This document shows positions 1 through 64,000 of a DNA stretch of 64,000 nucleotides, piece after piece. Each line of letters begins with the position of its first letter. The first letter of the stretch is position 1. Source of the DNA: Candidatus Berkelbacteria bacterium. Lineage in GTDB: Bacteria > Patescibacteriota > UBA1384 > 2-12-FULL-50-11. Under the pieces are notes generated by a model. It worked only from the letters and a program-made list of their open reading frames with translations, was not told the DNA's origin and made no database searches. The translations under genes were made by a program, and so were the position numbers. The stretch lies in the NCBI GenBank assembly GCA_016432625.1, contig CP066697.1, positions 586,561 to 650,560 on the forward strand, written 5' to 3'.

Positions 1-1022
1 CCGACCTTAGTTATTATGTCCCCGGATTTAATGCCAGCTTTCTCAGCCGGGCCGCCAGAAGCAACCGCCGCAGCCCCCTGACTCCCGCTAATTAGTGCCC
101 CCTTCTCGACAGCGAGCCCTAACGATTTAGCGACCGCCTTAGTGATAGTCTGGAAACGAACGCCGATATAAGGCTGAATAATTTTGCTGTTTTTCTTATA
201 GCTCTCAAGGTCTTTTTTGAGCTCATTAACGGGTATCGCGAAACCAATACCTTCAGCGTCACCAGCAATTAATGAGTTAATACCGACAACTTGCCCGCCG
301 AGCGTTAGGAGCGGCCCACCGGAGTTTCCAGGATTGATTGCGGCGTCAGTCTGGAGCAGCCCGTAAAATGCGTCACTGCTACCGCTAGCGTTAGCGGAGC
401 GTTCCTTTGCGGAAACGACGCCGACGGTAACGCTGTTTTGCAGCTCTCCAAGTGCGTTCCCAATAGCAATCACCCACTGCCCAACTTGAACCTTGTCAGA
501 ATCTCCTAAGTCAGCCACCGGCAATCCGGTCTCCTCGATTTTAAGAAAAGCGATGTCATTCGACGGATCTTTCGCGACGACTTTGCCGTCATAGGTTTTA
601 TTGTTCGAAGTCGTCACGGTAAACTTCTCACCACTTGATACAACGTGCTTATTCGTCGCGATCAAGCCGTCAGAAGTAATGACGAAGCCCGTCCCGGAAG
701 TTTGTGGTGCTTCAATGGTTCCCAAACCAAAAACATCGCGCATTGCGCTACCGATGCTAGTGACGCTAACGACAGCCGGGTCGACTTTTTTACTCGCATC
801 AATGATCGCTGAGGACTCTTCGACAATGATTTTTTCCGAGCGAGTCGTGTTGATGTCGAAAACCTTCAGGTCGTTAAGCCCAAGAGCAGTCCTCCAGCGT
901 TCGCCAGTAGGTGTGACGGAAAGAAAGTAGAGCGTGCCAATAACGACCAAGAATGTGACAATAACAGTTGTAGCGACGACGAGACCAAAGAACGGTTTTT
1001 GTTTCGGATCTATTTTTATCAT
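1..1022 (-). CDS. htrA: HtrA/DegP-family trypsin-like serine protease with C-terminal PDZ domain; 3' end cut by window edge
   Basis: Manual minus-strand translation of 240-520 gives ...AINPGNSGGPLLTLGGQVVGINSLIAGDAEGIGFAIPVNELK... then a PDZ-like segment (GIKSGDIITKV); start ATG (rc) at 1020-1022 followed by an N-terminal TM helix; no complete ORF in the track because it runs off the window. Confidence 0.8.
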   Translation of the reverse strand, partial: MIKIDPKQKPFFGLVVATTVIVTFLVVIGTLYFLSVTPTGERWRTALGLNDLKVFDINTTRSEKIIVEESSAIIDASKKVDPAVVSVTSIGSAMRDVFGLGTIEAPQTSGTGFVITSDGLIATNKHVVSSGEKFTVTTSNNKTYDGKVVAKDPSNDIAFLKIEETGLPVADLGDSDKVQVGQWVIAIGNALGELQNSVTVGVVSAKERSANASGSSDAFYGLLQTDAAINPGNSGGPLLTLGGQVVGINSLIAGDAEGIGFAIPVNELKKDLESYKKNSKIIQPYIGVRFQTITKAVAKSLGLAVEKGALISGSQGAAAVASGGPAEKAGIKSGDIITKV

Positions 1023-1024
1023 TT

Positions 1025-1285
1025 CTACTTTTTCTTAGCAGAACCATTATCAGTGCGCTCGTGCACGGCCCGCAAGACAGACTCTAGTGCCGTAGCAATC
1101 GTTCCCATGTTAACAATTGCCGGCACAATGTCACTGACAAAACTGCGAAAGGTTTTAGAGAGGTTTTCGATCCTGCCCAACATACGGTTTGCACGATGCA
1201 AGAGAACGATCAGATAACCGAGCGCGACCACAAAACCAGCAAGGACTAAGATGGCCATGTAGTTTATGAAATCAAGCGTTGTCAA
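1025..1285 (-). CDS. small hypothetical membrane protein (86 aa)
   Basis: ORF with one N-terminal hydrophobic helix; tightly packed between mscS and htrA. Confidence 0.35.
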   Translation of the reverse strand: MTTLDFINYMAILVLAGFVVALGYLIVLLHRANRMLGRIENLSKTFRSFVSDIVPAIVNMGTIATALESVLRAVHERTDNGSAKKK

Positions 1286-1294
1286 AATTCCCTC

Positions 1295-1816
1295 CTATCT
1301 CTTTTTTACTACGATCCACGATGCTTTGTCGAATGTTGAATTCGGTAGGACGTGTAATTTACCGCTCTTATCGCGCAGACGGACCTTGCGGGCGTCCATT
1401 TTTTCGACGACGCCGTCAATGTCATTTAAGCGCAGCTCGTCACCAACGTTGAAGTCCGGGTCCTGGGCTAAGAAAATACCCGAGATGAGGTCCTGAACGA
1501 GTGAAGAGGCGCCGGCAGTGATGGCCAGGCCGGCAACAGCTACGAAGCCTGATAAAGCAAAGGCTAGCTGGGTCAAACCCATCTGTTGCAGCAGCGCAGC
1601 TACCAGCAAAAGCCAAAGTGCAACGTTAATAACCGACATCAGGATGTCTTTTAACGCCTGTTTGGCACGTGAGACACGGATGAGACTGCTGATGATAAAC
1701 GCAACAATTTTCAGGAAGACGTAGCCAACAACAAACGTCAAAAGTAACTGCGGCAATCTATCAAGCGCCTTATCGCTGAGCGCGGCTATCTGGTCCCAGA
1801 ATGTTCCCAATCCCAT
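1295..1816 (-). CDS. mscS: MscS-family small-conductance mechanosensitive channel (short form)
   Basis: TM helices followed by the MscS beta-domain-like motif VGDELRLNDIDGVVEKMDARKVRLRDKSGKLHVLPNS. Confidence 0.7.
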   Translation of the reverse strand: MGLGTFWDQIAALSDKALDRLPQLLLTFVVGYVFLKIVAFIISSLIRVSRAKQALKDILMSVINVALWLLLVAALLQQMGLTQLAFALSGFVAVAGLAITAGASSLVQDLISGIFLAQDPDFNVGDELRLNDIDGVVEKMDARKVRLRDKSGKLHVLPNSTFDKASWIVVKKR

Positions 1817-1834
1817 GAATCAACTTTAGCACAA

Positions 1835-3223
1835 CTACCCAAGCAAGCGTCTTATAGTGTCTTGAGCAACCGTAACGTTGATCTGCCCTTTGGTTCTAGT
1901 CATAACTTGGCCGACTAGAAAGTTTAAGGCCACGACTTTTCCTGCCTTGTAATCGGCGAGCGCCTTGGGGTTAGCTTTTATCACTTCTTGTGCGACTGCC
2001 TCGGGGTCAATATCGCCCGACGTCCCTTTGCGCGCGGCGACAAGTTTTTCAGCCGTCTCGCCATCAAGGACCTGAGCAACTAAACTCTCAAACATCGACT
2101 TGCTCCAGCCTTGATCATTCTTGGCCTCGAGTAACAGCAGTCGGTCACTAGCATTAAGCTCGGAAAATTTGGGCAATCCGGCCCGCATCTTGCCATCTTC
2201 GAGGGTGTAAAACTTAACCTTGTCATCATCTTTGAATTTCTTAGATGAAGCCGCATAGGTTTCCATAATTGAATCGAACTCCTGCCTGTCAACAATAATC
2301 TTGGCGATCGCTTCGCTCATGCCGAGCTTCGCTAATCTAGTGCGTTGCTCATCCGGCAAAACGAGCGAGCCCGTGGCCTTGCCGAGCGAGATAGAGACCA
2401 TTGGCAGGTCTGGCTCCGGGAAATAGCGGTAATCAGCGCTAGTTTCCTTGCCACGCATGACGGCGGTTTCCCCCTTTTTCTCATCCCAAAGCCGCGTTTC
2501 TTGAGCGACGGTTTTACCTTCGTCTAATAGTTTAGTCTGGCGAGCAAACTCGTAGTTAATCGCCCGTTCAACCGAACGGAAGGAGTTAAGGTTCTTCACC
2601 TCAACTTTAGTACCAAGCTCGGCACCGGCAGCAGCGATAGAGATATTGGCCTCGCAACGCATCTGACCTTTTTCCATATCGGCGCGGCTGATCTTGAGGT
2701 GCCTAACCAAGCGCTGAAGTTCCTGGCAAAAATGTTTAGCCGCCTCGGCGGTATGAAAATCGGGTTCGGTCACCATTTCAAGTAGCGGTACGCCAGCACG
2801 ATTGTAGTCGACGAGCGAACGTTTACCTTGCGTGTCATGCGTCAATTTACCGGCATCCTCTTCAAGATGGATTCTAGTTATGCGGTGCGTCTGTCCTTCG
2901 ATAACTATACTGGCGCGCTCTACTAGCGGAGCGGTTGATTGAGATATCTGGTAGCCCTTCGGCAAATCCGGATAAAAGTAGTTTTTCCGCGCCCAGAAAG
3001 TCTTCGGGGCGATCTTTCCGTTTAAAGCCTGTCCCAAGCCAACGGTCATCTCGATAGCTTTTTTATTGAGTAGCGGTAGCGCCCCCGGCAAGCCGTAGCA
3101 GACCGGGCAGACGTGAGTATTTGGCTCGGCGTTAAAAGGATCGTTCTTGCAGCCACAGAACATTTTGGTCGTCGTCTCCAGCTCCACATGAACCTCAAGA
3201 CCAACCGTCAGTTCTCGCGTCAT
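1835..3223 (-). CDS. gatB: Asp/Glu-tRNA(Asn/Gln) amidotransferase subunit B
   Basis: MTRELTVGLEVHVELETTTKMFCGCKN...CPVCYGLPGALP typical GatB N-terminus; true start probably the internal MTRELT (about 3223) rather than the ORF-track start 3292. Confidence 0.9.
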   Translation of the reverse strand: MTRELTVGLEVHVELETTTKMFCGCKNDPFNAEPNTHVCPVCYGLPGALPLLNKKAIEMTVGLGQALNGKIAPKTFWARKNYFYPDLPKGYQISQSTAPLVERASIVIEGQTHRITRIHLEEDAGKLTHDTQGKRSLVDYNRAGVPLLEMVTEPDFHTAEAAKHFCQELQRLVRHLKISRADMEKGQMRCEANISIAAAGAELGTKVEVKNLNSFRSVERAINYEFARQTKLLDEGKTVAQETRLWDEKKGETAVMRGKETSADYRYFPEPDLPMVSISLGKATGSLVLPDEQRTRLAKLGMSEAIAKIIVDRQEFDSIMETYAASSKKFKDDDKVKFYTLEDGKMRAGLPKFSELNASDRLLLLEAKNDQGWSKSMFESLVAQVLDGETAEKLVAARKGTSGDIDPEAVAQEVIKANPKALADYKAGKVVALNFLVGQVMTRTKGQINVTVAQDTIRRLLG

Positions 3224-3603
3224 CTGGCGCTCTCTCCACGCAAAAATGAGACCGATTCGCTGTAGGTACGGAGGAAAGTGCTCTTCTCCCACTCGGCGAC
3301 AAAACTGCCAGATTCGTGTACCAATTCGTTACGTTTCAGATGAGCTTTCCACAGCTGGCTATAGAGCTGTTTCGGGAAGCGATTGCGCAGGGCTTTGAGT
3401 CGGTCGGCGAACGTATCGGCCTTAACAAACTCCCTCATTAAAGAGTCGATTAACTTATCGTAATCAATTATCGCCTGCTTGAAAGCTAGTTGGTTGTTCT
3501 GGGCGGCTAGCGCATCAATCTGGCGCATCCGTGATTCAATTTCCAACCAGTCGATAACCGGCCGCTTAGGTTTAGAGCCAAAAAGTGTCTGCCAAAAGCC
3601 CAT
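3220..3603 (-). CDS. hypothetical protein (127 aa)
   Basis: ORF ending 4 nt into the gatB start; no recognisable motif. Confidence 0.4.
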   Translation of the reverse strand: MGFWQTLFGSKPKRPVIDWLEIESRMRQIDALAAQNNQLAFKQAIIDYDKLIDSLMREFVKADTFADRLKALRNRFPKQLYSQLWKAHLKRNELVHESGSFVAEWEKSTFLRTYSESVSFLRGESAR

Positions 3604-3605
3604 TT

Positions 3606-3827
3606 TTAGCCGCGCCCCACAATGTTAGAGACGATGCTGCCGATATGCTCTTCCACGAATACTCCAAGCCAAAGAAGGAAGATGGTTACAGCTACCGTTG
3701 CTGTTATTCGGCGTAAATAAGAGTAGAAACTGCGCATCTGCTCGCGTTTTCGTTCGGCAATAAGAGTCCGCTCCAAGGCCTCGGTCTCGATTTTGGCTAG
3801 TTTCTTCTCTCTGGCCCTTCGTCCCAT
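3606..3827 (-). CDS. small hypothetical membrane protein (73 aa)
   Basis: Charged N-terminus followed by one TM helix. Confidence 0.3.
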   Translation of the reverse strand: MGRRAREKKLAKIETEALERTLIAERKREQMRSFYSYLRRITATVAVTIFLLWLGVFVEEHIGSIVSNIVGRG

Positions 3828-3830
3828 TGT

Positions 3831-5172
3831 TTAAGAATACTTCCTTGGCGCCTTAGTGTGATAGTCGGTCTCGGCTTGAAAAGTCTTCGCTAGGGAAATT
3901 AGCTTGTTGTCTTCAAAGTGCGGCGCGACAATTTGTGCCCCGATTGGCATGCCAGAAGCGCTGAAACCACACGGCAGAGCAATCGCTGGGATGCCGGCTA
4001 AATTTACTCCGACCGTCAACAAATCGGATTGATACATGGCGATCGGATCCTTAACGCGACTGCCGATATCAAATGGCAGTGTCGGCGTCGTGGGTGAAAT
4101 CAGCACATCAACTGATTTGAAAACTCGCTCATAATCTTGCCGGATCATATCCTTGACCCGAACGGCCGTTTGGTAATAGGCGTCGTAATGACCGACCGAG
4201 AGAACGTAAGTCCCAAGCAATATCCGCCGTTTCACTTCTTGCCCGAAGTGCGCCCGGGTATCGCGATAAATGTCTTTTAACTCGTCGCGCCGTTCGCTCT
4301 TCTGGAAACGAATACCGTCATAGCGTGCTAAGTTCGCAGACACCTCTGCAGGCGTAATTACGTAATATGCTGGCAAACCGTAAGGCAGATACGGCAGTGA
4401 AACTTTGCTCACAATTGCGCCCCGAGATTCAAAAAAACCGACAAATTCCTTTACGGCGCGGGCAATCTCCTGATCAATATCTAGCTCCCAGAGCTCCTTG
4501 GGCAAGCCGACGCGTAAGCCTTTCAGATTGACATCCTCAGGTTTGTAGGTGTAATCGGTCGTTGTCTGGTCGAACTTATCCTGACCGCTGATAGCCGCGA
4601 AGACTCGCTCGACAGTGTTAGCGTCGCGGGCAAGTGGCCCGATTACATCAATTGAGCTTGTTAAGGCGATGAGTCCGTAGCGCGAGACGGAACCGTAAGT
4701 AGGTTTAAGGCCAGTCACGCCGCAGAACGCTGCCGGTTGTCGAATCGAACCAGCCGTGTCGGAACCAAGGGCAGCGTCGCAAAGCCCGGCAGCAACTGCT
4801 ACGGCCGACCCCCCAGAAGAACCACCTGGCACCTTACTGGTATCCCAGGGATTTTTCGTTACACCGTAAGCCGAATTCTCCGTCGAGGAGCCCATGGCGA
4901 ATTCGTCAAGATTCGTTTTACCCAATAGTGCCGCTCCTTTGGCTCTAAGCCGTCGGACAACCGTTGCGTCATATGGGGAAACGTACCCCTCCAAGATTTT
5001 CGAGGCAGCAGTTGTTGGCCAGTCTTTGACGACGATGTTGTCCTTTATGGCCAGAGCCATATCAGCTAACTCACCTTCTACTACCGCTGTAGTGCGGTCG
5101 TTTTCGGCCTGAAAAAGAAAAGCGTTCAGCTCTTGGTTAGTTGTTTTAATGCGCTCCGAGTAACTGGCAGCT

Positions 5173-5183
<11 letters not shown>
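3831..5183 (-). CDS. gatA: Glu-tRNA(Gln) amidotransferase subunit A
   Basis: Amidase signature GGSSGGSAVAVAAGLCDAALGSDTAGSIRQPAAFCG. Confidence 0.9.
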
Positions 5184-8376
<3,193 letters not shown>

Positions 8377-8421
8377 CGTGGCTCTAATATATCAGTTAAC
8401 TAGCCGCCTGCCAGGTGTGAC

Positions 8422-10146
8422 TTACCAGGAACCACCGCCTCCGCCTCCGCCGCCACCACCAGAGAAACCGCCGCCTGAGCCACCAGGAGTGCTGCCGAGT
8501 GTCTGCCCGATTTGTGATGAAAGCGAGGAGATAGAGTCGTTGAATGAATCGAAACTAGCAGCGTGGGCAGAACCAACGTACCAACCGAGCATTGGGGCGG
8601 TTGTAGTTTGATCAGCGTAGATTTTTTTAAACGCCGCTAGCCACTTGTCAGTTAGGGCAAAGGCGATGGCGTAAGGCAGGTACTTCTCGAAGATGTTTTC
8701 TTTTTCGTAGAACTCCATGCGATACTTTTCAGCTTTTGACAGATACAATTTGAACCCCTTCAGCTCGTGGAGCAAGATCGCTCCCCGGTCGGTTCGGCGA
8801 GGCATAATGACGCCAAAGACGAGCGTGATAACACCGCTTAGGCCGACAGCGATCATGAATCCGGGCGAAAACGTGGCAATACTCCAGAAGGCAATAAAGA
8901 TTAAAACTATGCCGACCGTGATTAACGCTCCTCGCCAAATAAGACTCGCTGGGTCCAAAAGCTGGGCTCCCTCCAACACTTTATTGCCTTGATCTTTAAG
9001 CTCGCCGAGGTGGGTGTGAAAAGTATTTTTGTTATCGCTGAGCTTCGTTGTGCTGCCTTCAGCCATGGCGCCGAACAGTTTCTCTAGCAAGAATTTCTGG
9101 TAGGATTTCAGACCGCTCGTATCAGCCTTCAACAACACCAACTGATAGTCTTTCTTGCCAAAGAGGCCTTTTTTAGCAATTTCTTCGATTCTTAAGTGGC
9201 CTCTGACGGCCAGATCGATCATCGTCGCCGTGACGTAATCCGGCTTAATTTCACCGTAACTCTCGAGTAGGCCTAGTTCTAGGGGCGATAACTTTGCCGG
9301 TGGGCCGTACTGGACTAGCTCGGGACGCTTCAAATTCGGGTCATCACCCTTACGACGCCATAGGCTAAAGAGCACGAATGTCACTGCGAGTGGCAAAATA
9401 AACCATAGCCAAGTGCCATATTGCTCAAGAAATGTTGGCGAATAAGTGTTTATTGTCCCTGACGGGAACTTAGCTACTAACGTGACGCCGTTCTCCGGCA
9501 GCAGGGCGTCGGTTGTAAAGATGTGCAGCACGTCCTTACCCTGACTATTCGTGTCCCAACTTGCCTGGCTGATTTTTGCTTCTGTCGAGCCTCGCAAACC
9601 GTCATAGATAGTGTACTCAACCTTATCTTTATCGATCGGCAGCTCAACGAGGGCCGAAAAACTATCGATCGGCAGCTGCCAGAAATTACCTGAGAGGTTC
9701 CAGTTGAATACTTGTCTGGATTCGTCAGCATAGACTGCGTTATCGACGCGATAAGTAAGCCGATACTGTTGGACCCCCATTATGGTCTTGTCTGGGTCAC
9801 CGATCTTCCAGGTGATGGTGCTATCAATCCGGCTTGCAGATTCCTCGTACGTAAGAGGCTGATCTTCAAAATTCGTGATCGAGCCGAGCGTCACAGGAGT
9901 CTCGGCGTAAATACCTTCCGGATACGGCGCCCGTGTGGGCAGAATGCGAAAGATGCCGTGCTTTCCAGGCAGTGAGCCGCAATCGACCGTCAAATCTTCT
10001 TGAACTCTCAGGCTAGCGTCGGTGTTGATAGTGATAGCGCTGTCAAATTTCTGAACGACACAGTCGGTGGACGGTTCAGTTGCTCCTGAGCCTAGCGGCA
10101 AAAGTAAGGTGCCAATCAGCGCAACCAACGCCACAAAAAACTTCAT
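8422..10146 (-). CDS. DUF2207-type membrane protein with C-terminal Gly-rich tail
   Basis: Signal peptide, large extracytoplasmic domain, TM helices, C-terminal GGSGGGFSGGGGGGGGGGSW tail typical of DUF2207 proteins that accompany LemA. Confidence 0.6.
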   Translation of the reverse strand: MKFFVALVALIGTLLLPLGSGATEPSTDCVVQKFDSAITINTDASLRVQEDLTVDCGSLPGKHGIFRILPTRAPYPEGIYAETPVTLGSITNFEDQPLTYEESASRIDSTITWKIGDPDKTIMGVQQYRLTYRVDNAVYADESRQVFNWNLSGNFWQLPIDSFSALVELPIDKDKVEYTIYDGLRGSTEAKISQASWDTNSQGKDVLHIFTTDALLPENGVTLVAKFPSGTINTYSPTFLEQYGTWLWFILPLAVTFVLFSLWRRKGDDPNLKRPELVQYGPPAKLSPLELGLLESYGEIKPDYVTATMIDLAVRGHLRIEEIAKKGLFGKKDYQLVLLKADTSGLKSYQKFLLEKLFGAMAEGSTTKLSDNKNTFHTHLGELKDQGNKVLEGAQLLDPASLIWRGALITVGIVLIFIAFWSIATFSPGFMIAVGLSGVITLVFGVIMPRRTDRGAILLHELKGFKLYLSKAEKYRMEFYEKENIFEKYLPYAIAFALTDKWLAAFKKIYADQTTTAPMLGWYVGSAHAASFDSFNDSISSLSSQIGQTLGSTPGGSGGGFSGGGGGGGGGGSW

Positions 10147-10178
10147 AGCATAATACTAGCCTATATTGTCGACTCTGT

Positions 10179-10733
10179 TCAGAACTGGACTTTGACTGGT
10201 TCTTTTTCACCGGCGGCGGCTTCGAAAAACTCGCGCTTCTGGGCACCGACCATACCGGCGATCATGTTGGTCGGGAAAGTTTCAATCTTAGTGTTTAGGT
10301 CACGGACGTTAGCGTTATAGAAACGGCGTGATGCCTGAATTTTATCCTCAGTGTCCGTAAGTTCAGTCTGAAGAGATAGAAAGTTCTGCGAAGACTTTAG
10401 GTCGGGGTAGGCTTCTGAAACCGCAAAGAGACTTTTCAGGGTTTCGCTAAGCATATTTTCAGCCTGGGCCTTGTCGTGTGGCGACTTAGCGCTCATGGCA
10501 GTAGTTCGCGCTTCGGTTACCTGTGTCAAAACATCTTTTTCTTGTTTGACGTAGCCCTTGACTGCCTCGATAAGGTTCGGGATCAGGTCGTAGCGACGTT
10601 TCAATTGAACGTCGATGTCACTCCAAGCCTCTTGGACTCTATTTTTCAGGGTAATCAGCGAGTTGTAGGTGGCGATAAACCAAATAACAACTAGCGCGGC
10701 GATGGCGATGATTATCCATAGGAGTGTACTCAT
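10179..10733 (-). CDS. lemA: LemA-family protein
   Basis: N-terminal TM helix followed by YNSLITLKNRVQEAWSDIDVQLKRRYDLIPNLIE, the LemA signature. Confidence 0.8.
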   Translation of the reverse strand: MSTLLWIIIAIAALVVIWFIATYNSLITLKNRVQEAWSDIDVQLKRRYDLIPNLIEAVKGYVKQEKDVLTQVTEARTTAMSAKSPHDKAQAENMLSETLKSLFAVSEAYPDLKSSQNFLSLQTELTDTEDKIQASRRFYNANVRDLNTKIETFPTNMIAGMVGAQKREFFEAAAGEKEPVKVQF

Positions 10734-10747
10734 GGCATCACTCTACT

Positions 10748-10984
10748 TCAACGTGTAGGGTCCTGCAAGGTCTGTACGGCCTGTTTATCTAGAAATGGTA
10801 GAGCGGCTTCTAGTCCCGTCCGCGACCCACGAAGTGACAGCAAGAGCATGACGAGCAGGCTAACAACAATTATTATTGCGACGACAAGACCAATTAATAA
10901 CGGGGTACGTAAGGCCCCGAACGGGCCAGTCCGGATTTTAATTACCTCTTCCGCTTCTTGGGCGGTAATTAATGCCTCACTCAA
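10748..10984 (-). CDS. small hypothetical membrane protein (78 aa)
   Basis: Single long hydrophobic helix. Confidence 0.3.
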   Translation of the reverse strand: MSEALITAQEAEEVIKIRTGPFGALRTPLLIGLVVAIIIVVSLLVMLLLSLRGSRTGLEAALPFLDKQAVQTLQDPTR

Positions 10985-11051
10985 AGTAGTTCCCTTCCCT
11001 GCTAAACATCACCCTCCCATTATGCCGAAAGTTAGTACTTGTCGTAAGACG

Positions 11052-12203
11052 TCAGCGAGCAAGCTCAAGCGCCTTGTCGAGAGCCGGATCTGATGTCGCC
11101 GTAACTTCACCTTCAACCAAGACGTCTGGCTTGATGCCCTCTTTATTGACGGATCGACCCTTCGGCGTCAGCCATTCCGCGACAGTGAGACGTAGGGAGT
11201 TTCCTTTGCCAAGCGGGATAATATCTTGGACTGAGCCTTTGCCGAAGGTTTTCTGACCAATTATTTGCGCTCGGCCGTAGTCTTGCAGGGCACCGGCCAG
11301 GATCTCAGCTGCTGAAGCTGAGCCCTCGTTAACTAAGACCAAAAGTTTAGTGTTAGGGAAGGTTGGCACTTGTGTCGAGCGAACATCCTCGGACTTTTTG
11401 AATTTAAATTTTTGAGTCGTGATTACTGAAGGCGGCAAGAACGCTCCAGCAATTGGTGCGACGTCGTCAAGATAACCGCCCGGGTTATTACGCAAGTCCA
11501 TAATGAAGGCCGTTGGATTCTTGGCGTTCAGCTCCGCGAAGCCCTTTTGTGCTAGTTCGATAGTGTCGTCGCCAAATTGGGCTATCTCCATATACGCAAC
11601 CGTGCCCATCATTTTCCAGGTAACGCTGGGGATACTTATCGCTTCGCGGTTCACCTTCAACTCCAGTGGAACATCTTTGCCCTGGCGAAAAATGGAAAGC
11701 GTTACCTCGGTGCCAGCTTTACCACGAATCTTACTAACTGCTTGATCAAGCGTCATCTTCTCCGTTGATTCGCCGTCAATCGTCAAGATGATGTCATTCG
11801 GCTTCATGCCAGCTTTCTCGGCTGGCGATCCGGAGAGCGGAGCGACGACTGTAATCGCGTCGTTTTTCGTTTCTAATCTAGCTCCTATACCTTCAAACTC
11901 ACCGCTTAGTTCTTCTGATAAAGTATTCCTTTCCTCCGAGCTTAAGAAGCTACTGAAGGGATCGCCGAGGCTGTCGATAAACCCACGAGTCACTCCGTCA
12001 ACCGCTTTTTTCTTATCAATCTGACCGACAAACTCCTTATCAACTACCGAGTAAACCTGCCAGAATTCGCTGAGGTTAAGCTGTTGGCGGTTTAGTTCAT
12101 AAGCGCCACCTGCCAAAAAGCCAGCAAAGAACACCAGCGCAACACCGAATAATAAGAAAACCTTAGAGAGTACCCGACGCGGCGGGACGATCGTCTTCCC
12201 CAT
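11052..12203 (-). CDS. S41-family C-terminal processing (tail-specific) protease with PDZ domain
   Basis: PDZ segment GSPAEKAGMKPNDIILTIDG and S41 catalytic region LVLVNEGSASAAEILAGALQDYGRAQIIGQKTFGKGSVQ. Confidence 0.85.
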   Translation of the reverse strand: MGKTIVPPRRVLSKVFLLFGVALVFFAGFLAGGAYELNRQQLNLSEFWQVYSVVDKEFVGQIDKKKAVDGVTRGFIDSLGDPFSSFLSSEERNTLSEELSGEFEGIGARLETKNDAITVVAPLSGSPAEKAGMKPNDIILTIDGESTEKMTLDQAVSKIRGKAGTEVTLSIFRQGKDVPLELKVNREAISIPSVTWKMMGTVAYMEIAQFGDDTIELAQKGFAELNAKNPTAFIMDLRNNPGGYLDDVAPIAGAFLPPSVITTQKFKFKKSEDVRSTQVPTFPNTKLLVLVNEGSASAAEILAGALQDYGRAQIIGQKTFGKGSVQDIIPLGKGNSLRLTVAEWLTPKGRSVNKEGIKPDVLVEGEVTATSDPALDKALELAR

Positions 12204-13290
12204 ATAGTTGTTCTACCAGCAAATCGTTCGCGGGAACAGCCTCAACAATAGCGCCGCCAAGTAATTTATCCTTATCGTAAAAGACGATGGACTGGCCAGG
12301 AGTCAGTGCTCGGACTGGTTCCTTGAATTTGACGCGGAGCTGCTCGCCTTTTTCTGCACTGACGGTAACCTCGACCGCTTCCTGGCGATATCTGACTCTA
12401 GCCTGACAACGTTTCGGCAGATCACTGGGCACGAGTAAATTCAGCCCTGCCGCGACGAGCTCATCGGAGTACGTTCGCTGATCTGGTCCAACGACAAGAC
12501 GGTTTGAGACCTTATCTTTTGCGACAACAAAAAGTGGTGGGACATCCCCGGTCCATTTAACAGAACCGCTGCCAAGACGCTGACCGATCGTATATAATCT
12601 CACTCCCTGATGTTCACCAATAACTCGGCCGTCCGCTAGAACCGCTACGCCTGGACTGGCTTTAATTCGGCTCTTCAAGAATTCACGGACCTTAAGCGGC
12701 CCAATAAAACAAATTCCCTGGCTATCTTTTTTCGCCGCCGTGGGCAACTTGAGACTTTTAGCGAGCTCGCGAACCTCTGCCTTAGTCTTGTCGCCTAGCG
12801 GAAAGAGTAATGACGGCAAAATTGAACGTTCAATACCCCAGAGAAAGTAAGTCTGATCCTTGGCCTTATCCTTGGGAATGCCAATTAACTCAGCTGAAAC
12901 TTTCTTAGCGTAGTGCCCAGTGGCGAGATAATCTGGCTCTAGTTGCCTTACGGCGCGCCACAAGGCCTTGAACTTTATTTCACGATTACATAGGACGTCC
13001 GGATTCGGTGTTACCCCTTGTTGGTAACCAGCGAAAAACCGCTCAATAACTTCGTGTTCGTACTCTTTAGTGAGATTAATCGTTAGAAAGTTGATATCCA
13101 GTTGCTTGGCAACGGCCTTGGCGTCGGCCTCTTCTTCTTGCCAAGTGCATGGGTACTCTGGCGTTCCAGTCCAACCCAAAATATAGACACCGACCACGTC
13201 GAACCCCTGCTCCTTGAGCAGTGCGGCGGCGACGGAAGAATCAACGCCGCCGGACATTAGCACTACGACACGCTGCGCTTTCGCCTTCAT
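12163..13290 (-). CDS. mnmA: tRNA 2-thiouridylase
   Basis: PP-loop VVVLMSGGVDSSVAAALL and conserved MnmA core. Confidence 0.9.
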   Translation of the reverse strand: MKAKAQRVVVLMSGGVDSSVAAALLKEQGFDVVGVYILGWTGTPEYPCTWQEEEADAKAVAKQLDINFLTINLTKEYEHEVIERFFAGYQQGVTPNPDVLCNREIKFKALWRAVRQLEPDYLATGHYAKKVSAELIGIPKDKAKDQTYFLWGIERSILPSLLFPLGDKTKAEVRELAKSLKLPTAAKKDSQGICFIGPLKVREFLKSRIKASPGVAVLADGRVIGEHQGVRLYTIGQRLGSGSVKWTGDVPPLFVVAKDKVSNRLVVGPDQRTYSDELVAAGLNLLVPSDLPKRCQARVRYRQEAVEVTVSAEKGEQLRVKFKEPVRALTPGQSIVFYDKDKLLGGAIVEAVPANDLLVEQLYGEDDRPAASGTL

Positions 13291-13382
13291 CTCAAAAGAA
13301 TTGCCTGCATAAACATATCGGCAAGGATCTCAGATTGCATAACGCCCATATTTTACGCTACCAAGACCCGAAAGTCGATTCG

Positions 13383-14357
13383 CTAGTCAGTGAAGTTCTG
13401 GGTGAACATTTTGCCGTAAATGCCGGCATCAATTATGCCGATGCCGATGGTGCCAAAATCTACTTCGAGGATGTTCGCACGATGACCCGGTGAACGCATC
13501 AACCCGTTATGTGCCAGATCAACTGTCGCCGCGTAGGCCAAGTTCTCGCCGGCTGTCTTGAAGACAATGCTATCCCGTTCCATGCGGTCAAATGGCGACA
13601 TTCCTTCAAGGTTTTCGTGAGAGAAGTACCCCTTCTCTAACATGTCGCTGGCGTGTTTACGAGCGGTCTCGGCCACCTTTTCACTCCACACTAGCTGCTT
13701 CAGGCCGACTTTAGCTCTCTCCTTATTAACCAGCACGAACATCTCCTGTTCGGCTTGTTTATCAACTGTGCCCTCTGAGTAGGTGAATTTTAATGTCACC
13801 CGTTCATCCGGCTGGATGATCTCCTCGGTTTGTGGCGGTACTGTCAGGAATGTCAGAGTATTTTTAATATCGCGACCGGTTATTTTGCTCAGATATTGCT
13901 GGATATTGCCGGATTGCGAGACAAAACGACTGCCAATCGCCGAGGTGTCAATGGCGGATTTTAATTTCGCCGGCACCGGCAAGGCGACGACAAGCGTTAG
14001 TAAGACCGAGATGAAAATAAACGCTTTGAATAGCGCTGGGACGGTACCGGCCAGGCGATTCGGAGCTGTGGCGCGGTATTTCTCTGGAATAAGCGGGTAA
14101 AGAACCTGCAGAATGAATGAGTAGACAACCTGATATATGACCCAGAGTAGTAGGAAGGCGATCGGCTGGGCACCAAACCCTTCGATACCAGTGTTATTCG
14201 TTAGCCAGACAGCAAACGGCTTATAGCTTATAAACGCAAAGAAGATGGTGATAAAAAAGCCGAGTAGCTCTAGCGTCTGTTCGATGAAGCCGCGCCGTAA
14301 CCCTTCGACTGTGTAGAAGACAAAAACACCAAGAATAACTAAGTCTACCCAGTTCAT
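13383..14357 (-). CDS. CvpA-family membrane protein fused to a C-terminal CAP/SCP (PR-1-like) domain
   Basis: N-terminal MNWVDLVILGVFVFYTVEGLRRGF CvpA-like TM region; C-terminal YFSHENLEG...MRSPGHRANILEVDFGTIGIGI CAP-domain signature. Confidence 0.7.
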   Translation of the reverse strand: MNWVDLVILGVFVFYTVEGLRRGFIEQTLELLGFFITIFFAFISYKPFAVWLTNNTGIEGFGAQPIAFLLLWVIYQVVYSFILQVLYPLIPEKYRATAPNRLAGTVPALFKAFIFISVLLTLVVALPVPAKLKSAIDTSAIGSRFVSQSGNIQQYLSKITGRDIKNTLTFLTVPPQTEEIIQPDERVTLKFTYSEGTVDKQAEQEMFVLVNKERAKVGLKQLVWSEKVAETARKHASDMLEKGYFSHENLEGMSPFDRMERDSIVFKTAGENLAYAATVDLAHNGLMRSPGHRANILEVDFGTIGIGIIDAGIYGKMFTQNFTD

Positions 14358-15130
14358 CCTATATTAAATAATTGTTGCGCGTTCTTCGTTGTCTGTTCAA
14401 GAACGCTTTCCAGACTGACTGAACGGACTGCGGAGAGCGTTTCCGCGACAGTAACCACGTTCCTCGGATCATTCCGTTTGCCACGGCTCTCCTGCGGGCT
14501 AAGAAATGGCGCGTCAGTCTCGAGCATTAATTTTTCTAGCGGAATTTTTGACACCGTTTGTCGTAATTCATCGTTACCTGGGTAAGTGATAATCGCCGTC
14601 AGTGACAGTGACAGGCCCTGATCCAGAAACGCCTGCGCTTGCTCGAGCGTCCCGCTGAAACAGTGGATCACCGCGGTTAACCCTGGGTAGTCGTCAATAA
14701 TTGTCTTCAGATCGCCATAAGCGTCGCGGCAGTGAAAGATTACTGGCAGCTTTTGCTCCAGCGCGAAAGTCAGCATGGTTCGTAGCGCTGTTTTCTGAGT
14801 CGAAGCACTCTTGGCGCCGTGATAGTAATCAAGCCCTATCTCCCCAACAGCAACCAGCTTATCGTTAAGGTTAAATAGCTCTCGCCACCCATCAATAAGT
14901 CCAGGCAGCTGCGGGAGTAGCTCTTCAGTAATTTCAGTAGGGTGCAGCCCTAGCGCTCCCCAGACCATAGGGTTATCGCGGCTCAGTTTATCGATTTTTG
15001 CGATCGAATCTCTGTCGGTTGCCGGGTTGATCACCGCAATCTCTTGAGCGGCAAGCTCTTCGATGAGGCCATCCCGGTCCGGATCAAAATCCGGAAAATC
15101 GAGATGGGCGTGAGTGTCAATTACTCTCAT
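14354..15130 (-). CDS. tatD: TatD-family metal-dependent DNase/hydrolase
   Basis: MRVIDTHAHLDFPDFD N-terminal motif. Confidence 0.85.
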   Translation of the reverse strand: MRVIDTHAHLDFPDFDPDRDGLIEELAAQEIAVINPATDRDSIAKIDKLSRDNPMVWGALGLHPTEITEELLPQLPGLIDGWRELFNLNDKLVAVGEIGLDYYHGAKSASTQKTALRTMLTFALEQKLPVIFHCRDAYGDLKTIIDDYPGLTAVIHCFSGTLEQAQAFLDQGLSLSLTAIITYPGNDELRQTVSKIPLEKLMLETDAPFLSPQESRGKRNDPRNVVTVAETLSAVRSVSLESVLEQTTKNAQQLFNIG

Positions 15131-15976
15131 TTAGTTAAACGCTAGAACCGTTGCCCAACTTACGGCGCCAAGAATAACAAGCGAGGCAATCACCACCCTA
15201 ACACGAATCCGTTCATGGAGAATCTCCCAAGAGCCGAAGAAAACTACCAACGGTGAAATAATGGCGATCAGGGTTGCGTGGATGACCCCAATAGTACTGA
15301 AAGCGTAAAGCCGGGTGAGCATCGATACTGCACCGAATAAAGCGCTGGATGCGATAAACCACCAGTGTTTATTAGTAACCTGTTTATAGCGAGGGGCGTA
15401 ATAGAGCCAGAAGAAAACGGCTAGGATTAAGGTTCTGACAGCGTAGAGCGCCACAGGGGAGTAAGAGTAAAGAAGCTCGCGAAAGATAATACTTTCGGCA
15501 GACATAAGTATCACTCCGAGAAATAAATTATAGCCTTGCTGATCTAATAAAAAGTGAGCTTTCTCGCTACGAGCAAAAAACAACGCCACGCTTGCCACCA
15601 AGGCGAGCATAAAGATTCGCATGTCCCGTTCCTCAGGGAAGAATACGGCCGCTAAGATAATGGTCACCAGCGGCGCTAGCATCGTAATCATCTCGTGCTC
15701 GTAAATTCGTTCTTTTTGCACGCTCTGGTAGAAGAGAACGTTCCAGGAGATGCCCAAGACGATCATCATAAATAAAAGAAAGAGCGAGTTCGGTAGCAGG
15801 GCGATTGCCCACTCAACGCGGCCAAGTGTCGGAACGAGTAAAAGCGTGAACGCAAAAAGGAACACGAAAACTAGCGGCAGATAGACCCGAAGCGCCATTC
15901 GCTCACGGGAAAGTGTGATCTTGTCAATAATTAGGGATACAGACGCAGCAAGCGCCGAAACTAGTGCTGCAAACAT
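15131..15976 (-). CDS. multi-pass membrane protein, probably EamA/DMT-family permease
   Basis: About 10 predicted TM helices with two-repeat organisation; no catalytic motif. Confidence 0.45.
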   Translation of the reverse strand: MFAALVSALAASVSLIIDKITLSRERMALRVYLPLVFVFLFAFTLLLVPTLGRVEWAIALLPNSLFLLFMMIVLGISWNVLFYQSVQKERIYEHEMITMLAPLVTIILAAVFFPEERDMRIFMLALVASVALFFARSEKAHFLLDQQGYNLFLGVILMSAESIIFRELLYSYSPVALYAVRTLILAVFFWLYYAPRYKQVTNKHWWFIASSALFGAVSMLTRLYAFSTIGVIHATLIAIISPLVVFFGSWEILHERIRVRVVIASLVILGAVSWATVLAFN

Positions 15977-16013
15977 ACTTACATAGTGCGGTCTGCTAAG
16001 GGCTTTTGCAACG

Positions 16014-17387
16014 TCAATTCAGGCGCGGGAAAAGTGGTTTCACTTCAAGTTCTTGAAGCTGTATCCTTATCTTGTCACAAGTAGCCGGAACGAATGGCTC
16101 AAGAGTGCGGGTAATAATTAATAAATTATGGATCGCCACTTCAAGTAGATGTCGCTTGCCTTTCAGATCGACCCAAAGCTTATTATCCGTGATAAGCCGA
16201 TCAGTTTCTTTAATAAGACCGTTAACTCGCTCGAGTTCCTCTCTGAAATCTAAGTCACCAGTCTGATCAAGACGCGTGGCTTGCGAATCTGTTTTTAAGC
16301 CAAAATTGCGCGCTAAGCCGACAACTCGCGCTACCAAGTTGCCCAACCCATTAGCAAGCTCGCCGTTGTAGATCGCGTCGAACTCGCTCCAGACAAAATT
16401 GGAATCGTCATAGAAGTTTAGTTGACGCAGTAGTAAATACCGCGTTCCGTCCACCCCGTAACGCTCAAGTAGCTGTGAAGGTAAAACGACGTTTCCAAGT
16501 GATTTGGACATCTTTTTGCCGTCGACATTAATAAACCCATGGACTAACAACTTTTTTGGGAGCTCATAGCCCGTCACAATTAGCAGGGCCGGCCAGATGA
16601 TGGCATGAAACTTCAGAATATCTTTGCCGACAAGCTGGAAGTCCGCCGGCCAAAGCTTGTCTTTACCATTGATATGCAGCGCCGAAATATAGTTAAAGAG
16701 GGCGTCAACCCAGACGTACATAACCTGTTCAGGTTCGCCTGGAACTTCAATTCCCCAAGGATTTTTTGCTTTCGGCCTTGAGACACTAACGGCGTCGTAG
16801 GCGCCGGAACTTAGTACGTTGAGCACTTCGCTTCGTCTCGTCCCGGGGAAAACACTGGCCTCAATCCAGTTTTTGATTCGTTGCTTTATTTCATCGCTAA
16901 GAATTAAGAACCAGTTCTCCTCTTCCACCTCTTCAAGTGCTGTCTCGTGAATGGCGCACTTACCATTATTGACGTCTGCGGCTGTCTTGAAAGCCTCGCA
17001 ACCAGTGCAATAGAGCCCTTTGTAGGTTCGTTTTTCCAGTACTCCGGCTTTTTGCAATTGCAGCCATTTCTCGGTCACAAATGCTTGGTGTTTTGGATTT
17101 GTGGTACGAACGAAGTAGTCAAAATCTAGGTTGAATTGCCTTTTAAGTTTGGCGAATTCTTCTGAAACATCGTCAGCGTATTGCTGCGGCTCTTGTTTCT
17201 TATCGCGAGCGGCGGCGGCGACCTTATTGCCATGCTCGTCAGTCCCAGTAACGAAAAAAACTTCCTCGCCTTTGAGTTTAGCGTAACGAGCAATCACGTC
17301 AGCGCTTAAGAGCTCGAACAGGAAACCGATATGCGGCGACGCATTTATGTAAGCGATTGAGGTTGTTATATAGGTTGGCTTTTTCAC
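16014..17387 (-). CDS. metG: methionyl-tRNA synthetase (short form, GTG start)
   Basis: HIGH-region PHIGFLFELL, KMSKS ([11 protein letters not shown]), CxxC zinc knuckle; GTG start with TATAAT 8 nt upstream. Confidence 0.9.
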   Translation of the reverse strand: MKKPTYITTSIAYINASPHIGFLFELLSADVIARYAKLKGEEVFFVTGTDEHGNKVAAAARDKKQEPQQYADDVSEEFAKLKRQFNLDFDYFVRTTNPKHQAFVTEKWLQLQKAGVLEKRTYKGLYCTGCEAFKTAADVNNGKCAIHETALEEVEEENWFLILSDEIKQRIKNWIEASVFPGTRRSEVLNVLSSGAYDAVSVSRPKAKNPWGIEVPGEPEQVMYVWVDALFNYISALHINGKDKLWPADFQLVGKDILKFHAIIWPALLIVTGYELPKKLLVHGFINVDGKKMSKSLGNVVLPSQLLERYGVDGTRYLLLRQLNFYDDSNFVWSEFDAIYNGELANGLGNLVARVVGLARNFGLKTDSQATRLDQTGDLDFREELERVNGLIKETDRLITDNKLWVDLKGKRHLLEVAIHNLLIITRTLEPFVPATCDKIRIQLQELEVKPLFPRLN

Positions 17388-17539
17388 GACTGTATTATAC
17401 CTGAAGGGTAGGGCGTTAAGAGGCCGCCCTGAAGAGCAGTTAGGGCGGCCCCGGACCGTTTTGGCCCCGTAGCGCAGGGCCAGACAAAAGATGTTGTTAG
17501 CTTAAAGCTACGCCTAGGCAATGCGCAGAGTCAACTAAC

Positions 17540-18199
17540 TCACAGTTTAACGATGACAAACTCGCCTTTAGGGGTAGCGAAATGGGTTGATAGTTCTTCC
17601 GGTGTCCCGCTGGCTATCTCTTCGAATTGCTTGGTCAGTTCCCTACCGACTAAAAACCACTGCGAACCGCCACCCAATTCCTTAACCTGAGTAAAAAACT
17701 TCTGCAAACGCGGCGCCGTCTCGAAAAAGACCACTGGGAGCTTGGCAACAAGCAACTCTTTAATGAAAGTCTCGCGGCCCTTCTTGGTAGGAACATAGCC
17801 CCAAAACTGATAGGCGTTCGCGTAGATACCCGCCACTGACAAGATGGCTGTCACTGATGAGGCGCCTGGGATAGGTACTACCTCGACGGCGGCTTGGCGG
17901 GCGGCCGCAACTAATTTACCCGCCGGGTCTGCTATCCCTGGTGTTCCGGCGTCGCTTAGATAAGCAAGATTCTTGCCCGCCTTAAGCTCTTTTACTATCG
18001 AGGGAATTTTGTAATCGGAGTGGTGGTGGTAACTTTCAAGGGGTTTGACGATGTGATAATGCTCCAAGAGGATTTTTGTTCGCCTGGTGTCTTCGCAGTA
18101 GATTTTCTCGACAGTTTGAAGCGTTTCTACGGCTCGGAAAGTAATGTCCTTCAAGTTCCCAATTGGTGAAGAAACGATATATAGCATTTTATTTACCAA
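17540..18199 (-). CDS. rsmI: 16S rRNA (cytidine1402-2'-O)-methyltransferase
   Basis: MLYIVSSPIGNLKDITFRAVETL tetrapyrrole-methylase-fold N-terminus. Confidence 0.85.
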   Translation of the reverse strand: MVNKMLYIVSSPIGNLKDITFRAVETLQTVEKIYCEDTRRTKILLEHYHIVKPLESYHHHSDYKIPSIVKELKAGKNLAYLSDAGTPGIADPAGKLVAAARQAAVEVVPIPGASSVTAILSVAGIYANAYQFWGYVPTKKGRETFIKELLVAKLPVVFFETAPRLQKFFTQVKELGGGSQWFLVGRELTKQFEEIASGTPEELSTHFATPKGEFVIVKL

Positions 18200-18989
18200 T
18201 CTTTTTAGTTAAGGCCTGCCAGTGCTCAAAGGACAACTCTTGCGCCCTAGCGAGCGGCGATAAGCCCTGACCTTCAAGGAAACTAGCAACCTTTAGTTTT
18301 GGAGTTTTGAGGTCTTTATTCAGGGCGTTGGCCAGGGTTTGGCGCTTATGACGAAAACCAGCCTCCACTGCCGGCCAGAAAATTAGATCCATTTTGCTTT
18401 CCTCATAGGGCTCAAGCTTAATAACTGACGAAGTTACCCTTGGGCGTGGGTAGAAACTACCAGCCGGAACCTTTCTGACGATCGTCGCCTTGGCAGATGC
18501 TTCGGTTAAAATCGTCAAAAATCCACGGTCGGACTTTCCCTCCTGGGCAGTAATACGCTCCGCCAGCTCTTTTTGCACCAATAAGACCACGAGTTCGGGC
18601 TTTTTCTCGAGAAGAAAGATTTTTCGCAGCAACGGCGAAGTAATTGAATACGGAATGTTGGCGACGATTTTATACGCGCCTTCCAGGTCGATTGTCCAGT
18701 CAATTTTTAGCGCGTCGCCAGCTACCACCGTCAGTTTACGAGCCTTTTTGAGTCGCAGGTAATGAGCGAACTCATGGTCAGCCTCAATCGCAATTACTCG
18801 TTTAACTACCTGGGTGAGCGGCCAGGTTAGGCTGCCCAACCCTGGGCCAATTTCGACCACAACGTCGTCGCCGCCAAGCTCCGCGGCGTCGAGAATGTCG
18901 ACAATAGCCGCGTTATCAACCAAGAAGTTCTGTCCTAGAAGTTTGTTCGGAAACTTTTTTAGCTCACGTAAGATATTAGCTGGGCTCAT
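18189..18989 (-). CDS. rsmA: 16S rRNA (adenine1518/1519-N6)-dimethyltransferase
   Basis: LGQNFLVDNAAIVDIL...VVEIGPGLGSLT. Confidence 0.9.
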   Translation of the reverse strand: MSPANILRELKKFPNKLLGQNFLVDNAAIVDILDAAELGGDDVVVEIGPGLGSLTWPLTQVVKRVIAIEADHEFAHYLRLKKARKLTVVAGDALKIDWTIDLEGAYKIVANIPYSITSPLLRKIFLLEKKPELVVLLVQKELAERITAQEGKSDRGFLTILTEASAKATIVRKVPAGSFYPRPRVTSSVIKLEPYEESKMDLIFWPAVEAGFRHKRQTLANALNKDLKTPKLKVASFLEGQGLSPLARAQELSFEHWQALTKKIGK

Positions 18990-19030
18990 TTGCCGCTAAT
19001 TTTACTCCAATATTGGTTGAAAGTTTAGTC

Positions 19031-19990
19031 TTATGGCCAGCGACCACGGTAACCGTGCGCCCAGGCCCAGGCCGTGACGTACACTTGGTTTTTAGCGTCC
19101 CAGATACTTGCGCCCCCGTAACCTGCCTTGGCCGAGACGGAATTCCAGAAGTTCGGGTCGTATTGATACAGCCCTAAATATTTGCCGCCAGCGCCGACTG
19201 AGCTAGGATTGCCGTTACTCTCCGCCATCATCCGGTTACAGAGCTCGTTAGCGTCAACCTTGTTTTTGATTGCGGCGTCTAGAACCAGGTCGTTATATTT
19301 ACAGCGAACTGTAATAACTGGTTTCGTACCGACGAGCTGTAGCTCATCCTCTGGCTGCTTAACGATTTCAGTGGAAGTGAGAACCCTGGAAACCTCAACC
19401 CCATCCTCGCGCCGCACCTGATAGTGAAGCGCTTTCTGACCCTTCACTCCGGCTCGAGAAACTTTGGTTGTGCCTTTATTTAGCGTTGCGTCGTCCTTCT
19501 TAAAAATCTTGAACGCAATCGCATCTTTCTCGGTGACGTTAGTGATAGCAACGCGGGTAATAGTGATTTTAGTATTTGGACTTAACTTAGTTTCAAGATT
19601 CGGGGCGATTAGATCGTCAGAACCTAGCTCGATATTTTTTTCTTTCAGCAAGGCGCCGACTGTATCTTGCCAAGTTCGCAATAAATCTTGTCGTTTGCCG
19701 TCCTGCAACGATACTGGCATCGCTCGGTTGACGGTTATTACCGTCCCTAGCCCAAGCTCGGGGTCGGGAAAGGCAACAACCTTATCCTCGGGATAGTAAG
19801 CCACTCCGGCCTGGGCGAATGCCTGAGCGAGATTTCGTGCCGAGCTGTTGGCAGAGAATATTTCTTCCGGATGATTATTGTCGTCAGCCGCTTCTACTTT
19901 CTGAGCTTTCGGTGGGTGTTCACCGAAGAAAAGTCCGCCAAGGGCAAGCAAAATAACCGTCGCGATTAGTGGGAAGCCCACTTTTTTCAT
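19031..19990 (-). CDS. secreted RpfB-like protein: DUF348 + G5 + Rpf-type transglycosylase domain
   Basis: Signal peptide; G5-like beta segment (ITITRVAITNVTEKDA...); C-terminal ESNGNPSSVGAGGKYLGLYQYDPNFW...AWAWAHGYRGRWP resembles the Rpf lysozyme-like domain (ESNG..G.Y.G..Q...W). Confidence 0.6.
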   Translation of the reverse strand: MKKVGFPLIATVILLALGGLFFGEHPPKAQKVEAADDNNHPEEIFSANSSARNLAQAFAQAGVAYYPEDKVVAFPDPELGLGTVITVNRAMPVSLQDGKRQDLLRTWQDTVGALLKEKNIELGSDDLIAPNLETKLSPNTKITITRVAITNVTEKDAIAFKIFKKDDATLNKGTTKVSRAGVKGQKALHYQVRREDGVEVSRVLTSTEIVKQPEDELQLVGTKPVITVRCKYNDLVLDAAIKNKVDANELCNRMMAESNGNPSSVGAGGKYLGLYQYDPNFWNSVSAKAGYGGASIWDAKNQVYVTAWAWAHGYRGRWP

Positions 19991-20036
19991 GTGGTTCCTA
20001 CACTAGCTCTCGGCCCCGAAAAGTCAAGCTAGTTAC

Positions 20037-20516
20037 CTAGAACAGTTTATAACGGAAGTTGAAGATAGTGAGCGCCAAAAATACTGTGTCCACCCAAGCC
20101 ATCACTTGCTGCGTTGGCTCTAGGGTTGCGCCGATACACCACAAGACAAGCGGCAGCGCTTGAGGTAAAAGCAGCGGTAAGGTTTTAAGGAAACTCGTCA
20201 GCTGTACCCGTTTTTTCCACTTAGCATAGTACCCTTCCCACCCACCGGCAGGCTCTTTTGAGGCCAAGTATGACGCAACGGCCTCCATAGTCATCTGGTT
20301 GGCCTGGTAATTAAAAGTTAGGCTTGCAAAGATTATGGGCAGCATAAGCAGGAACCAAATAAGCGTTGAGCTTGAGCTGAATTCGTAGAGGAAAAATCCG
20401 GCGATAACAAACGCTGCCGCAAGACAGGTCGCGGAGTTGATGAGCGAGTGTAGCCCTTTGACGCGTTCTGAGATTTCTTGTCTTAAGTTGGTAAATTCGG
20501 CCGTTTCCTTGTCCAT
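20037..20516 (-). CDS. hypothetical membrane protein (159 aa)
   Basis: Four predicted TM helices; no motif. Confidence 0.35.
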   Translation of the reverse strand: MDKETAEFTNLRQEISERVKGLHSLINSATCLAAAFVIAGFFLYEFSSSSTLIWFLLMLPIIFASLTFNYQANQMTMEAVASYLASKEPAGGWEGYYAKWKKRVQLTSFLKTLPLLLPQALPLVLWCIGATLEPTQQVMAWVDTVFLALTIFNFRYKLF

Positions 20517-20612
20517 ACCGGGCTAATAATAGCACTTTGAACCCGTAGAGTCTCCTGCTTCGGCGAGTTGCCTAATGTAGCCCTCCCTCGGACAACCCCA
20601 AGAAATTCGGGA

Positions 20613-22490
20613 CTAGATCATGTCTAAGAGATTCTGATCAATTTCCCGGATGAACCGGCTGGGGATAGTATTTGTCAGGCCGCCGTGAATAACCCTCTGG
20701 CGAGCAAGGGTTAAATAGAGGCGCTTACGAGCTCGTGTCATCGCTACGTAGCAAAGCCGCCGCTCCTCATCCATCTCCGCCTCCTCCTCTAGGGCGCGCA
20801 TGTGTGGGAAAAGACCTTCCTCGCAACCTGCCAAGAAAACTACTGTGAATTCTAATCCCTTAGAGGCGTGCATACTCATCAGCGTCACGGCATCGGCTCG
20901 AGCATCATAATTATCCACGTCGCTTATCAACGTGACGTGCTCCATAAATTCGTCTAGACTCTCAAACTCACTGGCAAGGTTCACTAGTTCCTCGACGTTC
21001 TCGACCCTGCCCTCGCCTTCAGGCGTACCGTCATCGACAAAAGATTTGTAACGGCTAAAGGCCAAAACTTTTTCAAGAATCTCTACTGGCGTCAAGCTCG
21101 CTGCCTGAGTACGGATCTGCTCCATATCGTCTTTGAACTTATCAACTTTCTCCCCACCTTTCTCCAGGGTTTTTGGGCCGATACCACGCGGCGGGGTGTT
21201 TATCGCTCTCTCAAACGAGTGTGTATCGCCGGGATTGGCAAGATACCTTAAGTACGAGAGCAGATCCTTCACTTCTTTACGTTCATAGAAGCGCAACGCG
21301 CCCACTAGTCGATACGGTACGCCCTGGCTTAAAAATATTTCTTCTAGGATACGAGACTGAGCGTTAGTGCGATAAAGTACAGCAAAGTCGTTCCAGTTAT
21401 GGCCGTAGCCTTTTAGGCCCCGTATCTCTGTCGCCACAAACTCCGCTTCGGCATAGGCGTTACTCGCTTCATAAACCGAGATCGGTGGGCCTTCTTCATT
21501 GTCAGTCCAAAGCTTCTTTTCGCTCCGCCTTTTGATCCGCTCTACGACCTGCGCGGCGCCAAGGATGATATTTTTGGTCGAACGATAGTTCTGCTCAAGT
21601 TTATAGACCTTGGAAGCTGGGAAATCCCGGTTGAAGTTAAGGATGTTTTGGAAATTAGCCCCCCGCCAGCCGTAAATAGACTGGTAGTCATCACCAACAA
21701 CGCAAAGGTTCTGCGATTTTGGGTTGGTTAGCAGGGCGGTCAGCCGGTACTGGGCGTGGTTTGTGTCTTGATACTCATCGACCATGACGTATTTGAATTG
21801 TTGGTGATATTTAGCCCTTACTTCAGGGAACTGCTCGAGTAGTTTGACAGTTGCCATAATAAGGTCGTCGAAATCGAGCGCCGAGAGCTCAACTAGTCGA
21901 CGCTGGTACTTTCGATAAACCTCAAGCGCAACTTGTTGAAAATATCCTTGAACGTATTTCGAGTAGTCCTCAGGACTAAGCAGCTCGTTCTTAGCTCCAG
22001 AGATTACCGACCGCACCGCGTTAGGGCTAATTTGCTTCGGATCGTAGCCAAGATTGCGGATGATACCTCGCGTTAGCGTCAATGAATCATCGGAGTCGAA
22101 AATCGTAAACGATTTTGGTAAGCCCAGCTGCTCGTGCTCTGCTCGTAAAATGCGGACACAAATTGAGTGAAAGGTGCCAACCCACGGTAAATAACGACGA
22201 GTGAATAAGTTGGGGTTGCGCTGGAAATCTTGTAACGACAATCCTAAAATATTGACAATCCTGCCCGCGAGCTCCTGCGCCGCCTTATTCGTAAACGTGA
22301 TAGCTAAAATCTCATTAGTCTCGGCTTTGCCTTCGGCAACGATGTATGCCAGCCGGTGCGTCAGGCACTTGGTCTTTCCCGAACCTGCGCCGGCAAGAAT
22401 TAATACCGGACCGTCAGTCGCAAGGACCGCCTCTTTTTGAGCCAGGTTTAGACCTCCAAGAACAGCCTCAGAAACTGGGGAGCCGGGCAT
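20613..22490 (-). CDS. pcrA: UvrD/PcrA-family ATP-dependent DNA helicase
   Basis: Walker A LILAGAGSGKTKCLTHRLAYIV, SF1 motifs throughout, 625 aa. Confidence 0.9.
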   Translation of the reverse strand: MPGSPVSEAVLGGLNLAQKEAVLATDGPVLILAGAGSGKTKCLTHRLAYIVAEGKAETNEILAITFTNKAAQELAGRIVNILGLSLQDFQRNPNLFTRRYLPWVGTFHSICVRILRAEHEQLGLPKSFTIFDSDDSLTLTRGIIRNLGYDPKQISPNAVRSVISGAKNELLSPEDYSKYVQGYFQQVALEVYRKYQRRLVELSALDFDDLIMATVKLLEQFPEVRAKYHQQFKYVMVDEYQDTNHAQYRLTALLTNPKSQNLCVVGDDYQSIYGWRGANFQNILNFNRDFPASKVYKLEQNYRSTKNIILGAAQVVERIKRRSEKKLWTDNEEGPPISVYEASNAYAEAEFVATEIRGLKGYGHNWNDFAVLYRTNAQSRILEEIFLSQGVPYRLVGALRFYERKEVKDLLSYLRYLANPGDTHSFERAINTPPRGIGPKTLEKGGEKVDKFKDDMEQIRTQAASLTPVEILEKVLAFSRYKSFVDDGTPEGEGRVENVEELVNLASEFESLDEFMEHVTLISDVDNYDARADAVTLMSMHASKGLEFTVVFLAGCEEGLFPHMRALEEEAEMDEERRLCYVAMTRARKRLYLTLARQRVIHGGLTNTIPSRFIREIDQNLLDMI

Positions 22491-23854
22491 TAATCGGGTC
22501 GACTCGCTGGGGTATTGGTTTTAGCGCGGCGCTCAACGTCGTAGAATCTGGCTTGCTCGGCCTTGAAATGCAGCTCAACTTCACCGATCGGACCGTTTCG
22601 GTGTTTACGGATCAGCAGATCGGTAACGCCTTTGCGCTCAGTTTCTCTGTCGTAATAATCCTCGCGGTAAAGGAACATCACCACATCAGCATCTTGCTCG
22701 ATCGAACCGGACTCGCGTAGATCTGAGAGCTGCGGGACTTTCTTTTCCCGACCCTCGACGGCGCGCGAGAGCTGAGAAAGCGCTATCACCGGCACGTCGA
22801 GCTCCCTGGCTAAGGCCTTTAGTGAGCGCGAGATCTCCGATACTTCCTGAACACGATTAGAATCGCGATTTTCCCGACGGGATGATTCCAGCAGCTGTAA
22901 ATAGTCGATGACAATTAGGCCCAACTGCTGCTCGGCGCGCAAGCGGCGAGCTTTGGTGCGAATTTCAATCGCCGTCAGAGTTGGTGAGTCGTCAATATAA
23001 ATCGGCGCCTCAGCCAGCGTTCCCATTGCCATACCGATGGCCGGAAAGTCGTCTTCGCTCAGATTGCCAGTCCGTAATTTCCAGTTGTCCACCATGGCTT
23101 GTGCGCAAATCAGACGATCAACAATCTGCTCCTTACTTTGTTCCAAGGAGAAAAAACCAACCGGGACTTGAGCTTTGACGGCAGCGTTCAGGGCGATATT
23201 TAAAGCAAAAGTTGTTTTACCCATACTTGGACGGGCAGCAAGAATAATAAGATCGGACGGCTGCAAACCTGAGAGTTTATTATCGAGATCTTTAAACCCA
23301 GTTGGCACACCGCGTAGCAAACCTTTTTCGCGGTGCAGCCGGTCAATGCGGTCAAAACTACCCGCCAATATATCGCTAATAACCTGGAAATTGTCCTTCA
23401 AGAGCTGCCTAGAAACGCCGAATAGCGCTGATTCTGCTTCGTCGAGAATTACCTGCACTTCGGCTTCCTCATCGTAACCAAGCTCAGCGATCTTCTGGCC
23501 AGCATTGAGAATACGGCGGAGCGTGGCCTTATGCCTAACAATCTCAGCGTAATGTAGGACGTGCACGGCGGTCGGCACTGTATTAACTAACTCTGCTATA
23601 TAGGCAGCGCCGCCGACTGTATCCAATTCCTTCAAGGCTTCAAGCTCGTTAGTTAACGTTACTAGGTCGATTGGCGAACGCTTTTCGAACAGTCGCAGGA
23701 TGGCTCGAAAGATTTTTTGATGGTCTTGTCGATAGAAATCTTCGGCAATTAAAACGTCGGCCACTTTGTCCATGGCATCTTTGTTAACCAAAATTGCGCC
23801 CAAGACGGCGGCCTCAGCCTCAATATTCTGTGGCGGTAATTTACCGATAGCCAT
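22490..23854 (-). CDS. dnaB: replicative DNA helicase
   Basis: N-terminal NIEAEAAVLGAILVN, RecA-like C-domain with Walker A GARPSMGKT. Confidence 0.9.
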   Translation of the reverse strand: MAIGKLPPQNIEAEAAVLGAILVNKDAMDKVADVLIAEDFYRQDHQKIFRAILRLFEKRSPIDLVTLTNELEALKELDTVGGAAYIAELVNTVPTAVHVLHYAEIVRHKATLRRILNAGQKIAELGYDEEAEVQVILDEAESALFGVSRQLLKDNFQVISDILAGSFDRIDRLHREKGLLRGVPTGFKDLDNKLSGLQPSDLIILAARPSMGKTTFALNIALNAAVKAQVPVGFFSLEQSKEQIVDRLICAQAMVDNWKLRTGNLSEDDFPAIGMAMGTLAEAPIYIDDSPTLTAIEIRTKARRLRAEQQLGLIVIDYLQLLESSRRENRDSNRVQEVSEISRSLKALARELDVPVIALSQLSRAVEGREKKVPQLSDLRESGSIEQDADVVMFLYREDYYDRETERKGVTDLLIRKHRNGPIGEVELHFKAEQARFYDVERRAKTNTPASRPD

Positions 23855-23856
23855 AG

Positions 23857-25329
23857 CTACTTCGTCTCCTCTAGCTCAAAAACGTCTACCACTGTCCGTA
23901 CCAGATCATCATTGTTACTGACGCCGACGTCAAGGTCGGCGCGGATAACACACTCGAGCTTCATCGGCCGACCGGCCACTTCGTTGGCGACCGCCTCGAT
24001 AATTTTCCTATTTCGCGCCTCGTTCATCCGGTCAACATAAAAACGGAACTTGACGGCTACGACGACACTAGTTTCGCTGAGTCCCTCGAGTCTCGCGGCT
24101 CTCACAACCATGTACAAAGCATGATTATGGCCTTTGATTCCTTCGAGGAACTTATTCCAGAAAGTTGCGTCTGCGTCAGTTGTGCCAGTTGCCTGAACGC
24201 TTGCCGCGACAGTGTCGACAGGGGCTGGGGCATCTACGGTGAGGGGCTTTTCGACCTTCTGTACGTCGCGCATTGCCGGAGGTGCGTTGGTAACTTTGAG
24301 GTTGGCAGCAGGGCGAAGTGTCAGGGCAAGATTAATAAATTCGGCCAAAATTAAAGCTGTTGGGTCAACTGAGGAGCGCGACCGAGCCAGCACAAGCAGC
24401 AGCTGCTCTAGCACGCGCGCCACGGCTGGTTCAACTGAGAGCGAAGCGTTATCGAGGATCATATTCTTGCACTCATCGGCCACGGCTTTAGCAAGTACGG
24501 TGATGTCCCCGCCCGAAGCGAGAAAGTTTTTCAAAACGCTGGCTAATTTGTCAGCGTCGCCCTCTTGTAATAGTTGGAGCGTTTCTAGGACGATTTGGTG
24601 CGGCGGCAAGCCCAGCAGCTCTCTGACTTTAGCCACGTTCAACTCCCCCTCTTGACTAGCAATGTTACCAAGCAGCGTCAGAGCGTCCCGGTACGAGCCG
24701 TCGGCACGAGCCGCGATCGCCTGGACAGCTTCGCCGTCTAGCTTTAGTTTTTCCTTCCTCCCTACCGTCTCGAGCAGACTGACCAAAGCTTCGGTTGAAG
24801 CTCTACGAAATTGATAACGCTGGCAACGAGAGATGATCGTCTCTGGTACTTTGTGCAGTTCGGTTGTCGCTAGGATAAAAATCACGTGAGACGGCGGTTC
24901 CTCGAGGGTTTTCAACAAGGCATTAAAGGCTTCCTTCGTCAGCATGTGTACTTCATCGATGATGTAAACCTTGTACTTGGCTCGGGCTGGAGCGAAGTTA
25001 ACCCGCTCTCTTAACTCGCGAATTTCGTCGATTCCGCGATTAGAAGCGGCGTCGATCTCAAACACATCAACTGACCTGCCTTCGCCAATCTCAAGACAAA
25101 GTTCGCAGCTGTTGCATGGGTTTTGATTTGGGGGTCGTTTCTGGCAGTTTAGTGACCGAGCAAATAGCCTGGCTAGTGTTGTCTTGCCAGTACCGCGGGA
25201 GCCAGAGAATAAATAGGCGTGGCCGACACGGTTATTTTTGAGTGAAGTAACAAGAGACGAACAGATATGCTCCTGCCCTAAAACATCATCAAAAATCTTG
25301 GGCCGATAAGCGCGATAGAGGCTCGACAT
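23857..25329 (-). CDS. dnaX: DNA polymerase III subunit gamma/tau (short)
   Basis: AAA+ clamp-loader motifs AYLFSGSRGTGKTTLARLFARSLNC and CxxC zinc module. Confidence 0.9.
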   Translation of the reverse strand: MSSLYRAYRPKIFDDVLGQEHICSSLVTSLKNNRVGHAYLFSGSRGTGKTTLARLFARSLNCQKRPPNQNPCNSCELCLEIGEGRSVDVFEIDAASNRGIDEIRELRERVNFAPARAKYKVYIIDEVHMLTKEAFNALLKTLEEPPSHVIFILATTELHKVPETIISRCQRYQFRRASTEALVSLLETVGRKEKLKLDGEAVQAIAARADGSYRDALTLLGNIASQEGELNVAKVRELLGLPPHQIVLETLQLLQEGDADKLASVLKNFLASGGDITVLAKAVADECKNMILDNASLSVEPAVARVLEQLLLVLARSRSSVDPTALILAEFINLALTLRPAANLKVTNAPPAMRDVQKVEKPLTVDAPAPVDTVAASVQATGTTDADATFWNKFLEGIKGHNHALYMVVRAARLEGLSETSVVVAVKFRFYVDRMNEARNRKIIEAVANEVAGRPMKLECVIRADLDVGVSNNDDLVRTVVDVFELEETK

Positions 25330-25446
25330 GTCGAAGTCATACTGCCACGACTGGGCCTAAAAGTCATTACCAGCCTACCATCGAGGATGGGTTTTGCTCC
25401 CTGGCCGTCTAGGCAAATTCTGGTAGCATAATTTAAGGAGGGGAAA

Positions 25447-27336
25447 TTGGCTGTTACCAACGACATTATCAAAAAAATCAGTCAAAAAACTAACCAGCCT
25501 GTCTTTAAAGTGCGGGCGTATTTACGAGGCCTAACCGACATCATCGCTTCCGGTCTTAGTGAAGGCAGTAAAGTTGAAACCGACGGTCTGGGGACGTTCA
25601 AATTAACTCGCTTGCCGGAGCGCAAGGTTGTGACAAATTTCGGCGGTAAAAAGCAAACAATCACACTTGAGGCAGCTGTCACGCCAGATTTCGACGTTGA
25701 CCCGGTGCTTCAGAATAAAATAACAACTACTCCCAAGCCTACCGCCGCTGACGGCCCAATCACCGAGCAGTTCCGCATCAGCAACCTTCATACCAGAGAA
25801 TCAGCCGTTCAATTCATTGAGCTAGTAGACAAGACGATTCCTAAAAATGTCTTGAACCTAGTCCCGGAGCCGATCGCTCGCAAGTATCAAGCTGTCCCAT
25901 TCTCCCTTAAAGATAAGACCGTTTATATCGGTATGACCGACCCTGAGAATGAAGAAGCCTTTAACGCCATCCGAAAGTCTTCTGGTAAGATCGTCAAAGC
26001 ATTTATCACTACTCAAGACGATGTTAACCATGTGCTCGATCAATATTCTGGCTTGCAGTCTGACCTCAGCGAGCTAGTTGAGATTTCCGAGGAAGAAGAT
26101 AAGAACCAGTCTACGAAGGAGAAAGTTAGCGAAGAGGACTTTGCTGAGACTTCGCCAGCTGCCAAAATCGTCGCTTCTCTGCTCAAACGTGCCGTACGCG
26201 AAAAAGCCTCAGATATTCACGTTGAGCCGTCGGAAGAAGACGTTGTTGTCCGTTTCCGTATCGATGGCGTGCTGCGCAAGGTGCTGAACTTGCCGAAAGA
26301 AGTTCAGCCCGCCGTGATTTCTCGGGTTAAGATCCTTTCCAGCCTGAAGATCGATGAGACTCGTTTACCGCAAGACGGTAGGATTCAGATTCTCCTTGAC
26401 GGCAATAAGATCGACTTTCGTATCTCAACCCTGCCGACAGTTAACGGCGAAAAGGTCGTCGCCCGCGTCCTCGACCACTCACATGGCGTCCTTACATTGG
26501 CCGACCTAGGCGTCCGCGGTAGCTCCTTCAAAGTGCTGGAGGAAAATCTAACCAAGGCACATGGCATGACGCTAATTACTGGGCCAACCGGGAGCGGTAA
26601 GTCCACGACGCTTTACGCGATGATCGCCCGTATCAAAAACGAGGCCATTAACATTATTACTATGGAAGACCCGGTGGAGTACCGGATGCCTGGCGTCAAC
26701 CAAAGCCAGGTAAACGCCAAGATTAATTTCAACTTCGCTAGTGGGCTCCGGTCAATCCTGCGCCAGGATCCAGACGTTGTGATGGTCGGCGAGATTCGCG
26801 ACAAAGAGACAGCTGATATCGCTATTAACGCTGCCTTGACTGGGCACGTTGTTTTAAGCTCGCTCCACACTAATGACTCAGCCGGAGCCTTACCGCGCTT
26901 ACTCGATATGGGCATCGAGCCGTTTCTCATTACTTCAAGCACCAACGCAATTGTGGCGCAGCGACTTTGCCGGAAAATTTGCGATAAGTGTAAACAGGAA
27001 GCGCCTCCGAAACCCGAGTACCAAGTGGTAATTAGCCAAGAAATTGAGAATCTTCCCGAAAAAGAAAAGGCCGAGGCTAAGAGCAAGAAAAGCCTTTTTG
27101 TCGGCGCTGGCTGTAACGCTTGTGGCAATTCAGGATATAAGGGCCGGATTGGTATTTTTGAAGTTATGGCGATCACTGAACCGATCAGAATGCTGACGAT
27201 CAAGCGCGCCTCTTCGACAGAGATTATGCAACAAGCCAAAAAAGACGGGACGATCAGTATGAAACAGGACGGCATCCTCAAAGCTTTGGACGGCCTCACG
27301 ACGATCGAAGAAGTTTGGCGCGTCACCAAAGACTAG
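25447..27336 (+). CDS. pilB: type IV pilus extension ATPase PilB/GspE with extra N-terminal HU/IHF-like domain
   Basis: TTG start after AAGGAGG; residues 1-90 align to the HU/IHF fold (K..GFGTF....R..R.G.NP.TG pattern); T2SSE_N domain; Walker A GPTGSGKSTT, Asp/His boxes, tetra-Cys zinc motif. Confidence 0.9.
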   Translation: MAVTNDIIKKISQKTNQPVFKVRAYLRGLTDIIASGLSEGSKVETDGLGTFKLTRLPERKVVTNFGGKKQTITLEAAVTPDFDVDPVLQNKITTTPKPTAADGPITEQFRISNLHTRESAVQFIELVDKTIPKNVLNLVPEPIARKYQAVPFSLKDKTVYIGMTDPENEEAFNAIRKSSGKIVKAFITTQDDVNHVLDQYSGLQSDLSELVEISEEEDKNQSTKEKVSEEDFAETSPAAKIVASLLKRAVREKASDIHVEPSEEDVVVRFRIDGVLRKVLNLPKEVQPAVISRVKILSSLKIDETRLPQDGRIQILLDGNKIDFRISTLPTVNGEKVVARVLDHSHGVLTLADLGVRGSSFKVLEENLTKAHGMTLITGPTGSGKSTTLYAMIARIKNEAINIITMEDPVEYRMPGVNQSQVNAKINFNFASGLRSILRQDPDVVMVGEIRDKETADIAINAALTGHVVLSSLHTNDSAGALPRLLDMGIEPFLITSSTNAIVAQRLCRKICDKCKQEAPPKPEYQVVISQEIENLPEKEKAEAKSKKSLFVGAGCNACGNSGYKGRIGIFEVMAITEPIRMLTIKRASSTEIMQQAKKDGTISMKQDGILKALDGLTTIEEVWRVTKD

Positions 27337-27337
27337 C

Positions 27338-28543
27338 ATGTCGCAATATAGCTACGTCGCCAGAGAAATTAGCAACTCCGTAAAACATACCGGGCAGCTC
27401 GAAGCGGCAAATGTTGCCGAGGCAACAAAGCAGTTAAGAGGGCAGGGCTTGTTGCCGATAAAGATTACGGAGGGCAAGGGCGGATTGCGCTTAACGATCA
27501 ATCGTAAAAATGTACCGTTAAAAGAGAAGATAATTTTCACGAGACAGCTGGCGGTTATGGTGAAAGCCGGTTTGCCGCTGGTTAAAGCCCTTGAAGCACT
27601 CGCCAGACAGACCGAGAACAAATTCTTCCGTGAGGTAATCACTGAGATAATTAAACAAGTTGAAGGCGGAGCACAGCTTTCCGCCGTCATGAACCGCTAC
27701 CCAAAGGTTTTCAGCGAGGTTTATATTGCCGTGATCAAAGCTGGCGAGCAGACCGGGCAACTGAGCGAAGTGCTTTTCAATCTGGCGGATCAACAGGAAA
27801 AACAGGCCGACTTAATCTCTAAAGTTCGCGGCGCCCTAATGTACCCAGCGGTTATTTTTGTCGCATTAATTGGGGTTATTTTCTTAATAGTATTCTTCGT
27901 TCTACCAAGCCTCCAAACAGTTTTCCGTGACTTCGGCGCTGAGTTACCGCTGACAACAAGAATACTTTTCGGCATAAGTACAGTCGCTCGAAAATATTTC
28001 TACATCGTTTTCCCCGCCCTGATAGCACTATTTTATCTACTGCGGCTGTGGGTGCTGCGCCCTGGCGGTCGTTTAGTCTATGACAAAGTCAAAATTAATT
28101 TGCCAATTTTCGGCTCGCTAACCAAAAAAGTCTACATGGCGAGTTTTTCGCGAACGATGGGAATGCTGGTTCGATCCAGTTTACCGATCCTCCTCTCGAT
28201 AAAAATTGTTCAAAAAACGATCAATAATAAGCACTACGAAGCGGCATTTGACCGAATTGCGGCGCTTGTTGAATCTGGAAAGCCGCTCTCAGCTGCGATC
28301 GCTAAAGAGGAGCTGTTCCCACCCATGGTCTCTCAACTCACCACTCTAGGCGAAGAGTCTGGTAACTTGGAGTCAGTCCTCCAAGAAATCACTCGATTTT
28401 ACGACTCCGAAATCGACAATATGACCAAAAACATGGCCTCGCTAATCGAGCCGATAATGTTGGTCATAATGGGTATTGGCGTCGCGTTCGTCGTCGCCTC
28501 GGTATTAGGACCAATTTATAAACTAGTGTCCGACTTTCATTAA
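27338..28543 (+). CDS. pilC: type IV pilus inner-membrane platform protein PilC/GspF
   Basis: Two GspF repeats and three TM segments; start overlaps the pilB stop. Confidence 0.9.
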   Translation: MSQYSYVAREISNSVKHTGQLEAANVAEATKQLRGQGLLPIKITEGKGGLRLTINRKNVPLKEKIIFTRQLAVMVKAGLPLVKALEALARQTENKFFREVITEIIKQVEGGAQLSAVMNRYPKVFSEVYIAVIKAGEQTGQLSEVLFNLADQQEKQADLISKVRGALMYPAVIFVALIGVIFLIVFFVLPSLQTVFRDFGAELPLTTRILFGISTVARKYFYIVFPALIALFYLLRLWVLRPGGRLVYDKVKINLPIFGSLTKKVYMASFSRTMGMLVRSSLPILLSIKIVQKTINNKHYEAAFDRIAALVESGKPLSAAIAKEELFPPMVSQLTTLGEESGNLESVLQEITRFYDSEIDNMTKNMASLIEPIMLVIMGIGVAFVVASVLGPIYKLVSDFH

Positions 28544-28605
28544 ATAATGACTGACTGTATTCTAATAATTAAGCTGTTAATTGGTTCGCAAAAAGCGGAG
28601 GGGTT

Positions 28606-29643
28606 TTGAATACAACGATCGGTATCGACATTGGCTACGAGACGGTGAAAGTCATCGGCCTCGAGAATCACGGCAAGCGCTGGAAACTGCGCGGTATGAA
28701 TATTGCCCCAATTCCTGCCAATTCCTGGCAAACTGATGCCATTCTCAACCAGGACGCTATCGCTCAAACGGTTATTGAAACCCTAAAGAACGCTAAACCT
28801 GACGCCATCAACGGCAAGAGGGCGATGTTCGCTTTGCCAGAGTCGGTGATATTCTCCGGAACTTTTGCCATGCCGTTACTTGATAAGGAAGAACTTGCGC
28901 AGGCGATACCATTCGAACTCGCCGATAAGCTGTCGATCAATCTGGAAGAATTCTATTTCGACTATGAGGTCGTGACTACTAAGTGCAAGCCGCTAAGCCC
29001 AGCAGAGCTCGAGAAACTATCTAAGGCATCGGCCAAAACAAAGGACAGTAAAAAACCGGAGCCAACGCCGATCGAACAAGACGCGATGACCGTGTTTGCC
29101 GTGGCTGCGAAAAAGACGCTTATTGAGTCTGTAGTCTCCTTAGCAAAGAAGGCCGGCTTAGACCCTGCGGGTATCGACATCAAGCCTGGGGCAATCGCTA
29201 GGGCGGTAATCAGGCAGGGCGACGAGAAGGCTCGCGCCATCATCGACCTAGGGGCCGGAAGTACAGGCGCCTCAATCGTTGAAGGACAGAGCATAAGAGT
29301 TACCTCTACTGTTCCCTGGGGTGTTAAAGCCCTATTAGACAAAGGCCTTGGCGTCGAACAGCTGCGCAAGGAGTTCGCCGCTGTCTTCGATGAACTGGTT
29401 CATGTAACTAAGTTCTTCGAAAACCGTGTTTGTCCCGGAACGACGATCGAGGAGATCATCCTTTCTGGCTCAGGTACTAATATTCCACAGATAATCGATG
29501 TCTTTCAGCAAGAGACCGGTCTGCCATCAAAAATCGGCGAGCCGTTCGGCAATGTCGACACTGACCACTACCCGATCAAGGTTCAGTACTCGCACACCTT
29601 TTCCGATGCCGTTGGCCTAGCGATGAGGGACAACGATGCTTAA
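28606..29643 (+). CDS. pilM: type IV pilus assembly protein PilM (actin-like ATPase fold)
   Basis: TTG start after GGAGGGG; IGIDIGYETVKVI actin-like phosphate-1 motif; position between pilC and pilN. Confidence 0.8.
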   Translation: MNTTIGIDIGYETVKVIGLENHGKRWKLRGMNIAPIPANSWQTDAILNQDAIAQTVIETLKNAKPDAINGKRAMFALPESVIFSGTFAMPLLDKEELAQAIPFELADKLSINLEEFYFDYEVVTTKCKPLSPAELEKLSKASAKTKDSKKPEPTPIEQDAMTVFAVAAKKTLIESVVSLAKKAGLDPAGIDIKPGAIARAVIRQGDEKARAIIDLGAGSTGASIVEGQSIRVTSTVPWGVKALLDKGLGVEQLRKEFAAVFDELVHVTKFFENRVCPGTTIEEIILSGSGTNIPQIIDVFQQETGLPSKIGEPFGNVDTDHYPIKVQYSHTFSDAVGLAMRDNDA

Positions 29644-30190
29644 CCTCCTGCCACCAGAAACCAGAAAGCGCCAACACGCCAAATCCTCGCTCTACAGTCT
29701 TAGCGTTGTTTATATCATCATCGTCGCCGTACTTTTTCTTGGCGCTGGCGCGCTTGGAACGTGGCAGTTCGTGCTGCAAAACGATATCAACATGCGTAAT
29801 GAAGAGATAAGCCGGCTCAGGGCTAAAAAAGAGGCTCAGAGTGAAGTTGTGCTGAAAGCTGCCTTCATTGAAGATCGAATGAGTACCGCTGGCAGTTTCC
29901 AGGAGGATCAGAAATGGGAAGAGGTACTAGGCGATGTCGCTCAGGCAACACCGACCGATGTGCAATTGAGCTCGATCAAAGTGACAACTAAACCAACCCA
30001 GGTGTTAACCGTCGGCGGCAGCACCACCAATGCTCGAGCGATTGTCCTTTTCCGCGACAAGCTAGGCGCCACTAGCCGCTTTAAGGCTGCCGCAATTAGC
30101 TCCATCTCAGAGAATAAAACCGATACCAGCCGGGTCTTCACCTTCACAATCGAGATTAGTATCGGCACCTCAACCAAGGAGGGTAACTAA
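29636..30190 (+). CDS. pilN: PilN-like bitopic membrane protein
   Basis: Short cytoplasmic N-terminus LLPPETRKR, one TM helix, coiled-coil periplasmic domain; gene order. Confidence 0.6.
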   Translation: MLNLLPPETRKRQHAKSSLYSLSVVYIIIVAVLFLGAGALGTWQFVLQNDINMRNEEISRLRAKKEAQSEVVLKAAFIEDRMSTAGSFQEDQKWEEVLGDVAQATPTDVQLSSIKVTTKPTQVLTVGGSTTNARAIVLFRDKLGATSRFKAAAISSISENKTDTSRVFTFTIEISIGTSTKEGN

Positions 30191-30937
30191 ATGCTAGTTA
30201 AAAGCACATCGTTTTGGATCGCGACGGGAATATTTCTGGTCGCTTGCCTAGGTATCGTTTGGCTTGTTTTCCCTAAACTCATTTCCAAATTTCGCTTAGC
30301 GCAGCAAACACTCAAAACCGCCAATGAGGAAGTCGCTAAAACTCAGCAGTTTCTAAACACCGTCGAGACGTTAAATAAGAACCTCGACGACCTCGGAAAA
30401 TACAACGAAGCAGCCCGGCTGGCTTTGCCAACGACGACTGAGCCAGAGCAGTTACTGCTGCAACTGAACGGCCTTATTGCCGACCTAAAACTCGACGCCA
30501 CGGTCACCGTACCGATTAGCAAGACAACAGGGACGAGTACTACGTCGGGCGCCAGCTCAGGAGTAAAAGCCGGTTCGATCGGCGGTGGCACAGTCGTTAG
30601 TAATGAGAATGCCAACACCGACACTGGCGTCACCTTTACGATCAACGGGAAGTTCGGTTTTGGGGAACTGCAGACACTTATAGGACGCCTACGAACCTTC
30701 AGTCGCTGGAATAAAATCCAATCCATCGACATAACCCGTTCGGATTCCGCGTCGACAGTCTCAATTACGGGCCAGGTTTTCTCGAAACCTCTTAGCGGTA
30801 AAGAGTTCTCCGCCGCCGATCCACAATTCCTGAAAAAGGCCGGCGATTTATTCGGGGGCCTGCGTAGCTATGCGACAATCCCCGATATAACCCAAGAGGG
30901 CTCTTACGGACGCAAGGATCCGTTCGCCGGCCTATAG
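30191..30937 (+). CDS. pilO: PilO-like bitopic membrane protein with low-complexity Thr/Ser/Gly linker
   Basis: TM helix plus coiled coil; gene order; TGTSTTSGASSGVKAGSIGGGT linker. Confidence 0.5.
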   Translation: MLVKSTSFWIATGIFLVACLGIVWLVFPKLISKFRLAQQTLKTANEEVAKTQQFLNTVETLNKNLDDLGKYNEAARLALPTTTEPEQLLLQLNGLIADLKLDATVTVPISKTTGTSTTSGASSGVKAGSIGGGTVVSNENANTDTGVTFTINGKFGFGELQTLIGRLRTFSRWNKIQSIDITRSDSASTVSITGQVFSKPLSGKEFSAADPQFLKKAGDLFGGLRSYATIPDITQEGSYGRKDPFAGL

Positions 30938-31024
30938 TCGGCGAAATGCCGACTTTCCCTAGGGATTTTCCCGGCGGGTATAGGCCTTGGGATTGCAGCA
31001 CTGCCCGTAAGATCTACAATTGTT

Positions 31025-32407
31025 GTGGAGGGAAGTATTAAACGCCGTCGAGGATTCACCTTAATCGAGATATTAATCGATGCGCTTGTCATCACGATAG
31101 TTTTTGGGGCGCTTGCAGGGAGTCTGATCTTTGTTATCAAGAGCGTTAACAGTGGCAAACTTCGTACTGCAGCCGCCACTCTTGCCAACGAGCAGGTTGA
31201 ATATTTGCGTAACCTCCCTTACGACTCACTCTCGACCCAGAACGGCACCATCCTGCCACAGGGCAATATTCCCGATCAACAAACTCTAACCAGAAGTGGC
31301 AACTCGTTTGATTTGAAAACAACTATCATCTTTATCGACGATGTTTTTGATGGCTGCGCTATCCCCTTTGACGTTAATCTTTACCAGTGTACCGACGGCG
31401 GTACGTCTGCAACTTTTGACGTTGTGCCAGTAGACTATAAGCGGCTTACTGTCGAAGCGATGAAGGTTGGGGATCCGACAACCAAGACAACTCTTTCTAG
31501 TAATATCGCCGCGAAAGCGGCTGAAACACCCAGCAACACCGGCATGTTGCTTGTAAAAGTGATCAATGCCCTTGGTCAGCCGGTTGAAGGGGCGACGGTT
31601 ACAGTAACAAACGACGTTACCTTGGTGGATTTGCAGGGTCTTACTAACGCCCAAGGATACGTGTTCGTCGCCAACTTACCTCCCGACAACCAGAACGGCT
31701 ATCACATCGTCGCGACTAAGGACGGTTTCTCCACCGACTTCACCACCGATCGAACGGCGCAAAACCCCAACCAGCTTCAGCCAGACGTCGATATTAATGT
31801 CCAGCAGGTTACCGTTCAAACGCTAGCAATCGATCTGCTAGCAACGGCAACTCTTAACGTAGTGAACGAGCTCGGAGCGCCGCTCTCGGGAGTTGAGGTC
31901 ACCGCAACCAGTAATAAACTGCTATATACCAACCCGGACACGCCAAAGAACGTCTATGTCCAATCGAGTAACGGAACTGGCGTGGCGGTGTTCGCTAACA
32001 TCGAGTGGGACAGCTACAGCTTCACCGTCGCAAGCAGTTACCATGTCATCAGCACTAGTCCATACCAAAAGGTCGCGATCAATCCTGGTATCAATACCAA
32101 TGTCACATTAGCCCTTACTACCGACCCGAACTGGCCGCGCATTGATAGCGTCAGTCCCACTTCTGGAGTAGCCGGCGATACAGTGGTGGTTGCTATTGAA
32201 GGTGATAACTATGGCGGCAACGCTACGGTGATCCTGCGTCAAGCCGGGCAAGCCGACATTGTCCCAACAGTAATTGACGTCAACCCCAACCAAAAATCTC
32301 TCAATGCTACTTTCAACTTAACGGGCGCGGCGAGCGGCGCCTGGGACATTGTTCTTACCTCCAACAACCAAATCGTGACACAGCAGGGAGGTTTTACGAT
32401 CTCATGA
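31025..32407 (+). CDS. large prepilin-type protein (class III signal, G/FTLIE) with C-terminal beta-sandwich repeats
   Basis: MEGSIKRRRG-FTLIEILI prepilin cleavage/methylation motif; 460 aa with CarboxypepD_reg-like and Ig-like segments. Confidence 0.65.
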   Translation: MEGSIKRRRGFTLIEILIDALVITIVFGALAGSLIFVIKSVNSGKLRTAAATLANEQVEYLRNLPYDSLSTQNGTILPQGNIPDQQTLTRSGNSFDLKTTIIFIDDVFDGCAIPFDVNLYQCTDGGTSATFDVVPVDYKRLTVEAMKVGDPTTKTTLSSNIAAKAAETPSNTGMLLVKVINALGQPVEGATVTVTNDVTLVDLQGLTNAQGYVFVANLPPDNQNGYHIVATKDGFSTDFTTDRTAQNPNQLQPDVDINVQQVTVQTLAIDLLATATLNVVNELGAPLSGVEVTATSNKLLYTNPDTPKNVYVQSSNGTGVAVFANIEWDSYSFTVASSYHVISTSPYQKVAINPGINTNVTLALTTDPNWPRIDSVSPTSGVAGDTVVVAIEGDNYGGNATVILRQAGQADIVPTVIDVNPNQKSLNATFNLTGAASGAWDIVLTSNNQIVTQQGGFTIS

Positions 32408-32991
32408 GACTACGCAAGCAAAAGGCATTTTCGCTCGTCGAGATGATCATCGCGATAAGTATTATCGCGCTTTTCGGTGGGCTTGTAGCGACAAATATTA
32501 TCCAAACCTACCGCAACCATCAGATTGCCGAAGCGCAGTCGATTACCCAGCGCGACTTAAACCTTATGATCGACCGAGTTAGTCGGGTTTTGCGTAGCAC
32601 GACACTGATTCTTGAGACAACAGAAACCGGTCTGAAAGTACGGGGTTATCCTAAAGTTAACGATCCGGCGCCAAGTGAGATCTACTTCTATATCGAGAAT
32701 AGCGCCCTCAAATACTCCGTCATCCCCCCTACTGGCACAGCCCCCAATTATACCTACGACCCGAACGACGCCCAGTATTTCACGTTACTGCCCAAGGTCA
32801 CTAACTCTGTCGCTAATCCGCTATGGCGTTATTACGACGAAAATAGTGATCTCCTTGCTTTCCCGGTCAATAAAGCCGATGTCCGAATCGTTGAGACGCT
32901 ACCCTTTGCGCTCGACTCGGGTAACGCTCTGAGCGCGCCAATTGGGATTTCAACTAAAATAGCTCTGAGGAACTTTAAAACAAATCTTTAA
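32404..32991 (+). CDS. pseudopilin / minor pilin (prepilin-type N-terminus)
   Basis: KQKA-FSLVEMIIAISIIALFGG N-terminal methylation-type motif with Glu at +5. Confidence 0.55.
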   Translation: MRLRKQKAFSLVEMIIAISIIALFGGLVATNIIQTYRNHQIAEAQSITQRDLNLMIDRVSRVLRSTTLILETTETGLKVRGYPKVNDPAPSEIYFYIENSALKYSVIPPTGTAPNYTYDPNDAQYFTLLPKVTNSVANPLWRYYDENSDLLAFPVNKADVRIVETLPFALDSGNALSAPIGISTKIALRNFKTNL

Positions 32992-34407
32992 ATGACTATA
33001 AGACGTGGCTACAAGAAAGGTTTTGTCTTACCACTGGTGCTGGGCTTTGCTGCAGTGGTTCTAATTATCACTAGCGCCCTGCTCTCGCTGACGGCCAACA
33101 ATTATAATGTCGTCAAAAAGCAGTCCAACTCCAATTCCGCCCTTAGCGTTGCCGAAGCCGGCATTAATTACTATCTCTGGCACTTATCCCATAACAACCA
33201 AGACTATTGTGACGGTAACTCTTGCGCTGGAAACGGGCCGTTCGGGCCTTATACCCACCAGTACTTCGACACTGCCGGCCAATCGGCCGGTAGTTACGAC
33301 ATCACGATTACTCCGCCGAGTGGCAACAGCACCTCGGTCACCGTAAGATCCGAAGGGACGTCAGTCAGCGGCGAGAAGCGAACGGTTTTGGCAACTTTGG
33401 GCGTTCCGTCTTTCGCACAGTATTCTTTCGTTACAAACTCTGAGGCCTGGTTCGGCGATACTGAATCGACGAATGGTTTAGTACACTCCAATCGTGGCAT
33501 TCACTACGACGGCACGGCCAACGGCGTAGTTGCCTCAGCGGTCGAAACGTACCAGCCGAGCTCGTGCTTTGGTGGTGACGGAAGTACCCATGATGGCGTT
33601 TGGGGAACTGGTGGGCCGCAAGGATACTGGAATTTCCCCGTACCGCTAGTTGATTTCAACCAGTTAACAAGCGACTTGGGTGATCTTCAGATCGCCGCGC
33701 AGGCTAACGGTATCCACTTACCAACACTGCTCGACGGACAAGGACGTAAGACGCACAGCGGTTATGCCATTCGTCTTAACGCCGACAGCACTATAACTGT
33801 CGGTAAAGTTACGGCTCAGCGCGATAACGGCGGAACCGGGGGTACCTGCGTCAATCACCCGCGTTATAATTCTTTGATGCAAAATATCGCCTGGGAGAGC
33901 ACCAACCGAAATTTACCGCCAAACGGCATAATTTTTGTGGCTGACAACGCTTGGGTTTGGGGCACGGTGACAAGTAGATTGACGATCGCTTCTGGGCGGT
34001 TGCCCGATAACAATTCGACAAACACTAATATCTTCCTGCAAAACGATATCAGCTACACCGTTAAGGACGGCTCCGTCGCCTTGGGCCTAATTAGTCAGGC
34101 AGATCTGGTGCTTAACTCAAGTTCGGAGGACGACTTGGTGATTGACGCTTATTTATTGAGTCAAAAAGGCAAAGTTTTCCGTCCGTATTATCCAGGTAAC
34201 ACCAAGACAATAATCAGCGTCTACGGCGGTATCGCTTCCAACTCGTGGTGGACCTGGAGTTGGGTAAACGGCAGTAACCAAGTGATCTCAGGCTACGGAA
34301 CGACGGTACAGACTTACGATACATATCTGGCCCTTAACCCCCCGCCTCAGTTTCCGACTACAGGCTCGTTTGCGATCCTAAGTTGGAAGGAAGAGCCGAT
34401 TCTGTGA
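32992..34407 (+). CDS. PilX-like large pilus-associated protein with N-terminal TM helix
   Basis: KKGFVLPLVLGFAAVVLIITSALLSL pilin-like hydrophobic N-terminus lacking Glu5; 471 aa Gly/Ser/Thr/Asn-rich ectodomain; last gene of the pilus operon. Confidence 0.4.
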   Translation: MTIRRGYKKGFVLPLVLGFAAVVLIITSALLSLTANNYNVVKKQSNSNSALSVAEAGINYYLWHLSHNNQDYCDGNSCAGNGPFGPYTHQYFDTAGQSAGSYDITITPPSGNSTSVTVRSEGTSVSGEKRTVLATLGVPSFAQYSFVTNSEAWFGDTESTNGLVHSNRGIHYDGTANGVVASAVETYQPSSCFGGDGSTHDGVWGTGGPQGYWNFPVPLVDFNQLTSDLGDLQIAAQANGIHLPTLLDGQGRKTHSGYAIRLNADSTITVGKVTAQRDNGGTGGTCVNHPRYNSLMQNIAWESTNRNLPPNGIIFVADNAWVWGTVTSRLTIASGRLPDNNSTNTNIFLQNDISYTVKDGSVALGLISQADLVLNSSSEDDLVIDAYLLSQKGKVFRPYYPGNTKTIISVYGGIASNSWWTWSWVNGSNQVISGYGTTVQTYDTYLALNPPPQFPTTGSFAILSWKEEPIL

Positions 34408-34410
34408 TGG

Positions 34411-35733
34411 CTAAACGTTCTTAACTTCGACGATGTCGGCCCCAAGCGACTGGAGCTTGGCAACGAGATGCTCGTAGCCACGCTGTAGAACTGCGAAATT
34501 ATGAATAGTGGTCTCTCCCTCAGCGATTAGCGCCGCAACAATGTAAGAGAAACCGGCTCGTAGATCGGGAACTGTTATTTCCGCGCCGTGTAGGGCAGTT
34601 GGCCCCTTTACGCGCGCACTTTGTCGGTAGTTACGCTTACCAAATTTAGAATGTATTGATTCAACCGGCTCCTCGATAACCTCAATATCAGCGCCCATGC
34701 TGTTGAGAGCGTCAATATAGCCAAAACGGCTTTGGTAAACAGTTTCCCTGACTATAGAAATGCCCTTAGCCTGAGTGAGAACAATTACCAGCGGCTGTTG
34801 CCAGTCAGTCATGAAGCCTGGGTGAACATCTGTTTCGACGGTAATGGGCGTCAGCTCGTGATTGCTACGATAAAAAGTAATGCCGTCTCGGCTGACGTCA
34901 AACCCGCCACCAATCTGGTGGTATTTGTTGAGGAACGTCATCATATCGAGCTGGTTGGCGTTCCGGACAAAGATCTTGCCGTTTGTGCCAAGGGCCGCGC
35001 ACGCCCATGAGGCTGCCTCGATTCGGTCGGGCATACCGCTATGAGTCGTGCCGTGCAAAAGTTTAACCCCTTCGATTGTAATCGTTCGATCGGTGTCCAC
35101 GGAGATAACCGCACCCATTTTCTGCAAGAAGGCGATGAGATCCAAAATTTCCGGTTCAACAGCAGCATTATGAATAGTCGTCGTCCCCTCTGCTAAAACG
35201 CTCGCGAGCAGAACTTGTTCCGTGGCTCCAACACTTGGGTACTCAAGCTCAATCTCCGCACCGCGTAATTTACTAGTTTTAAACCAAGCCCGGCCGTTCT
35301 TTTCTTCGTAGATCGCCCCCAACTCTTTTAAAGCATTTATGTGAAAATCAACCGGTCGTGGGCCGATATCGCAACCACCGACTTTAGCGACAATCGCATG
35401 ACGAAAACGCGTGAGCAATGGGCCACACATCAGAATTGGGATTCGACTACGCCCGGTGATATCTTCGATATCTTGCTCTTTGAGCGCCCGCATGCCTTGA
35501 GCAGTGATCTGCAACGTCCCAGGCCGAACTTCTTCCACTTTAACGCCAAGCCGACGAAACAGCGTAGTCATAATTTCGACGTCTTCAATCGAGGGAACGT
35601 CGCGAATAATACACGGCTCATCCGTCAAAAGCGCCGCCACCATGTTCTTAGGCACAGCGTTTTTCGCGCCACGTAAGGCTATCTCGCCAACGAGCGGTTT
35701 ACCGCCGCGAAGGCGAATATAACTATCGGCCAT
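34411..35733 (-). CDS. murA: UDP-N-acetylglucosamine 1-carboxyvinyltransferase
   Basis: MADSYIRLRGGKPLVGEIALRGAKNA; full-length EPT fold including the catalytic Cys loop. Confidence 0.9.
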   Translation of the reverse strand: MADSYIRLRGGKPLVGEIALRGAKNAVPKNMVAALLTDEPCIIRDVPSIEDVEIMTTLFRRLGVKVEEVRPGTLQITAQGMRALKEQDIEDITGRSRIPILMCGPLLTRFRHAIVAKVGGCDIGPRPVDFHINALKELGAIYEEKNGRAWFKTSKLRGAEIELEYPSVGATEQVLLASVLAEGTTTIHNAAVEPEILDLIAFLQKMGAVISVDTDRTITIEGVKLLHGTTHSGMPDRIEAASWACAALGTNGKIFVRNANQLDMMTFLNKYHQIGGGFDVSRDGITFYRSNHELTPITVETDVHPGFMTDWQQPLVIVLTQAKGISIVRETVYQSRFGYIDALNSMGADIEVIEEPVESIHSKFGKRNYRQSARVKGPTALHGAEITVPDLRAGFSYIVAALIAEGETTIHNFAVLQRGYEHLVAKLQSLGADIVEVKNV

Positions 35734-35813
35734 GAATAGTCGCGAGGGAAGGTGTTCGATGAGTTAGTCGCATCTTGGCCCTATCGTAGCATGTCCTGTC
35801 AATCAGGAGGAAC

Positions 35814-36245
35814 CTAAGCGGGTGGGTTGGTCGCTGCTTGCTCTTTCGGCTTGTCAGTTTTTGAGCCGGTCACAAGTAGGTTTTTGACTTTCTCGATTAC
35901 CTCGCCAGGCATCATCTCGGACTTAACGATGTAGTCGTCAGCACCACGAGTGATACTCTCCATCTTTTCTCGGTCTTGGATGAGAGCGGTTAAAACAATA
36001 ACGGGGATACTTCTTGTCTCGTCCTGTTCTTTGAGTTTTTTCAAGACATCGAGCCCGTTAATTTTCGGCATCATGATGTCCAGCAGAATGATATTTGGCT
36101 TCAACTCTGTGGCCATCGATAACGCTTCTTCGCCGTCCTTAGCCATCTCTACCGAAAAGCCTTCAGCCTTGAGGCGCTCCGAGTACATCTCGCGCAAGGT
36201 TAGGTCGTCGTCAACCAAAAGTATACTTTTGAATGAATCAGCCAT
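35814..36245 (-). CDS. stand-alone response-regulator receiver (REC) domain protein
   Basis: ILLVDDD...LLDIMMPKINGLDV...IPVIVLTAL; no output domain. Confidence 0.8.
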   Translation of the reverse strand: MADSFKSILLVDDDLTLREMYSERLKAEGFSVEMAKDGEEALSMATELKPNIILLDIMMPKINGLDVLKKLKEQDETRSIPVIVLTALIQDREKMESITRGADDYIVKSEMMPGEVIEKVKNLLVTGSKTDKPKEQAATNPPA

Positions 36246-36296
36246 TACTTTTTCAGCTTAGCACTCTGTTAAATAGGTGGCAACAACTCAAAACTC

Positions 36297-38585
36297 TTAG
36301 TGCCCCTTCTCGGTTGATGCCGTGACCAATGCGGGCGGTTTCTTATCTTGCAGCTCCACTCGGGGCGCTGAGAGCGGTCCCTCCAGGATAGCGCCGTCGA
36401 TTTTCTCCGGCGGCTCAGTCAACACCGGCAGTTCGAAGATAAAGTCGCTCCCCTTACCCTCCTCCGACTCCACCCAGATGCGGCCCTTGTGCAATTCGAC
36501 AAAATTCTTACTGATGTACAGACCTAGGCCAGTACCTTTCTGCTCATCAATTTCGCGTTTGACTTGGGAGAACTTCTGGAACAGTTTCTTCTGGCCGTCT
36601 GCGGATATGCCGCGGCCGGTATCGATAACGTCAAAGCGAAGCTTGCCGGCATCGGCACCGATTTTCATGACAATGCCACCTTTTTCGGTGTATTTAATCG
36701 AGTTGCCGACTAAGTTGACGATAACCTCGCGGATTCGGTCGGGATCGCACCAAGTTTCTGGGACAGCCTTTTTGTCGGCTTCGAGTTTTATCGTCAGTTT
36801 CTTGGCGTCAACCTTTACCTGCAGCTCGTGTAGGACAGACTCGGCCAGGTCGTAAAGATTGGTCTTGGCAAATTTCATCTTGACGCGACCCTGTTCAATA
36901 CGGGAGACGTTCAGGAGGTCAAGAATCAGTTCGGCGAGACGTTTTGAGGAGTCGTAGGCGCGGTGCAAGTAGACGCTAGCCTTCTTATCAACCTTACCCA
37001 TGTGCTCATCCAGAATCATCGAGAGGTAGCCTTCAACGGCGGCGAGTGGGGTATTGAGCTCGTGAGAAGCCATGGAGATGAACTCGTCCTTGAGCTTATC
37101 GAGGTCAGCCAGGTATTCATTGGCGCTCTTTAACTGCTCAAAGGCGTAAGCCCGTTGGATCGCCAGCGAGGTCTCGTCGGCGATTGCCGTTGCCATATCG
37201 ACGTCGCGCTCTTCAAGCTGCTCCTTGGGCACGCGATAGGCAAACAGCATCACGCCTAGCGGTTCCTTGCCGGCAAACAGCGGCACTGCCAAGACGTATT
37301 TTAGGCCCGTTAAGGTCTGAATCGTCGCCGCAACAGGTTTGCCAATTGGCGGAGAGATGAAGTCACTGAGACGAGTGGATTCCTTGAGCTGGTGTTCAAT
37401 CAGGGCGTTATGCAGCATGTTGAAGTCTTTCTTAATCGGATAGCTATACCGGTCAAGGTCGCTACCGACAAGGCTGTATATCTTCTTTGTGAATTCGTTA
37501 GAGGAGATGGCGTAGGCGGCTAAATGACCTCCTTTTACCAGGTTTAGGAGCGCACCGTTGCAGTTGTCGAATTGTTTGGGAATCTCATCGAGGATTGCCT
37601 GCAGCATTGGCCTCATTTCATTCTGGTTAAGCACCATCTTTGAGACCTTCTGCAACGCCGCTAGGTTTTTATTCCGCTGCTCCAGTTCCTTTAGAGTCTC
37701 AGTTTTCTCCGCCGCCAGCTGTTCGATCTCCTTCCTTCTGGCAATTTCCCGTGAAACGTTACGAACTAGGGAGTAGCTCCCTATGGCTACTAACACAGTG
37801 ACTAAGGACTTTAGGAGTAGCTCCCCTGCTGACCTAGAGAGGAAGATTTGAGTCAGGAGCACAATATTTAGCCCTAATGCCACCACAGCCGTCACGACTG
37901 CCCTGATATCGAAAAGTCGATGCGCTACTATCGAATATGCAGTCCCCAACACGAATAGAATGGAAGAATAATTTCCGACCTTATAATAACGGTCTGAACC
38001 AACAATAGGACGTACGACGTAATAAACTATGAGATTTACTGCGACTACTGCCGTGATACCCAGGAAAAAGATCTGCAACTGACTCTTTTCTTGGCCTTGA
38101 GCTTCTTTGTATTTAATCAGGAAATGATAAATCGAGGCAACGAAGACAACGAACAGGAAGGTTAGAAGAAGGTAGTATCCCTGCCCAGTAATTAGCTCGC
38201 TCCCGAACTCTTTGAAAGTGACTCCACTAACAACGAGATTGGAAAACAATGATATTGCTGCAAGGAGGGCGCCCAGGAAATATGCGAGTTTTGTCGTTAA
38301 CCCATTGTGTTTATGGGAGTGCGGAAAAATAAAAGAGAAGTGAAGTAGTATCGGCCCAAGAAACGCCAGGGAAACAAAAACAAGACGGTTGAAGAGTAGT
38401 GATAGAGATTCTTGGCGAAAATAGTCAGATAAAAATGCAAAAGTTATCCAGCCGAGAATGGTTGTTACTAGGGTGGCAAAGACCAGATTTGAATTCTTTT
38501 TCCTGTCTTGTGCGATGACCGCAATAGTGATTGTGATACCCACAAGATCGATGAGCGGAACGATAAAGTTATCGAGGTATTGCAT
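36297..38585 (-). CDS. sensor histidine kinase: multi-TM sensor domain + GAF + HisKA + HATPase_c
   Basis: About 8 N-terminal TM helices, GAF-like middle, H-box FISMASHELNTPLAAVEGY, N/G1/G2 ATPase boxes. Confidence 0.85.
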   Translation of the reverse strand: MQYLDNFIVPLIDLVGITITIAVIAQDRKKNSNLVFATLVTTILGWITFAFLSDYFRQESLSLLFNRLVFVSLAFLGPILLHFSFIFPHSHKHNGLTTKLAYFLGALLAAISLFSNLVVSGVTFKEFGSELITGQGYYLLLTFLFVVFVASIYHFLIKYKEAQGQEKSQLQIFFLGITAVVAVNLIVYYVVRPIVGSDRYYKVGNYSSILFVLGTAYSIVAHRLFDIRAVVTAVVALGLNIVLLTQIFLSRSAGELLLKSLVTVLVAIGSYSLVRNVSREIARRKEIEQLAAEKTETLKELEQRNKNLAALQKVSKMVLNQNEMRPMLQAILDEIPKQFDNCNGALLNLVKGGHLAAYAISSNEFTKKIYSLVGSDLDRYSYPIKKDFNMLHNALIEHQLKESTRLSDFISPPIGKPVAATIQTLTGLKYVLAVPLFAGKEPLGVMLFAYRVPKEQLEERDVDMATAIADETSLAIQRAYAFEQLKSANEYLADLDKLKDEFISMASHELNTPLAAVEGYLSMILDEHMGKVDKKASVYLHRAYDSSKRLAELILDLLNVSRIEQGRVKMKFAKTNLYDLAESVLHELQVKVDAKKLTIKLEADKKAVPETWCDPDRIREVIVNLVGNSIKYTEKGGIVMKIGADAGKLRFDVIDTGRGISADGQKKLFQKFSQVKREIDEQKGTGLGLYISKNFVELHKGRIWVESEEGKGSDFIFELPVLTEPPEKIDGAILEGPLSAPRVELQDKKPPALVTASTEKGH

Positions 38586-39367
38586 TACTCCCCGGCCAGA
38601 TGAAGAATGTGCGGATCGAAGCTTATAAAGTCCGGCGCCTTTTTCACTGGCAAGCCAAGAACGAGACGCTTTATTGCAATTACCGACAATGCGGCAGTAG
38701 AGTAAGCAGCACTAGCTGGCTGTGGGATATTATCTAGCCTGCCCTCTATTACATCGTTTAGAACTGGGCTCAGGTACTCGGGGATTATTCCAGTGTAATA
38801 GGCCATGAACTTGTCTCTAAGTCCCGAGTCATTTCCCCGCTCGCTCTCTGTAATCTCAAGCATCTCTTCCAGAGACTTACTATCCTTTGTAAAGATAAAA
38901 ATGCCTCCGCCCCAGCCAATATCAACTGGATATACCACGGGGAGTCCCATCTTTTTGCATTGTCGGTGCAGCTCTACGACAGCCATAGGAGACTCTAGAG
39001 GGTCTATAGCATCTACGACCACATCGATACCTTCAAGGGCGGCTGAAATATTAGAGCTGTCTAAAAAACTACCTATTTCTTTAACGTGAATGCGCCTATT
39101 GAGCTTCTTGAGTCTTCTAGCTAAAGCCTCGACTTTTGGCTGCCCGAGATCATCGGAACTGTACTCCTGGCGATTAAGATTGCTCTCCTCCACTACGTCA
39201 CCATCAGCTAGTACGATGTGGTGGAAACCGGTTCTGGCTACCCCCACCGCGATGACCGATCCGATTCCACATCCAGCAATGAGTACGGTCTTCCCTGCTA
39301 GTTCATGGTACTGTTTCTCTGAAAGAAGACCCAGGTTCCTACTTAGAAATGCCTTATTAACCTCCAT
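38585..39367 (-). CDS. ThiF/MoeB/HesA-family E1-like adenylyltransferase
   Basis: Rossmann motif VLIAGCGIGSVIAVGVARTGF and ESNLNRQ; 260 aa; no rhodanese domain. Confidence 0.8.
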   Translation of the reverse strand: MEVNKAFLSRNLGLLSEKQYHELAGKTVLIAGCGIGSVIAVGVARTGFHHIVLADGDVVEESNLNRQEYSSDDLGQPKVEALARRLKKLNRRIHVKEIGSFLDSSNISAALEGIDVVVDAIDPLESPMAVVELHRQCKKMGLPVVYPVDIGWGGGIFIFTKDSKSLEEMLEITESERGNDSGLRDKFMAYYTGIIPEYLSPVLNDVIEGRLDNIPQPASAAYSTAALSVIAIKRLVLGLPVKKAPDFISFDPHILHLAGE

Positions 39368-39383
39368 TGAATACAGTATACAT

Positions 39384-39929
39384 TCACAGCTTTAGACGGA
39401 CAGGATAGTTCATAGTATTCATGTATTCGTTCGAAGGAGAGCCAATCTCCACGAAGTCATATCCCCTCTTCTTCAGGCTTTTAAGTAACCAGTCCTCTAC
39501 AACAGCGTAAATATTCTTGACGTCATTCTCTTTGACAATCTTTAATATTTCTTCAGCCAGTAAACGAAAAATTTCTCGTCGTGTCTCTTGCTTGCGACGG
39601 TACGCTTTAGCGATCATAAAACGCGAGACTTCACAAGAATGGCCCATATCTTTTTCTTCGGGCAGTTCGAAATGCTCGAAAATCGGCAACGCTTTTTCCG
39701 CGGGCAGTATAACCCTAGCGTAGCCAGCTAGGCGTCGCCCAATCAGTACAACTACGTGAATGGACTGCCCATCGTACTCATCGGACTCTCGACGGTGCTG
39801 GTATTTATCGCTTTCAAGAAAGCCCTTCTCTTCCACGTAAACCCGGTAACGAAGTTCCGCAATCTTCGGAAACAAATCATCGTTGACAAGTATTCTCTCT
39901 ACGTGTGGCCGAGCCCTGAGTAATAACAT
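39384..39929 (-). CDS. LuxI / N-acyl-amino-acid-synthase-like GNAT N-acyltransferase
   Basis: Motifs RYRVYVEEKGF, ESDEYD, VVVLIGRRLAGYARVILP and SCEVSRFMI match the autoinducer-synthase/NAS fold pattern (R..VF..E.GW; E.D.YD; G.L.G..RL.P; E.SRF). Confidence 0.6.
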   Translation of the reverse strand: MLLLRARPHVERILVNDDLFPKIAELRYRVYVEEKGFLESDKYQHRRESDEYDGQSIHVVVLIGRRLAGYARVILPAEKALPIFEHFELPEEKDMGHSCEVSRFMIAKAYRRKQETRREIFRLLAEEILKIVKENDVKNIYAVVEDWLLKSLKKRGYDFVEIGSPSNEYMNTMNYPVRLKL

Positions 39930-40112
39930 TCAGCAAAGAGTATACCGCCTAAACGTGCTTATTAAATGGCCGAGCATGCGTTCATTCTAGCTCATATCAG
40001 TTTTTTGCTAAACTACCCCGGGCTCGTCGACTTATAGGTCGATCAGTTCCTAGCGACTTCTCAATACCCGACGAAAATAGTCGCGGGAGTTTCATAATCG
40101 GAGGTAATTGAG

Positions 40113-40141
40113 TTGCTTTTCCTCGAAGCCAGCCTTATAAT
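40113..40141 (+). promoter_or_regulatory. putative sigma70-type promoter of the trpS operon (TTGCTT-17-TATAAT)
   Basis: TTGCTT at 40113-40118, 17 nt spacer, TATAAT at 40136-40141, about 90 nt upstream of the trpS ATG. Confidence 0.4.
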
Positions 40142-40226
40142 GCGCTCAACAACGAGACATCTCGCTGTTGATGAGGTTCTTTAACAAAAAGGATATCATT
40201 GCAGTAGAAGTCTCGTGGAGAAGTAA

Positions 40227-41246
<1,020 letters not shown>

Positions 41247-41257
41247 AGGAGGTCGTC

Positions 41258-42340
41258 ATGTCTGAAATCGTTCGCGTCGCAACAAAAGCGATGAGGATGA
41301 TGCTCGGCGAGCAAGACGACCCTGAACTCATCCTTCTCTCCTTCCCCGGAAGTTCTGGTGCGAGAGTGTCGCTTTTTAGACACGCTCGCACCAATTCTCT
41401 CTATGCAGTGAAGTGCGTGGCGCAGTCACGGGTTTCACTAATGGACGAGATCGGAAGAAGAAACGCACTAACGCCTTACCTGCCGGATCACCTCCCGCAG
41501 GTATTATGGTGCCAAGTGTTGGACGGCTTCGAGGTCATGATCTCCGAGTGTAAGGGGATACATTCCCTCCATCACCTCATTATCAACTCCAACGTGCCTC
41601 ACAGTCGTTTACTAGGAGTCTGGAAGGACTTTATAGAGGCGCTACTGCGAATGTGGCAAGGTTCCGAGCACCAGTTCAATGAAGCTCTGTGCCCGCGCTT
41701 CTTTCCCGCCCGGCTGGGTAGGATTGAGCAGGGTATTCGTAATGCGACCGTTGGCAAGACCAAGCTCTCCGAGTGTTGGGATATGCCAGTGGTCGTCAAC
41801 GGTAGCGAATACCAGTCTATCGCAAAATCGTTCGAGGCGATTGCCCAGGTGGGCAAGCCAAAAATGGGCGTAGTGTGCCACGGCGATCCTCAGCCCAGCA
41901 ATATCGTTGTCGGGACGAGGTACTCATGGTACTGCGTAGACTGGGAGTGGGCAGGCCCTCATCAGGATTGGAGAATGATGTTGGCCAATCTCTACGGGTG
42001 GTGGTCTACCCGTTGCAGCGTCTTGTCTACCGATGCCGTCTTGCGAGTGTCTCGAAATCGTCTTGAAATCGAACACAGCTCGTACGTGCCGACCCACTTA
42101 CAACCGTACCAAGACATCGCGCGCTCCGTTGCTTCGACGATGTCAGCTGGATTTCCGAGTGAGGAGACGACAAATGACGTTAACCGGTTTCTCGCCGCGC
42201 TCTACTTTGGGGAGATTAGATTTCTTCACATGTGGGGACGCGAGGCTTTCGCTGAAACAATGCTGGCTCAGGCCATCACTACGATTAGCGGATCATATCG
42301 GGGCGCTAACGCACAGTCGTTCAGATTCCCTCAACAATAA
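41258..42340 (+). CDS. APH/ChoK-like phosphotransferase (protein-kinase-like fold)
   Basis: Brenner motif VCHGDPQPSNIVV and D-W-E metal-binding motif YCVDWEWAG; start 12 nt after the trpS stop. Confidence 0.6.
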   Translation: MSEIVRVATKAMRMMLGEQDDPELILLSFPGSSGARVSLFRHARTNSLYAVKCVAQSRVSLMDEIGRRNALTPYLPDHLPQVLWCQVLDGFEVMISECKGIHSLHHLIINSNVPHSRLLGVWKDFIEALLRMWQGSEHQFNEALCPRFFPARLGRIEQGIRNATVGKTKLSECWDMPVVVNGSEYQSIAKSFEAIAQVGKPKMGVVCHGDPQPSNIVVGTRYSWYCVDWEWAGPHQDWRMMLANLYGWWSTRCSVLSTDAVLRVSRNRLEIEHSSYVPTHLQPYQDIARSVASTMSAGFPSEETTNDVNRFLAALYFGEIRFLHMWGREAFAETMLAQAITTISGSYRGANAQSFRFPQQ

Positions 42341-42351
42341 GGAGTAGGCAT

Positions 42352-43197
42352 ATGTATCGAACGTTCATGACTCAACAAAACTTCGACTTTGTCCAGCAGG
42401 CCATAAGGCGCCTAGCTGGGGAGGTCGAGGCAAAAGACGGGGACGGAAGCTTCTGGGTGAACTACGGCAGCTTCGTGCTGAACCAACAAACGCCCGAGAG
42501 CGATCTTGACCTGCTCTTCATCCACAGTCAGCCAACCGCCGTACGAAGAATCCAGTCATCTTTCAGTGGCCACGACGTTACGATCTACTCGCTCAACAGA
42601 AGAGATTTTGTTAGCGACGGTCAACGCAGGGTGTTTGGAGGATACTTCGGCGGTAAGGTTCTTAACCCCCTGGTTACGTTCAATGCCTCGGAGAAGGATC
42701 AAAGCATGCTACTGGAGGTCGGTGGGTTATTCATCGGCCAATTCGCTTCTGCGATAGCAGATAAGCATGTTCGGAGAACCTCCACGAAGGCAAACCTTGC
42801 GGCAGATTCGGTCCTAGCAAGACTCCATCTTTGCCCTTGGTATCGAAGCTACTTTCTGCGGTACTTCACCTCACCGACTTTCCCACAGCTGTGGGACAAG
42901 ATGTCGGAGGTGACTACCCTGTCTTTCCTGAAAGCAGGGATAGTGACGCAGGACGACGACAACTTTCGCTACCTAAATACGCTCTCACTCGCGGATTTAC
43001 ACGAGACTGCCCTTGAGGCAGTTGCCCGATTCTGGGCGTTAGGTAGCTGTCTACACGGTGCTTTACCCGACTTTCCGGCATTTTACATGCAGAAGGCCGA
43101 GCAGTACGTGCGGGACAACCGACTAGAAAATCGCCTGGAGGAGATGATGAGTTTTCTCCAAGCCCAGTCCAACACAGGAGGAACCCATGTTAACTGA
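42352..43197 (+). CDS. Pol-beta-superfamily nucleotidyltransferase
   Basis: Minimal NTase motif NYGSFVLNQQTPESDLDLLFIH (G-S-x9-13-D-h-D); 281 aa. Confidence 0.6.
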   Translation: MYRTFMTQQNFDFVQQAIRRLAGEVEAKDGDGSFWVNYGSFVLNQQTPESDLDLLFIHSQPTAVRRIQSSFSGHDVTIYSLNRRDFVSDGQRRVFGGYFGGKVLNPLVTFNASEKDQSMLLEVGGLFIGQFASAIADKHVRRTSTKANLAADSVLARLHLCPWYRSYFLRYFTSPTFPQLWDKMSEVTTLSFLKAGIVTQDDDNFRYLNTLSLADLHETALEAVARFWALGSCLHGALPDFPAFYMQKAEQYVRDNRLENRLEEMMSFLQAQSNTGGTHVN

Positions 43198-44221
43198 GTC
43201 CTGGCTTCAAGACAGGATGCGATTGGCCGCAGCTGAGGCGACTGTTACCGTCAAGCAGTTTGCGCTTGAGACGATCGCAGATTCGCCAGACGACGCGTTC
43301 ACCGAGATACGTAACGGGTTCGCACGAGTCGGCGTCTTCGCGTTCCAGAACCCGGTACCGGTTTTCGAAGCCATGCTCGACCGGAAACAGTTCTCTGTTC
43401 TCGTCGGTATGCGCCCGAACGCGGTATTTCATCTCGGACATCTTACGCTTATGCGAGAATTGCATTGGCTCATCCAGCAAGGCGGCCAACCGATCTTCGT
43501 GTTTGCGGGATATGAAGCTGATCGACATATCACGACAAGTGAGGCAGAGCAGGAGACGATGCGCTTTGATCAAGCGTACCGGAAGTTCACCGGGACTCCA
43601 TTGCCGGCAACCGCAGTGAGCTTCTCCGATCAAGACAGTCAAGAGCTGAAAGTCCTAGAGTTAGGCGCTGCGAAGTGCTTATCTACAAGGAAGGTTCTTC
43701 AGTTGTATGGCTGGGACGCGAGCATCCCACTCGCTTCGTTACGCGTACCTGCCATTACGGCAGCAGCGTTTCTTCTGCCTACGACCCTCTACCCGAAACG
43801 GCCGGCACTGGTACTTTCGGACATCCATCAAGTCACACATGCAGAAGCCGCCAAGATCGTGGCCTGCAAACTACAACTCCCTTCGCCCAGCTACTCGTAT
43901 CGCCTGCTTCTTCCGAGTCTGAGGGGCCCGACAAAGAGAATGAGCGCTAAGGACGCCAAGTCGCTCATCACGCTCATTGAACCAACGGAGCAGGTGGAAC
44001 GTAAGCTACGTCAATGCTTTTCCGGAGGTCGTCAAAGCCCCGAGGAACAGCGAAGCGCGGGCGGCGACCCACAGCACTGTTCCTTCTTCCGGATTGCCGA
44101 GCTGCTACAGCCTTACGAGACTACAGCGCAGATGCATGAGGACTGTGTTTCAGGAGCATCGCTGTGTGGTGAGTGCAAAAAGAAGCACTTGAGCAATATC
44201 GCAAGGAGGATCCATGGATAG
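43187..44221 (+). CDS. divergent TrpRS/TyrRS-like class I aminoacyl-tRNA-synthetase paralog with Cys-rich C-terminus
   Basis: HIGH-like GMRPNAVFHLGHLTLM, KMSKS-like KRMSAKD, C-terminal DPQHCSFF...CVSGASLCGECKK; about 55 aa N-terminal extension; overlaps the NTase gene by 11 nt. Confidence 0.65.
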   Translation: MLTESWLQDRMRLAAAEATVTVKQFALETIADSPDDAFTEIRNGFARVGVFAFQNPVPVFEAMLDRKQFSVLVGMRPNAVFHLGHLTLMRELHWLIQQGGQPIFVFAGYEADRHITTSEAEQETMRFDQAYRKFTGTPLPATAVSFSDQDSQELKVLELGAAKCLSTRKVLQLYGWDASIPLASLRVPAITAAAFLLPTTLYPKRPALVLSDIHQVTHAEAAKIVACKLQLPSPSYSYRLLLPSLRGPTKRMSAKDAKSLITLIEPTEQVERKLRQCFSGGRQSPEEQRSAGGDPQHCSFFRIAELLQPYETTAQMHEDCVSGASLCGECKKKHLSNIARRIHG

Positions 44222-44236
44222 GAAAAATCCAGACCG

Positions 44237-44276
44237 AAAAGGCCGGCCGTGCGATGCACTTACCGGCCTTTTTTTG
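44237..44276 (+). terminator. Rho-independent terminator after the trpS-kinase-NTase-trpS2 operon
   Basis: GGCCGGCCGTGCGATGCACTTACCGGCC stem-loop followed by TTTTTTT. Confidence 0.6.
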
Positions 44277-44302
44277 ACTCCCAAGGCGCGAGTTAGCGTC
44301 AC

Positions 44303-44331
44303 TTGACACCCAGGTTAACTCAACCTACTAT
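44303..44331 (+). promoter_or_regulatory. putative promoter (TTGACA-17-TACTAT) driving a leaderless leader-peptide transcript
   Basis: TTGACA at 44303-44308, 17 nt spacer, TACTAT at 44326-44331; predicted +1 coincides with the ATG at 44339. Confidence 0.4.
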
Positions 44332-44338
44332 TACCAAG

Positions 44339-44392
44339 ATGGTTAAACAGCTGTCGACTACAACTTGGTGGGGAGGCTTGACACTGATTTAG
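44339..44392 (+). CDS. 17-codon leader peptide MVKQLSTTTWWGGLTLI with tandem Trp codons
   Basis: ATG 44339, TGG TGG at 44366-44371, TAG stop 44390-44392; followed by an antiterminator/terminator arrangement upstream of the ligase gene. Confidence 0.45.
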   Translation: MVKQLSTTTWWGGLTLI

Positions 44393-44429
44393 GTGACTAG
44401 GCCACTTTGCCATAACTAAAACCACGAGG

Positions 44430-44450
44430 CCCGGTCACCCGGGATTTTTT
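44430..44450 (+). terminator. attenuator terminator hairpin (CCCGG-TCAC-CCGGG + U6) 20 nt upstream of the ligase start
   Basis: 5 bp all-GC stem, 4 nt loop, TTTTTT at 44445-44450; upstream GGTGAC (44392-44397) is complementary to GTCACC (44434-44439) inside the hairpin. Confidence 0.45.
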
Positions 44451-44469
44451 GTACCTCACAAGGAGCCCT

Positions 44470-45225
44470 ATGATTACCCTTTCGACATACGCTTCGCAGT
44501 TCGCTTTTGCGCCCGAACACACCCTGCATATAGGGGTGGAGCGCGAAAGCTTCCTCGTCCAACACAGCGAGATCGTACCAGCAGCGTTCGAGGTGCTGAA
44601 AATGCTACCTCAACCGCGATTCGGTTACGAACTTTCAGCGTGCCAACTGGAAGACCGCGTCGGTCCGTGTCAGTTAGCTCAACTACCAGACGAGCTGAAA
44701 CGAAACGATGAGTTAGCCGAGGAGGCACTGAGTCTTCTCGGTCTGCGGCGACTGTTCCTAGAAGTCGCTCCTGACTCCATGCCGCTCGACCACTACCCCT
44801 CGAAACGTTACGACGAGATCGTCGCCAAGATCACCAAAGAGCGTCTTCTCGCTGCTTGCCAGGTGACGGGCACCCACGTTCATGTCGGTATGCCCGATGC
44901 GGATACGGCCATGAGGGTACATAGCGCCGTCATCCCTTACACCGACGAGCTCTGTCAAATGGGTGACCACTCTGGTGGTCGTCGCTTGCAGATCTATCGG
45001 ATTATGGCTGCCGACTATCAGCCAATCGCCTGGCGGGGCTGGGATCACTTCGAGGCCTACGCCATCGAGCATGACTTCGTCAACGACCCACGCTCGTGCT
45101 GGCACCTGATTCGCTTGTCGGTTCACGGCACGATCGAGTTTCGAATGTTTGGCAGCCCGCGTTCCAACGACGACGTCGTCAACTGGGCAGAACGTTGCTA
45201 CTCACTGTGTCGTGACGCCCTCTGA
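44470..45225 (+). CDS. short GCS2/YbdK-family carboxylate-amine ligase (gamma-glutamyl-cysteine-ligase-like)
   Basis: IGVERESFLV, QVTGTHVHVGMPD and WHLIRLSVHGTIEFRMFG match the YbdK motifs (GIELE..V; HVHVG; W.IRPS.HGT.EVR); AGGAG RBS before the ATG at 44470 (the ORF track offers an upstream TTG at 44449); lacks the C-terminal third of YbdK. Confidence 0.6.
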   Translation: MITLSTYASQFAFAPEHTLHIGVERESFLVQHSEIVPAAFEVLKMLPQPRFGYELSACQLEDRVGPCQLAQLPDELKRNDELAEEALSLLGLRRLFLEVAPDSMPLDHYPSKRYDEIVAKITKERLLAACQVTGTHVHVGMPDADTAMRVHSAVIPYTDELCQMGDHSGGRRLQIYRIMAADYQPIAWRGWDHFEAYAIEHDFVNDPRSCWHLIRLSVHGTIEFRMFGSPRSNDDVVNWAERCYSLCRDAL

Positions 45226-45253
45226 TGAATGGGGGGCCACTCCCCCATTCATC
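45224..45253. terminator. perfect 12 bp inverted repeat between convergent genes (bidirectional terminator candidate)
   Basis: GATGAATGGGGG-gccact-CCCCCATTCATC; overlaps the TGA of the ligase (45223-45225) and the stop of the deacylase (45252-45254). Confidence 0.6.
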
Positions 45254-46112
45254 AAACCTTTTCAATTTTACTCAGTAAAATAAACGACTCCTCGCCAACC
45301 TTTTGCTTTGGCCTGGGAAATAAGATGTAGGTATTATCTGCCGCAATGAATTTTCGCTGGCTATCCCGGGCGAACTGTTGAGCTGGCTCAAGTTTTTGGA
45401 AGTTAACGTAGGTTTGGTCAAATTCAAAATCAGCGGTTTCCCGCTTCACTACCTCGGCCACGCGGTACAATGCAGGCCGTGATTGGATTGCCTTTGGGGC
45501 ATCGACCAGCCCGTACTGGCCAAGAAAGGTTAGGACTGATTGCTCTGCTACAGGGACGTATTTCTCAGGCTCAAAGTTTGAACCGCACTCCAAACAGATA
45601 CCAATCTTGCCCTGCGAGGTCATATAACAATCGGTTCCACCGGTTGCGACTTCGCTAATACCGGTCAAAATCGCGCTGATCGGTAGGTGACCAGCAAGTT
45701 CTACGCCAGCCGAATCAGTGATAGCAAAGACATCCGTCTCTTGACCATTGTAACCGTGCAGATCGAGTAAAGCGTCACACTTGTTCAGTAACGCCATTAG
45801 CTCACGAGCCCGCTCATCCTCCCAGGTCTTGCCGTCGTTCCCGGTGAAGAAACAGCGGTTAAGATTCTTTAAAATTGACCGTTGTCTTCGTGCTATAGCA
45901 GGTGGATTGGCTAAAACAAAGTAGGCAGTTCCTGCTTTAATCTGGAGCGTTGGCAAAAGATTTTGGAGAGCCTGCACACCTGCCAGCTCGTTACCATGGA
46001 CCCCGGCAAAAACAGCGACTGTCTTGCCAGGCTTTGGTCCCCGTTTAATTGTCACAGTTTCATTGATTGTCATTCGTAGCCGCATCTTACCATCACGATT
46101 CTGATTAATCAC
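45252..46112 (-). CDS. AstE/AspA-family (succinylglutamate desuccinylase / aspartoacylase-like) zinc deacylase
   Basis: Zinc-binding VAVFAGVHGNELAGV and LDLHGY motifs; 286 aa. Confidence 0.7.
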   Translation of the reverse strand: MINQNRDGKMRLRMTINETVTIKRGPKPGKTVAVFAGVHGNELAGVQALQNLLPTLQIKAGTAYFVLANPPAIARRQRSILKNLNRCFFTGNDGKTWEDERARELMALLNKCDALLDLHGYNGQETDVFAITDSAGVELAGHLPISAILTGISEVATGGTDCYMTSQGKIGICLECGSNFEPEKYVPVAEQSVLTFLGQYGLVDAPKAIQSRPALYRVAEVVKRETADFEFDQTYVNFQKLEPAQQFARDSQRKFIAADNTYILFPRPKQKVGEESFILLSKIEKV

Positions 46113-46134
46113 CGCTCAGTGACCTCTGAGAGAC

Positions 46135-46163
46135 TTGACCGCTCAGCTGACAAACACTACAAT
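46135..46163 (+). promoter_or_regulatory. putative promoter of the tRNA-Trp operon (TTGACC-17-TACAAT)
   Basis: TTGACC 46135-46140, 17 nt spacer, TACAAT 46158-46163; followed by a 9 bp leader hairpin CGTTGCCTT/AAGGTAACG (46173-46196) before the tRNA. Confidence 0.45.
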
Positions 46164-46218
46164 TCGCCTAACTCGTTGCCTTAACATAAAGGTAACGGAG
46201 ACCATCCCAATTGTTTGC

Positions 46219-46290
46219 GCCCTCGTAGCCTAGTGGTTAAGGCAACGGTCTCCAAAACCGTCGACGCAGGTTCGAATCCTGTCGAGGGTG
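46219..46290 (+). tRNA. trnW: tRNA-Trp (anticodon CCA)
   Basis: Hand-folded cloverleaf: acceptor GCCCTCG/CGAGGGT (one G-U), U8, D-arm GCCT-AGTGGTTAA-AGGC, anticodon stem ACGGT/ACCGT with loop CT-CCA-AA, T-arm GCAGG-TTCGAAT-CCTGT, discriminator G; CCA not encoded. Confidence 0.85.
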
Positions 46291-46322
46291 CAAACAAAAT
46301 CCCGAATCGTGAGGAAAATACT

Positions 46323-46535
46323 ATGCCACTTTCACCGACCCAGTCGGTCTCATTCTGGTGCGAAGAGTGCCAATGGAAGACTGGTGGTGTCATCATCGAC
46401 GGGAAACCCGTCTGTCCGAAGTGCCGAGGCAAGCTCCTTGGCATTAACTTTTGTCCTAAGTGCAAAATAGGCACGGCGCTTGAAGCCTGCCCGCTCTGCC
46501 ACGACCCTATCAAGTCGGACAGCGATCCCGGATAG
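46323..46535 (+). CDS. 70 aa Cys-rich double zinc-ribbon mini-protein (four CxxC pairs)
   Basis: MPLSPTQSVSFWCEECQWKTGGVIIDGKPVCPKCRGKLLGINFCPKCKIGTALEACPLCHDPIKSDSDPG; GAGGAAAA RBS 8 nt upstream of the ATG; 30 nt downstream of tRNA-Trp. Confidence 0.5.
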   Translation: MPLSPTQSVSFWCEECQWKTGGVIIDGKPVCPKCRGKLLGINFCPKCKIGTALEACPLCHDPIKSDSDPG

Positions 46536-46544
46536 GAGGGGATC

Positions 46545-47825
46545 ATGAAAGACCCATACAGTTGGCCTGGACAGGCCACGGAACTAGTCATGCGTGATGC
46601 CGAGAGCGCCCTTGGCGAATGTAGTTGTTTGCCCTGGGAGTGGGCCACATTTGGCTACCCCGGCAGAGCACCACTGCCAGTCGCGCTCGAAGCACTCACC
46701 CTCGCTCAAAAGATCAATCCCAACAATATCGGTGACCACTCGCTTCCCTTCCGACAGGCGGGGCATAAGCAAACCGAGCACGGGTTTGACGGTACCCAAC
46801 GATTGGAGCGTGAAGCAATTGCCAGCCTCGTCCAGCTTGCCGGTGGCGACCCAGCCACAACTGGCGGTTACCTCTGCGAGGGTGGCACCTCTGCCAACCT
46901 TGCCGGTCTCTGGATGGGACGCAATTACTTGCGAGCTCAACCTGGGGCAAAGCGAACGGTGATTATCACGACTCGTCTTGCCCACTACAGCATCCTGAAG
47001 GCAGCCGATATCCTCGGCTTCAACCCGAACGACATCATCTACGCGCCGTGTAACCGCTCCGGCGGTATATCGGTTTGCGACATCACTGAACTGGCGTATC
47101 GACTCCAGTCGGAAAGGATCACCGGCGTACTGTTCGTCTGTACGGCTGGGAGCACGATGATGGGCAGCGTCGACGATGTCAGCCAAGTTAACGAACTTCG
47201 CGCTGGCTTGAGGCTAGCCGGTATCTCGACGTACATCCATGTCGATGCGGCCTTCGGCGGGTTCGTGCTGCCGTTTCTGGCCAAGCCGGTACGCTTCGGC
47301 TTCGACCAGGGAGCTGACTCTGTCGTCATTGACCCCCACAAAATGGGGGGCGTACCGTTCGGTTGCGGAGCAATCCTCTACCGCGAGCAGTACGCCGGAC
47401 CAGTGGCGGTTAAGGCACCGTACTTGAACAGCGAACAGGACTGGACAATCAACGGCAGCCGCAGCGGCGCTAACGCTGTTGCTCTTTGGGCAGTGCTTGA
47501 AGAGCAGGGCTTTGATCAACTTGCCAAGTGCGTGCAGCAATGCATCGCTTTGCGCGACTACGCCAGAGAGCTATTGGACCAGGTCGACCACTTCCAAGTG
47601 CACGTCGGCCAAACCAACCAGCTTTGCCTGGAGATCACCGACCTTTCGGTGGTGGAGAGACTTGCTAGTCGAGTCTGTAACCACCCTTACTACATGCATG
47701 TCGCCCCGTTCCCCAGACGGTTCGACGACCCCAACTGCCAGGAAGGGCGCGCGCTCAAGATGATCTTGATGCCGCACCACACCAAGCAGATGGTGGACGA
47801 GTTCGTTAGACAGGTGAAACTATGA
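46545..47825 (+). CDS. group II PLP-dependent amino-acid decarboxylase
   Basis: PLP-lysine motif SVVIDPHKMGGVPFGCGAI and overall fold-type I layout; 426 aa. Confidence 0.8.
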   Translation: MKDPYSWPGQATELVMRDAESALGECSCLPWEWATFGYPGRAPLPVALEALTLAQKINPNNIGDHSLPFRQAGHKQTEHGFDGTQRLEREAIASLVQLAGGDPATTGGYLCEGGTSANLAGLWMGRNYLRAQPGAKRTVIITTRLAHYSILKAADILGFNPNDIIYAPCNRSGGISVCDITELAYRLQSERITGVLFVCTAGSTMMGSVDDVSQVNELRAGLRLAGISTYIHVDAAFGGFVLPFLAKPVRFGFDQGADSVVIDPHKMGGVPFGCGAILYREQYAGPVAVKAPYLNSEQDWTINGSRSGANAVALWAVLEEQGFDQLAKCVQQCIALRDYARELLDQVDHFQVHVGQTNQLCLEITDLSVVERLASRVCNHPYYMHVAPFPRRFDDPNCQEGRALKMILMPHHTKQMVDEFVRQVKL

Positions 47826-48076
47826 CAGCGGAACAGAGCGCAGCTCTACCTCAGCTGACATGGACCCCGGAAATGATAGAGACACTTCGATCTGAAGCTT
47901 GGGAGGCCGTGAGCAATCGCGAGCACTCAGCCATGAAGATCGAGCTGCTTCTCGCCCAAATCGAGGAGGTCCTCGAGCGCAAGCTCGTCAGCGGTAATGA
48001 GGTGTTGGTTTGGCACGAACGCCGAATCGAACTCCAAGAGCTGCACCAAATCGCCACTAGCCGCTGGGAAAACTAA
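47822..48076 (+). CDS. hypothetical protein (84 aa, 4 Trp)
   Basis: ATGA overlap with the decarboxylase stop; no motif. Confidence 0.4.
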   Translation: MTAEQSAALPQLTWTPEMIETLRSEAWEAVSNREHSAMKIELLLAQIEEVLERKLVSGNEVLVWHERRIELQELHQIATSRWEN

Positions 48077-48113
48077 CCCAGTCGCCCCGACCCTCACCGC
48101 ACCGCGGTGGCCA

Positions 48114-48144
48114 GGCGGAAAGCTTCAAAACTTTCCGCCTTTTT
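48114..48144 (+). terminator. Rho-independent terminator of the tRNA-Trp/decarboxylase operon
   Basis: GGCGGAAAG-cttcaaaa-CTTTCCGCC followed by TTTTT; abuts the plsC stop codon. Confidence 0.55.
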
Positions 48145-48793
48145 AGTACTGATGCTGAAAATAGAGTTCGGCAATTTTTTCCATAATTGCCTTGGTCGCT
48201 TTCTTTGTGTTTCCGTCACTTAAATCTGGGTAATCAATGTTATTGAGGTAAAAAGGCTCACCGATTCGAATGATTATTCGCGGTCGGCCGAGGGCAAAAG
48301 GGATGAATGGCGGCAAGTCATGCGGTGCGTTTATGGATAGCGGCAGAATGGCTGAACCAGTCATCAAGGCCAACATTGCCGCGCCGCGCTTACCTTCACC
48401 AAGCTTGGCTCTTTCTGGAATGACCTTACCCTCCGGAAACATCATCACCGAGCCGTTGTGCTTGAGGATATGTAACGGCGTTCTAAGCGAACGCTCAATG
48501 CCTTTACGCCTATGGGCCATAAATGCACCGAGCATCCAAATTAAAAGATTGAGCCCGGGAATGTAAAAAATCTTGTTTTTGGCCATAAAGCGCAAGGGAA
48601 ACAACGAAGGCCGACTAAGAAGCGCTACCCCAACCAACTGTGGATCGATGTGACTTTCATGGTTGGAAACGACAATTAATGGCCGCGAGGCTTCCCGCAA
48701 ATTTTCCCGACCGATAACCTCAAGGCGCGAAAACGTCTTCAGTAGTCCCCAGCTAAGGCCTGCGGCGATATATTGGAATAAAGCGATGATCAT
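48143..48793 (-). CDS. plsC: 1-acyl-sn-glycerol-3-phosphate acyltransferase (LPLAT family)
   Basis: NHESHIDPQLVG (NHx4D) and FPEG motifs. Confidence 0.8.
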   Translation of the reverse strand: MIIALFQYIAAGLSWGLLKTFSRLEVIGRENLREASRPLIVVSNHESHIDPQLVGVALLSRPSLFPLRFMAKNKIFYIPGLNLLIWMLGAFMAHRRKGIERSLRTPLHILKHNGSVMMFPEGKVIPERAKLGEGKRGAAMLALMTGSAILPLSINAPHDLPPFIPFALGRPRIIIRIGEPFYLNNIDYPDLSDGNTKKATKAIMEKIAELYFQHQY

Positions 48794-48799
48794 TCAAGG

Positions 48800-49170
48800 G
48801 TATTGTACCTGTTAGGAAAGGCGGCGAGTAGTTCTGCGAAAGCGAAGGCTGCGTTTGATATCAAACGCAGCCAGATCCTATTTTCGGCGTTGCCAAGGCA
48901 GGGTGAGCCTACAAGTTGCGTGGAGTCATGCTCCGTGCTGGGCCGATAACAACCGGCCCGTTAGTTTCTGCTTTCCGCAGGGCGTGTTTCCCGACCAGTG
49001 TGGGTCAAGACGGTCCTCCGTGAGAAACGGTCGGTACGGCGTTCGGATCACCGTACAAGTGACGAGTGACGCGCGTGGGCGTCGTAAGCTATCGATGTAC
49101 TTTTGACGGTCCTCCCCGCAACCTCACTGCTGGTTGCACTTAAAGTCTATGCCTCACTTTGTAACTGTCA
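48800..49170 (+). ncRNA. candidate structured ncRNA in a 375 bp GC-rich intergenic region (possible reduced RNase P RNA; identity unresolved)
   Basis: No credible ORF; many GC hairpins; a 24 nt perfect palindrome; collinear blocks resembling RNase P conserved regions (GGAAAG..UAG, GGCAGGGUG, CCCGACCAGUG, AGUGACGAGUGACGCG, ACUGUCAAGACUUAUCG); P4 pairing could not be verified by eye. Confidence 0.25.
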
Positions 49171-52041
49171 AGACTTATCGAATTTGACAAAGAGAGCTTC
49201 GTCGCCTGACGACTCTAGTCCAACCTTGCTCTCGGCAACGTTCAGTCCTGCTAAACCACTTGCTGTAGCGACGTCTTTAGCGCGGGTTTGGAAAATATTT
49301 AGGTAGGCTTCGTCTGACGTAAAGTAAGTGAGTGCGGCTTTCTCACCAACAACAAGACCGGCTTTTTTACGTGCATCTTGCAGCAGACGGATAAGCTCGC
49401 GGTACCGTCCTTCCGCCTCAAGTTCTGGCGTCAACTTTGTTTCAAGCCGGATCATGCCGCCTTCAACGTTGACGCGGAACCAACCCTCATCGGCCTTGTC
49501 TTGAAAGTCGACTTGCTGGACGTTGACTTCATCGCGGAGGATTTCGCTAAATTCTGGTCTGTTCTCGAGGTCGGTAAACCCTTTGACGCTCAAGCTAGAT
49601 AGTGGCTGACGCAGCGAGATGCCTTCCTGAGAACGTAACATGTGAGTGGTGGAGGCGATCGAACGAACCTGATCCATCAGGCGCAACAAATCGCTCTGCT
49701 CATTGATCGAGACCTCATCAGCCGTCGGATAGTTAGCTAGGTGCACCGATTCCTTTTCGGTCAAAGTCTGATAGATGTGCTCGGCGGTAAATGGCAGAAC
49801 TGGCGCGACGGCTTCGGCAAAGCGCACTAGCACGTTGTAGAGGGTCTGTAAGGCCGCTGCATCGCCAGCCACGAAACGATCACGGCTACGACGTATATAC
49901 CAGGTCGAGAGGTCTTCGATGAAGGGGCGGATAACCCTAGCGGCGCCTGGAAGATCGAAATTACCTAGACTCGCCTGGCTTGTCGCGATAAGCTCCTCAA
50001 GACGAAGACTGATCCAGCGGTCGAGCACATCTGTGCTTTGAGCTTCGGCTGGCTGCCAGGAGTGAGCTTTAGCGTAAGTGAGTAAATACCGAAACGAGTT
50101 ATGTAGGACGTTTAGAGCACGGGCAGAATCGCGAATGTCAGTTTCGCTGATAGCCATATCCTCCCCCTGCATCACCCGGCTCGACATAAAGTAAAGACGT
50201 AGCGCTTCGGCGCTATGTTTCTCTATTGTCGCCTTTGGGTCTGGGTAGTTGCCGTAGGATTTTGACATCTTGCGCCCATCGGTCCCAAAAAGGACGCCCG
50301 TAGTAACAACGTTACGAAAGGCGGCCGATTGCTTCAGAGCGTTGCCAAGAACGTGCAAATAATAAAACCATCCCCGAAGTTGCCCGGTGTATTCAATTAT
50401 AAAATCTGCCGGGAAGTGGGCCTCAAAAACTTCTTTATTCTCAAAGGGGTAATGATCTTGGGCGTACGGCATCGAGCCCGACTCGAACCAGCAATCGAGC
50501 ACTTCTTTTACCCGACGGGCTTTCTTGCCACTAGGCAGCGTCAGTTCAACTTGGTCGATAAACGGTCGGTGCAAGTCAGTTATCTTTTGGCCACTTAGCT
50601 TTTCTAATTCCTCGATCGAGCCTGGGACAAAGATTTCGCCGTCTTCTGTCTCCCAAACTGGAATTGGCGAGCCCCAGTAACGCGTTCGCGACAGCGACCA
50701 GTCCGGTGCAGTTTCAAGATTGTGGCGGAAGCGACCAGAGCCAAAATGCTCCGGCACCCATTTGATCTGTTCGTTAGTTTTTAGTAGCTCATCGCGTAGC
50801 GGATCAATCCGCAGATACCAGGAAACCTGGGCCTTATAGATAAGCGGCGTCTCGCAGCGGTAGCAATGCGGGTATGAGTGCGCGATAGATTCTTGTTTGA
50901 ATAACAAACCGCGTTTCTCAAGATCAGCCGTCACGATCGGATCGGCTTTTTTGTAGTAAAGCCCCGCCAATGGCTCGCCGAGTTCTGGTTTGAAATGGCC
51001 TTGGTCGTCAAGCGTTTCGAGCACTGTTAAACCGACTTGTTCGCCGAGCGTTGAGTCGTCTTCGCCAAATCCCGGTGCGATGTGAACAATTCCGGTACCC
51101 TCCTCCATGCTAACGAACGTCGCAGGATAAACCTTATAGTCAGTCTCACTGTTGGCAGCGTTGTGAGGAAAAAGTGGCTCGTACTGTTGGCCAAGTAGCT
51201 TTTCGCCTTTAAAGCGCTCAACAATTTCTAGATCAAGGTCCCCGTAACGCTCCAGCGCTTGATGGGCAAGGATGTAACGCTTCTCTCCGTCCGTAACCTT
51301 GACGTACTCAGCCTCGGGGTCAACGGCCAGGCCGAAATTAGCCGGCAAGGTCCAAGGCGTTGTCGTCCACGCGAGTAACGAGACGTCGTCGCCCTCAGCC
51401 CGGAAGGCAACCGTAACACCAGGATCGGTGACATCGCGGTAGCTACCTTCATCCATCGTGACCTCAAACTTACTTAGGGGCGTGGCGCAGCGTGGGCAAT
51501 ACAGCGAAGTGCGACGGCCACGGTAAATCAAATCTTTGTCATACAACTGTTTAAACGCCCACATCACCGACTCCATGTACGCCAAATTGTCGGTACGATA
51601 GGCGTTTTCCATATCAACCCAGCGGCCGATATGATCGATATACCAGCGCCAAGCAAGGGACGTTTCGGCTACATACTTGCGACACTCTGAAATGAATTTC
51701 TCCACTCCCAGCGCCTCGATATCTTTTTTAGTTTTTAAGCCCAACTTCTTCTCTACCTGATTCTCCGCCGGTAAGCCGTGTACGTCCCAGCCCCAGATGC
51801 GGCGGACGTACTTGCCCTTCATTGTTTGGTAGCGCGGAATTACATCTTTGGCGATTGTCGGTAGGAGCGTCCCCCAGTGCGGCATGCCAGTAATAAACGG
51901 TGGCCCGTCGTAAAACGAGAAAACTTCGCCCCCAGAATTTTTCGCTAAGGATTTGGCATAAATATCGTTCTTAGACCAATAGCTAAGGACGGACTCTTCG
52001 AGCTCAAATAACGACTTGAACGGTTCGGCCTCAAACTTCAT
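49168..52041 (-). CDS. ileS: isoleucyl-tRNA synthetase
   Basis: GWDVHGLPAE, KMSKSYGN, editing domain; the start is most likely the internal MKFEAEPF (about 52041), giving an 11 nt overlap with hisS, rather than the track start 52209. Confidence 0.9.
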   Translation of the reverse strand: MKFEAEPFKSLFELEESVLSYWSKNDIYAKSLAKNSGGEVFSFYDGPPFITGMPHWGTLLPTIAKDVIPRYQTMKGKYVRRIWGWDVHGLPAENQVEKKLGLKTKKDIEALGVEKFISECRKYVAETSLAWRWYIDHIGRWVDMENAYRTDNLAYMESVMWAFKQLYDKDLIYRGRRTSLYCPRCATPLSKFEVTMDEGSYRDVTDPGVTVAFRAEGDDVSLLAWTTTPWTLPANFGLAVDPEAEYVKVTDGEKRYILAHQALERYGDLDLEIVERFKGEKLLGQQYEPLFPHNAANSETDYKVYPATFVSMEEGTGIVHIAPGFGEDDSTLGEQVGLTVLETLDDQGHFKPELGEPLAGLYYKKADPIVTADLEKRGLLFKQESIAHSYPHCYRCETPLIYKAQVSWYLRIDPLRDELLKTNEQIKWVPEHFGSGRFRHNLETAPDWSLSRTRYWGSPIPVWETEDGEIFVPGSIEELEKLSGQKITDLHRPFIDQVELTLPSGKKARRVKEVLDCWFESGSMPYAQDHYPFENKEVFEAHFPADFIIEYTGQLRGWFYYLHVLGNALKQSAAFRNVVTTGVLFGTDGRKMSKSYGNYPDPKATIEKHSAEALRLYFMSSRVMQGEDMAISETDIRDSARALNVLHNSFRYLLTYAKAHSWQPAEAQSTDVLDRWISLRLEELIATSQASLGNFDLPGAARVIRPFIEDLSTWYIRRSRDRFVAGDAAALQTLYNVLVRFAEAVAPVLPFTAEHIYQTLTEKESVHLANYPTADEVSINEQSDLLRLMDQVRSIASTTHMLRSQEGISLRQPLSSLSVKGFTDLENRPEFSEILRDEVNVQQVDFQDKADEGWFRVNVEGGMIRLETKLTPELEAEGRYRELIRLLQDARKKAGLVVGEKAALTYFTSDEAYLNIFQTRAKDVATASGLAGLNVAESKVGLESSGDEALFVKFDKS

Positions 52042-53266
52042 ACTCGGTCCGTCTGTAAGAGCGCTGAGCGCCGCTTGAAAGGTCCTTGACGACAATCTGA
52101 CCCTGTCGCCATTCCTCGCCTGTCGGCAGGTATATTTCGGCGTAGCCTTTTTTGTCAGCGTATTTAATCTGTTTGCCGAGCGGGATGGCGCTGTCTGGAA
52201 AAACCTCAACGATCTTGCCTAAGCCGCGAAGTTTGCGGGCCCAGGCGCGCGTCTCGTTTTCCGTCTCCGGTAGCAAGACAATAAATATCTCGCCTTCTCG
52301 GATGAATTCGGTCGTTACATCAACTAAACGATCGACGCCAAATGAGATGCCGACGGCGGGAATTTTCTCACCAGTTAAGTCTTCGACCAACGAGTCGTAG
52401 CGGCCGCCGCCGATAACCGAGCCAACCTCAACTTCGGCGTCTTTAACGGAAGCCTCGATGATCGTCCCGGTGTAGTAGTCCAGACCCCGAACCATACTCG
52501 GCGCGTAATTGACGTCTAGCCCAAGAGTTTTAGCGTACGAGAGCAGACTAGCCAAGTCGCTCACTACCTCTTCGCCGACTAATTTTGCCGTGGCATCGAG
52601 CGTAGGCTTATCGGAGAGAAATATCCCCTGCATTTGACGTAATTGATTCGCGGTGAGGCCGGTTACGAGCAACTCTTTGCTGAGAGCTTCTTCGGAGATC
52701 TTCGCTTTCTTGTCGAGCGTGCGCAATACTTTGCCTCTTATCGCCATCTCAACCTTGAGTTCATCAAAAATTCTAGCGACTAAACGACGATCATTGAGCT
52801 CGACAGTAAATTCAGCGATTACCGCTTCGGCGGCGGCGATGATCTCCAATAGCTCGCGTTCTGCCCCGAGCGAGGCCACGCCGACGATATCGACATCGGC
52901 CTGAGTAAACTGGCGAAGCCGACCGGCCTGAGCCTTCTCGGCTCGCCAACTTGAGCCAATCTCGTACCTTTTGAATGGCAAGTTCAGCGATTGGCGGTTC
53001 GCGGCGACGTACCTCGCAAGAGGCACCGTCAGGTCGAAACGCAAGCCAACCGATCGTTTGCCATTATCTTCAAAGAGGTAGAGTTGTTTTTGGCCTTCTT
53101 CGCCGTACTTATTGAGCAGGATGTCTTGTCGCTCCAGCGCTGGAGTGTCCATGGAGATAAAGCCGAAGGACTCGAAAATCTCGCGTAAACGACTAGCTAT
53201 CTCGTACTTGGGCGAGCCGACAAGGTCACGAAAACCGCTCAAAGGCTGAAGTTGTTGGCTATCCAT
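52031..53266 (-). CDS. hisS: histidyl-tRNA synthetase
   Basis: Class II motifs GFRDLVG, RYEIGSSWRAEKAQAGRLRQFTQADVDIVG and C-terminal anticodon-binding domain. Confidence 0.9.
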   Translation of the reverse strand: MDSQQLQPLSGFRDLVGSPKYEIASRLREIFESFGFISMDTPALERQDILLNKYGEEGQKQLYLFEDNGKRSVGLRFDLTVPLARYVAANRQSLNLPFKRYEIGSSWRAEKAQAGRLRQFTQADVDIVGVASLGAERELLEIIAAAEAVIAEFTVELNDRRLVARIFDELKVEMAIRGKVLRTLDKKAKISEEALSKELLVTGLTANQLRQMQGIFLSDKPTLDATAKLVGEEVVSDLASLLSYAKTLGLDVNYAPSMVRGLDYYTGTIIEASVKDAEVEVGSVIGGGRYDSLVEDLTGEKIPAVGISFGVDRLVDVTTEFIREGEIFIVLLPETENETRAWARKLRGLGKIVEVFPDSAIPLGKQIKYADKKGYAEIYLPTGEEWRQGQIVVKDLSSGAQRSYRRTEYEV

Positions 53267-53309
53267 GATAAGGACATTCTAACCTAAAAAGTCACACCCG
53301 CGCACTAGG

Positions 53310-54257
53310 TTAGAGGAAGCTAGTTGTGGGGACTGGCAGCTGGCGGTCCTCGGTGTTGCCGCTTAGAACACGGCAATTCTTACCGAATTGGAAGTAACGC
53401 ACTGCGCTGTAGCGCTCACGCAGGTTGGCCGAACCTATTGACCGTGCCTGATCCCAATACTCTTCCTTCTCCTTAGGGTTATCCTCCCGCGAAGGGGTCG
53501 CTCCGTCGTAAGTCTCGGTGCGCCAAAGTTGCCGGCGCAAGAACGACAGCAGCGCTTCTGGCAAGATGCTTAACATCTTCAAGTCGGCTTGGCGATAGCC
53601 CCGCAAGCGTTTGATTAAATTGGGCGCTAAAACCGGCTCAAGTAGGATCAAACCAGCCCAGCTATGGCCGGTTGGTTCGATAACGGCGCGAGCATGAACG
53701 AAACGATAACAGCAGGCCACTGGCAAGTAGCCGTGACTGCCAGAGCGCTGGGATAGCGCTTTAAGCTCTTGGCGCATCTTATCAGACATCACTTCCTTGC
53801 CGGCACCGTTGTATTTGACCTTGGACAGGATCTCGCCGATGTCGCCCATCATCACTGAAAGAATTTTGCCGTCTTTAGTTTCGAAAATTCTTTGTTCGCC
53901 CCATAAACTTAGACCGTGACAGTGAAGCAGTGTTGCCGCGGAGCGCTGCTCTATACCTAGGGTTGAAATGATAATCATTTCTAACGGCGTACCACTATTA
54001 CAGGTTTGATAACGGAACATGCTGAGATATTCTTCGAGCTGTTTTCTGGCGGTACTTGTAGGAGCGGTGGAATTTTTCTCAGTACTTGAGACCCCGGCCG
54101 GGATAAAACGGGCCGTTTGCCAAGCTGTGATTAGGGTGCCTAGTGGTTCGACGATTAGTAACGGCGGCTTATTTGTGTCGCGGCCGTGGCGCAGAAGCAC
54201 CAAGATAAACACGATTAGCAGCACAACCGGTACTAGCCAGAAGATTATCCCCTCCAT
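53310..54257 (-). CDS. hypothetical membrane-anchored protein (315 aa)
   Basis: N-terminal TM helix; no motif. Confidence 0.4.
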   Translation of the reverse strand: MEGIIFWLVPVVLLIVFILVLLRHGRDTNKPPLLIVEPLGTLITAWQTARFIPAGVSSTEKNSTAPTSTARKQLEEYLSMFRYQTCNSGTPLEMIIISTLGIEQRSAATLLHCHGLSLWGEQRIFETKDGKILSVMMGDIGEILSKVKYNGAGKEVMSDKMRQELKALSQRSGSHGYLPVACCYRFVHARAVIEPTGHSWAGLILLEPVLAPNLIKRLRGYRQADLKMLSILPEALLSFLRRQLWRTETYDGATPSREDNPKEKEEYWDQARSIGSANLRERYSAVRYFQFGKNCRVLSGNTEDRQLPVPTTSFL

Positions 54258-54273
54258 TTATTTCAATAATAGC

Positions 54274-55419
54274 TTAGTTCTTCTCGACTGGGGTAACAAT
54301 CAAAAGCCGATCATCATCAGCTTGAGGGTTAGTTCGGCCGTCGCGGTTGCTGGTTGTGACGTAAACGGAGCCATCGCCCTTGGCTAGAACGGCCCGTAAG
54401 CGACCGTACGTTTTATCAATTAGAACTTCTTGACTCGCGATCTTGCCGTCGATAATTTCGATTTTCTGTAGCTTCTGACTGCGCAAGCCGGCGAATATCG
54501 CGGTGTAGCGTAACTCCCAAATTTTTAGGCCCACAAAGTCGATGCCGGATGGCGCCCAAGTTTCATCGCCAGAGCCAAGTAACGGGGCAACGAAACCAGT
54601 GTGGTCAAGCGCGCCGCGCTTGGCGGTTGGCCAACCGTAGTTTTGACCTGGCTGGATGGCGTTCAGCTCGTCGTTTGCGGTTTCGCCGTGCTCGGTGGCG
54701 TACATCTCTTCAGTTAGACTGTGCCAAGTTAATCCTTGGGGATTACGGTGGCCGAGCGTATAGACAAGCGAGCCTTTCGTTGGATTATCATCCGGCACAC
54801 TGCCGTCGTCTTTTAGGCGCAAAATCTTCCCCTCAAGTCTCTTTGGATCCTGAGCTAGAGCCGGGCGAGCGGCGTCGCCTGTCAAGACATAGAGCAAGTC
54901 GTCTGGGCCGAAGCGCAACCGACCACCGTTATGAATCTGCCCGCCAGCCAGACCGTCAAGAATCGTCTTATTTTCGGTTAACTTGTTATTTTCAAAGACG
55001 TAACGGACCACTTTATTTTTCAGCTCGCCGCCGGTGCGGTAGGTGTAGTAAAGATAAAGCCAGTGATTCTCGGGGAATTTGGGGTGTAGAGCGATTCCGG
55101 TCAGCCCTGATTCAGAAACGGTGGCGACCGGCAACTCAGCGACAGTTTGAACGGTTTTCGTGTCCCAAAGTTTGAGCTTACCAGTGCGCTCGGTGATCAA
55201 GAGCCCTCCGTCAGGCAGCTGGGCCAAATCCCAGGGAATATCTAGACCAGTCAATAATACTTTTGTTTCCCAGGTAAATTGCTTCTCCTTGTAGAGGGGG
55301 CCTGATTTATTTGACGTTGCCTCTTGCTTAGTTGGTTGGATTGATGGCGTCAGTTGGCTACCAAGCAGTAGCAGCAGTAGAACCGCAAAATTCCACCACC
55401 AGATACTAACGTCTTTCAT
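54274..55419 (-). CDS. secreted PQQ-dependent sugar dehydrogenase (soluble glucose/sorbosone dehydrogenase family)
   Basis: Beta-propeller motifs GLTGIALHPKF..., TLGHRNPQGLTWH, ATEHGETANDELNAIQPGQNYGWP. Confidence 0.75.
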   Translation of the reverse strand: MKDVSIWWWNFAVLLLLLLGSQLTPSIQPTKQEATSNKSGPLYKEKQFTWETKVLLTGLDIPWDLAQLPDGGLLITERTGKLKLWDTKTVQTVAELPVATVSESGLTGIALHPKFPENHWLYLYYTYRTGGELKNKVVRYVFENNKLTENKTILDGLAGGQIHNGGRLRFGPDDLLYVLTGDAARPALAQDPKRLEGKILRLKDDGSVPDDNPTKGSLVYTLGHRNPQGLTWHSLTEEMYATEHGETANDELNAIQPGQNYGWPTAKRGALDHTGFVAPLLGSGDETWAPSGIDFVGLKIWELRYTAIFAGLRSQKLQKIEIIDGKIASQEVLIDKTYGRLRAVLAKGDGSVYVTTSNRDGRTNPQADDDRLLIVTPVEKN

Positions 55420-55516
55420 CGGTGATCCAAGTCTAGCACTAATAAGGCCTAAAGAAATGGGCGGCCCAAGAGGCCGCCCGATTCAATTCATAGAGGAGCA
55501 ACGTGAGGCGTTTCGG

Positions 55517-56614
55517 CTAGTAGGCGATCAAGTCGGACAGTAGCCCGACGCGCTTGGCAGCCAGGGAAGCGATCCGCTCGACATCCTCATCCTCAACTCG
55601 CCGCTCGAAGCTGCGATAGCCAGACAAGCCGAAGCCTTGGCGCGTCGCCAGGCGGCTGATCTCCTCTACCTGCTCTGGCGAAACGTCCTTGCCGCAAGTG
55701 AACGCCTCGCAGCGTCCCTCCAGCGCCAGAACCATAGTCTCGCTCATGCAAGCGTAAGCGTCATAAGGCGGGAAGCCGAAGTTCAAGCCAAAACTTGGCT
55801 TGCCCGGCACTCGCACTACGCCGCCCTCGATGACCAAAACGTCTTGGCGCTCTTTCTGTACCCGGAAGCTGACGTCGCGTGGCCGAGCCACATCGACGAC
55901 AACCGTCCCAGGCGAGAGGTGCTCCGACTTAATGACGTCAGTATCGGAACTAGTGACCGAGATCACCAGGTGCGCTTTGCGAATGATGCCGACGTCGGTG
56001 GTGGCTGTACTCAGTGGCAGGCCGATCGATTCGGCTGCTGCTTGCGTTCGATCCAGGTCGCGACCGATCAAGTAGGTTACGGCGAATCGATCCTTGAGCA
56101 TCTGAGCACAAGTTTTGCCGATCGCGCCTGTAGCGCCAACCACCGCCAGTACCCCTTCGAACCTTAGGTCCAAATTGGGGTACAGGCGTCCAACGGCATC
56201 CATGCCAGCCTCGATCGCTGTGGCAACCGTGTAGCTGTTGCCGCTAGTGACTGGAACCCGGCTGCGGGCGTTAAGGGTAATTCCCCCATCGCCGATGCAC
56301 GCCGTGTGCGCGCCCAGGCCAACGACTTCGGCGCCTTCTTGGGCGGCGATTTCGATCGCCTTGAGAATCCTCTTGTAGGAGAACTCTAGAGGCAGTTTTT
56401 GTAGCATCCGTGTGGACATCGGCACGCCGACGAAAACACCCTGCGTCACTGCCCCTGTTGGGCTGGTGATGACGCTAGTGCGTCCAACAACAGACGGACC
56501 CTTCATCAGCATAAAGAGCTCGATCAACGGATCGGGCCAACGCTGAAGGAAGGGATAACGACGAGCGGCGTCCTTCGCAGTAACTGCGTGGACGATGAAG
56601 CCAAATTTCTTCAC
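55517..56614 (-). CDS. acyl-ACP-reductase (AAR)-family NAD(P)-binding oxidoreductase
   Basis: N-terminal KFGFIVHAVT (compare AAR MFGLIGHLT), VVGLGAHTACIG and Rossmann VVGATGAIGKTCAQML; noticeably higher GC than its neighbours. Confidence 0.55.
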   Translation of the reverse strand: MKKFGFIVHAVTAKDAARRYPFLQRWPDPLIELFMLMKGPSVVGRTSVITSPTGAVTQGVFVGVPMSTRMLQKLPLEFSYKRILKAIEIAAQEGAEVVGLGAHTACIGDGGITLNARSRVPVTSGNSYTVATAIEAGMDAVGRLYPNLDLRFEGVLAVVGATGAIGKTCAQMLKDRFAVTYLIGRDLDRTQAAAESIGLPLSTATTDVGIIRKAHLVISVTSSDTDVIKSEHLSPGTVVVDVARPRDVSFRVQKERQDVLVIEGGVVRVPGKPSFGLNFGFPPYDAYACMSETMVLALEGRCEAFTCGKDVSPEQVEEISRLATRQGFGLSGYRSFERRVEDEDVERIASLAAKRVGLLSDLIAY

Positions 56615-56761
56615 GTTTTTCCTCCGAAAGTAAAAAGGTCACAGACCGTCGCTAAATTCTACTCGAATACTTGGTAAAAGTCAGTAACTTAGGCGCCGTA
56701 AATGTCTTGACCAAAATAAGAGCTCCGCCATTTTGGATATTGAAATTACCCGGAGTATCGC

Positions 56762-56790
56762 TCGACCTAACAGGTGCAAACGGGTAGAAT
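56762..56790 (+). promoter_or_regulatory. putative promoter of tRNA-Glu (TCGACC-17-TAGAAT)
   Basis: TCGACC 56762-56767, 17 nt spacer, TAGAAT 56785-56790; tRNA begins 12 nt downstream. Confidence 0.35.
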
Positions 56791-56802
56791 GTTCAGGATA
56801 TT

Positions 56803-56876
56803 GGTCCCGTCGTCTAGTGGCCTAGGATATCTGGTTCTCATCCAGAAGATCACGGGTTCGAATCCCGTCGGGACCG
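56803..56876 (+). tRNA. trnE: tRNA-Glu (anticodon CUC)
   Basis: Hand-folded: acceptor GGTCCCG/CGGGACC, D-arm GTCTAGTGGCCTAGGAT typical of tRNA-Glu, anticodon stem TCTGG/CCAGA with loop TT-CTC-AT, T-arm ACGGG-TTCGAAT-CCCGT, discriminator G; no encoded CCA. Confidence 0.85.
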
Positions 56877-57039
56877 CATTGTTCGGTGAAATGCACGCAA
56901 TTTGACAGCTTCCTTAGAGAAGCAACAAAGCGCCTACGCCTACGCGGGGGCGTTTTGTGAGATAACCCGAAATCCCAAACCTGAAGCGGTTCGACTCCCA
57001 CTGGGAGTCGACACGTAGCTCCATTGTGCTACTGTCCAT

Positions 57040-57582
57040 TTGATGGAATCGGCTGGTTTGGAGCGCATTGCTGACGCGATTGAAAATATCTCCCGAAACA
57101 ACTGGAGTTGGGTGGTGGGTGTAATTAGTTCAATCACGGCGGTCGTATCTGTTTGGGTTGCATTTCGTGCCGCAAAAACCTCACAAGAAACACAAATGGA
57201 TTTACTGCGACCCGTGATTGCGCCGATCTCAGAAGGATGGGTACACAACGGCAATCACATCAAATTCAAAATCAAGAATATCGGACAGGGCCCACTGACA
57301 AATCTCGCTTGTCCACAACGTAGCCTCGGAGCAGCGCCTAATTCCTCAAGTTTAGCCCCAAGTCAGGACACCGAAGTATGGATGGCGGGGAGCGCCGAAG
57401 ACGCACTGGCAAAAGCGGGTAGCATCCTCTTTCGCTATCAAGACACCTACGGACGCACTTGCGAGACAACAATAAAGCTGGCTGTAAGCAGGCAGGGCCC
57501 AGATCACACAACCAGCTACGATTTTGGATTACCTGAGAGATGGCCAAGCAAGTCGATCGTAGTAAAAAACACGTTGAACTAA
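57040..57582 (+). CDS. hypothetical membrane protein (180 aa) in a low-GC ORFan patch after tRNA-Glu
   Basis: One TM helix (WSWVVGVISSITAVVSVWVAF); no motif; the overlapping minus-strand ORF was rejected. Confidence 0.3.
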   Translation: MMESAGLERIADAIENISRNNWSWVVGVISSITAVVSVWVAFRAAKTSQETQMDLLRPVIAPISEGWVHNGNHIKFKIKNIGQGPLTNLACPQRSLGAAPNSSSLAPSQDTEVWMAGSAEDALAKAGSILFRYQDTYGRTCETTIKLAVSRQGPDHTTSYDFGLPERWPSKSIVVKNTLN

Positions 57583-58159
57583 CAAGGGAAAGAGCTCGTG
57601 AATTAGCTCATCTCATTTTGTTCTGTATTAAACAAACGCCCGATAAGCCCTGTGAAACTCCCTGTGAGCTGCAAAAGAGCAAGAAATGGGAGAATATTCG
57701 GGTTGTCTTTAACGACCCAGAATAGACAGAGTCTCTTGGTTAAAGCGAGAGCCCTCTGATGGAACATCAAGAGGGCTCGGAAGCGGCGAGGGTGGCCTAT
57801 GCGGTCATTTTGGCCGTTCTGACGGCAGCGATGCCATCGGGGCCACCCGGTTGGGCGACGGCGGGGCCGGCGTGCGAACGACGTTCGCGTTTCTTCAAGA
57901 TACGATACTCCTCCTCAGAGACGGGAGGGAACGGGTCAAGAATGAGTCGTCGTAGATCCTCGGGATCTTTCACATTGTATTGGTTCACGGCTAAGCCTCC
58001 GAGCATAGCCTATAACTTGCACTATCGTGAGTCAATGTGCGCTAGGCTTCGTTCAAGATAAACTCCGAATAGAGTTCTAGAAAAAACCTCAGTAGTGTTC
58101 TGGTTTGGATCTTTTCACTTCTCGGTTTACGGTGCGGACTTGTGTGCATGGGTCCGCAA

Positions 58160-58792
58160 TCAAGCGTTAGCTAGCGCGACACGGCTTTGTTCCGCCAACC
58201 AGTCTTCAAGGTCACTCGGTGGTTCGAAATGATCCTGACAGCGAGTTTCATAGGTTCGGTTCTTAACAGACCCTTCCGGCGTCACGGTATCAACAAAAGC
58301 CGAGGCCGGCTGACCATCCTCCAGCATCTGGGTGTATTCAGCTAGCTCCCTCTTGCAGACGTCGCAGTAGGCCTTGAGCTTGTGGACTTCGTTCGCGATT
58401 GCTAGCAGGTGCCCCATCGGCCCAAAGGGTAAGCCACGGAAGTCTTTATCTAAGCCGGTGATAAACACGTCAGCCTGGTCTCTGATCTTCATGACAACAT
58501 AGAGGAGCTCGGGGTCAAAGAAATTGGCTTCGTCGATTAGCACTAAATCCACTTCAGGTTTGAGGTGGCGCAAAATTTCCTTACTCTGACCGATAACCTT
58601 GGCAGGAATACAGACCTGGGGGTTTAAGCGGGTGCGGATACAATTGTCGTCGTAACGAGTATCGGCTCGGGGTTTGAAAGCGGTGACTTTGGCGCGTTTT
58701 TGGTTGGCACAATAGGCCTGGTAGGCATGTAACAACCGCAGTGTCTTGGCTGTTTTCATCGGGCCTGTAAAAACCACCACGCGGTTTGCCAT
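58160..58792 (-). CDS. tdk: thymidine kinase
   Basis: Variant P-loop FTGPMKTAKT, LIDEANFF, zinc ribbon CDVCKRELAEYTQ; the start is probably the internal MANRVVVF. Confidence 0.7.
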   Translation of the reverse strand: MANRVVVFTGPMKTAKTLRLLHAYQAYCANQKRAKVTAFKPRADTRYDDNCIRTRLNPQVCIPAKVIGQSKEILRHLKPEVDLVLIDEANFFDPELLYVVMKIRDQADVFITGLDKDFRGLPFGPMGHLLAIANEVHKLKAYCDVCKRELAEYTQMLEDGQPASAFVDTVTPEGSVKNRTYETRCQDHFEPPSDLEDWLAEQSRVALANA

Positions 58793-58830
58793 TGAGCTCA
58801 AAATATTGAGTTTTCGTTCCGGAAGCAAGC

Positions 58831-59232
58831 CTACTTACCCTCGAGCAGATCCCTAACCTTGCCGACGAGTTCTTGAGGACCAATGGCAGTTTTGAGGTAA
58901 TATCCCTGTACCATCTCGGCGGCTTCGCGCTGATAATCCGGGTTGGGCATGGCGGTAAGAATAATAACCGGGGTGTGCTTGCATTCGGGCAAGCTACGGT
59001 AGATTTTGAGGGCGCGCAGGCCACCTTGGCGCGGTAACATCAGATCTAGAATAATTACGTCCGGCTTACTATTTAACGCCTCATCAATTGCTTGCTCTCC
59101 GTCCACCGCTTCAAAAACCTCGAAATTATTGTGACGGAATATATCTTTATAAAGCCGGCGTAGTTCGTCGTTATCTTCAACTAGAAGCACTTTATGGCGG
59201 GCCATCTGCAAGAATAATACGCTAATCGGCAA
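58831..59232 (-). CDS. stand-alone response-regulator receiver (REC) domain protein
   Basis: VLLVEDNDELRRLYKDIF...DVIILDLMLPRQGG; no output domain. Confidence 0.75.
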   Translation of the reverse strand: MPISVLFLQMARHKVLLVEDNDELRRLYKDIFRHNNFEVFEAVDGEQAIDEALNSKPDVIILDLMLPRQGGLRALKIYRSLPECKHTPVIILTAMPNPDYQREAAEMVQGYYLKTAIGPQELVGKVRDLLEGK

Positions 59233-61909
59233 AACCCTGCTGCAAGCGTGCCCAGTTCAAGCTGACGCGCCGGACCGCCTTACGGAGCTCATCGGCGAGG
59301 ATAATCGAGGCGGTAATCGCAACTATCGAAACGACAGTAAGCGTATCTATCGCCGCCAAGCCCAGCAAATCCCTCATTGCGGGCATTGCTAAAACTAGGG
59401 CTTGTAAGATTGTCGCTACGGCGAATGAGATTAGTAGTAACGGGTTGATTGGAAGTTTGAGCGAGAACACCGATTTCGTATGGCTGCGGGCGTTAAAAAC
59501 ATTCAAGAGCTGGAAGAAAACCATCGCCGTAAGCGTTGCCGTCCGAGCGTAATCGACGCCGTGCTTCAGGGTGAATAGGTAAACTCCTAACGAGCCAGCC
59601 GCCATCACTAACGATAGAACTACCATCCGCCAGAACATGCCGGAGTCGACTAATGAAGCTCCGTGTGGCCGAGGCTGCTGACGCATCAGGTCAGTCTCCG
59701 CCGGCTCAACGGTTAACGCCATCGACATCACGCCGTCCGTCACGAGGTTCATCCACAAAATCTGAACCGCGAGCAGCGGCAATGGAATGCCAACAAAAAG
59801 CGCGTAAACAATAATGAACAACTCGGCGAAAGTTGTTGAAGTAAGATAGAAAACGACCTTACGAAGGTTCTCCCAAATCAGGCGACCCTCGGCAATGGCG
59901 TTAACAATCGCTTCAAAATTATCTTGTAGAAGAACCATCTCGGAAGCCTCAATCGCGACGTCGGTGCCACTTCGACCCATGGCGATGCCGATGTCGGCTC
60001 TTTTCAACGCTGGGGCGTCATTAACACCGTCGCCAGTCATGGCAACAATTTCCCCACGACGTTGCAGCTTCTCGACTATTTTCAGTTTGTCTGCCGGTGT
60101 GGCCCTGGCAACAACGCTCACGTCCTCAAGATCGTGGTGGCCTAGATCATTAGCGTGGATTGCCTTGCCGTGAATATCCAGGCCGATTTTCTGGGCGATT
60201 GTCTCAGCCGTCAGAAGGTGGTCCCCAGTAAGCATAATAACCCGGACGCCGGCCTCTTTAGCTGTACTGATTGCCTTTCTTACTTCTGCGCGGATCGGGT
60301 CGGCAATACAAAAGTAGCCGACGAAAGTCAGATCTTTGAGATGTCGCTCGTTGGGCGTTTCCGAGCCTGGTCGGTCGCTGTAGGCAAGCGCCACCAAGCG
60401 ATACCCCTGCTTAGCGTAGGCAGAGGCCCGTTCTTCCAAATTTGCCCGTGAGCGCGCTAATAATCGATTTCTTGTACCTCCAGGCGAGATAACGTGACTG
60501 GAGAGCTGTAAGACTTTTTCAGGCGAACCTTTGGTTATGTAGCGATTATGACGCCCGAAGCGATGGACTGAAGTTGAGTAGCGCAGCTCTTGATCAAACG
60601 GGATCTCTAGTACTTCCGGGTAGCGACGCTCTTCTTTGAAGGCGTAGTAACCAGCTTTTGCCGCAACCACAGAGAGTGCCGTCTCGGTCGGGTCGGTCAG
60701 TATCTGAGCTTGATCCGTTTTTAAGTCCTCCCGTGAGATCGTTGAGGTAGTTGCCATGCTGACAAGCTCGAGGATCAGTTTCAGCCCAGGAAGATGCTCT
60801 GGCGCTACTGGTTTGCTCTCGACTGTAAAGCGTCCGGATAACGAGTAGCCGTGCCCGGTCACTGCAACGTCGTCACCCCCCAGCAGAATCCGCTCCACCA
60901 TCATTTTCCCTTCGGTCAAAGTGCCGGTCTTATCGACGCAAATGACCGTAGCGCTACCCAGCGTCTCCGCTCCGGCAAGTTTTCGGATTAAGGCAGCACG
61001 TCGGTACATTCGTAATAGTCCTACCGATAACACTACAGTGAGCGCTACCGGCAACCCCTCAGGAACAATTGCCACAAGAATTGAGAGGGCAACCGCAAAC
61101 ATGTCCGCTAGAGGTATGCGCTGACTTAGACCAAAGAAGAAGATCAGTATCGTCAGGATAAATGAAGCGAGCAGTATGTAACGCCCGAACTGGGTGATTT
61201 TTCGTTGTAAAAATGTCGGCGTTGGACGGACCCTCGTTACTTCAGCGGAGATGGCGCCAATTTCTGTATTCATCCCGGTGCCAGTGACGACTGCCACCGC
61301 CCGACCGTCAACGAGAAACGTCGACATAAACAGCATATTGGAGCGCTCGGCTAAAACAGTGTCTTCGCGTACAGCGCCAAGCCTTTTGTGAGCAGGGACT
61401 GTTTCGCCGGTCAGGGCCGCCTCGTTGACTCTTAGCTGACCCCCCTCTATCAAACGGGCGTCGGCAGGAACTCGATCGCCAGCTTCCAAAACAATAATAT
61501 CGCCGACAACAATATTCTTGGCCGGTATTTTCTGCTCGATGCCATCACGGATGACGCGAGCCGTTACTGCGAGAGCGTGGCGAAGCTTCTCAATGGTTCG
61601 CTCAGCGCGGTACTCCTGGAAAAAACCGATCGATACGTTCAAAACGACCACCGCCAGCACGACAACTGTATCGGTCATATCCTTCTGCAGGTAAGAAATC
61701 AGTGCTGCCACGATCAGTATTAAAGTTAGCGGACTCTGAAACTGCCGCAATAAAACAATGAGCGCCGAGGCTTTAGGCTTCTCCCGCAACAAATTATAGC
61801 CGTGCCGGCTTAATCTCCGGCTCGCTTCTGCCTCAGAAAGTCCCTTTGCGGCAACAGCGCCAAGCTCGGCTGAAACTTCGCGCTCATTTTTTGACCAAAC
61901 CCCACCCAT
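59222..61909 (-). CDS. P-type cation-transporting ATPase (Ca2+/Mg2+-type, P2-like)
   Basis: DKTGTLT phosphorylation site, MLTGDHLLTA, GDGVNDAPALKRADIGIAMG, 10 TM layout. Confidence 0.9.
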   Translation of the reverse strand: MGGVWSKNEREVSAELGAVAAKGLSEAEASRRLSRHGYNLLREKPKASALIVLLRQFQSPLTLILIVAALISYLQKDMTDTVVVLAVVVLNVSIGFFQEYRAERTIEKLRHALAVTARVIRDGIEQKIPAKNIVVGDIIVLEAGDRVPADARLIEGGQLRVNEAALTGETVPAHKRLGAVREDTVLAERSNMLFMSTFLVDGRAVAVVTGTGMNTEIGAISAEVTRVRPTPTFLQRKITQFGRYILLASFILTILIFFFGLSQRIPLADMFAVALSILVAIVPEGLPVALTVVLSVGLLRMYRRAALIRKLAGAETLGSATVICVDKTGTLTEGKMMVERILLGGDDVAVTGHGYSLSGRFTVESKPVAPEHLPGLKLILELVSMATTSTISREDLKTDQAQILTDPTETALSVVAAKAGYYAFKEERRYPEVLEIPFDQELRYSTSVHRFGRHNRYITKGSPEKVLQLSSHVISPGGTRNRLLARSRANLEERASAYAKQGYRLVALAYSDRPGSETPNERHLKDLTFVGYFCIADPIRAEVRKAISTAKEAGVRVIMLTGDHLLTAETIAQKIGLDIHGKAIHANDLGHHDLEDVSVVARATPADKLKIVEKLQRRGEIVAMTGDGVNDAPALKRADIGIAMGRSGTDVAIEASEMVLLQDNFEAIVNAIAEGRLIWENLRKVVFYLTSTTFAELFIIVYALFVGIPLPLLAVQILWMNLVTDGVMSMALTVEPAETDLMRQQPRPHGASLVDSGMFWRMVVLSLVMAAGSLGVYLFTLKHGVDYARTATLTAMVFFQLLNVFNARSHTKSVFSLKLPINPLLLISFAVATILQALVLAMPAMRDLLGLAAIDTLTVVSIVAITASIILADELRKAVRRVSLNWARLQQGFAD

Positions 61910-62030
61910 TGCTTCTCAGCATAACTGATAAGACAGCTAGCTTGAAGTAAATGTGACGTTTACCGTCGACCACCCTAAAACTAGGGTATATAGTATGGCC
62001 ATATTCGTCCCTTAAGGGACCGGGGGAACA

Positions 62031-63038
62031 ATGATAATCACTGCCCTGGTGGTCTCGGCGCTCGGTAGCGTCGCCACTGTCCGGTCAACGCCGGAGGAGC
62101 TCGCCATGAAGTTGCTCGCCGATTACAAACGCGAGCACGCCTACTCACTTAGCGGCCAAACGCCGCCACGACGTCCCAGCTCGCTAGAAGTTCGTCAAGT
62201 TTACGAGCCTAGCGACAAAACCTGGCGGAAGAAACTAGGTGATCAAGCTGGCATCGTCGTTGAAGACTCTGCCAGCCGATTCGCCGTTGGCCAGTGCACC
62301 TGGCTTGCCTACCTGGCACGTTCCGACTTTCCGTTCGACTCGCGCGGTGGCGGTCGCAACGACGCCAAGAACTGGCTGGATCAAGCCTCCAAGGCCGGCT
62401 GGCCAGTCGGAAGGTTTGTCATCGGGGAACCGATACCGCTGCCGCAACGAGGAGCAATTCTCGTCCATAAGGCATGGCCGGGCAACCCGTCTGGCCACGT
62501 CTCGATCGTCAGCGAGATCATCTCGGAACGATGTTTGGTCGTTTGGGACTGCAACTTCTCGAGCGACCTTGATGGCAAGGTTCGTGAGCGGGTTATAGAG
62601 TTGGACGACTACGTCGCCGGCTACATCTACCGTGACGACGCGACCTGGAGGAATATGTCTAGCAAATGGCTACTGTCTCCTGTCGGAGAGAAAGGCTTCG
62701 GTACGCTGGAGTCTTCCGACGCGAGCGACGGGCCATACTGGTCGAGCGTTGTTCGCCTTAGTCCCGACGTGAGTGACTACGGTCAGATCTTCCTTGAGAT
62801 CTACCCTGATCTTGAGCGGAAGCTAGACCTTGACGTTTACGTCTGGCCCGAACGGTTCACCATCAGGCTGCCGAAATCTGCTGCGAATGTGGCGGTTGCG
62901 GAGGTCGGACCAGTGCCCGTCTCTAAGCTCCCTGATCGGTACGTCGTGGTGCTGGTGCGACCAAATCGCATCACGAGCAGCGATAAGCCGATCAAGCGGT
63001 TGCTGGCCTACGTCAAGTACAGTACCTTGCAACGGTAA
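62031..63038 (+). CDS. secreted CHAP-domain peptidoglycan hydrolase-like protein
   Basis: CHAP Cys (AVGQCTWLAYLA) and His (GHVSIVSEI) motifs; signal-like N-terminus; high GC. Confidence 0.7.
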   Translation: MIITALVVSALGSVATVRSTPEELAMKLLADYKREHAYSLSGQTPPRRPSSLEVRQVYEPSDKTWRKKLGDQAGIVVEDSASRFAVGQCTWLAYLARSDFPFDSRGGGRNDAKNWLDQASKAGWPVGRFVIGEPIPLPQRGAILVHKAWPGNPSGHVSIVSEIISERCLVVWDCNFSSDLDGKVRERVIELDDYVAGYIYRDDATWRNMSSKWLLSPVGEKGFGTLESSDASDGPYWSSVVRLSPDVSDYGQIFLEIYPDLERKLDLDVYVWPERFTIRLPKSAANVAVAEVGPVPVSKLPDRYVVVLVRPNRITSSDKPIKRLLAYVKYSTLQR

Positions 63039-63043
63039 GCCCG

Positions 63044-63067
63044 GGCCCACCCTTTCGGGGGTGGGCC
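63044..63067 (+). terminator. GC-rich hairpin after the CHAP gene (terminator candidate, weak U-tract)
   Basis: GGCCCACCC-tttcgg-GGGTGGGCC, 9 bp stem. Confidence 0.45.
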
Positions 63068-63218
63068 TGACCACGTTTAACTCATAAAAACTCTTGTTAA
63101 GAAACGATATCGATATTTATTCCAAACTGTTTACTGGTCTGGCGACTGGTTTTTGGGAACTTTGTTAATGATTTAAAAGCTCCGCGGCAATATCCTGCAT
63201 AAGCGAAAGGGGAAGTTA

Positions 63219-63416
63219 ATGGTAATGGCTCGACTAAAAAGCAAACGGGGCTTTGCCTCGATGGATGCGAGTACGCAACGACGCATCGCTAGCGCTGGGG
63301 GTAGAGCGGCCCACGCGAGTGGTAATGCCCACCAATGGACCCCGAAAGAGGCTAGCAAGGCGGGTAAGAAAGGTGGCCGGGCTCGCAAGGCGCAACGACG
63401 CGCCTACCGACCGTAG
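63219..63416 (+). CDS. KGG-repeat general-stress-like small basic protein (YciG-like)
   Basis: GFASMDASTQRRIASAGGRAAH...KEASKAGKKGGRA pattern; strong RBS AAAGGGGAAG. Confidence 0.5.
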   Translation: MVMARLKSKRGFASMDASTQRRIASAGGRAAHASGNAHQWTPKEASKAGKKGGRARKAQRRAYRP

Positions 63417-63473
63417 AATTACTACGATGAAGACACAGAAAGCCCTTCCACGAGGGAAGGGCTTTCATGTCGC

Positions 63474-63779
63474 TTACGCTGCTTCTTCGTTCGATTGACG
63501 TGGGCCGCGATCTGATCGATCTGAGCGTTCTGTCATCGGACGAGCTTCGTTGACCGTTACCGGTCGGCCGTCGATTTCTTTGCCATTAAGGGTTTCAATC
63601 GCCTTAGTAGCTTCTTCGTCGGAGGCCATTTCAACAAAGCCGAAACCTTTGGAGCGACCTGACATCTTATCCGTTATAACTGTGGCGGATTCGACTGTTC
63701 CAAGTGCAGCAAAGGCTGTGCGCAAACTTTCGTCGGTTGTATCCCAAGAGAGATTACCGACAAATAAACGTTTTGCCAT
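63474..63779 (-). CDS. RRM-type RNA-binding protein
   Basis: RNP-2 LFVGNLSW and RNP-1 KGFGFVEM motifs. Confidence 0.8.
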   Translation of the reverse strand: MAKRLFVGNLSWDTTDESLRTAFAALGTVESATVITDKMSGRSKGFGFVEMASDEEATKAIETLNGKEIDGRPVTVNEARPMTERSDRSDRGPRQSNEEAA

Positions 63780-64000
63780 TTATTGCCTTTCAAAACTAAT
63801 TCCTTAGGTGCGACCTCTGACTTTGCGTAACGAGCGCACTTACCTAACGGTCGCAACCCACTACAAAACCAGATACCTATTGCGTAGATTATAACACGGA
63901 TCCGGCAGCTAGCCTAGTAATCTAAGCTCGCGCCGCTACCAAACAGCATGCCAGCAACGATGCTCCAGGTAGATACCATGATGACAATTCCGATTACGAA

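Follow-up and report, generated by a model that had tools for sequence, protein, structure and literature searches.

Organization of the operon

The operon described here raises the question of what a gene resembling the autoinducer synthases might do beside a ThiF-like enzyme and a sensor kinase in a bacterium of the Candidatus Berkelbacteria (CPR), which has a very small genome. It lies on a contig of 768,791 bp, within the stretch of 64,000 nucleotides that was analyzed (the window). The first-pass annotation had described an acyltransferase (GNAT) that shares an operon with three other proteins, namely a ThiF lacking a partner, a 7TM-GAF histidine kinase, and a receiver-only response regulator (REC), and all four open reading frames were found on the minus strand at the positions claimed (Table 1). 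The ThiF gene begins 16 nt downstream of the GNAT gene, as had been noted, its stop overlaps the kinase start by 1 nt (base 38585, within TAATG), and the kinase and REC genes are 51 nt apart. The sigma-70-like site upstream of the GNAT gene, within the 300 nt that separate this gene from the divergently oriented trpS, is a candidate only, because promoter-like sites are no more common than in shuffled sequence.

Table 1. Features of the operon and its surroundings, in window positions.
Feature	Position	Strand	Remarks
Sigma-70-like promoter candidate	39984-40011	-	TTAGCA-16-TAGAAT, 9/12
GNAT, 181 aa	39384-39929	-	N-acyltransferase with the LuxI/FeeM fold, predicted to synthesize N-acyl amino acids
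GNAT, last ~23 aa	about 39384-39455	-	Part of the variable cassette (C-terminal co-variation)
ThiF-like adenylating enzyme, 260 aa	38585-39367	-	Stand-alone, type A; without RRE, Zn/CxxC, or ThiS/MoaD partner
Histidine kinase, whole, 762 aa	36297-38585	-	7TM-GAF
Kinase sensor part, aa 1-~250	37836-38585	-	Sensor type A; 7-8 hydrophobic helices, HisKA_7TM, low GC3; varies among relatives
Kinase cytoplasmic part, aa ~251-762	36297-37835	-	Conserved; last TM/linker, coiled segment, GAF, HisKA, HATPase_c
Receiver-only response regulator (REC), 143 aa	35814-36245	-	DD12-13, D56, T86, and K107 present
MurA	34411-35733		Next after REC
Exchangeable cassette	~37800-39450	-	GNAT 3' tail, tailoring-enzyme gene, and 7TM sensor coding region

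The acyltransferase

The four landmark motifs from which the GNAT had been likened to the autoinducer synthases and the N-acyl amino acid synthases (NAS) are present (R27-F37, E48-D53, G64-P76, and E100-F104), and they align with positions that are conserved in the AHL synthases BjaI and TofI. Seven residues, R27, E48, D53, R72, E100, S102, and R103, are invariant over 64 relatives. The LuxI/FeeM fold is also recovered in the AF2 model (pLDDT 90.6), whose top Foldseek matches include BjaI, TofI, LasI, RpaI, MesI, and FeeM; the best of these are AHL synthases, rather than FeeM, and the best PDB sequence match is BjaI (E 2e-4). The protein belongs to a tight clade of its own; of 1.84 billion representatives, only two reach E<=1e-30.

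The profile searches favor the second of the two proposed families. The Pfam models Acetyltransf_5 (48.2 bits) and FeeM (35.4 bits) both exceed their cut-offs, whereas Autoind_synth (21.4 bits) falls under its gathering cut-off of 24. The best NCBIfam match is TIGR03694, the PEP-CTERM/exosortase-associated NAS (Craig, Cherry & Brady 2011, cited in PMC7293339), which is matched by all 64 nearest relatives, compared with 59 for FeeM and 49 for Autoind_synth. The GNAT shares with the TIGR03694 enzymes and FeeM (PDB 2G0B) the fold and the R/E/D/R/E-S-R positions, and TIGR03694 is its best curated family, although it scores 88 bits against a cut-off of 112, is shorter (181 vs ~240 aa), and is found outside any exosortase context. 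Given this, the protein is better placed among the NAS than among the LuxI AHL synthases.

A survey of CPR genomes had noted a LuxI-like gene beside a sensor kinase earlier, as well as a Trp-to-Phe change, naming such genes LuxI homologues, 18 of them beside sensor kinases (PMC7567580). These loci share the kinase adjacency, while the survey described neither a ThiF or methyltransferase partner nor any exchange of cassettes. The locus could, in these terms, represent classical LuxI-type quorum sensing, with the GNAT using SAM and an acyl donor to make an AHL, which the kinase would sense in the manner of LuxN, and the ThiF as an unrelated passenger. The AHL synthases are the nearest solved structures, almost every LuxI landmark residue is retained, and most of the relatives match Autoind_synth. 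The exception, however, is the Trp of the SAM pocket, which is replaced by Phe (F37), the GNAT itself fails the Autoind_synth threshold, and no LuxR-type receptor was found near the operon. The partner enzymes imply a free carboxylate, and an AHL would offer none for a ThiF to adenylate, and yet ThiF domains are fused to such GNATs, and are swapped together with the sensor. This reading is thus very doubtful.

The ThiF-like enzyme

The enzyme matches PF00899 at 110.9 bits, and its ATP-site residues (G32, G34, G36, D55, D57, N63, R66, Q67, K78, and D119/D122) are invariant. It misses all the NCBIfam equivalog cut-offs. The closest solved homologue is AclA of Tenacibaculum discolor (PDB 9EGB, 9EGC, and 9EGD; for 9EGB, E 1e-30, ~35% identity, and TM 0.84), with the helical C-terminal part included, and the PDB matches also include ThiF, MoeB, and MccB (E ~1e-11 to 1e-12) and PaaA (5e-7).

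The first-pass annotation had raised the possibility of a modified-peptide product, of the MccB or PaaA type. In broader terms, the ThiF may be a peptide- or protein-directed E1-like enzyme, involved either in RiPP maturation (MccB/PaaA/GrcB), with the GNAT modifying the same peptide, or in sulfur-carrier activation (ThiF/MoeB). The PF00899 membership and the PDB matches would be expected of such an enzyme. The protein is only 260 aa long, however, and its adenylation domain begins at residue ~9, which leaves it without an RRE or peptide clamp; its C-terminal part is helical, and neither an RRE nor a CxxC zinc site was found in its sequence. No plausible small ORF ending in GG (ThiS/MoaD-like) is present anywhere in the window, which agrees with the claimed lack of a ThiS/MoaD partner, and precursor ORF, peptidase, and exporter were likewise not found. 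In addition, a housekeeping role would not give way to a methyltransferase in sister genomes. The peptide product is thus not supported, and a peptide- or protein-directed role is extremely improbable.

A more informative comparison is provided by OxzAB (Pseudoalteromonas rubra), TyzACB, and TrzAS (Mycobacterium tuberculosis), in which a NAS with the FeeM/LuxI fold adjoins, or is fused to, a ThiF-like ATP-dependent cyclase that works on the carboxylate of the N-acyl amino acid, the two producing N-acyl oxazolones (PMC10404671, PMC12856293, bioRxiv 10.1101/2020.06.11.147165). The same pairing is found elsewhere. In two proteins, P0230 (488 aa) and P0239 (515 aa), a NAS is fused to a ThiF domain that matches the full length of the window ThiF at 36% and 32% identity, respectively, and at L018/L019 a bona fide TIGR03694 NAS (138 bits) adjoins a ThiF. 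A further protein, P0255, is a methyltransferase-NAS fusion. The ThiF is thus predicted to activate the carboxylate of an N-acyl amino acid.

The window pair differs from these systems in a number of ways. The ThiF is a stand-alone protein, and its score on the TrzS (Rv1355c) model is no more than 54 bits. The two genes are also transcribed together with those of a 7TM histidine kinase and a receiver, and the host belongs to the CPR. The characterized oxazolone pathways all have a flavin desaturase, whereas no nitroreductase-family desaturase, fused, adjacent, or elsewhere in the window, was found in the operon or the 44 scanned window proteins, with Pfam matches covering most of the pilus block. 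In these pathways, the cyclized non-oxidized intermediate builds up when O2 is lacking or the desaturase is defective (PMC10404671; PMC12856293; PMC12596934). A rough NJ tree separates the ThiFs linked to NAS from the canonical ThiF-like sequences, and places them beside the AclA-like family, an abundant stand-alone family of the Bacteroidota with no NAS or kinase neighbor in two inspected loci. AclA, as the nearest solved homologue, might point to a different reaction.

Composition of the segment and the chimeric kinase

The GNAT gene, the ThiF gene, and the first part of the kinase gene had been described as AT-richer than their surroundings, and this difference is real, though moderate. The GC3 is 0.489 in the GNAT, 0.475 in the ThiF, and 0.458 in kinase aa 1-260, compared with 0.651 in aa 261-762, and all seven 180-codon windows of the segment (0.417-0.489) fall under the 5th percentile (0.494) of the 343 windows taken elsewhere in the stretch (mean 0.573, sd 0.051). 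The reported preference for AGA, AGG, and GGA codons applies to the ThiF (7/12 Arg and 8/22 Gly), but not to the GNAT (4/18 Arg, which is unremarkable).

The change of style within the kinase had been ascribed either to membrane-domain bias or to a chimeric junction. Bias alone does not account for the low GC3, because the other membrane proteins of the window are normal (0.55-0.57). The kinase has the Pfam domains HisKA_7TM, GAF_3 (aa 403-478), HisKA (499-566), and HATPase_c (614-721), while REC has Response_reg only. Comparison with relatives indicates that the kinase is a chimera, whose junction lies at aa ~250 (nt ~37800), about a third of the way along the protein.

Exchange of the cassette among relatives

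The low-GC3 block coincides with a segment that is exchangeable among the relatives. The suggestion that the circuit had been acquired from elsewhere applies to this middle cassette, but not to the operon frame (GNAT, kinase core, REC, MurA, and pil genes), whose gene order is kept in related CPR genomes at 64-93% identity. Shared synteny in relatives, which the first-pass annotation had named as an argument against its own reading, is thus observed for the frame, but not for the cassette. In the relatives whose cassette is replaced, the kinase core, receiver, and MurA remain 76-93% identical. In comparisons with the window, REC is 81-83% identical in close relatives (L054, L012, and L003; 81-93% within the group), the C-terminal part of the kinase 77-84% (81-84% in the same three relatives; 77-89% within the group), and MurA 76-80% (L012 and L003 only). 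The cassette, by contrast, has a nucleotide identity of 0.37-0.53 to relatives of other types, compared with 0.57-0.79 in the flanks, and the breakpoints, as read from the profile of identity along the locus, lie at ~39450 and ~37800. The N-terminal part of the kinase is 61% identical within a type and 22-30% across types, and the ThiF 59% and 36%, respectively. As judged from these alignments, the comparison shows that the last ~23 GNAT codons, the enzyme gene or genes, and the region of the kinase gene that encodes the 7TM domain are swapped as one cassette.

At least four types of cassette are found. Types A and B carry the ThiF-A and ThiF-B enzymes, and each reappears in more distant genomes (L004 and L056). 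Type C has a 3TM anchor and a SAM methyltransferase in place of the ThiF, and type D an anchor, a methyltransferase, a ThiF, and a fourth sensor. As both enzymes occur together in one locus (L059), the methyltransferase and the ThiF do not simply stand in for each other in capping the carboxylate. A further locus (L008) has the GNAT and the methyltransferase, with no kinase in the approximately 2 kb left before the contig end. Only about nine loci were informative. The ThiF distances are correlated with those of the kinase N-terminal part (Mantel r=0.83, p=5e-5), rather than the C-terminal part (r=0.30, p=0.17). This comparative part, the exchange of cassettes with the co-variation of enzyme and sensor, is what is new here.

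The co-variation alone does not prove ligand recognition, since an adjacent enzyme and sensor travel together in any recombination block. A fast-evolving surface 7TM and its neighbor gene may simply be replaced through their conserved flanks by homologous recombination, with no recognition of the product. The adjacency of the genes would allow a single tract to carry both, within type A itself the cassette is more diverged (59-61%) than the flanks (83-84%), and the loci are few. The breakpoints nevertheless follow domain boundaries at both ends, four enzyme complements each have their own sensor, and NAS/ThiF and a HisKA_7TM kinase are found together again in different lineages and gene arrangements (ThiF-GNAT-HK in L016 and ThiF-MFS-...-HK in L014), which makes linkage by itself quite improbable.

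The synthesis or remodeling of aminolipids of the OlsB/OlsA type, in which the GNAT would build an envelope lipid, the ThiF or methyltransferase would decorate its head group, and the 7TM kinase would monitor the envelope, appears unlikely. OlsB models are matched by 32 of the 64 GNAT relatives, the type C methyltransferase is membrane-anchored, and a PlsC-type acyltransferase gene lies directly upstream of the NAS gene in L054 and in the unrelated L018, and within 8 kb in the window. In the window, however, ~8 kb of unrelated genes separate PlsC from the operon, it lies outside the swapped cassette, and the window GNAT matches one OlsB model only weakly, far under the cut-off (15.7 vs 320 bits). 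The break lies exactly at the boundary between the kinase sensor and transmitter, and enzyme and sensor types pair one to one, which is more in keeping with a ligand and its receptor than with sensing of the envelope in general. If aminolipids were the product, the diversity of the cassettes would represent surface variation, against phages or hosts, for example.

A putative lipid-signal module

The operon may constitute a self-contained module that both produces and perceives a lipid signal made from an N-acyl amino acid, and that diversifies in the manner of pherotypes. This is the preferred reading, and it is given about an even chance of being correct. Family membership suggests that the GNAT would acylate the alpha-amino group of an amino acid, with acyl-CoA or acyl-ACP as the donor of the fatty acyl chain. 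The gene fusions, the adjacency, and the enzymology of homologous pairs point to the ATP-dependent adenylation of the free carboxylate of this N-acyl amino acid by the ThiF. The amide oxygen might then attack the acyl-adenylate intramolecularly, yielding a 2-alkyl-5(4H)-oxazolone, or another nucleophile may do so. Because no flavin desaturase was found in the operon or the scanned window proteins, the oxazolone ring would be expected to remain saturated, and a saturated oxazolone is hydrolytically labile, which makes it awkward as a diffusible signal.

The hydrophobic product would enter the membrane and be recognized by the 7TM region of the co-transcribed kinase, as the operon structure and the co-variation suggest, and the kinase would then signal through GAF, HisKA, and HATPase to the receiver-only regulator. 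Candidates for the output are the conserved neighboring genes, namely murA and those of the type IV pilus.

In the agrBDC system of the staphylococci and the comQXP system of Bacillus, the signal-maturation genes and the membrane sensor of the kinase are hypervariable and change in step with each other, whereas the core of the kinase and the regulator are conserved, and the signals are ribosomal peptides. The window operon resembles these systems in the co-variation of enzyme and sensor, the conserved core, and types that do not follow the phylogeny of the flanks, but has no peptide gene, and the signal predicted for it is a derivative of an acylated amino acid. Cassette exchange yields at least four enzyme and sensor types, comparable to the agrBDC or comQXP pherotypes, and the joint swapping of a modifying enzyme and a sensor domain is the pattern of quorum-sensing “dialects”.

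Organization of the Operon

The window is taken from a contig of 768,791 bp whose annotation places it in the CPR lineage Candidatus Berkelbacteria. It contains an operon that begins with the acyltransferase (GNAT) gene, followed by the genes of a ThiF-family protein, a histidine kinase, a receiver-only regulator (REC), and MurA. The Pfam searches confirmed the domains assigned to the first four of these proteins by the first-pass annotation. The kinase contains the HisKA_7TM, GAF_3, HisKA, and HATPase_c domains, and the combination of HisKA and HATPase_c with a receiver that has a phospho-acceptor aspartate (Pfam and sequence) identifies a two-component system. The receiver residues D12/D13, D56, T86, and K107 are all present in the sequence. 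The candidates recovered by the promoter and terminator scan were not above chance, and the Rfam search of the whole window returned two tRNAs and nothing else.

A type IV pilus cluster, which includes PilM, PilN, and pilin-like N_methyl proteins, abuts the murA and receiver genes, and this neighborhood is also kept in two of the related assemblies (L003 and L012). The output of the receiver-only regulator may be this pilus cluster.

Positions of the operon genes, the neighboring features, and the features of related loci
Feature	Locus	Position	Strand	Remarks
GNAT, 181 aa	window	39384-39929	minus	ORF; Acetyltransf_5 and FeeM
ThiF-family protein, 260 aa	window	38585-39367	minus	16-nt gap after GNAT
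Histidine kinase, 762 aa	window	36297-38585	minus	start overlaps the ThiF stop by one base
REC, 143 aa	window	35814-36245	minus	51 nt beyond the kinase; Response_reg only
murA	window	34411-35733	minus	fifth gene, after REC
Type IV pilus cluster	window	25447-34407
Five-gene block	window	40230-45225	plus	GC 0.53-0.57
AstE/AspA-family deacylase	window	45252-46112	minus	aspartoacylase-like
AstE/AspA-family deacylase	L003	6280-7104		near GNAT
tRNA-Trp	window	46219-46291		near the five-gene block
PlsC-type acyltransferase, 216 aa	window	48143-48793	minus	8 kb from GNAT
PlsC-type acyltransferase	L054	1048-1698		directly upstream of the synthase
PlsC-type acyltransferase	L018	4583-5230		directly upstream of the synthase
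IleRS-like ORF	window	49168-52209	minus	179-nt overlap with HisRS as listed
HisRS ORF	window	52031-53266	minus
Type D cassette locus	L059	42-3327
Radical-SAM genes and small ORFs	L008	7992-11039		beside GNAT
Radical-SAM genes and small ORFs	L004	3046-5737		beside GNAT
AclA orthologue	L011	6001-6747		~250 aa, stand-alone
AclA orthologue	L058	5001-5762		~250 aa, stand-alone

The Acyltransferase as a Divergent N-Acyl Amino Acid Synthase

The GNAT protein passes the Pfam thresholds of Acetyltransf_5 (48.2 bits; threshold 22.4) and FeeM (PF21926; 35.4 bits; threshold 27), and remains below the gathering threshold of Autoind_synth (PF00765; 21.4 bits; threshold 24). [quoted passage not shown] Within a set of 64 sequences, composed of the window GNAT, its single close relative, and the 62 sequences ranking after them, TIGR03694 matched every member (best E 2.8e-56), FeeM matched 59, Autoind_synth 49, and the OlsB models 32. 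Among 1.84 billion cluster representatives, the profile search recovered 609 proteins at E<=1e-10 and only two at E<=1e-30, which indicates that the protein belongs to a very narrow clade.

The AlphaFold model was based on 21 homologues and has a high confidence (pLDDT 90.6). Its best matches in the PDB are AHL synthases, that is, BjaI (E 1e-10, TM 0.74), TofI, LasI, RpaI, and MesI, with FeeM ranking after them (TM 0.64-0.68). The motifs quoted in the first-pass annotation are present, and align with conserved positions of BjaI and TofI, as do R27, Y31, D50, D53, R72, E100, S102, and R103, with F37 replacing the tryptophan of LuxI; these residues are common to the NAS enzymes, and are thus non-discriminating. 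As both the AHL synthases and FeeM match the model, the fold and the landmark residues cannot separate the LuxI type from the NAS type, in contrast with the curated profiles, which do discriminate between them, given that GNAT passes FeeM and fails Autoind_synth. A true AHL system, with GNAT as a LuxI-type synthase, is an unlikely rival reading; no LuxR-type receptor (Autoind_bind/GerE) was found in the operon or within ±10 kb. We class the protein as a divergent NAS rather than as a LuxI, and it is predicted from its sequence to make an N-acyl amino acid. A published survey of the CPR has already catalogued “LuxI homologues” located next to sensor kinases, and recorded the substitution of Trp by Phe or Tyr in them (PMC7567580).

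The ThiF-Like Partner

Pairs of NAS and ThiF-like enzymes are already known. In the OxzA/OxzB, TyzA/TyzB/TyzC, and TrzA/TrzS pathways, which lead to N-acyl oxazolones, Tyr, Phe, or Trp is acylated by the NAS, the product undergoes ATP-dependent cyclization by a ThiF-like domain, and the last step is an O2-dependent desaturation by a nitroreductase-family flavoenzyme (PMC10404671, PMC12856293, PMC12596934). Clusters of NAS, ThiF, and nitroreductase, in some cases with a methyltransferase, are also found in Planctomycetota and Pseudomonadota (PMC12479983).

As in these pathways, the NAS gene of the window adjoins a ThiF-like gene, and the same pair is present in L004, L012, L054, L056, L059, and L018. 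The relatives of GNAT include natural NAS-ThiF fusions (P0230 and P0239, with ThiF domains 36% and 32% identical to the full-length window ThiF) and a methyltransferase-NAS fusion (P0255), while a bona fide TIGR03694 NAS adjoins a ThiF gene in an unrelated metagenomic lineage (L018/L019). In a rough NJ tree, which has no support values, the NAS-linked ThiFs cluster beside the AclA-like family, apart from the canonical ThiF-like sequences.

Unlike OxzAB, TyzACB, and TrzAS, the window pair has no fused or adjacent flavin desaturase, and no enzyme of the nitroreductase family was found in the operon, in the 44 scanned window proteins, or in the precomputed Pfam hits covering most of the pilus block. 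In TrzS, cyclization comes first, and the cyclized, non-oxidized intermediate accumulates when either O2 or the flavin domain is lacking (PMC12856293), so a ThiF with no desaturase would be able to make a saturated oxazolone. This compound is reactive, and the ThiF may thus instead activate the acyl amino acid for transfer to a different nucleophile. Oxazolones undergo hydrolysis or alcoholysis (PMC12856293). The absence of the O2-dependent desaturase would fit an anaerobic lifestyle in the CPR.

The ThiF domain (PF00899) scored 110.9 bits, and the protein was modeled by AF2 with high confidence (pLDDT 94.8). In the model, the adenylation domain starts at residue ~9 and the C-terminal region of 100 residues is helical. 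The ATP/Mg site is intact, with G32, G34, G36, D55, D57, R66, K78, and D119/D122 being invariant across the family; the exact equivalence to D217 of TrzS, the Asp mutated in D217A, is presumed. The protein misses all the NCBIfam equivalog cut-offs (ThiF, MoeB, TcdA, and TrzS/Rv1355c), and its best full-length matches are the uncharacterized models PRK08223 and PRK14851.

A peptide- or sulfur-carrier-directed E1 is a rival identity for this enzyme. The first-pass annotation had noted the lack of a ThiS/MoaD partner, which was borne out by the absence of any ThiS/MoaD-like or GG-ending ORF outside other genes throughout the window. Given this, together with the absence of the zinc CxxC pair and scores under the ThiF and MoeB cut-offs (108 against 159 bits and 99.6 against 275 bits), a sulfur-carrier adenylyltransferase is very unlikely. 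A modified-peptide product, of the MccB or PaaA kind, had also been suggested, and fared no better. The 260-aa protein has no RRE domain for peptide recognition at its N terminus, and none of the small ORFs, in the 300-nt upstream region or elsewhere, is credible as a peptide precursor or as a ThiS-like gene, which argues against an enzyme of the RiPP type (MccB, PaaA, GrcB, or IndF).

Among solved structures, that of AclA from Tenacibaculum discolor (PDB 9EGB; E 1e-30, TM 0.84) comes closest. The orthologues of AclA make up a very large family of stand-alone proteins in the Bacteroidota, and are extremely common in the Flavobacteriia and Bacteroidales. No paper on the function of AclA was found in the literature search, and the neighborhoods of two orthologues were uninformative with regard to its reaction, one (of L011 and L058) lying near five NHLP-type precursor genes, and the other adjoining an integrase. 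The homologue search with the ThiF profile was dominated by this family and did not reach the characterized cyclases OxzB, TyzB, or TrzS.

Exchange of the Cassette among Relatives

The locus was recovered from related assemblies, and three close relatives (L054, L012/L013, and L003) were compared with the window. The GNAT-profile search of genome contigs returned four loci only, and a metagenome scan with the same profile produced no matches. Identity to the window in the close relatives is 81-83% for REC (up to 93% among the relatives themselves), 81-84% for kinase residues ~256-762 (up to 89%), and 68-75% for GNAT residues 1-158 (up to 87%), with 76-80% for MurA (L012 and L003 only). The middle of the operon, in contrast, is not conserved, and its tailoring enzymes and 7TM sensors fall into at least four types.

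Cassette types, with identities to the window unless otherwise indicated
Type	Loci	Enzyme complement	Enzyme identity	7TM sensor identity
A	window, L054, more distant L004	ThiF-A	59% / 50%	61% / 52%
B	L012, more distant L056	ThiF-B	36%	29%
C	L003, L007	~110-aa three-helix membrane protein and SAM methyltransferase, no ThiF		23%
D	L059	GNAT, 110-aa membrane anchor, methyltransferase, and fourth ThiF	25-31% to other ThiFs (very divergent)	fourth sensor, 18-25% to all others

The boundaries of the exchanged segment were placed at the nucleotide level. The window matches L012 or L003 with an identity of 0.57-0.69 over most of GNAT, 0.37-0.53 from ~39450 to ~37800, and again 0.67-0.79 through the kinase core and receiver. 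The upstream breakpoint lies within the last ~23 codons of GNAT, where the tails differ (YMNTxNxPV in type A versus GEG-xxYMGAxTYPT in types B and C), and the downstream breakpoint is located just ahead of the conserved IGSYSLVRN, where the membrane domain ends. The cassette is not bordered by repeats, either direct or inverted, and there is thus no sign of a mobile element.

Enzyme and sensor co-vary. In pairwise comparisons, the identity of the sensors can be predicted from that of the ThiFs (Mantel r=0.83, p=5e-5; n=8 ThiF-bearing loci), but the identity of the kinase core cannot (Mantel r=0.30, p=0.17; n=6 loci). A rival explanation is that the co-variation arises through linkage only. HisKA_7TM kinases are also found with the same ThiF subfamily in other arrangements, such as ThiF-GNAT-HK (L016) and ThiF-MFS-...-HK (L014).

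The membrane protein and methyltransferase of type C are fused in L008 (342 aa), where GNAT and the fused protein are followed by no kinase in the approximately 2 kb left before the end of the contig. The methyltransferase has a BioC-like match, which scores far under threshold. The idea that ThiF and methyltransferase are alternative caps for a single carboxylate was ruled out by L059, which has both. In some relatives, GNAT has radical-SAM genes beside it, as well as small ORFs of 44-63 aa that carry no annotation.

The AT-rich segment reported in the first-pass annotation coincides with GNAT and the cassette, with GC3 values of 0.489 in GNAT, 0.475 in ThiF, 0.458 in kinase residues 1-260, and 0.651 in the remainder of the kinase. 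All seven 180-codon windows of the segment fall under the 5th percentile of 343 windows elsewhere. The codon usage of GNAT by itself is not clearly atypical. The kinase genes of the relatives have the same GC3 step; the low GC3 is thus a property of the cassette pool, rather than the result of recent import from outside the group.

A block of five genes on the other side of GNAT encodes a TrpRS, a 360-aa protein with no Pfam match, a 281-aa nucleotidyltransferase, a 344-aa second TrpRS/TyrRS-like paralogue, and a GCS2-type carboxylate-amine ligase. Its three middle genes are AGA/AGG-rich, and the block looks like an insertion, as it is missing from that position in L003 and L054; it is possibly an aminoacyl-derived small-molecule cluster. 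The overlap of the IleRS-like and HisRS ORFs is probably not genuine, and most likely reflects a wrongly placed start codon in the mechanical ORF list.

A Possible Signaling System and Its Significance

The most economical reading of the locus has four parts. GNAT would make an N-acyl amino acid, which would be tailored by ThiF or, in other types, by the membrane-anchored methyltransferase, or by both. The matching 7TM domain of the kinase would then read the lipophilic product and signal to the single-domain receiver, with enzyme and sensor diversifying jointly. The gene order, the families, the fusions, the limits of the cassette, and the co-variation are direct observations; the substrates, the oxazolone product, the sensing, and the output are predictions. 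In the agr and comQXP pherotypes, enzyme and sensor diversify together. The window locus follows this pattern, in that the tailoring genes vary in step with the sensor domain, and conservation is seen in the kinase core and the regulator. The similarity of the 7TM domain to LuxN is not significant (E 0.04-0.1). An AstE/AspA-family deacylase is encoded near GNAT in both the window and L003, and might degrade the predicted signal, given that enzymes of this type hydrolyze N-acyl amino acids.

The synthesis of structural aminolipids with PlsC is a rival to this signaling system, and is favored by the adjacency of a PlsC-type gene in L054 and the unrelated L018, an arrangement that recalls the OlsB/OlsA aminolipid gene pairs. 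The window also encodes a PlsC-type acyltransferase, at some distance from GNAT.

Tentatively, and with rather less than even confidence, we propose that CPR of the Berkelbacteria group use an undescribed chemical language, in which an NAS and an exchangeable tailoring enzyme would produce N-acyl amino acid derivatives (saturated oxazolones and methylated forms), read by matching, exchangeable 7TM sensors in several distinct pherotypes. The literature search found no description of a two-component operon that includes an NAS-ThiF pair lacking the desaturase, of alternative methyltransferase cassettes, or of the joint exchange of a tailoring enzyme and a 7TM sensor.

The N-acyl amino acids are widespread, as are the acyl-oxazolones, a recent discovery, and the physiological roles and receptors of both are unknown, according to the papers that defined the pathways. 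If the proposal is true, the class of N-acyl amino acids and acyl-oxazolones would gain its first cognate receptor, and the locus would be the first non-peptide signaling system with an agr/com-like diversification of dialects. ThiF-like chemistry would also be extended by a pathway that is desaturase-free and O2-independent. Even if the rivals are right, the locus is still a clear case of domain-precise cassette exchange within a histidine kinase gene. A synthase pair hard-wired to a kinase, with enzyme and sensor swapped jointly, provides a directly testable ligand-receptor hypothesis, and would open experimental access to cell-cell or host-symbiont signaling in the uncultivated, reduced-genome bacteria of the CPR.

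Follow-up and report, generated by a model that had tools for sequence, protein, structure and literature searches.

A kinase-nucleotidyltransferase-TrpRS-like gene module in Candidatus Berkelbacteria and other Patescibacteria, with a divergent TrpRS paralog that appears to keep its tRNA-binding sites and to have a remodelled active site

The gene cassette

The 64,000-nucleotide stretch of Candidatus Berkelbacteria DNA analyzed here (the window; GCA_016432625.1, CP066697.1:586561-650560) carries four tightly packed genes, all on the plus strand. The first is trpS (40230..41246), which encodes a bacterial-type tryptophan--tRNA ligase. It is followed, 11 nt from its 3' end, by the gene for an APH/choline-kinase-like kinase (41258..42340, 360 amino acids), then by the gene for a Pol-beta-superfamily nucleotidyltransferase (NTase) of Tam41-like architecture (42352..43197, 281 amino acids), and finally by the gene for a TrpRS-like protein of archaeal/eukaryal type (43187..44221, 344 amino acids). 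Successive genes are separated by 11-nt gaps or share an 11-nt overlap. An earlier note on this DNA had placed the last gene third past the canonical trpS, overlapping the NTase gene by 11 nt, and this description proved correct; the open reading frame starts with ATG. Where these two genes meet (43177..43197, plus strand, read from the sequence), a Shine-Dalgarno GGAGG at 43177-43181 ends 5 nt ahead of the ATG at 43187, and the NTase reading frame terminates with TGA at 43195-43197. The identical overlap is called in loci L016, L017, L018 and L021, and the suggested translational coupling to the kinase and NTase genes is supported.

About 210 nt past the stop codon of the TrpRS-like gene, a consensus scan alone locates a terminator-like hairpin (CCCGG-TCAC-CCGGG followed by a T-run; 44430..44453, plus strand) which likely marks the end of a four-gene operon, although such sites are no more numerous in the region than chance would give. 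Two kilobases downstream lies a gene for tRNA-Trp(CCA) (46219..46291, plus strand), detected by ARAGORN and Rfam, which is of the bacterial kind (G73, G1.U72), with the 3' CCA not encoded. A second tRNA-Trp gene (A1-U72, G73) is found just past the cassette in the most distant relative (locus L003), and tRNA-Trp genes thus occur within 2 kb of the cassette in two distant, independent lineages. No tRNA gene was found inside the cassette in any locus examined.

The canonical identity of the first gene is clear, with a TIGR00233 score of 253 bits (cut-off 177) and a Pfam tRNA-synt_1b match of 9e-58; its product contains neither tryptophan nor cysteine. It is 68-85% identical to the trpS at the head of the cassette in 14 other loci. 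In two more (L007 and L011) the head position is held by a different trpS lineage, 32% identical and still above the TIGR00233 cut-off, and so two unrelated trpS lineages have come to occupy the same position.

The earlier note overlooked that the kinase, NTase and TrpRS-like genes constitute a conserved, self-contained module that trpS nearly always heads. All 19 loci examined contain the triad (the window, L001-L018 and L021, with L013 being the L003 contig and counted once), and trpS precedes it in 17 of the 18 for which upstream DNA is present; locus L012 has no trpS at the head position, and the linkage to trpS is thus not absolute. Nucleotide homology between loci begins and ends at the edges of the cassette, and some copies adjoin T4SS-like or restriction-modification genes. 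Between genomes, the cassette proteins are 83% and 62-65% identical, as compared to 39% for IleRS. Downstream there are often genes for a HAD hydrolase and an S51 peptidase, and subsets of the loci have further accessory genes for a class I/II aminotransferase, a GFO/IDH/MocA oxidoreductase, a TylF-type methyltransferase, a PrnB/IDO-like protein or a PLP decarboxylase. Such genes fit with small-molecule and aromatic amino-acid chemistry, with those of the tailoring type restricted to a minority of loci. No recognizable known inhibitor pathway surrounds the cassette, and no description of the cassette was found in the searchable literature.

The kinase and nucleotidyltransferase partners

The kinase, found in every locus, resembles small-molecule kinases of the APH/choline-kinase type. 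It has weak matches to Pfam APH and Choline_kinase, and a profile search of the PDB places spectinomycin phosphotransferase on top (E 0.012), with the choline kinase LicA at E 0.034. Its invariant motifs are GSSG, AVKC, CHGDxQPSN and DWEW, and the protein is rich in tryptophan (3.06%, versus a background of 1.16% and 0% in trpS). Relatives are few and belong to no named family, with only 102 members among 1.84 billion representatives. The NTase consists of an NTase domain joined to a winged-helix-like domain. Its best structural match is Tam41, an enzyme that moves an NMP onto a phosphomonoester (PMC7018664), and this resemblance is at the structural level only, with 14% identity. The NTase gave no match to Pfam Mmp37, and its family has no members beyond the close cassette family.

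Family and fold of the TrpRS-like protein

The TrpRS-like reading frame is an intact, genuine gene rather than a chance open reading frame. Its product matches Pfam tRNA-synt_1b (6e-11) and has about 70 (67-71) full-length relatives, counted as cluster representatives, that are 341-370 amino acids long and 33-89% identical; all come from Patescibacteria/CPR-type assemblies and from metagenomes. Every one of these relatives is intact, 33 alignment columns are invariant, and no frameshift in the gene was seen at any locus. The earlier note had raised the prospect that the gene might turn out to be a housekeeping TyrRS or another standard synthetase, or else a pseudogene, and it is neither. The family is also closed, in that its members score at least 371 bits while the next full-length match, a canonical archaeal TrpRS, scores 127 bits.

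By sequence and predicted structure, the protein is an archaeal/eukaryal-type TrpRS paralog. Its best NCBIfam model is PRK12285, which describes the archaeal/eukaryal TrpRS (1e-33, 116.7 bits), and profile searches of the PDB find the enzymes of A. pernix (3e-35), P. horikoshii (4e-33) and human (7e-33). The AlphaFold model is of high confidence (pLDDT 95.1), and Foldseek matches it to human, yeast and A. pernix TrpRS (E 2e-20, TM 0.76-0.79). Together, the model and the Foldseek matches indicate that the class Ic fold is kept, with an N-terminal domain, a Rossmann catalytic domain and a helical anticodon-binding domain, the C-terminal helix falling some 15-20 residues short of that in canonical archaeal TrpRS. 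The protein nonetheless fails the TrpRS equivalog models, with its 116.7 bits falling short of the PRK12285.x cut-offs (320-891) and its 71.8 bits against TIGR00233 falling short of 176.75. The description of a divergent TrpRS-like paralog beside a canonical trpS is therefore upheld; the divergence from the neighboring TrpS is such that BLASTP aligns the two only in the HIGH region, at 24 bits.

Several details of that description need revision. The motifs FHLGH (residues 81-85) and KRMSAKD (residues 250-256) are both present, but they are not degenerate, since FHxGH and KMSAS-type loops are normal for the archaeal/eukaryal type (FHFGH in A. pernix, KMSAS in human). The true departures are the replacement of lysine by arginine in the KMSAS loop and of AIDQ by SDIxQ. 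Likewise, the supposed N-terminal extension of 55 residues is the N-terminal domain that archaeal/eukaryal TrpRSs normally have, with residue ~6 aligning to human Trp88 and onward (PMC2831299).

Retained tRNA- and nucleotide-binding sites

Residue conservation was counted over 53 family sequences, aligned with human TrpRS, A. pernix TrpRS and a canonical archaeal TrpRS (P0127) as references. The class I nucleotide-binding signature HxGH (HLGH, residues 82-85; 43430..43441, plus strand) is kept, with H82, G84 and H85 invariant in 53/53. In human TrpRS, the anticodon is contacted by F377, S378, G380, R381, H387, G428 and K431 (PMC1538984), which correspond here to F278, S279, G281, R282, Q288, G328 and K331. 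The first four lie in the loop FSGGR (residues 278-282; 44018..44032, plus strand), which contacts C35 and A36, and are conserved as F in 48/53, S in 51/53, G in 53/53, and R, C or K at position 282. Q288 is found in 52/53 (P0127 also has Q) and G328 in 44/53, while K331, corresponding to Lys431, a universally conserved residue that binds the anticodon, is found in all 53. On the acceptor side, Y174-G175-W176 is retained as the equivalent of human F267-G268, which contacts C75, and K223 and R/K227-228 are retained as the equivalents of R321 and R326, which contact the acceptor backbone. The mean frequency of the top residue is 0.68 in the anticodon-binding domain versus 0.64 in the catalytic domain.

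The earlier note had also proposed that a C-terminal cysteine cluster, read as beginning C-x7-C, might bind a metal or an Fe-S cluster. The spacing was misread, but the idea stands: the actual pattern is C298-x21-C320-x6-C327-x2-C330 followed by K331 (44078..44179, plus strand), all five residues being invariant. It agrees with the [4Fe-4S] motif of TrpRS anticodon-binding domains, C-x(21-24)-C-x6-C-x2-C, described for T. maritima TrpRS (PMC2954223), and A. pernix 3a04, P. horikoshii 3jxe and P0127 have the four cysteines too. It is plausible that they form an Fe-S site of the known TrpRS type. Judged from these conserved positions, the TrpRS-like protein still looks able to bind tRNA-Trp and nucleotide.

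A remodelled active site

The amino-acid pocket was assessed from alignments, and there the picture is very different. The roles of the Trp-recognition residues of canonical enzymes are taken from published work (PMC2831299, PMC2275098), with Tyr159 and Gln194 reading the indole and Glu199, Lys200 and Gln284 serving as ligands of the alpha-amino and carboxylate groups. At the corresponding positions, the indole-binding Tyr159 is replaced by L72 (L in 48/53), Gln194 by F, V, Y or L at 106, Glu199 by A111, Lys200 by variable residues (G/D/N), and Gln284 by T or N at 191; the indole-binding Asp132-type residue of the bacterial and A. pernix enzymes is replaced by A, S or T at 194. An invariant E110, one residue before A111, could stand in for Glu199, and A. 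pernix TrpRS also has "EA" here. By alignment, then, the Trp-reading side chains of canonical enzymes are all replaced, and by residues conserved in the family.

Two signature motifs are altered as well. The AIDQ motif, in which Asp312 binds the ribose 2'/3'-OH and Gln313 binds both ribose and Trp (PMC2275098), is replaced by SDIHQ (residues 211-215; 43817..43831, plus strand) in alignments to human, A. pernix and P0127. Residue 214, at the position of Asp312, is H in 25/53, N in 20/53 and K in 7/53; a new invariant aspartate, D212, appears two residues upstream at the position of Ala310, and Gln215 is invariant. The equivalent of the KMSAS loop, whose catalytic residues are Lys349 and Ser351 (PMC2275098), is RMSAK (residues 251-255; 43937..43951, plus strand). 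Its first lysine has become an invariant R251, M252 is invariant, position 253 is S in 50/53 and T in 3/53, and 50/53 sequences have K or R as the fifth residue.

Finally, the contacts to the discriminator base, which in canonical enzymes are made by Asp99 and Lys102 of the N-terminal helix, are changed, with Asp99 replaced by E or variable residues at 17, Lys102 by D, S or V at 20, and Arg106 by Q24, the last being allowed in canonical enzymes. The canonical archaeal/eukaryal pairing with A73 and G1-C72 does not apply here, as the cassette-adjacent tRNA-Trp genes have G73. With the A73-contacting Lys102 gone and G73 in the local tRNA-Trp, the acceptor must be recognized otherwise than in the parent type.

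Possible functions of the module

The earlier note had pointed out that second synthetase copies are classically either immunity enzymes or enzymes recruited for aminoacyl transfer in biosynthesis. The TrpRS-like protein fits neither case cleanly: it is unlike known resistant TrpRSs because its Trp-reading residues appear to be gone, and unlike tRNA-independent, synthetase-derived ligases because the whole tRNA-binding apparatus is retained. An immunity synthetase is a fully active second copy of the target, present in addition to a housekeeping copy and encoded with the genes that make the inhibitor. With respect to immunity, two TrpRS-type genes are adjacent and some loci have tailoring-type genes, and the TrpRS-like protein appears to be without the Trp-binding residues. 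The apparent loss of these residues, together with the constant company of the kinase and NTase, argues that its function is probably something other than ordinary tryptophan charging.

We tentatively favor, at somewhat less than even confidence, the view that the TrpRS-like protein is a functional, neofunctionalized paralog that binds tRNA-Trp and acts with the kinase and NTase, the operon being a discrete module in some 70 lineages of Patescibacteria. Such a protein would dock tRNA-Trp and bind nucleotide, but would no longer serve as a housekeeping enzyme that turns free L-Trp into ordinary Trp-AMP. It might instead load or modify the 3' end of tRNA-Trp, or act on tRNA-bound Trp provided by the co-transcribed TrpRS. 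The ligand would presumably be a Trp-related compound that is supplied or pre-activated by the kinase and NTase; by analogy with choline-kinase-like and Tam41-type enzymes, the route might run from X-OH to X-phosphate and on to NDP-X, or to X-O-NMP. The canonical TrpRS from the same transcript would maintain the normal supply of Trp-tRNA-Trp.

Bacterial and eukaryal TrpRSs already read tryptophan with quite different sets of residues, and this weighs against the neofunctionalized paralog; the family may have arrived at a third solution to Trp recognition, using for example D212, E110 and H218. The L012 locus without an adjacent trpS and the purely structural nature of the Tam41 match were also counted against it. 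The intact HxGH and xMS elements argue that the protein performs NTP-dependent activation of its own, which weakens the notion of an activation step taken over by the kinase and NTase. A bolder version holds that the triad is a hitherto unrecognized tRNA-Trp-dependent pathway. In it, a Trp-related ligand would be made by the kinase and the Tam41-like NTase in phospho- or nucleotidyl-activated form, and the remodelled Fe-S-motif TrpRS homolog would transfer it onto tRNA-Trp, or onto Trp-tRNA-Trp from the co-transcribed TrpRS. We consider this version rather unlikely. If true, one tRNA would naturally have a second "charging" chemistry, with activation outsourced to separate enzymes.

A more conventional possibility is that the protein is an auxiliary TrpRS that still makes Trp-tRNA-Trp through its remodelled pocket, either as an isoform insensitive to a drug that mimics Trp or Trp-AMP or as a stress isoform, with the kinase and NTase inactivating the compound or helping to make it. 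Known second TrpRS copies do serve in resistance or stress (PMC9437257), the kinase and NTase are similar to the aminoglycoside-modifying APH and ANT enzymes, and the complete fold, intact HxGH and xMS, anticodon and acceptor contacts and Fe-S motif would all serve such an enzyme. The behavior of the cassette is also in keeping, as a self-contained module in non-homologous surroundings, sometimes near T4SS-like or restriction-modification genes, whose proteins are far more alike between genomes than is IleRS. Nevertheless, the residues that recognize Trp in the eukaryal/archaeal and in the bacterial solution appear all to be missing, as do Lys200 and Gln284, and the ribose-binding Asp is gone, whereas known resistant TrpRSs keep these; the score of 117 bits is below the equivalog cut-offs of 320-478 bits, and the loss of Lys102 alongside a G73 tRNA-Trp is a further difficulty. 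In addition, the confinement of the NTase to its close family and the few relatives of the kinase are unexpected for modular resistance genes, and the accessory aminotransferase, oxidoreductase, methyltransferase, HAD and S51 genes are ill-suited to simple resistance. We judge the auxiliary TrpRS possible but somewhat unlikely. The same remodelled pocket could also belong to a tRNA-independent ligase akin to MshC or PanC, one that adenylates an amino or aromatic acid and joins it to a small molecule that the kinase, NTase, HAD and accessory enzymes have built as acceptor. The resulting metabolite would be Trp-related or aminoacylated and might mimic Trp-AMP, with the cassette trpS providing self-protection. 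Small-molecule ligases derived from class I synthetases have precedent, as in MshC (PMC9437257), and the accessory genes (GFO/IDH/MocA with aminotransferase, TylF-type O-methyltransferase, HAD phosphatase, APH-like kinase) are typical of amino-sugar, cyclitol and nucleoside tailoring, but such tailoring genes occur in only a minority of loci. Synthetase derivatives that work without tRNA normally lose the anticodon-binding domain, whereas here that domain is conserved as well as the catalytic domain, the CCA-contacting residues, including the K431 equivalent, are conserved and mostly invariant, and tRNA-Trp genes lie nearby in two lineages, all of which makes the ligase distinctly unlikely.

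Retention of the tRNA-binding determinants with apparent loss of the amino-acid-binding residues would also suit a non-catalytic or weakly catalytic sensor, comparable to the HisRS-like domain of GCN2, that detects uncharged tRNA-Trp and controls the kinase and/or NTase, thereby tying their output to tryptophan supply. The tight translational coupling to the kinase is in line with such a sensor, as is an operon in which a Trp-free TrpRS is followed directly by a Trp-rich kinase. However, the invariant His pair of HxGH, the R-M-S element and the pocket residues E110, D212, Q215 and H218 suggest ligand binding and catalysis, and the kinase has the signatures of small-molecule (APH-type) rather than protein kinases; a sensor is therefore very unlikely. 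That the gene is the decaying remnant of a laterally acquired archaeal trpS would account for the low score against TrpRS models and the shortened C-terminal helix, but is practically negligible as an explanation given the many intact and diverse relatives with their invariant columns and unshifted frames, the high-confidence structure prediction, and the conserved Shine-Dalgarno sequence and gene overlap.

Comparison with known systems

Streptomyces TrpRS1 and D. radiodurans TrpRS II, examples of antibiotic-resistant or stress-induced enzymes, keep the Trp-recognition residues and full TrpRS activity. They are of bacterial type and are not known to be tied to a kinase-NTase pair. Each is, like the TrpRS-like protein, a divergent second TrpRS in a genome with a canonical one, the Streptomyces enzyme being indolmycin-resistant (PMC9437257). 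The kinase and NTase of the cassette are in turn similar, at the level of fold and weak profile matches only, to the Kennedy-type pair of choline kinase (LicA) and cytidylyltransferase and to the CDP-DAG synthase Tam41. Lipid and choline genes are absent here, though, and a TrpRS homolog, not a phosphotransferase, makes up the third partner.

Reuse of the class I scaffold has taken several forms. MshC and the cyclodipeptide synthases are not known to have a functional anticodon-binding domain, and the latter have also lost HIGH and KMSKS; GluQRS uses its cognate amino acid to modify a base of a tRNA anticodon. The MshC Cys ligase, GluQRS/YadB and the cyclodipeptide synthases all place the scaffold outside standard tRNA charging (PMC9437257). 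The TrpRS-like protein differs from MshC and the cyclodipeptide synthases in the conservation of its anticodon-binding domain and contacts, in its invariant HxGH and in its xMS element.

Extra archaeal-type TrpRS homologs with no assigned function, TrpRS-A as well as TrpRS-A-like, were described in CPR bacteria by Mukai et al. (2017, PMC5370408). Some of these have the Fe-S motif, and some lie beside a bacterial-type trpS without Trp residues, much as in the cassette. In the TrpRS-A operon, however, the companions are a gene for tRNA-Trp(A73) and ORF1, whose protein is helical and has an unknown fold, whereas the tRNA-Trp near the cassette has G73 and the partners of the TrpRS-like gene are a kinase and a Pol-beta NTase that are not mentioned in the TrpRS-A paper. 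Twelve TrpRS-A genes were reported, as against about 70 TrpRS-like clusters; the two groups are set apart here on the published description.

The closest parallels are with the archaeal/eukaryal TrpRSs that carry the [4Fe-4S] motif (A. pernix 3a04 and P. horikoshii 3jxe, the motif having first been described in T. maritima 2g36). These enzymes and the TrpRS-like protein have in common the three-domain fold, HxGH, the FSGGR...GG anticodon loop, the lysine corresponding to K331 and C-x21-C-x6-C-x2-C. The TrpRS-like protein is nonetheless only about 21-26% identical to them, with apparent substitution of the Tyr, Gln, Glu-Lys and Gln that bind Trp (or, for the A. pernix and bacterial enzymes, of the Gln and Asp), SDIxQ in place of AIDQ, RMSxK in place of KMSAS, and a shorter C-terminal helix. 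Moreover, it is never encoded alone, but always together with the kinase and the NTase.

Organization of the gene and its operon

The TrpRS-like gene is the hallmark of a previously undescribed cassette in which kinase, nucleotidyltransferase (NTase) and TrpRS-like genes are tied to trpS. It occupies positions 43187..44221 on the plus strand, starts at an ATG and encodes 344 aa. Its start overlaps the preceding NTase ORF (42352..43197) by 11 nt, at a junction that reads ...caGGAGGaacccATGttaacTGA in the window sequence, with a strong Shine-Dalgarno sequence 5 nt before the ATG and the NTase stop within codons 3-4 of the TrpRS-like gene. Upstream, gaps of 11 nt separate the end of trpS (41246) from the start of the kinase gene (41258), and the end of the kinase gene (42340) from the start of the NTase gene (42352). 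With these short gaps and the overlap, the trpS, kinase, NTase and TrpRS-like genes thus form a single tightly packed operon, a cassette of four genes in 4 kb. An earlier note had singled out this ORF, its HIGH-like and KMSKS-like strings, the gene overlap and the distance from trpS, all of which are borne out by the ORF listing and by reading of the sequence. The protein matches Pfam tRNA-synt_1b at 6e-11, and the HIGH region is its sole BLASTP match (24 bits) to the neighbouring TrpS.

No T-box or other known RNA element was found 5' of trpS, and Rfam gave just two tRNAs across the window. Promoter and terminator scans returned site counts not above shuffled expectation, and single sites are hints only. 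The bacterial-type TrpS of the window (40230-41246) contains no Trp and no Cys, and the kinase (41258-42340), translated directly after it, contains 11 Trp (3.06%, against a background of 1.16% in the window ORFs), nine of which are invariant across a 10-sequence alignment. With a Trp-free TrpS followed by a Trp-rich kinase, downstream expression could be sensitive to the supply of Trp-tRNA.

An archaeal-type paralog with a rebuilt amino-acid pocket

The best family models for the TrpRS-like protein are those of the PRK12285 series (archaeal/eukaryal-type TrpRS), at 1e-33, and the nearest solved structures are the TrpRSs of A. pernix (3a04), P. horikoshii (3jxe) and human, with the alignment to the human enzyme beginning at Trp88. 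An AlphaFold model built from 53 family members is very confident (pLDDT 95.1, pTM 0.93), and Foldseek matched it to the human, yeast and A. pernix TrpRSs with E-values of about 1e-20 to 1e-18 and TM scores of 0.76-0.79. A housekeeping TyrRS or another synthetase was considered and rejected: TyrRS models reached just 1e-3 to 1e-4, and the top structure and sequence matches are all TrpRS. The protein scores 117 bits, versus the 320-478 demanded by the TrpRS equivalog models.

The features that had seemed odd in the earlier note were misread, although the gene and its context stood. The motifs had been called degenerate, but the archaeal/eukaryal TrpRS lineage normally carries FHxGH and a KMSAS-type loop as its signatures, and the supposedly added N-terminus corresponds to an N-terminal domain of about 65-150 residues that is standard in this type of enzyme (PMC2831299; PMC2275098). 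The Cys-rich tail, likewise singled out, consists of four invariant cysteines (C298-x21-C320-x6-C327-x2-C330) in an already published TrpRS motif: in T. maritima TrpRS, a C-x(21-24)-C-x6-C-x2-C stretch of the anticodon-binding domain binds a [4Fe-4S] cluster, and the motif was noted also in other bacterial and archaeal TrpRSs (PMC2954223). In our alignments, the same four cysteines are found in 3a04, 3jxe and P0127, a canonical archaeal TrpRS recovered in this analysis. The note's interpretation, a divergent paralog that may serve in immunity or in biosynthetic aminoacyl transfer, is supported in part: the protein is a real, conserved, archaeal-type paralog with an Fe-S motif, and is not a standard TrpRS.

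What sets the protein apart is which residues it keeps and which it replaces. The family was aligned with the human, A. pernix and P. horikoshii TrpRSs and P0127, and residues were counted over 53 members; canonical residues are given in human numbering unless stated, with roles from PMC1538984, PMC2275098 and PMC2831299. Nucleotide-binding residues are kept in the HxGH motif (H82, G84 and H85, invariant) and in the KMSAS loop, where Met350 and Ser351 correspond to invariant M252 and to S253, which is S or T. Both ends of the tRNA-binding surface are likewise kept. The F267-G268 contact to C75 at the tRNA 3' end corresponds to Y174-G175-W176, the acceptor-backbone residues R321 and R326 to K223 and R/K227-228, and the anticodon contacts F377, S378, G380, H387, G428 and K431 to F278, S279, G281, Q288, G328 and K331. 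The four cysteines complete the list of kept features.

By contrast, the residues that recognize tryptophan are replaced in the alignments. Tyr159, which stacks on and hydrogen-bonds the indole, is L72; Gln194, another indole hydrogen-bond partner, is F/V/Y106; and the Asp132 (B. stearothermophilus numbering) that has this role in the bacterial and A. pernix enzymes is A/S194. Glu199-Lys200, which contact the alpha-amino and carboxylate groups, have become A111 and G/D/N112, with an invariant E110 adjacent that could stand in for Glu199, and Gln284, a further alpha-amino contact, is T/N191. Beyond the pocket, the ribose 2'/3'-OH ligand Asp312 of AIDQ is H/N/K214, with a new invariant D212 two residues earlier; the alpha-phosphate contact Lys349 of KMSAS is an invariant R251; and Lys102, which contacts discriminator A73, is D/S/V20. 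The last Cys is followed by 12-27 residues in the family (median 18) versus 35 in P0127, which leaves a shorter form of the C-terminal helix that folds back against the catalytic domain. Conservation in the anticodon-binding half equals or exceeds that in the catalytic half (mean top-residue frequency 0.68 versus 0.64). Judged from the alignment, this pattern of kept and lost features is best read as neofunctionalization under purifying selection rather than decay.

Distribution and possible mobility of the cassette

The TrpRS-like family is a closed set of 67-71 cluster representatives of 341-370 aa, with 33-89% identity to the window protein. In a profile search each full-length member scored at least 371 bits, and the next full-length match, a canonical archaeal TrpRS, scored 127. 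Every named member derives from a Patescibacteria-type MAG or metagenome; the labels are Berkelbacteria, Falkowbacteria, Woesebacteria, Kaiserbacteria and Parcubacteria, together with two bins (L006 and L011) labelled 'uncultured Gammaproteobacteria'. All members other than these two are Patescibacteria, and mis-binning is likely because the two contigs are short (7-8.4 kb).

Nineteen loci were examined, comprising the window and the relatives L001-L018 and L021, with L013 on the same contig as L003. The kinase, NTase and TrpRS-like genes have identical order and orientation in all 19, and trpS lies directly upstream of this triad in 17 of the 18 loci that have upstream DNA (in L004 it is cut off by the contig end). 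The exception is L012, from a Woesebacteria genome, where ribosomal-protein genes flank the triad and trpS is missing. L007 and L011 carry another trpS lineage at the head position, 32% identical yet above the TIGR00233 cut-off, and the linkage to trpS was therefore made or renewed more than once.

Several observations suggest that the cassette is a self-contained module that may spread laterally. At the nucleotide level, the window aligns with eight other loci (68-72% identity) over 40232-44199, almost exactly from the start of trpS to the end of the TrpRS-like gene; there the homology ends, and the flanks are unrelated. Between the window and L016, the IleRS proteins are only 39% identical, versus 83% for TrpS and 62-65% for the other three cassette proteins; this yardstick points to lateral spread, not conclusively, since the two IleRSs may differ in type. 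The window IleRS gene lies at 49168-52209 on the minus strand, and the L016 enzyme (1-1774) has 1173 aa and a His_Phos_1 insertion. The cassette is also found beside island-type genes: T4SS/conjugation-like genes of VirD4/TrwB, PrgI, TraC and DUF87 types in L014 (1589-5941) and L017 (1701-4785), a restriction-modification island (methylase/GmrSD/HNH and M78 peptidase) in L016 (11166-16815), and a Schlafen AlbA_2 protein gene in L007 (7367-7963). These neighbours, with a PrnB/IDO-like protein in L011, give a hint that the cassette sits in variable islands and is connected to the chemistry of tryptophan. Phage collections held no member of the cassette family, and plasmid collections yielded only haloarchaeal megaplasmid trpS genes at about 26-28% identity. 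PADLOC matched none of the four cassette proteins to known anti-phage defence at a meaningful E-value.

Partner and accessory genes

The kinase (41258-42340) carries invariant GSSG, AVKC, CHGDxQPSN and DWEW motifs of the APH/choline-kinase group and matches the APH and choline-kinase families weakly. Its wider family has 102 representatives among 1.84 billion, all of them APH-like only; these showed no other recognizable family or domain, and two longer proteins had no recognizable fused domain. The NTase (42352-43197) has a GS...DxD signature, and its family comprises 54 representatives, with no members past this close family. PDB profile searches with the kinase and the NTase gave marginal E-values (0.01-0.2). 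Tam41 is an NTase-plus-winged-helix enzyme that moves CMP onto the phosphate of phosphatidate (PMC7018664). By analogy, the pairing of a choline-kinase-like with a Tam41-like enzyme suggests that X-OH would be converted to X-P and then to NDP-X; the NTase could equally well carry out a direct O-nucleotidylation in the manner of ANT enzymes.

A bacterial-type tRNA-Trp(CCA) gene with G73 lies 2 kb downstream of the cassette in the window (46219-46291, plus strand). It has a G1.U72 wobble pair, and its 3' CCA is not encoded (the sequence reads on ...GC AAAC). A promoter-like site precedes it at 46135-46163, in a scan whose counts are not above shuffled expectation. In L003, the most distant relative (33-35% identity), a tRNA-Trp gene, likewise of bacterial type, directly follows the cassette, with canonical A1-U72, G73 and an encoded CCA.

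Other neighbours vary. About half of the loci have genes for a HAD-like DxDxT protein and a Peptidase_S51/GATase-like protein after the TrpRS-like gene; L010, L015 and L017 have a class I/II aminotransferase and a GFO/IDH/MocA oxidoreductase there, L017 has a TylF-type methyltransferase, and L011 has a PrnB/IDO-like protein upstream of the cassette (1535-2656). Downstream in the window and in L021, an 89%-identical relative, are genes for a GCS2/YbdK-type ligase, an AstE/AspA-type deacylase, tRNA-Trp and a PLP-dependent (aromatic/His-type) decarboxylase. This block (44449-48076) is conserved in L021 and not in the other cassette loci; its carboxylate-amine ligase has 258 aa, short for the family, its deacylase is on the minus strand, its decarboxylase is MfnA/histidine-decarboxylase-like, and an 84-aa Trp-rich ORF (4.8% W) overlaps the decarboxylase stop by 4 nt. 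Between tRNA-Trp and the decarboxylase gene, an ORF of about 70 aa (46323-46535, plus strand) with four CxxC pairs (CEEC, CPKC, CPKC, CPLC) resembles a double zinc ribbon; extended back to a TTG at 46215, the ORF would overlap the tRNA, and this TTG is probably not the real start. Divergent from trpS, on the minus strand at 38585-39929, are a ThiF/E1-like adenylyltransferase and a GNAT of the FeeM/N-acyl-amino-acid-synthase type, related to exosortase-associated acyltransferases, in a stretch of 45% GC versus 53-56% in the cassette region; L021 has a class I/II aminotransferase at this position. The accessory genes suggest chemistry on small molecules, plausibly aromatic amino acids, and lie outside the invariant core.

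What the TrpRS-like enzyme may do

The reading tentatively favoured, at somewhat below even confidence, is that the enzyme would still dock tRNA-Trp but handle a ligand other than free L-Trp, which the kinase and NTase would supply or pre-activate. It is preferred because the nucleotide site and the two tRNA-binding ends have been conserved and the amino-acid pocket is rebuilt. The canonical TrpRS of the same transcript would keep normal charging going, or provide Trp-tRNA-Trp as a substrate. A tRNA-Trp-dependent pathway in which activation itself is outsourced to the kinase and NTase seems unlikely. The replaced pocket could instead mark a true auxiliary or drug-insensitive TrpRS that uses a third mode of Trp recognition, an option we regard as possible, if somewhat unlikely.

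A tRNA-independent ligase within a metabolite pathway would have little use for the anticodon apparatus, which is conserved, and we consider it distinctly improbable. The invariant catalytic signatures speak against a GCN2-like sensor of tRNA-Trp, for which we see only a slim chance. A pseudogene or chance ORF is ruled out for practical purposes by some 70 intact relatives and the confident structure model.

Should the triad act on tRNA-Trp, it would introduce a new type of tRNA-dependent chemistry, together with a TrpRS scaffold, diverged in nature, that could be useful to genetic-code engineering. Should the cassette instead produce a mimic of Trp-adenylate or confer resistance to one, CPR bacteria would offer a rare case of chemical warfare or immunity.

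Comparison with known systems

A single related report was found in the literature, that of Mukai et al. 2017 (PMC5370408). The TrpRS homologs described there come with no mention of a kinase or nucleotidyltransferase, whereas the present cassette has both and is without an A73 tRNA; on these descriptions, we treat the two as related phenomena and not as one family. The window TrpS does fit the remark in the same report that bacterial-type TrpRSs of such organisms are without Trp residues (PMC5370408). A 2022 review of aaRS duplications lists for TrpRS only the NOS-associated TrpRS II and the indolmycin-resistant TrpRS1, and a TrpRS-like protein with a non-translational role is not among its entries (PMC9437257).

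What is novel here is an aaRS paralog that combines an unusual pattern of kept and lost features with a new obligate gene partnership. The paralog is joined with a kinase and an NTase in a compact module whose genomic surroundings are otherwise unrelated, within the ultra-small genomes of Patescibacteria. Extra aaRS copies are known as resistance or stress isoforms, and aaRS-derived enzymes are known as tRNA-independent ligases or users of aminoacyl-tRNA; the TrpRS-like family fits neither pattern.

Follow-up and report, generated by a model that had tools for sequence, protein, structure and literature searches.

The window examined here, 64,000 nucleotides of a Candidatus Berkelbacteria contig (CP066697.1, positions 586,561 to 650,560), carries on its forward strand, at 44470..45225, a gene for a predicted carboxylate-amine ligase of the GCS2/YbdK type, and directly upstream of it a short leader region with its own promoter. 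The ligase scores 34.7 bits with Pfam GCS2 (PF04107; cut-off 21, E = 1.7e-8), in a match that covers residues 19-154 only, and its score against the NCBIfam YbdK model TIGR02050 (54.1 bits) is below the cut-off of 176.4; the best PDB match is 1tt4 (E = 0.007). It is 251 amino acids long, as against about 370 for a typical YbdK, and among its 506 homologues all those with a lineage name come from Patescibacteria. By these comparisons it appears to represent a distinct, shorter Patescibacteria subfamily.

The surroundings of the ligase include a canonical bacterial trpS at 40230..41246 on the same strand (TIGR00233, 252.8 bits against a cut-off of 176.75; Pfam tRNA-synt_1b) and a tRNA-Trp (CCA) with discriminator G73 at 46219..46291, also on the forward strand; a tRNA-Trp gene adjoins the ligase in 16 of the 60 loci scanned. 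The ORF that precedes the leader ends at 44221 and is followed by an intrinsic terminator of the upstream operon (44239..44275, forward strand), read from the sequence as AAGGCCGG...CCGGCCTT plus a T7 run, which is predicted to end transcription of the trpS-kinase-NTase-TrpRS-like genes ahead of the leader promoter. In transcripts reading through from this operon, the leader ORF described below would have neither an AUG at the 5' end nor a Shine-Dalgarno sequence. A tRNA-dependent route of Trp synthesis, with a kinase and a PLP enzyme acting on tRNA-Trp, was considered for this neighborhood and dropped; the PLP enzyme resembles an MfnA/histidine-type decarboxylase and not SepSecS/SepCysS.

Architecture of the leader

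All elements of the leader lie on the forward strand. It opens with a sigma-70-type promoter (44303..44331) in which TTGACA (44303-44308) and TACTAT (44326-44331) are separated by a 17-nt spacer; the match is 10/12, and this is one of only two promoter-like matches within 43000-46000. Seven nucleotides beyond the -10 hexamer begins a predicted leaderless ORF of 17 codons (44339..44392, MVKQLSTTTWWGGLTLI*), which reads ATG GTT AAA CAG CTG TCG ACT ACA ACT TGG TGG GGA GGC TTG ACA CTG ATT TAG and has in-frame counterparts at the related loci L003, L005, L006 and L007. Codons 10-11 are the tandem Trp codons TGG TGG (44366..44371), the proposed stalling site, and the stop codon occupies 44390-44392. 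Trp makes up 1.16% of the codons in the window's long ORFs. No Shine-Dalgarno sequence precedes the mini-ORF, and there would be no space for one: in all 11 leaders of this kind the -10 hexamer ends only 6-11 nt ahead of the ATG (7 nt in four of the five type-A leaders), a spacing that is consistent with leaderless initiation.

Downstream of the Trp codons the RNA can pair in three ways. Segment 1:2 (44366..44412), the anti-antiterminator, joins UGGUGGGG.GGCUUG.CACU (44366-85) to GGUG..UAGGCC.CUUUGCCA (44392-44412) in the MFE fold of the 112-nt leader. The antiterminator, 2:3 (44392..44439), joins GGUGACU.GGCC (44392-44403) to GGCC.GGUCACC (44428-44439) through 11 bp (-17.2 kcal/mol), and its 5' arm begins at the final base of the leader stop codon. 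The intrinsic terminator, 3:4 (44430..44450), consists of the hairpin CCCGG-UCAC-CCGGG (44430-44443), an A and U6 (44445-44450), with a stem of -7.7 kcal/mol. Antiterminator and terminator are mutually exclusive because bases 44430-44439 are common to both. The original prediction had located the promoter, the ORF with its tandem Trp codons and the terminator hairpin with its T6 run at these same positions and had proposed the leaderless layout; it had also described a stop codon that overlaps GGTGAC (44392-44397), the complementarity of GGTGAC to GTCACC inside the hairpin, and a hairpin placed 20 nt ahead of the AGGAG ribosome-binding site and the ligase ATG. Each of these elements was found again, and the leaderless layout agrees with the promoter spacing: the stop codon shares the first G of GGTGAC, GTCACC lies at 44434-44439, AAGGAG at 44460-44465 and the ATG at 44470. 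The only revision concerns the length of the antiterminator, in which GGTGAC/GTCACC is part of the longer 11-bp pairing given above.

Expression of the ligase should require read-through of the terminator at 44430-50, since the 20 nt from U-run to ATG are too short for a promoter and the upstream operon has a terminator of its own. Within this interval lies a GTACCTCACAA box (44451..44465), the window form of a conserved GTTCTTT.ACAA motif that occurs in the 5'UTR of 65 out of 129 ligase genes where 0.02 would be expected, and it overlaps the Shine-Dalgarno AAGGAG (44460-65). A role for the box as an anti-Shine-Dalgarno element was rejected, since the window version, read by eye, is without clear anti-SD complementarity.

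Predicted folding and a model of attenuation

In the folding comparison that the original prediction had proposed as a check, both conformers formed and were nearly isoenergetic: in the naked leader the terminator fold comes to -30.5 and the antiterminator fold to -29.1 kcal/mol. MFE or consensus folding also arrives at the antiterminator, which RNAalifold gives as the consensus for both leader types, with compensatory changes; in L005, for example, GUGAC/GUCAC has become GUGAU/AUCAC. In the type-A antiterminator 86.5% of cells are paired, against at most 53% in slid controls, and two pairs are compensatory; with only five type-A sequences the covariation statistics are weak, as the observed value was equaled or exceeded in 20 of 500 shuffles. 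The 1:2 pairing is part of the MFE fold of the window and of L003, and in L005 and L006 another helix, between the 5' end of the ORF and the spacer, does its job. According to the modeled fold, 1:2 would form in untranslated RNA of the window and sequester the antiterminator arm.

It had also been claimed that a ribosome at the stop codon would favor the terminator and one at the Trp codons the antiterminator. When the RNA was masked accordingly, this was the outcome in the window and in six other leaders (L003, L007, L012, L046, L118 and L155). The claim stands for L005, L006 and L114 only in a co-transcriptional approximation: plain thermodynamic masking did not flip their folds, the antiterminator was not the MFE structure even with a stalled ribosome, and it appeared only if the 3' arm of the terminator was omitted. 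Two of the relatives have weak antiterminators.

The reading that we favor, with a probability of roughly 0.8, is that the leader works by ribosome-mediated (leader-peptide) attenuation of transcription, with charged tRNA-Trp as its signal and a single downstream gene, that of the GCS2/YbdK-like ligase, as its target. Judging from the promoter spacing, transcription would start on the A of the ATG (44339) or on an adjacent base, and a 70S ribosome would load directly on the 5' AUG. With ample Trp-tRNA the ribosome would pass codons 10-11 and reach the stop at 44390-92, where its footprint would cover GGUGACUAGGCC (44392-44403); the hairpin and U6 at 44430-50 would then form, and RNA polymerase would terminate 20 nt ahead of the ligase ATG, leaving the gene off. 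With Trp-tRNA scarce, the ribosome would stall at UGG UGG, 1:2 would be opened and 44392-44403, which lies 21 nt past the Trp codons, would be free to pair with 44428-44439 (-17.2 against -7.7 kcal/mol for the terminator), so that the terminator would be blocked and the ligase transcribed. In a leader that is not translated at all, segment 1, which holds the WW codons, would pair with segment 2 and the terminator would form. In this model we infer where transcription starts, that the ORF is translated and that translation is coupled to transcription, as well as how strongly and in which direction the system responds. To our knowledge neither leaderless translation nor transcription-translation coupling has been demonstrated in Patescibacteria.

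The same sensor ORF might instead act chiefly on translation or mRNA stability, for example through pairing of the U-tract with the Shine-Dalgarno region, and not on transcription termination. In the fold of 44339-44475 the U-tract and a GU do pair with ACAAGGAG, the conserved GTTCTTT.ACAA box stands beside the Shine-Dalgarno in most loci, and there is precedent in the leaderless poly-cysteine sORF attenuators of mycobacteria, which unmask a ribosome-binding site and so exert translational control (Canestrari et al., bioRxiv 10.1101/834739). As in those systems, the sensory ORF of the window would lie at the 5' end of the transcript and a stalled ribosome would remodel the RNA downstream; unlike them, what would be remodeled is an intrinsic terminator upstream of the Shine-Dalgarno, and the amino acid is Trp, not Cys. 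We consider action on translation or stability improbable, as the window has a canonical GC hairpin with U6 that lies upstream of the Shine-Dalgarno without overlapping it, the T-boxes at orthologous loci (see below) likewise end in a hairpin and U-run, and the window's box is without clear anti-SD complementarity.

WW leaders and T-boxes at orthologous loci

Conservation of the WW leader at homologous loci was a further check put forward at the outset, and it yielded 11 distinct leaders, each of them immediately ahead of a ligase orthologue. The window clade has four other distinct members (58-95% ligase identity) that keep the in-frame ATG-(9 codons)-TGG TGG mini-ORF; the remainder of the leader peptide and even the upstream gene vary, such that the leader travels with the ligase (in L006 and L007 the upstream gene is a different one). 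A look-up of the exact protein gave nothing beyond two sequencing runs of the same organism, the region had no megablast match among E. coli genomes and phages, and a metagenome scan with the window ligase as sole query found no relatives; a scan with the family alignment gave 80 loci, and because none of them was closer than 54% the clade stays at five distinct sequences. Another six WW leaders come from other lineages and are spread over at least 3-4 separate ligase-tree clades; they have like architecture and unrelated antiterminator and terminator sequences. In the remaining ligase loci a search for W-x-W or looser Trp-rich ORFs gave nothing convincing.

Across these leaders the layout is kept while the sequence moves. 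TGGTGG is invariant and in frame in 11/11, with an ATG 27-36 nt upstream and no stop between, and indels between leaders keep the reading frame. All 11 have a hairpin with U-run and an antiterminator arm at or just past the stop codon; in L114 and L118, whose ORFs are longer, the arm lies inside the ORF. L003, L005 and L006 keep the promoter, likewise 7 nt from the ATG, and also the terminator, which in L007 has another sequence of the same shape; the antiterminator layout is kept with different sequences in L007, L012, L046, L118 and L155. The distance from WW to stop ranges from 3 to 15 codons, and between the window and L003 the ORF differs by 3 non-synonymous and 0 synonymous changes. Such free drift of a peptide in which only WW is kept looks like the signature of a sensor ORF.

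At 115 of the 164 ligase loci (about 70%) the position of the WW leader is occupied by a divergent T-box riboswitch. The two devices do not occur together: the counts are T-box 115, WW leader 11 and both 0 among the 164 loci (Fisher p = 7e-7). In Stem I of the T-boxes, covarying helices surround an invariant N-UGG-G bulge in which the UGG (Trp) specifier is unpaired, and in the UGGN bulge N is never other than U or C, in keeping with G73 of tRNA-Trp; the elements finish, as the window leader does, in a hairpin and U-run. The Rfam T-box model (RF00230) matches related loci at E from 3e-14 to 6e-3, and the T-boxes of all 115 loci score below its gathering score of 93; owing to these sub-cut-off scores a gathering-threshold scan of 17 related loci had missed them, and they were recovered by reading sequences, by E-value scans and with an nhmmer profile of 40 Patescibacteria T-box leaders. 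In the window leader neither Rfam nor this profile finds a T-box sequence (AGGGUGGNACCGCG), a Stem I or a Stem III, and upstream of trpS (40230) there is neither a WW leader nor a T-box. At gathering threshold Rfam finds only two tRNAs in the whole window.

Since about 70% of the relatives carry a Trp-specific T-box at the same spot, the leader most likely raises ligase expression when charged Trp-tRNA is low. The link to Trp-tRNA charging that the original prediction had drawn is independently corroborated by the UGG specifiers at these 115 loci, and tRNA-Trp and trpS genes cluster beside the ligase; a link of the leader to TrpRS inhibitors such as indolmycin, also suggested there, is possible. 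Ahead of this one gene, a putative sensor that works through the ribosome and a riboswitch that binds tRNA have taken each other's place, probably several times.

The T-boxes raise the question of whether the leader might itself be an RNA-only sensor, in which UGGUGG is not translated and binds tRNA-Trp directly, in the manner of a minimal T-box-like riboswitch, through UGG and the CCA anticodon or through UGGU and the 3' end GCCA. The Trp T-boxes at the orthologous loci contact tRNA through precisely these two motifs, UGG and UGGU, and the peptide outside WW is not conserved. We nevertheless regard direct tRNA binding as very unlikely on the grounds that: (i) the in-frame ATG 6-11 nt after the -10 box is kept in 11/11 leaders; (ii) the stop codon is kept at or just before the antiterminator arm, or, in L114 and L118, the arm lies within the ORF; (iii) leader indels preserve the frame; (iv) two adjacent triplets could not reach both ends of a single tRNA, anticodon and acceptor; and (v) the window has none of the T-box parts looked for above.

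Much the same weight attaches to the possibility that there is no switch at all, and that the hairpin is a constitutive partial terminator or serves mRNA stabilization or processing, with the WW ORF a chance ORF of this lineage. It is true that the terminator stem has only 5 bp and that statistics from the window alone are weak: WW occurs in 4 of 402 short ATG ORFs, which is not statistically unusual, and the fold z-score of the leader is only -0.94. A chance ORF, however, would hardly recur in 11 leaders from at least 3-4 ligase clades or exclude T-boxes at p = 7e-7. Moreover, an unbiased scan of both strands of all related loci (about 1 Mb) and the window found the combination of WW mini-ORF, promoter and terminator nowhere else, and every WW ORF that had a hairpin and T-run lay ahead of the ligase.

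We also give little credence to an independent micropeptide, according to which the 17-aa product would be functional, for instance as a RiPP precursor or as something on which the ligase acts, and the hairpin with U6 would be its own leaky terminator feeding the ligase. Promoter, ORF and terminator do make up a complete small transcription unit, and a predicted amide-forming ligase adjoins it, but only WW is kept, 3 to 15 codons follow it, close relatives differ by non-synonymous changes only, and the complementarity of antiterminator and terminator is conserved despite sequence change; furthermore, the 115 orthologous loci with a T-box have no ORF there, which implies that the ligase is independent of the peptide.

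TnaC requires W12, D16 and P24 at fixed spacing to its stop codon and works through Rho-dependent termination. A TnaC-like arrest peptide, in which nascent WW peptide would sense free Trp and the ligase would be induced by Trp excess rather than starvation, is the least probable of the alternatives: TnaC, too, is a small leader peptide with Trp in which stalling governs termination, but here only WW is conserved, at 3 to 15 codons from the stop, transcription would be stopped by an intrinsic terminator that has a complementary antiterminator and not at a Rho site, and the T-box that the orthologues have in its place is a device that answers to uncharged tRNA, that is, to starvation.

Relation to known attenuators and possible function

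Leader-peptide attenuators of the trp type are a known class, of which the ribosome-mediated attenuator proposed here would, by its sequence features, be a further member, in Patescibacteria. It shares with trpL of E. coli and other proteobacteria a short ORF with tandem Trp codons, the 1:2, 2:3, 3:4 logic, a terminator with U-run, a stop codon that adjoins segment 2, and a default to termination in untranslated RNA. It differs from trpL (Rfam Trp_leader) in that there is no sequence or covariance-model similarity (Rfam, Trp_leader included, gave no match on 44230-44490 at E <= 10), its ORF is apparently leaderless whereas that of trpL is Shine-Dalgarno-led, the terminator stem is much shorter, the host belongs to the Patescibacteria, and the target is a single GCS2-like ligase, not Trp biosynthesis.

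Streptomyces trpRS1 (indolmycin) belongs with the classical Streptomyces and Corynebacterium attenuators. In these two genera such attenuators precede trp operons, trpS and leuS (Seliverstov et al. 2005, PMC1262725). Like these, the window leader would represent leader-peptide attenuation outside the Proteobacteria, acting on a gene of tRNA-Trp metabolism rather than biosynthesis; the phylum and the target (a GCS2-like ligase) are different and the sequence is unrelated. With the Trp (UGG) T-box (RF00230) it would have in common the signal, tRNA-Trp charging, the choice between antiterminator and terminator, and the position before the ligase, but it would sense through the ribosome, without direct contact between RNA and tRNA.

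Our literature search found no paper describing T-boxes or attenuators in Patescibacteria. A wider reading, which we advance tentatively and at somewhat worse than even odds, is that WW leaders and UGG T-boxes together make up a phylum-wide Patescibacteria response to shortage of Trp-tRNA, whose sensor has been swapped repeatedly and whose main target is not trpS or Trp biosynthesis and would be a two-enzyme module that has gone unrecognized. On this tentative view the module would pair the short GCS2-like ligase with an amide-cleaving partner from any of four families unrelated to one another: an AstE/AspA-like protein, a gamma-glutamyl cyclotransferase, a class-II amidotransferase-like protein or an M20 peptidase. 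As far as we know, Patescibacteria are unable to make tryptophan. If the wider reading is true, the module might acquire or salvage Trp from the host, or neutralize a TrpRS inhibitor, via a gamma-glutamyl or N-acyl intermediate.

The regulation of cell cycle and differentiation in Patescibacteria has been described as virtually unknown (2024 review, PMC11665869). The locus offers a concrete candidate for a nutrient-sensing switch in ultrasmall bacteria that are uncultivated, auxotrophic and dependent on hosts, and by marking a widespread ligase as part of a Trp-limitation response it would provide a lead into how Patescibacteria obtain and manage Trp. The series of replacements of WW leader and T-box before one gene should be useful for work on the evolution of regulatory RNA. 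Finally, the predicted leaderless attenuator is compact (about 110 nt) and could serve as a native expression-control part for Patescibacteria genetics.

Anatomy and competing folds of the leader

The best explanation of the region upstream of the ligase gene is a classical attenuator, mediated by ribosomes on a leaderless sensor ORF. The basis for this is computational throughout, and it comprises the leader's parts, their conservation, their competing folds and their equivalence to UGG T-boxes at orthologous genes. The leader (44303-44450, + strand) starts with a promoter (TTGACA at 44303-08, a 17-nt spacer and TACTAT at 44326-31) that scored 10/12 in a consensus scan and is one of only two promoter-like sites within 3 kb. 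Seven nt 3' of the -10 hexamer is the ATG (44339) of a short ORF, MVKQLSTTTWWGGLTLI, with tandem Trp codons (TGG TGG, 44366-71; WW) and a TAG stop codon (44390-92) whose final G is also the first base of the antiterminator arm GGTGAC (44392-97). This arm is the complement of GTCACC (44434-39) inside a terminator hairpin, CCCGG-TCAC-CCGGG (44430-43), which is followed by an A and six Ts (44445-50), the ligase Shine-Dalgarno sequence AAGGAG (44460-65) and the start ATG (44470). Reading 44100-44700 thus bears out the original prediction of a promoter, a tiny WW ORF and a hairpin with U-run ahead of the RBS and ligase ATG, each at the place proposed. The complementarity between the stop-codon region and the hairpin is likewise present as claimed, but the pairing is longer than had been noted: the full antiterminator is 11 bp, GGUGACU.GGCC (44392-44403) with GGCC.GGUCACC (44428-44439). 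A promoter would not fit in the 20 nt separating the U-run from the ligase ATG, and the upstream operon is closed by a terminator of its own (44239-75, +); the ligase can therefore be expressed only via read-through of the 44430-50 hairpin.

On evidence from the window alone the feature is not statistically striking (the leader's fold z-score is -0.94 and WW is present in 4/402 short ATG ORFs), so the case rests on cross-genome comparison. Four more distinct sequences from the window's clade were found, and the WW mini-ORF, for which conservation in homologous loci had been proposed as a check, is kept in all four. Two of them, L003 and L005 (ligase identity 95% and 81%), have the same upstream gene as the window, while L006 (76%) has an enolase-superfamily protein and L007 (58%) a divergent AstE-like gene; their leader peptides are MVKHLSTIIWWGGLTLI, MVKQVQSIIWWGGNL, MITKKLAASWWEVLPN and MNSNALCVTWWGSQTSLR, respectively. 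In an alignment of the upstream regions TGGTGGG is invariant and lies in an in-frame mini-ORF at every clade locus. All peptide residues except WW vary; between the window and L003 ORFs there are three non-synonymous substitutions and not a single synonymous one. Four of the five clade leaders keep the promoter, the terminator and the 7-nt gap before the ATG. L007 has a terminator of different sequence (CCCGG-GUAG-CCGGG) and a new antiterminator arm matching it, CUUGGGUU, directly 3' of the stop codon; L005 has a compensatory pair, GUGAC/GUCAC to GUGAU/AUCAC.

Folding agreed with the proposed alternative structures, the ViennaRNA MFE of 44339-44475 being the 11-bp antiterminator. For the naked 112-nt leader, the terminator conformer (-30.5 kcal/mol) includes the anti-antiterminator (1:2), in which the WW region (44366-85) pairs with 44392-44412, and the antiterminator conformer is at -29.1 kcal/mol; in isolation the antiterminator and terminator hairpin are at -17.2 and -7.7 kcal/mol. 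We also removed the RNA covered by a ribosome before folding, taking a stalled ribosome to hold the second Trp codon in its A site. Masking at the Trp stall gave the antiterminator and masking at the stop codon the terminator in the window, L003, L007 and four WW leaders from outside the clade (L012, L046, L118 and L155). In L005, L006 and L114 (the last also from outside the clade) the MFE under Trp-stall masking was still the terminator, and the antiterminator was the best fold only before transcription of the terminator 3' arm; in L005 and L006 the anti-antiterminator role falls to a long helix of the ORF 5' end with the spacer. The antiterminators of two relatives are weak, and the window terminator is short. 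The RNAalifold consensus was the antiterminator for the window's clade and for a second leader group. In the clade, 86.5% of antiterminator cells are paired versus at most 53% with the partner strand slid, and there are two compensatory pairs, for which the shuffle control gave 20 of 500 with only five distinct sequences in total.

T-boxes and WW leaders as alternatives

Across 80 species-level genomes whose ligase homologues show 36-54% identity, most upstream regions contained AGGUGG(U/C)ACC(A/G)CG with a hairpin and U-run after it. The Rfam T-box model gave a full-length match at one of these loci (L035, E = 5.5e-10) and matched 12/19 further loci (E 3e-14 to 6e-3). Scores for the Patescibacteria T-boxes were 31-74 bits, all under the gathering cut-off of 93, and for this reason a default Rfam scan or standard annotation misses them. 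An nhmmer profile trained on 40 such leaders matched 51/80 genomes and 64/80 metagenome loci; every match shares the strand of the ligase, and most lie directly in front of it. These divergent T-box riboswitches occur across Patescibacteria, at loci among L008-L167 (e.g. L035:3665-3874 and L149:31-227). Stem I is short and consists of an outer helix plus an inner hairpin, which both vary by compensatory changes and flank an invariant unpaired N-UGG-G in the 3' bulge (58 UUGGG, 7 CUGGG and a few other variants among ~78 distinct leaders). UGG is exclusively a Trp codon, and the motif sits where a specifier codon would and, like one, has a purine after it, making it a putative Trp specifier. The variable base of the UGGN bulge is U or C in every case, which fits discriminator G73 of the local tRNA-Trp. 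Since UGG-specifier T-boxes precede orthologous ligase genes, uncharged tRNA-Trp is predicted to switch the ligase on across most of the phylum. Our literature search turned up no account of T-boxes or attenuators in Patescibacteria, and a 2024 review describes cell-cycle and differentiation regulation in this group as virtually unknown (PMC11665869).

Six more distinct WW mini-ORF leaders were found among ligase loci without a T-box (L012, MKSIPRNNFWWTWQNL; L046, MVIVVKKLAWWAYRNPLQS; L114, MKSARKLSLKLAWWLWENSPQSSGFIWV; L118, MKFGRHIVSMSWWRALQSNPQSPGLSLA; L130, MRFTGKVSAWWAQIESSKT; L155, MNTKIQVTHSWWGWQ). T-boxes are present at 115 of 164 non-redundant ligase loci and WW leaders at 11, with no locus having both (Fisher p = 7e-7); about a quarter have neither, and at many of these the ligase is behind another gene or there is too little upstream sequence. 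In a neighbour-joining tree of the ligase, the WW loci occupy at least 3-4 separate clades that branch among those of T-box loci. Both strands of all fetched DNA (~1 Mb) were scanned for short intergenic WW ORFs with a hairpin and T-run after them, and the only sites returned were directly upstream of the ligase. A sigma-70-type promoter of at least 10/12 is present in 9/11 WW leaders, and the -10 hexamer ends 6-11 nt from the ATG in 11/11. The Trp pair is at codons 10-11, 27 nt from the 5' AUG, in 8/11 (window, L003, L005, L006, L007, L012, L046 and L130), which span separate lineages, and 30, 33 and 36 nt from it in the others; the 27-nt position may stem from a geometric limit on ribosomes that stall on leaderless mRNA.

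Proposed attenuation and its rivals

Under the attenuation model, transcription would start at the leader ORF, a 70S ribosome would initiate on the 5' AUG and be coupled to the polymerase, and the leader would respond physiologically to Trp-tRNA supply. The mode of action may be partly translational. A tRNA-binding element consisting of RNA only is disfavoured, as the ATG, reading frame, stop-codon position and promoter spacing are strictly maintained. We also disfavour a functional micropeptide, given that residues other than WW drift freely and 115 orthologous loci lack any ORF, and a TnaC-like sensor of free Trp, against which stand the intrinsic terminator, the equivalence with the T-box and the variation in distance from WW to the stop codon. 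A chance ORF is excluded by the recurrence of the WW leader and its exclusion of the T-box.

The logic is that of E. coli trpL and of the attenuators predicted for Streptomyces trp operons and trpS (PMC1262725), and the leaderless sensor ORF has a counterpart in the poly-Cys sORFs of mycobacteria, whose effect is on translation (bioRxiv 10.1101/834739). Less usual are the combination of presumed leaderless initiation with an intrinsic terminator and the non-biosynthetic target. The window leader matches no Rfam family.

The ligase and the Trp gene cluster

The ligase (44470-45225, +; 251 aa, over the Pfam GCS2 threshold) belongs to a short (~250 aa) Patescibacteria branch of GCS2/YbdK carboxylate-amine ligases; all of its 506 homologues that have a lineage name are from Patescibacteria (CPR), the group to which the window's genome also belongs. 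The gene next to it, almost without exception downstream and in the same orientation, encodes one of four unrelated enzyme types, all of which cleave gamma-glutamyl or N-acyl amide bonds: AstE/AspA-like (73 loci), gamma-glutamyl cyclotransferase-like (GGACT/AIG2; 21), class-II amidotransferase-like (GATase_4; 13) or M20 peptidase (10, and 9 more with the peptidase upstream). The partner is thus subject to non-orthologous displacement across L008-L167. The AstE-like gene has the opposite orientation in the window's clade, being convergent in the window (45252-46112, -), L003, L005 and L006 and divergent and upstream in L007. A TrpRS gene is within 4 kb of the ligase in about half of 80 genome loci, and tRNA-Trp (CCA), far commoner than any other tRNA, is within a few kb in 16/60 loci scanned; examples are the window (46219-46291, +), L003, L007, L010, L011, L014, L029, L032, L033, L037, L044, L047, L049, L050, L053, L055 and L060. 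It is possibly co-regulated, as it is just downstream on the same strand in several loci (e.g. L007 and L049). This clustering of partner enzymes and TrpRS/tRNA-Trp genes at the ligase suggests a ligase/amidase module tied to Trp-tRNA supply.

Upstream in the window is an operon (40230-44221, +) of canonical trpS (40230-41246), a 360-aa protein with an HGDxxxxN/DWE kinase-like motif and no Pfam match (41258-42340), a nucleotidyltransferase (42352-43197) and a 344-aa archaeal-type TrpRS-like paralogue with HLGH and KRMSAKD motifs (43187-44221; best NCBIfam match PRK12285, under cut-off). The operon is seen only in the closest relatives, L003-L005, and may serve resistance to a Trp analogue or the biosynthesis of one. 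Downstream, between tRNA-Trp and an MfnA/histidine-decarboxylase-like PLP enzyme (46545-47825, +), is a 70-aa ORF with four CxxC motifs forming a double zinc ribbon (46323-46535, +) and no NCBIfam family match; an 84-aa ORF (47822-48076, +) follows the PLP enzyme. Between a histidine kinase gene and trpS the window has ThiF/E1-like and GNAT/FeeM-like N-acyl amino acid synthase genes (38585-39929, -), and L003 has an aminotransferase gene in their place (L003:2194-3453), making this a variable spot beside the Trp cluster.

Two further elements were observed near the ligase RBS. Between the attenuator terminator and the RBS is a second conserved structured element, GUGCUG(A)UGG...CCACCAGCAC...AGUUCAUUCACAA...hairpin (L046:3886-3990, L012:3889-3990, L118:1095-1205, L114:571-690 and L130:773-880; also L105 and L033), which in L012 and L046 matched no Rfam family at gathering score. 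GUGCUGG is repeated in its hairpin loop, suggesting alternative pairing of the repeats with CCAGCAC. A conserved box, GTTC[TA]TT..ACAA, adjoins the ligase Shine-Dalgarno sequence in 65/129 loci versus 0.02 expected (window 44451-44461, GTACCTCACAA; e.g. L009 ~3974-3985) and may be a protein or RNA binding site. It is present with a T-box, with a WW ORF or with neither, and also before trpS in L003 and the window (5'UTR, 40176-40187, GTTCTTTAACAA).
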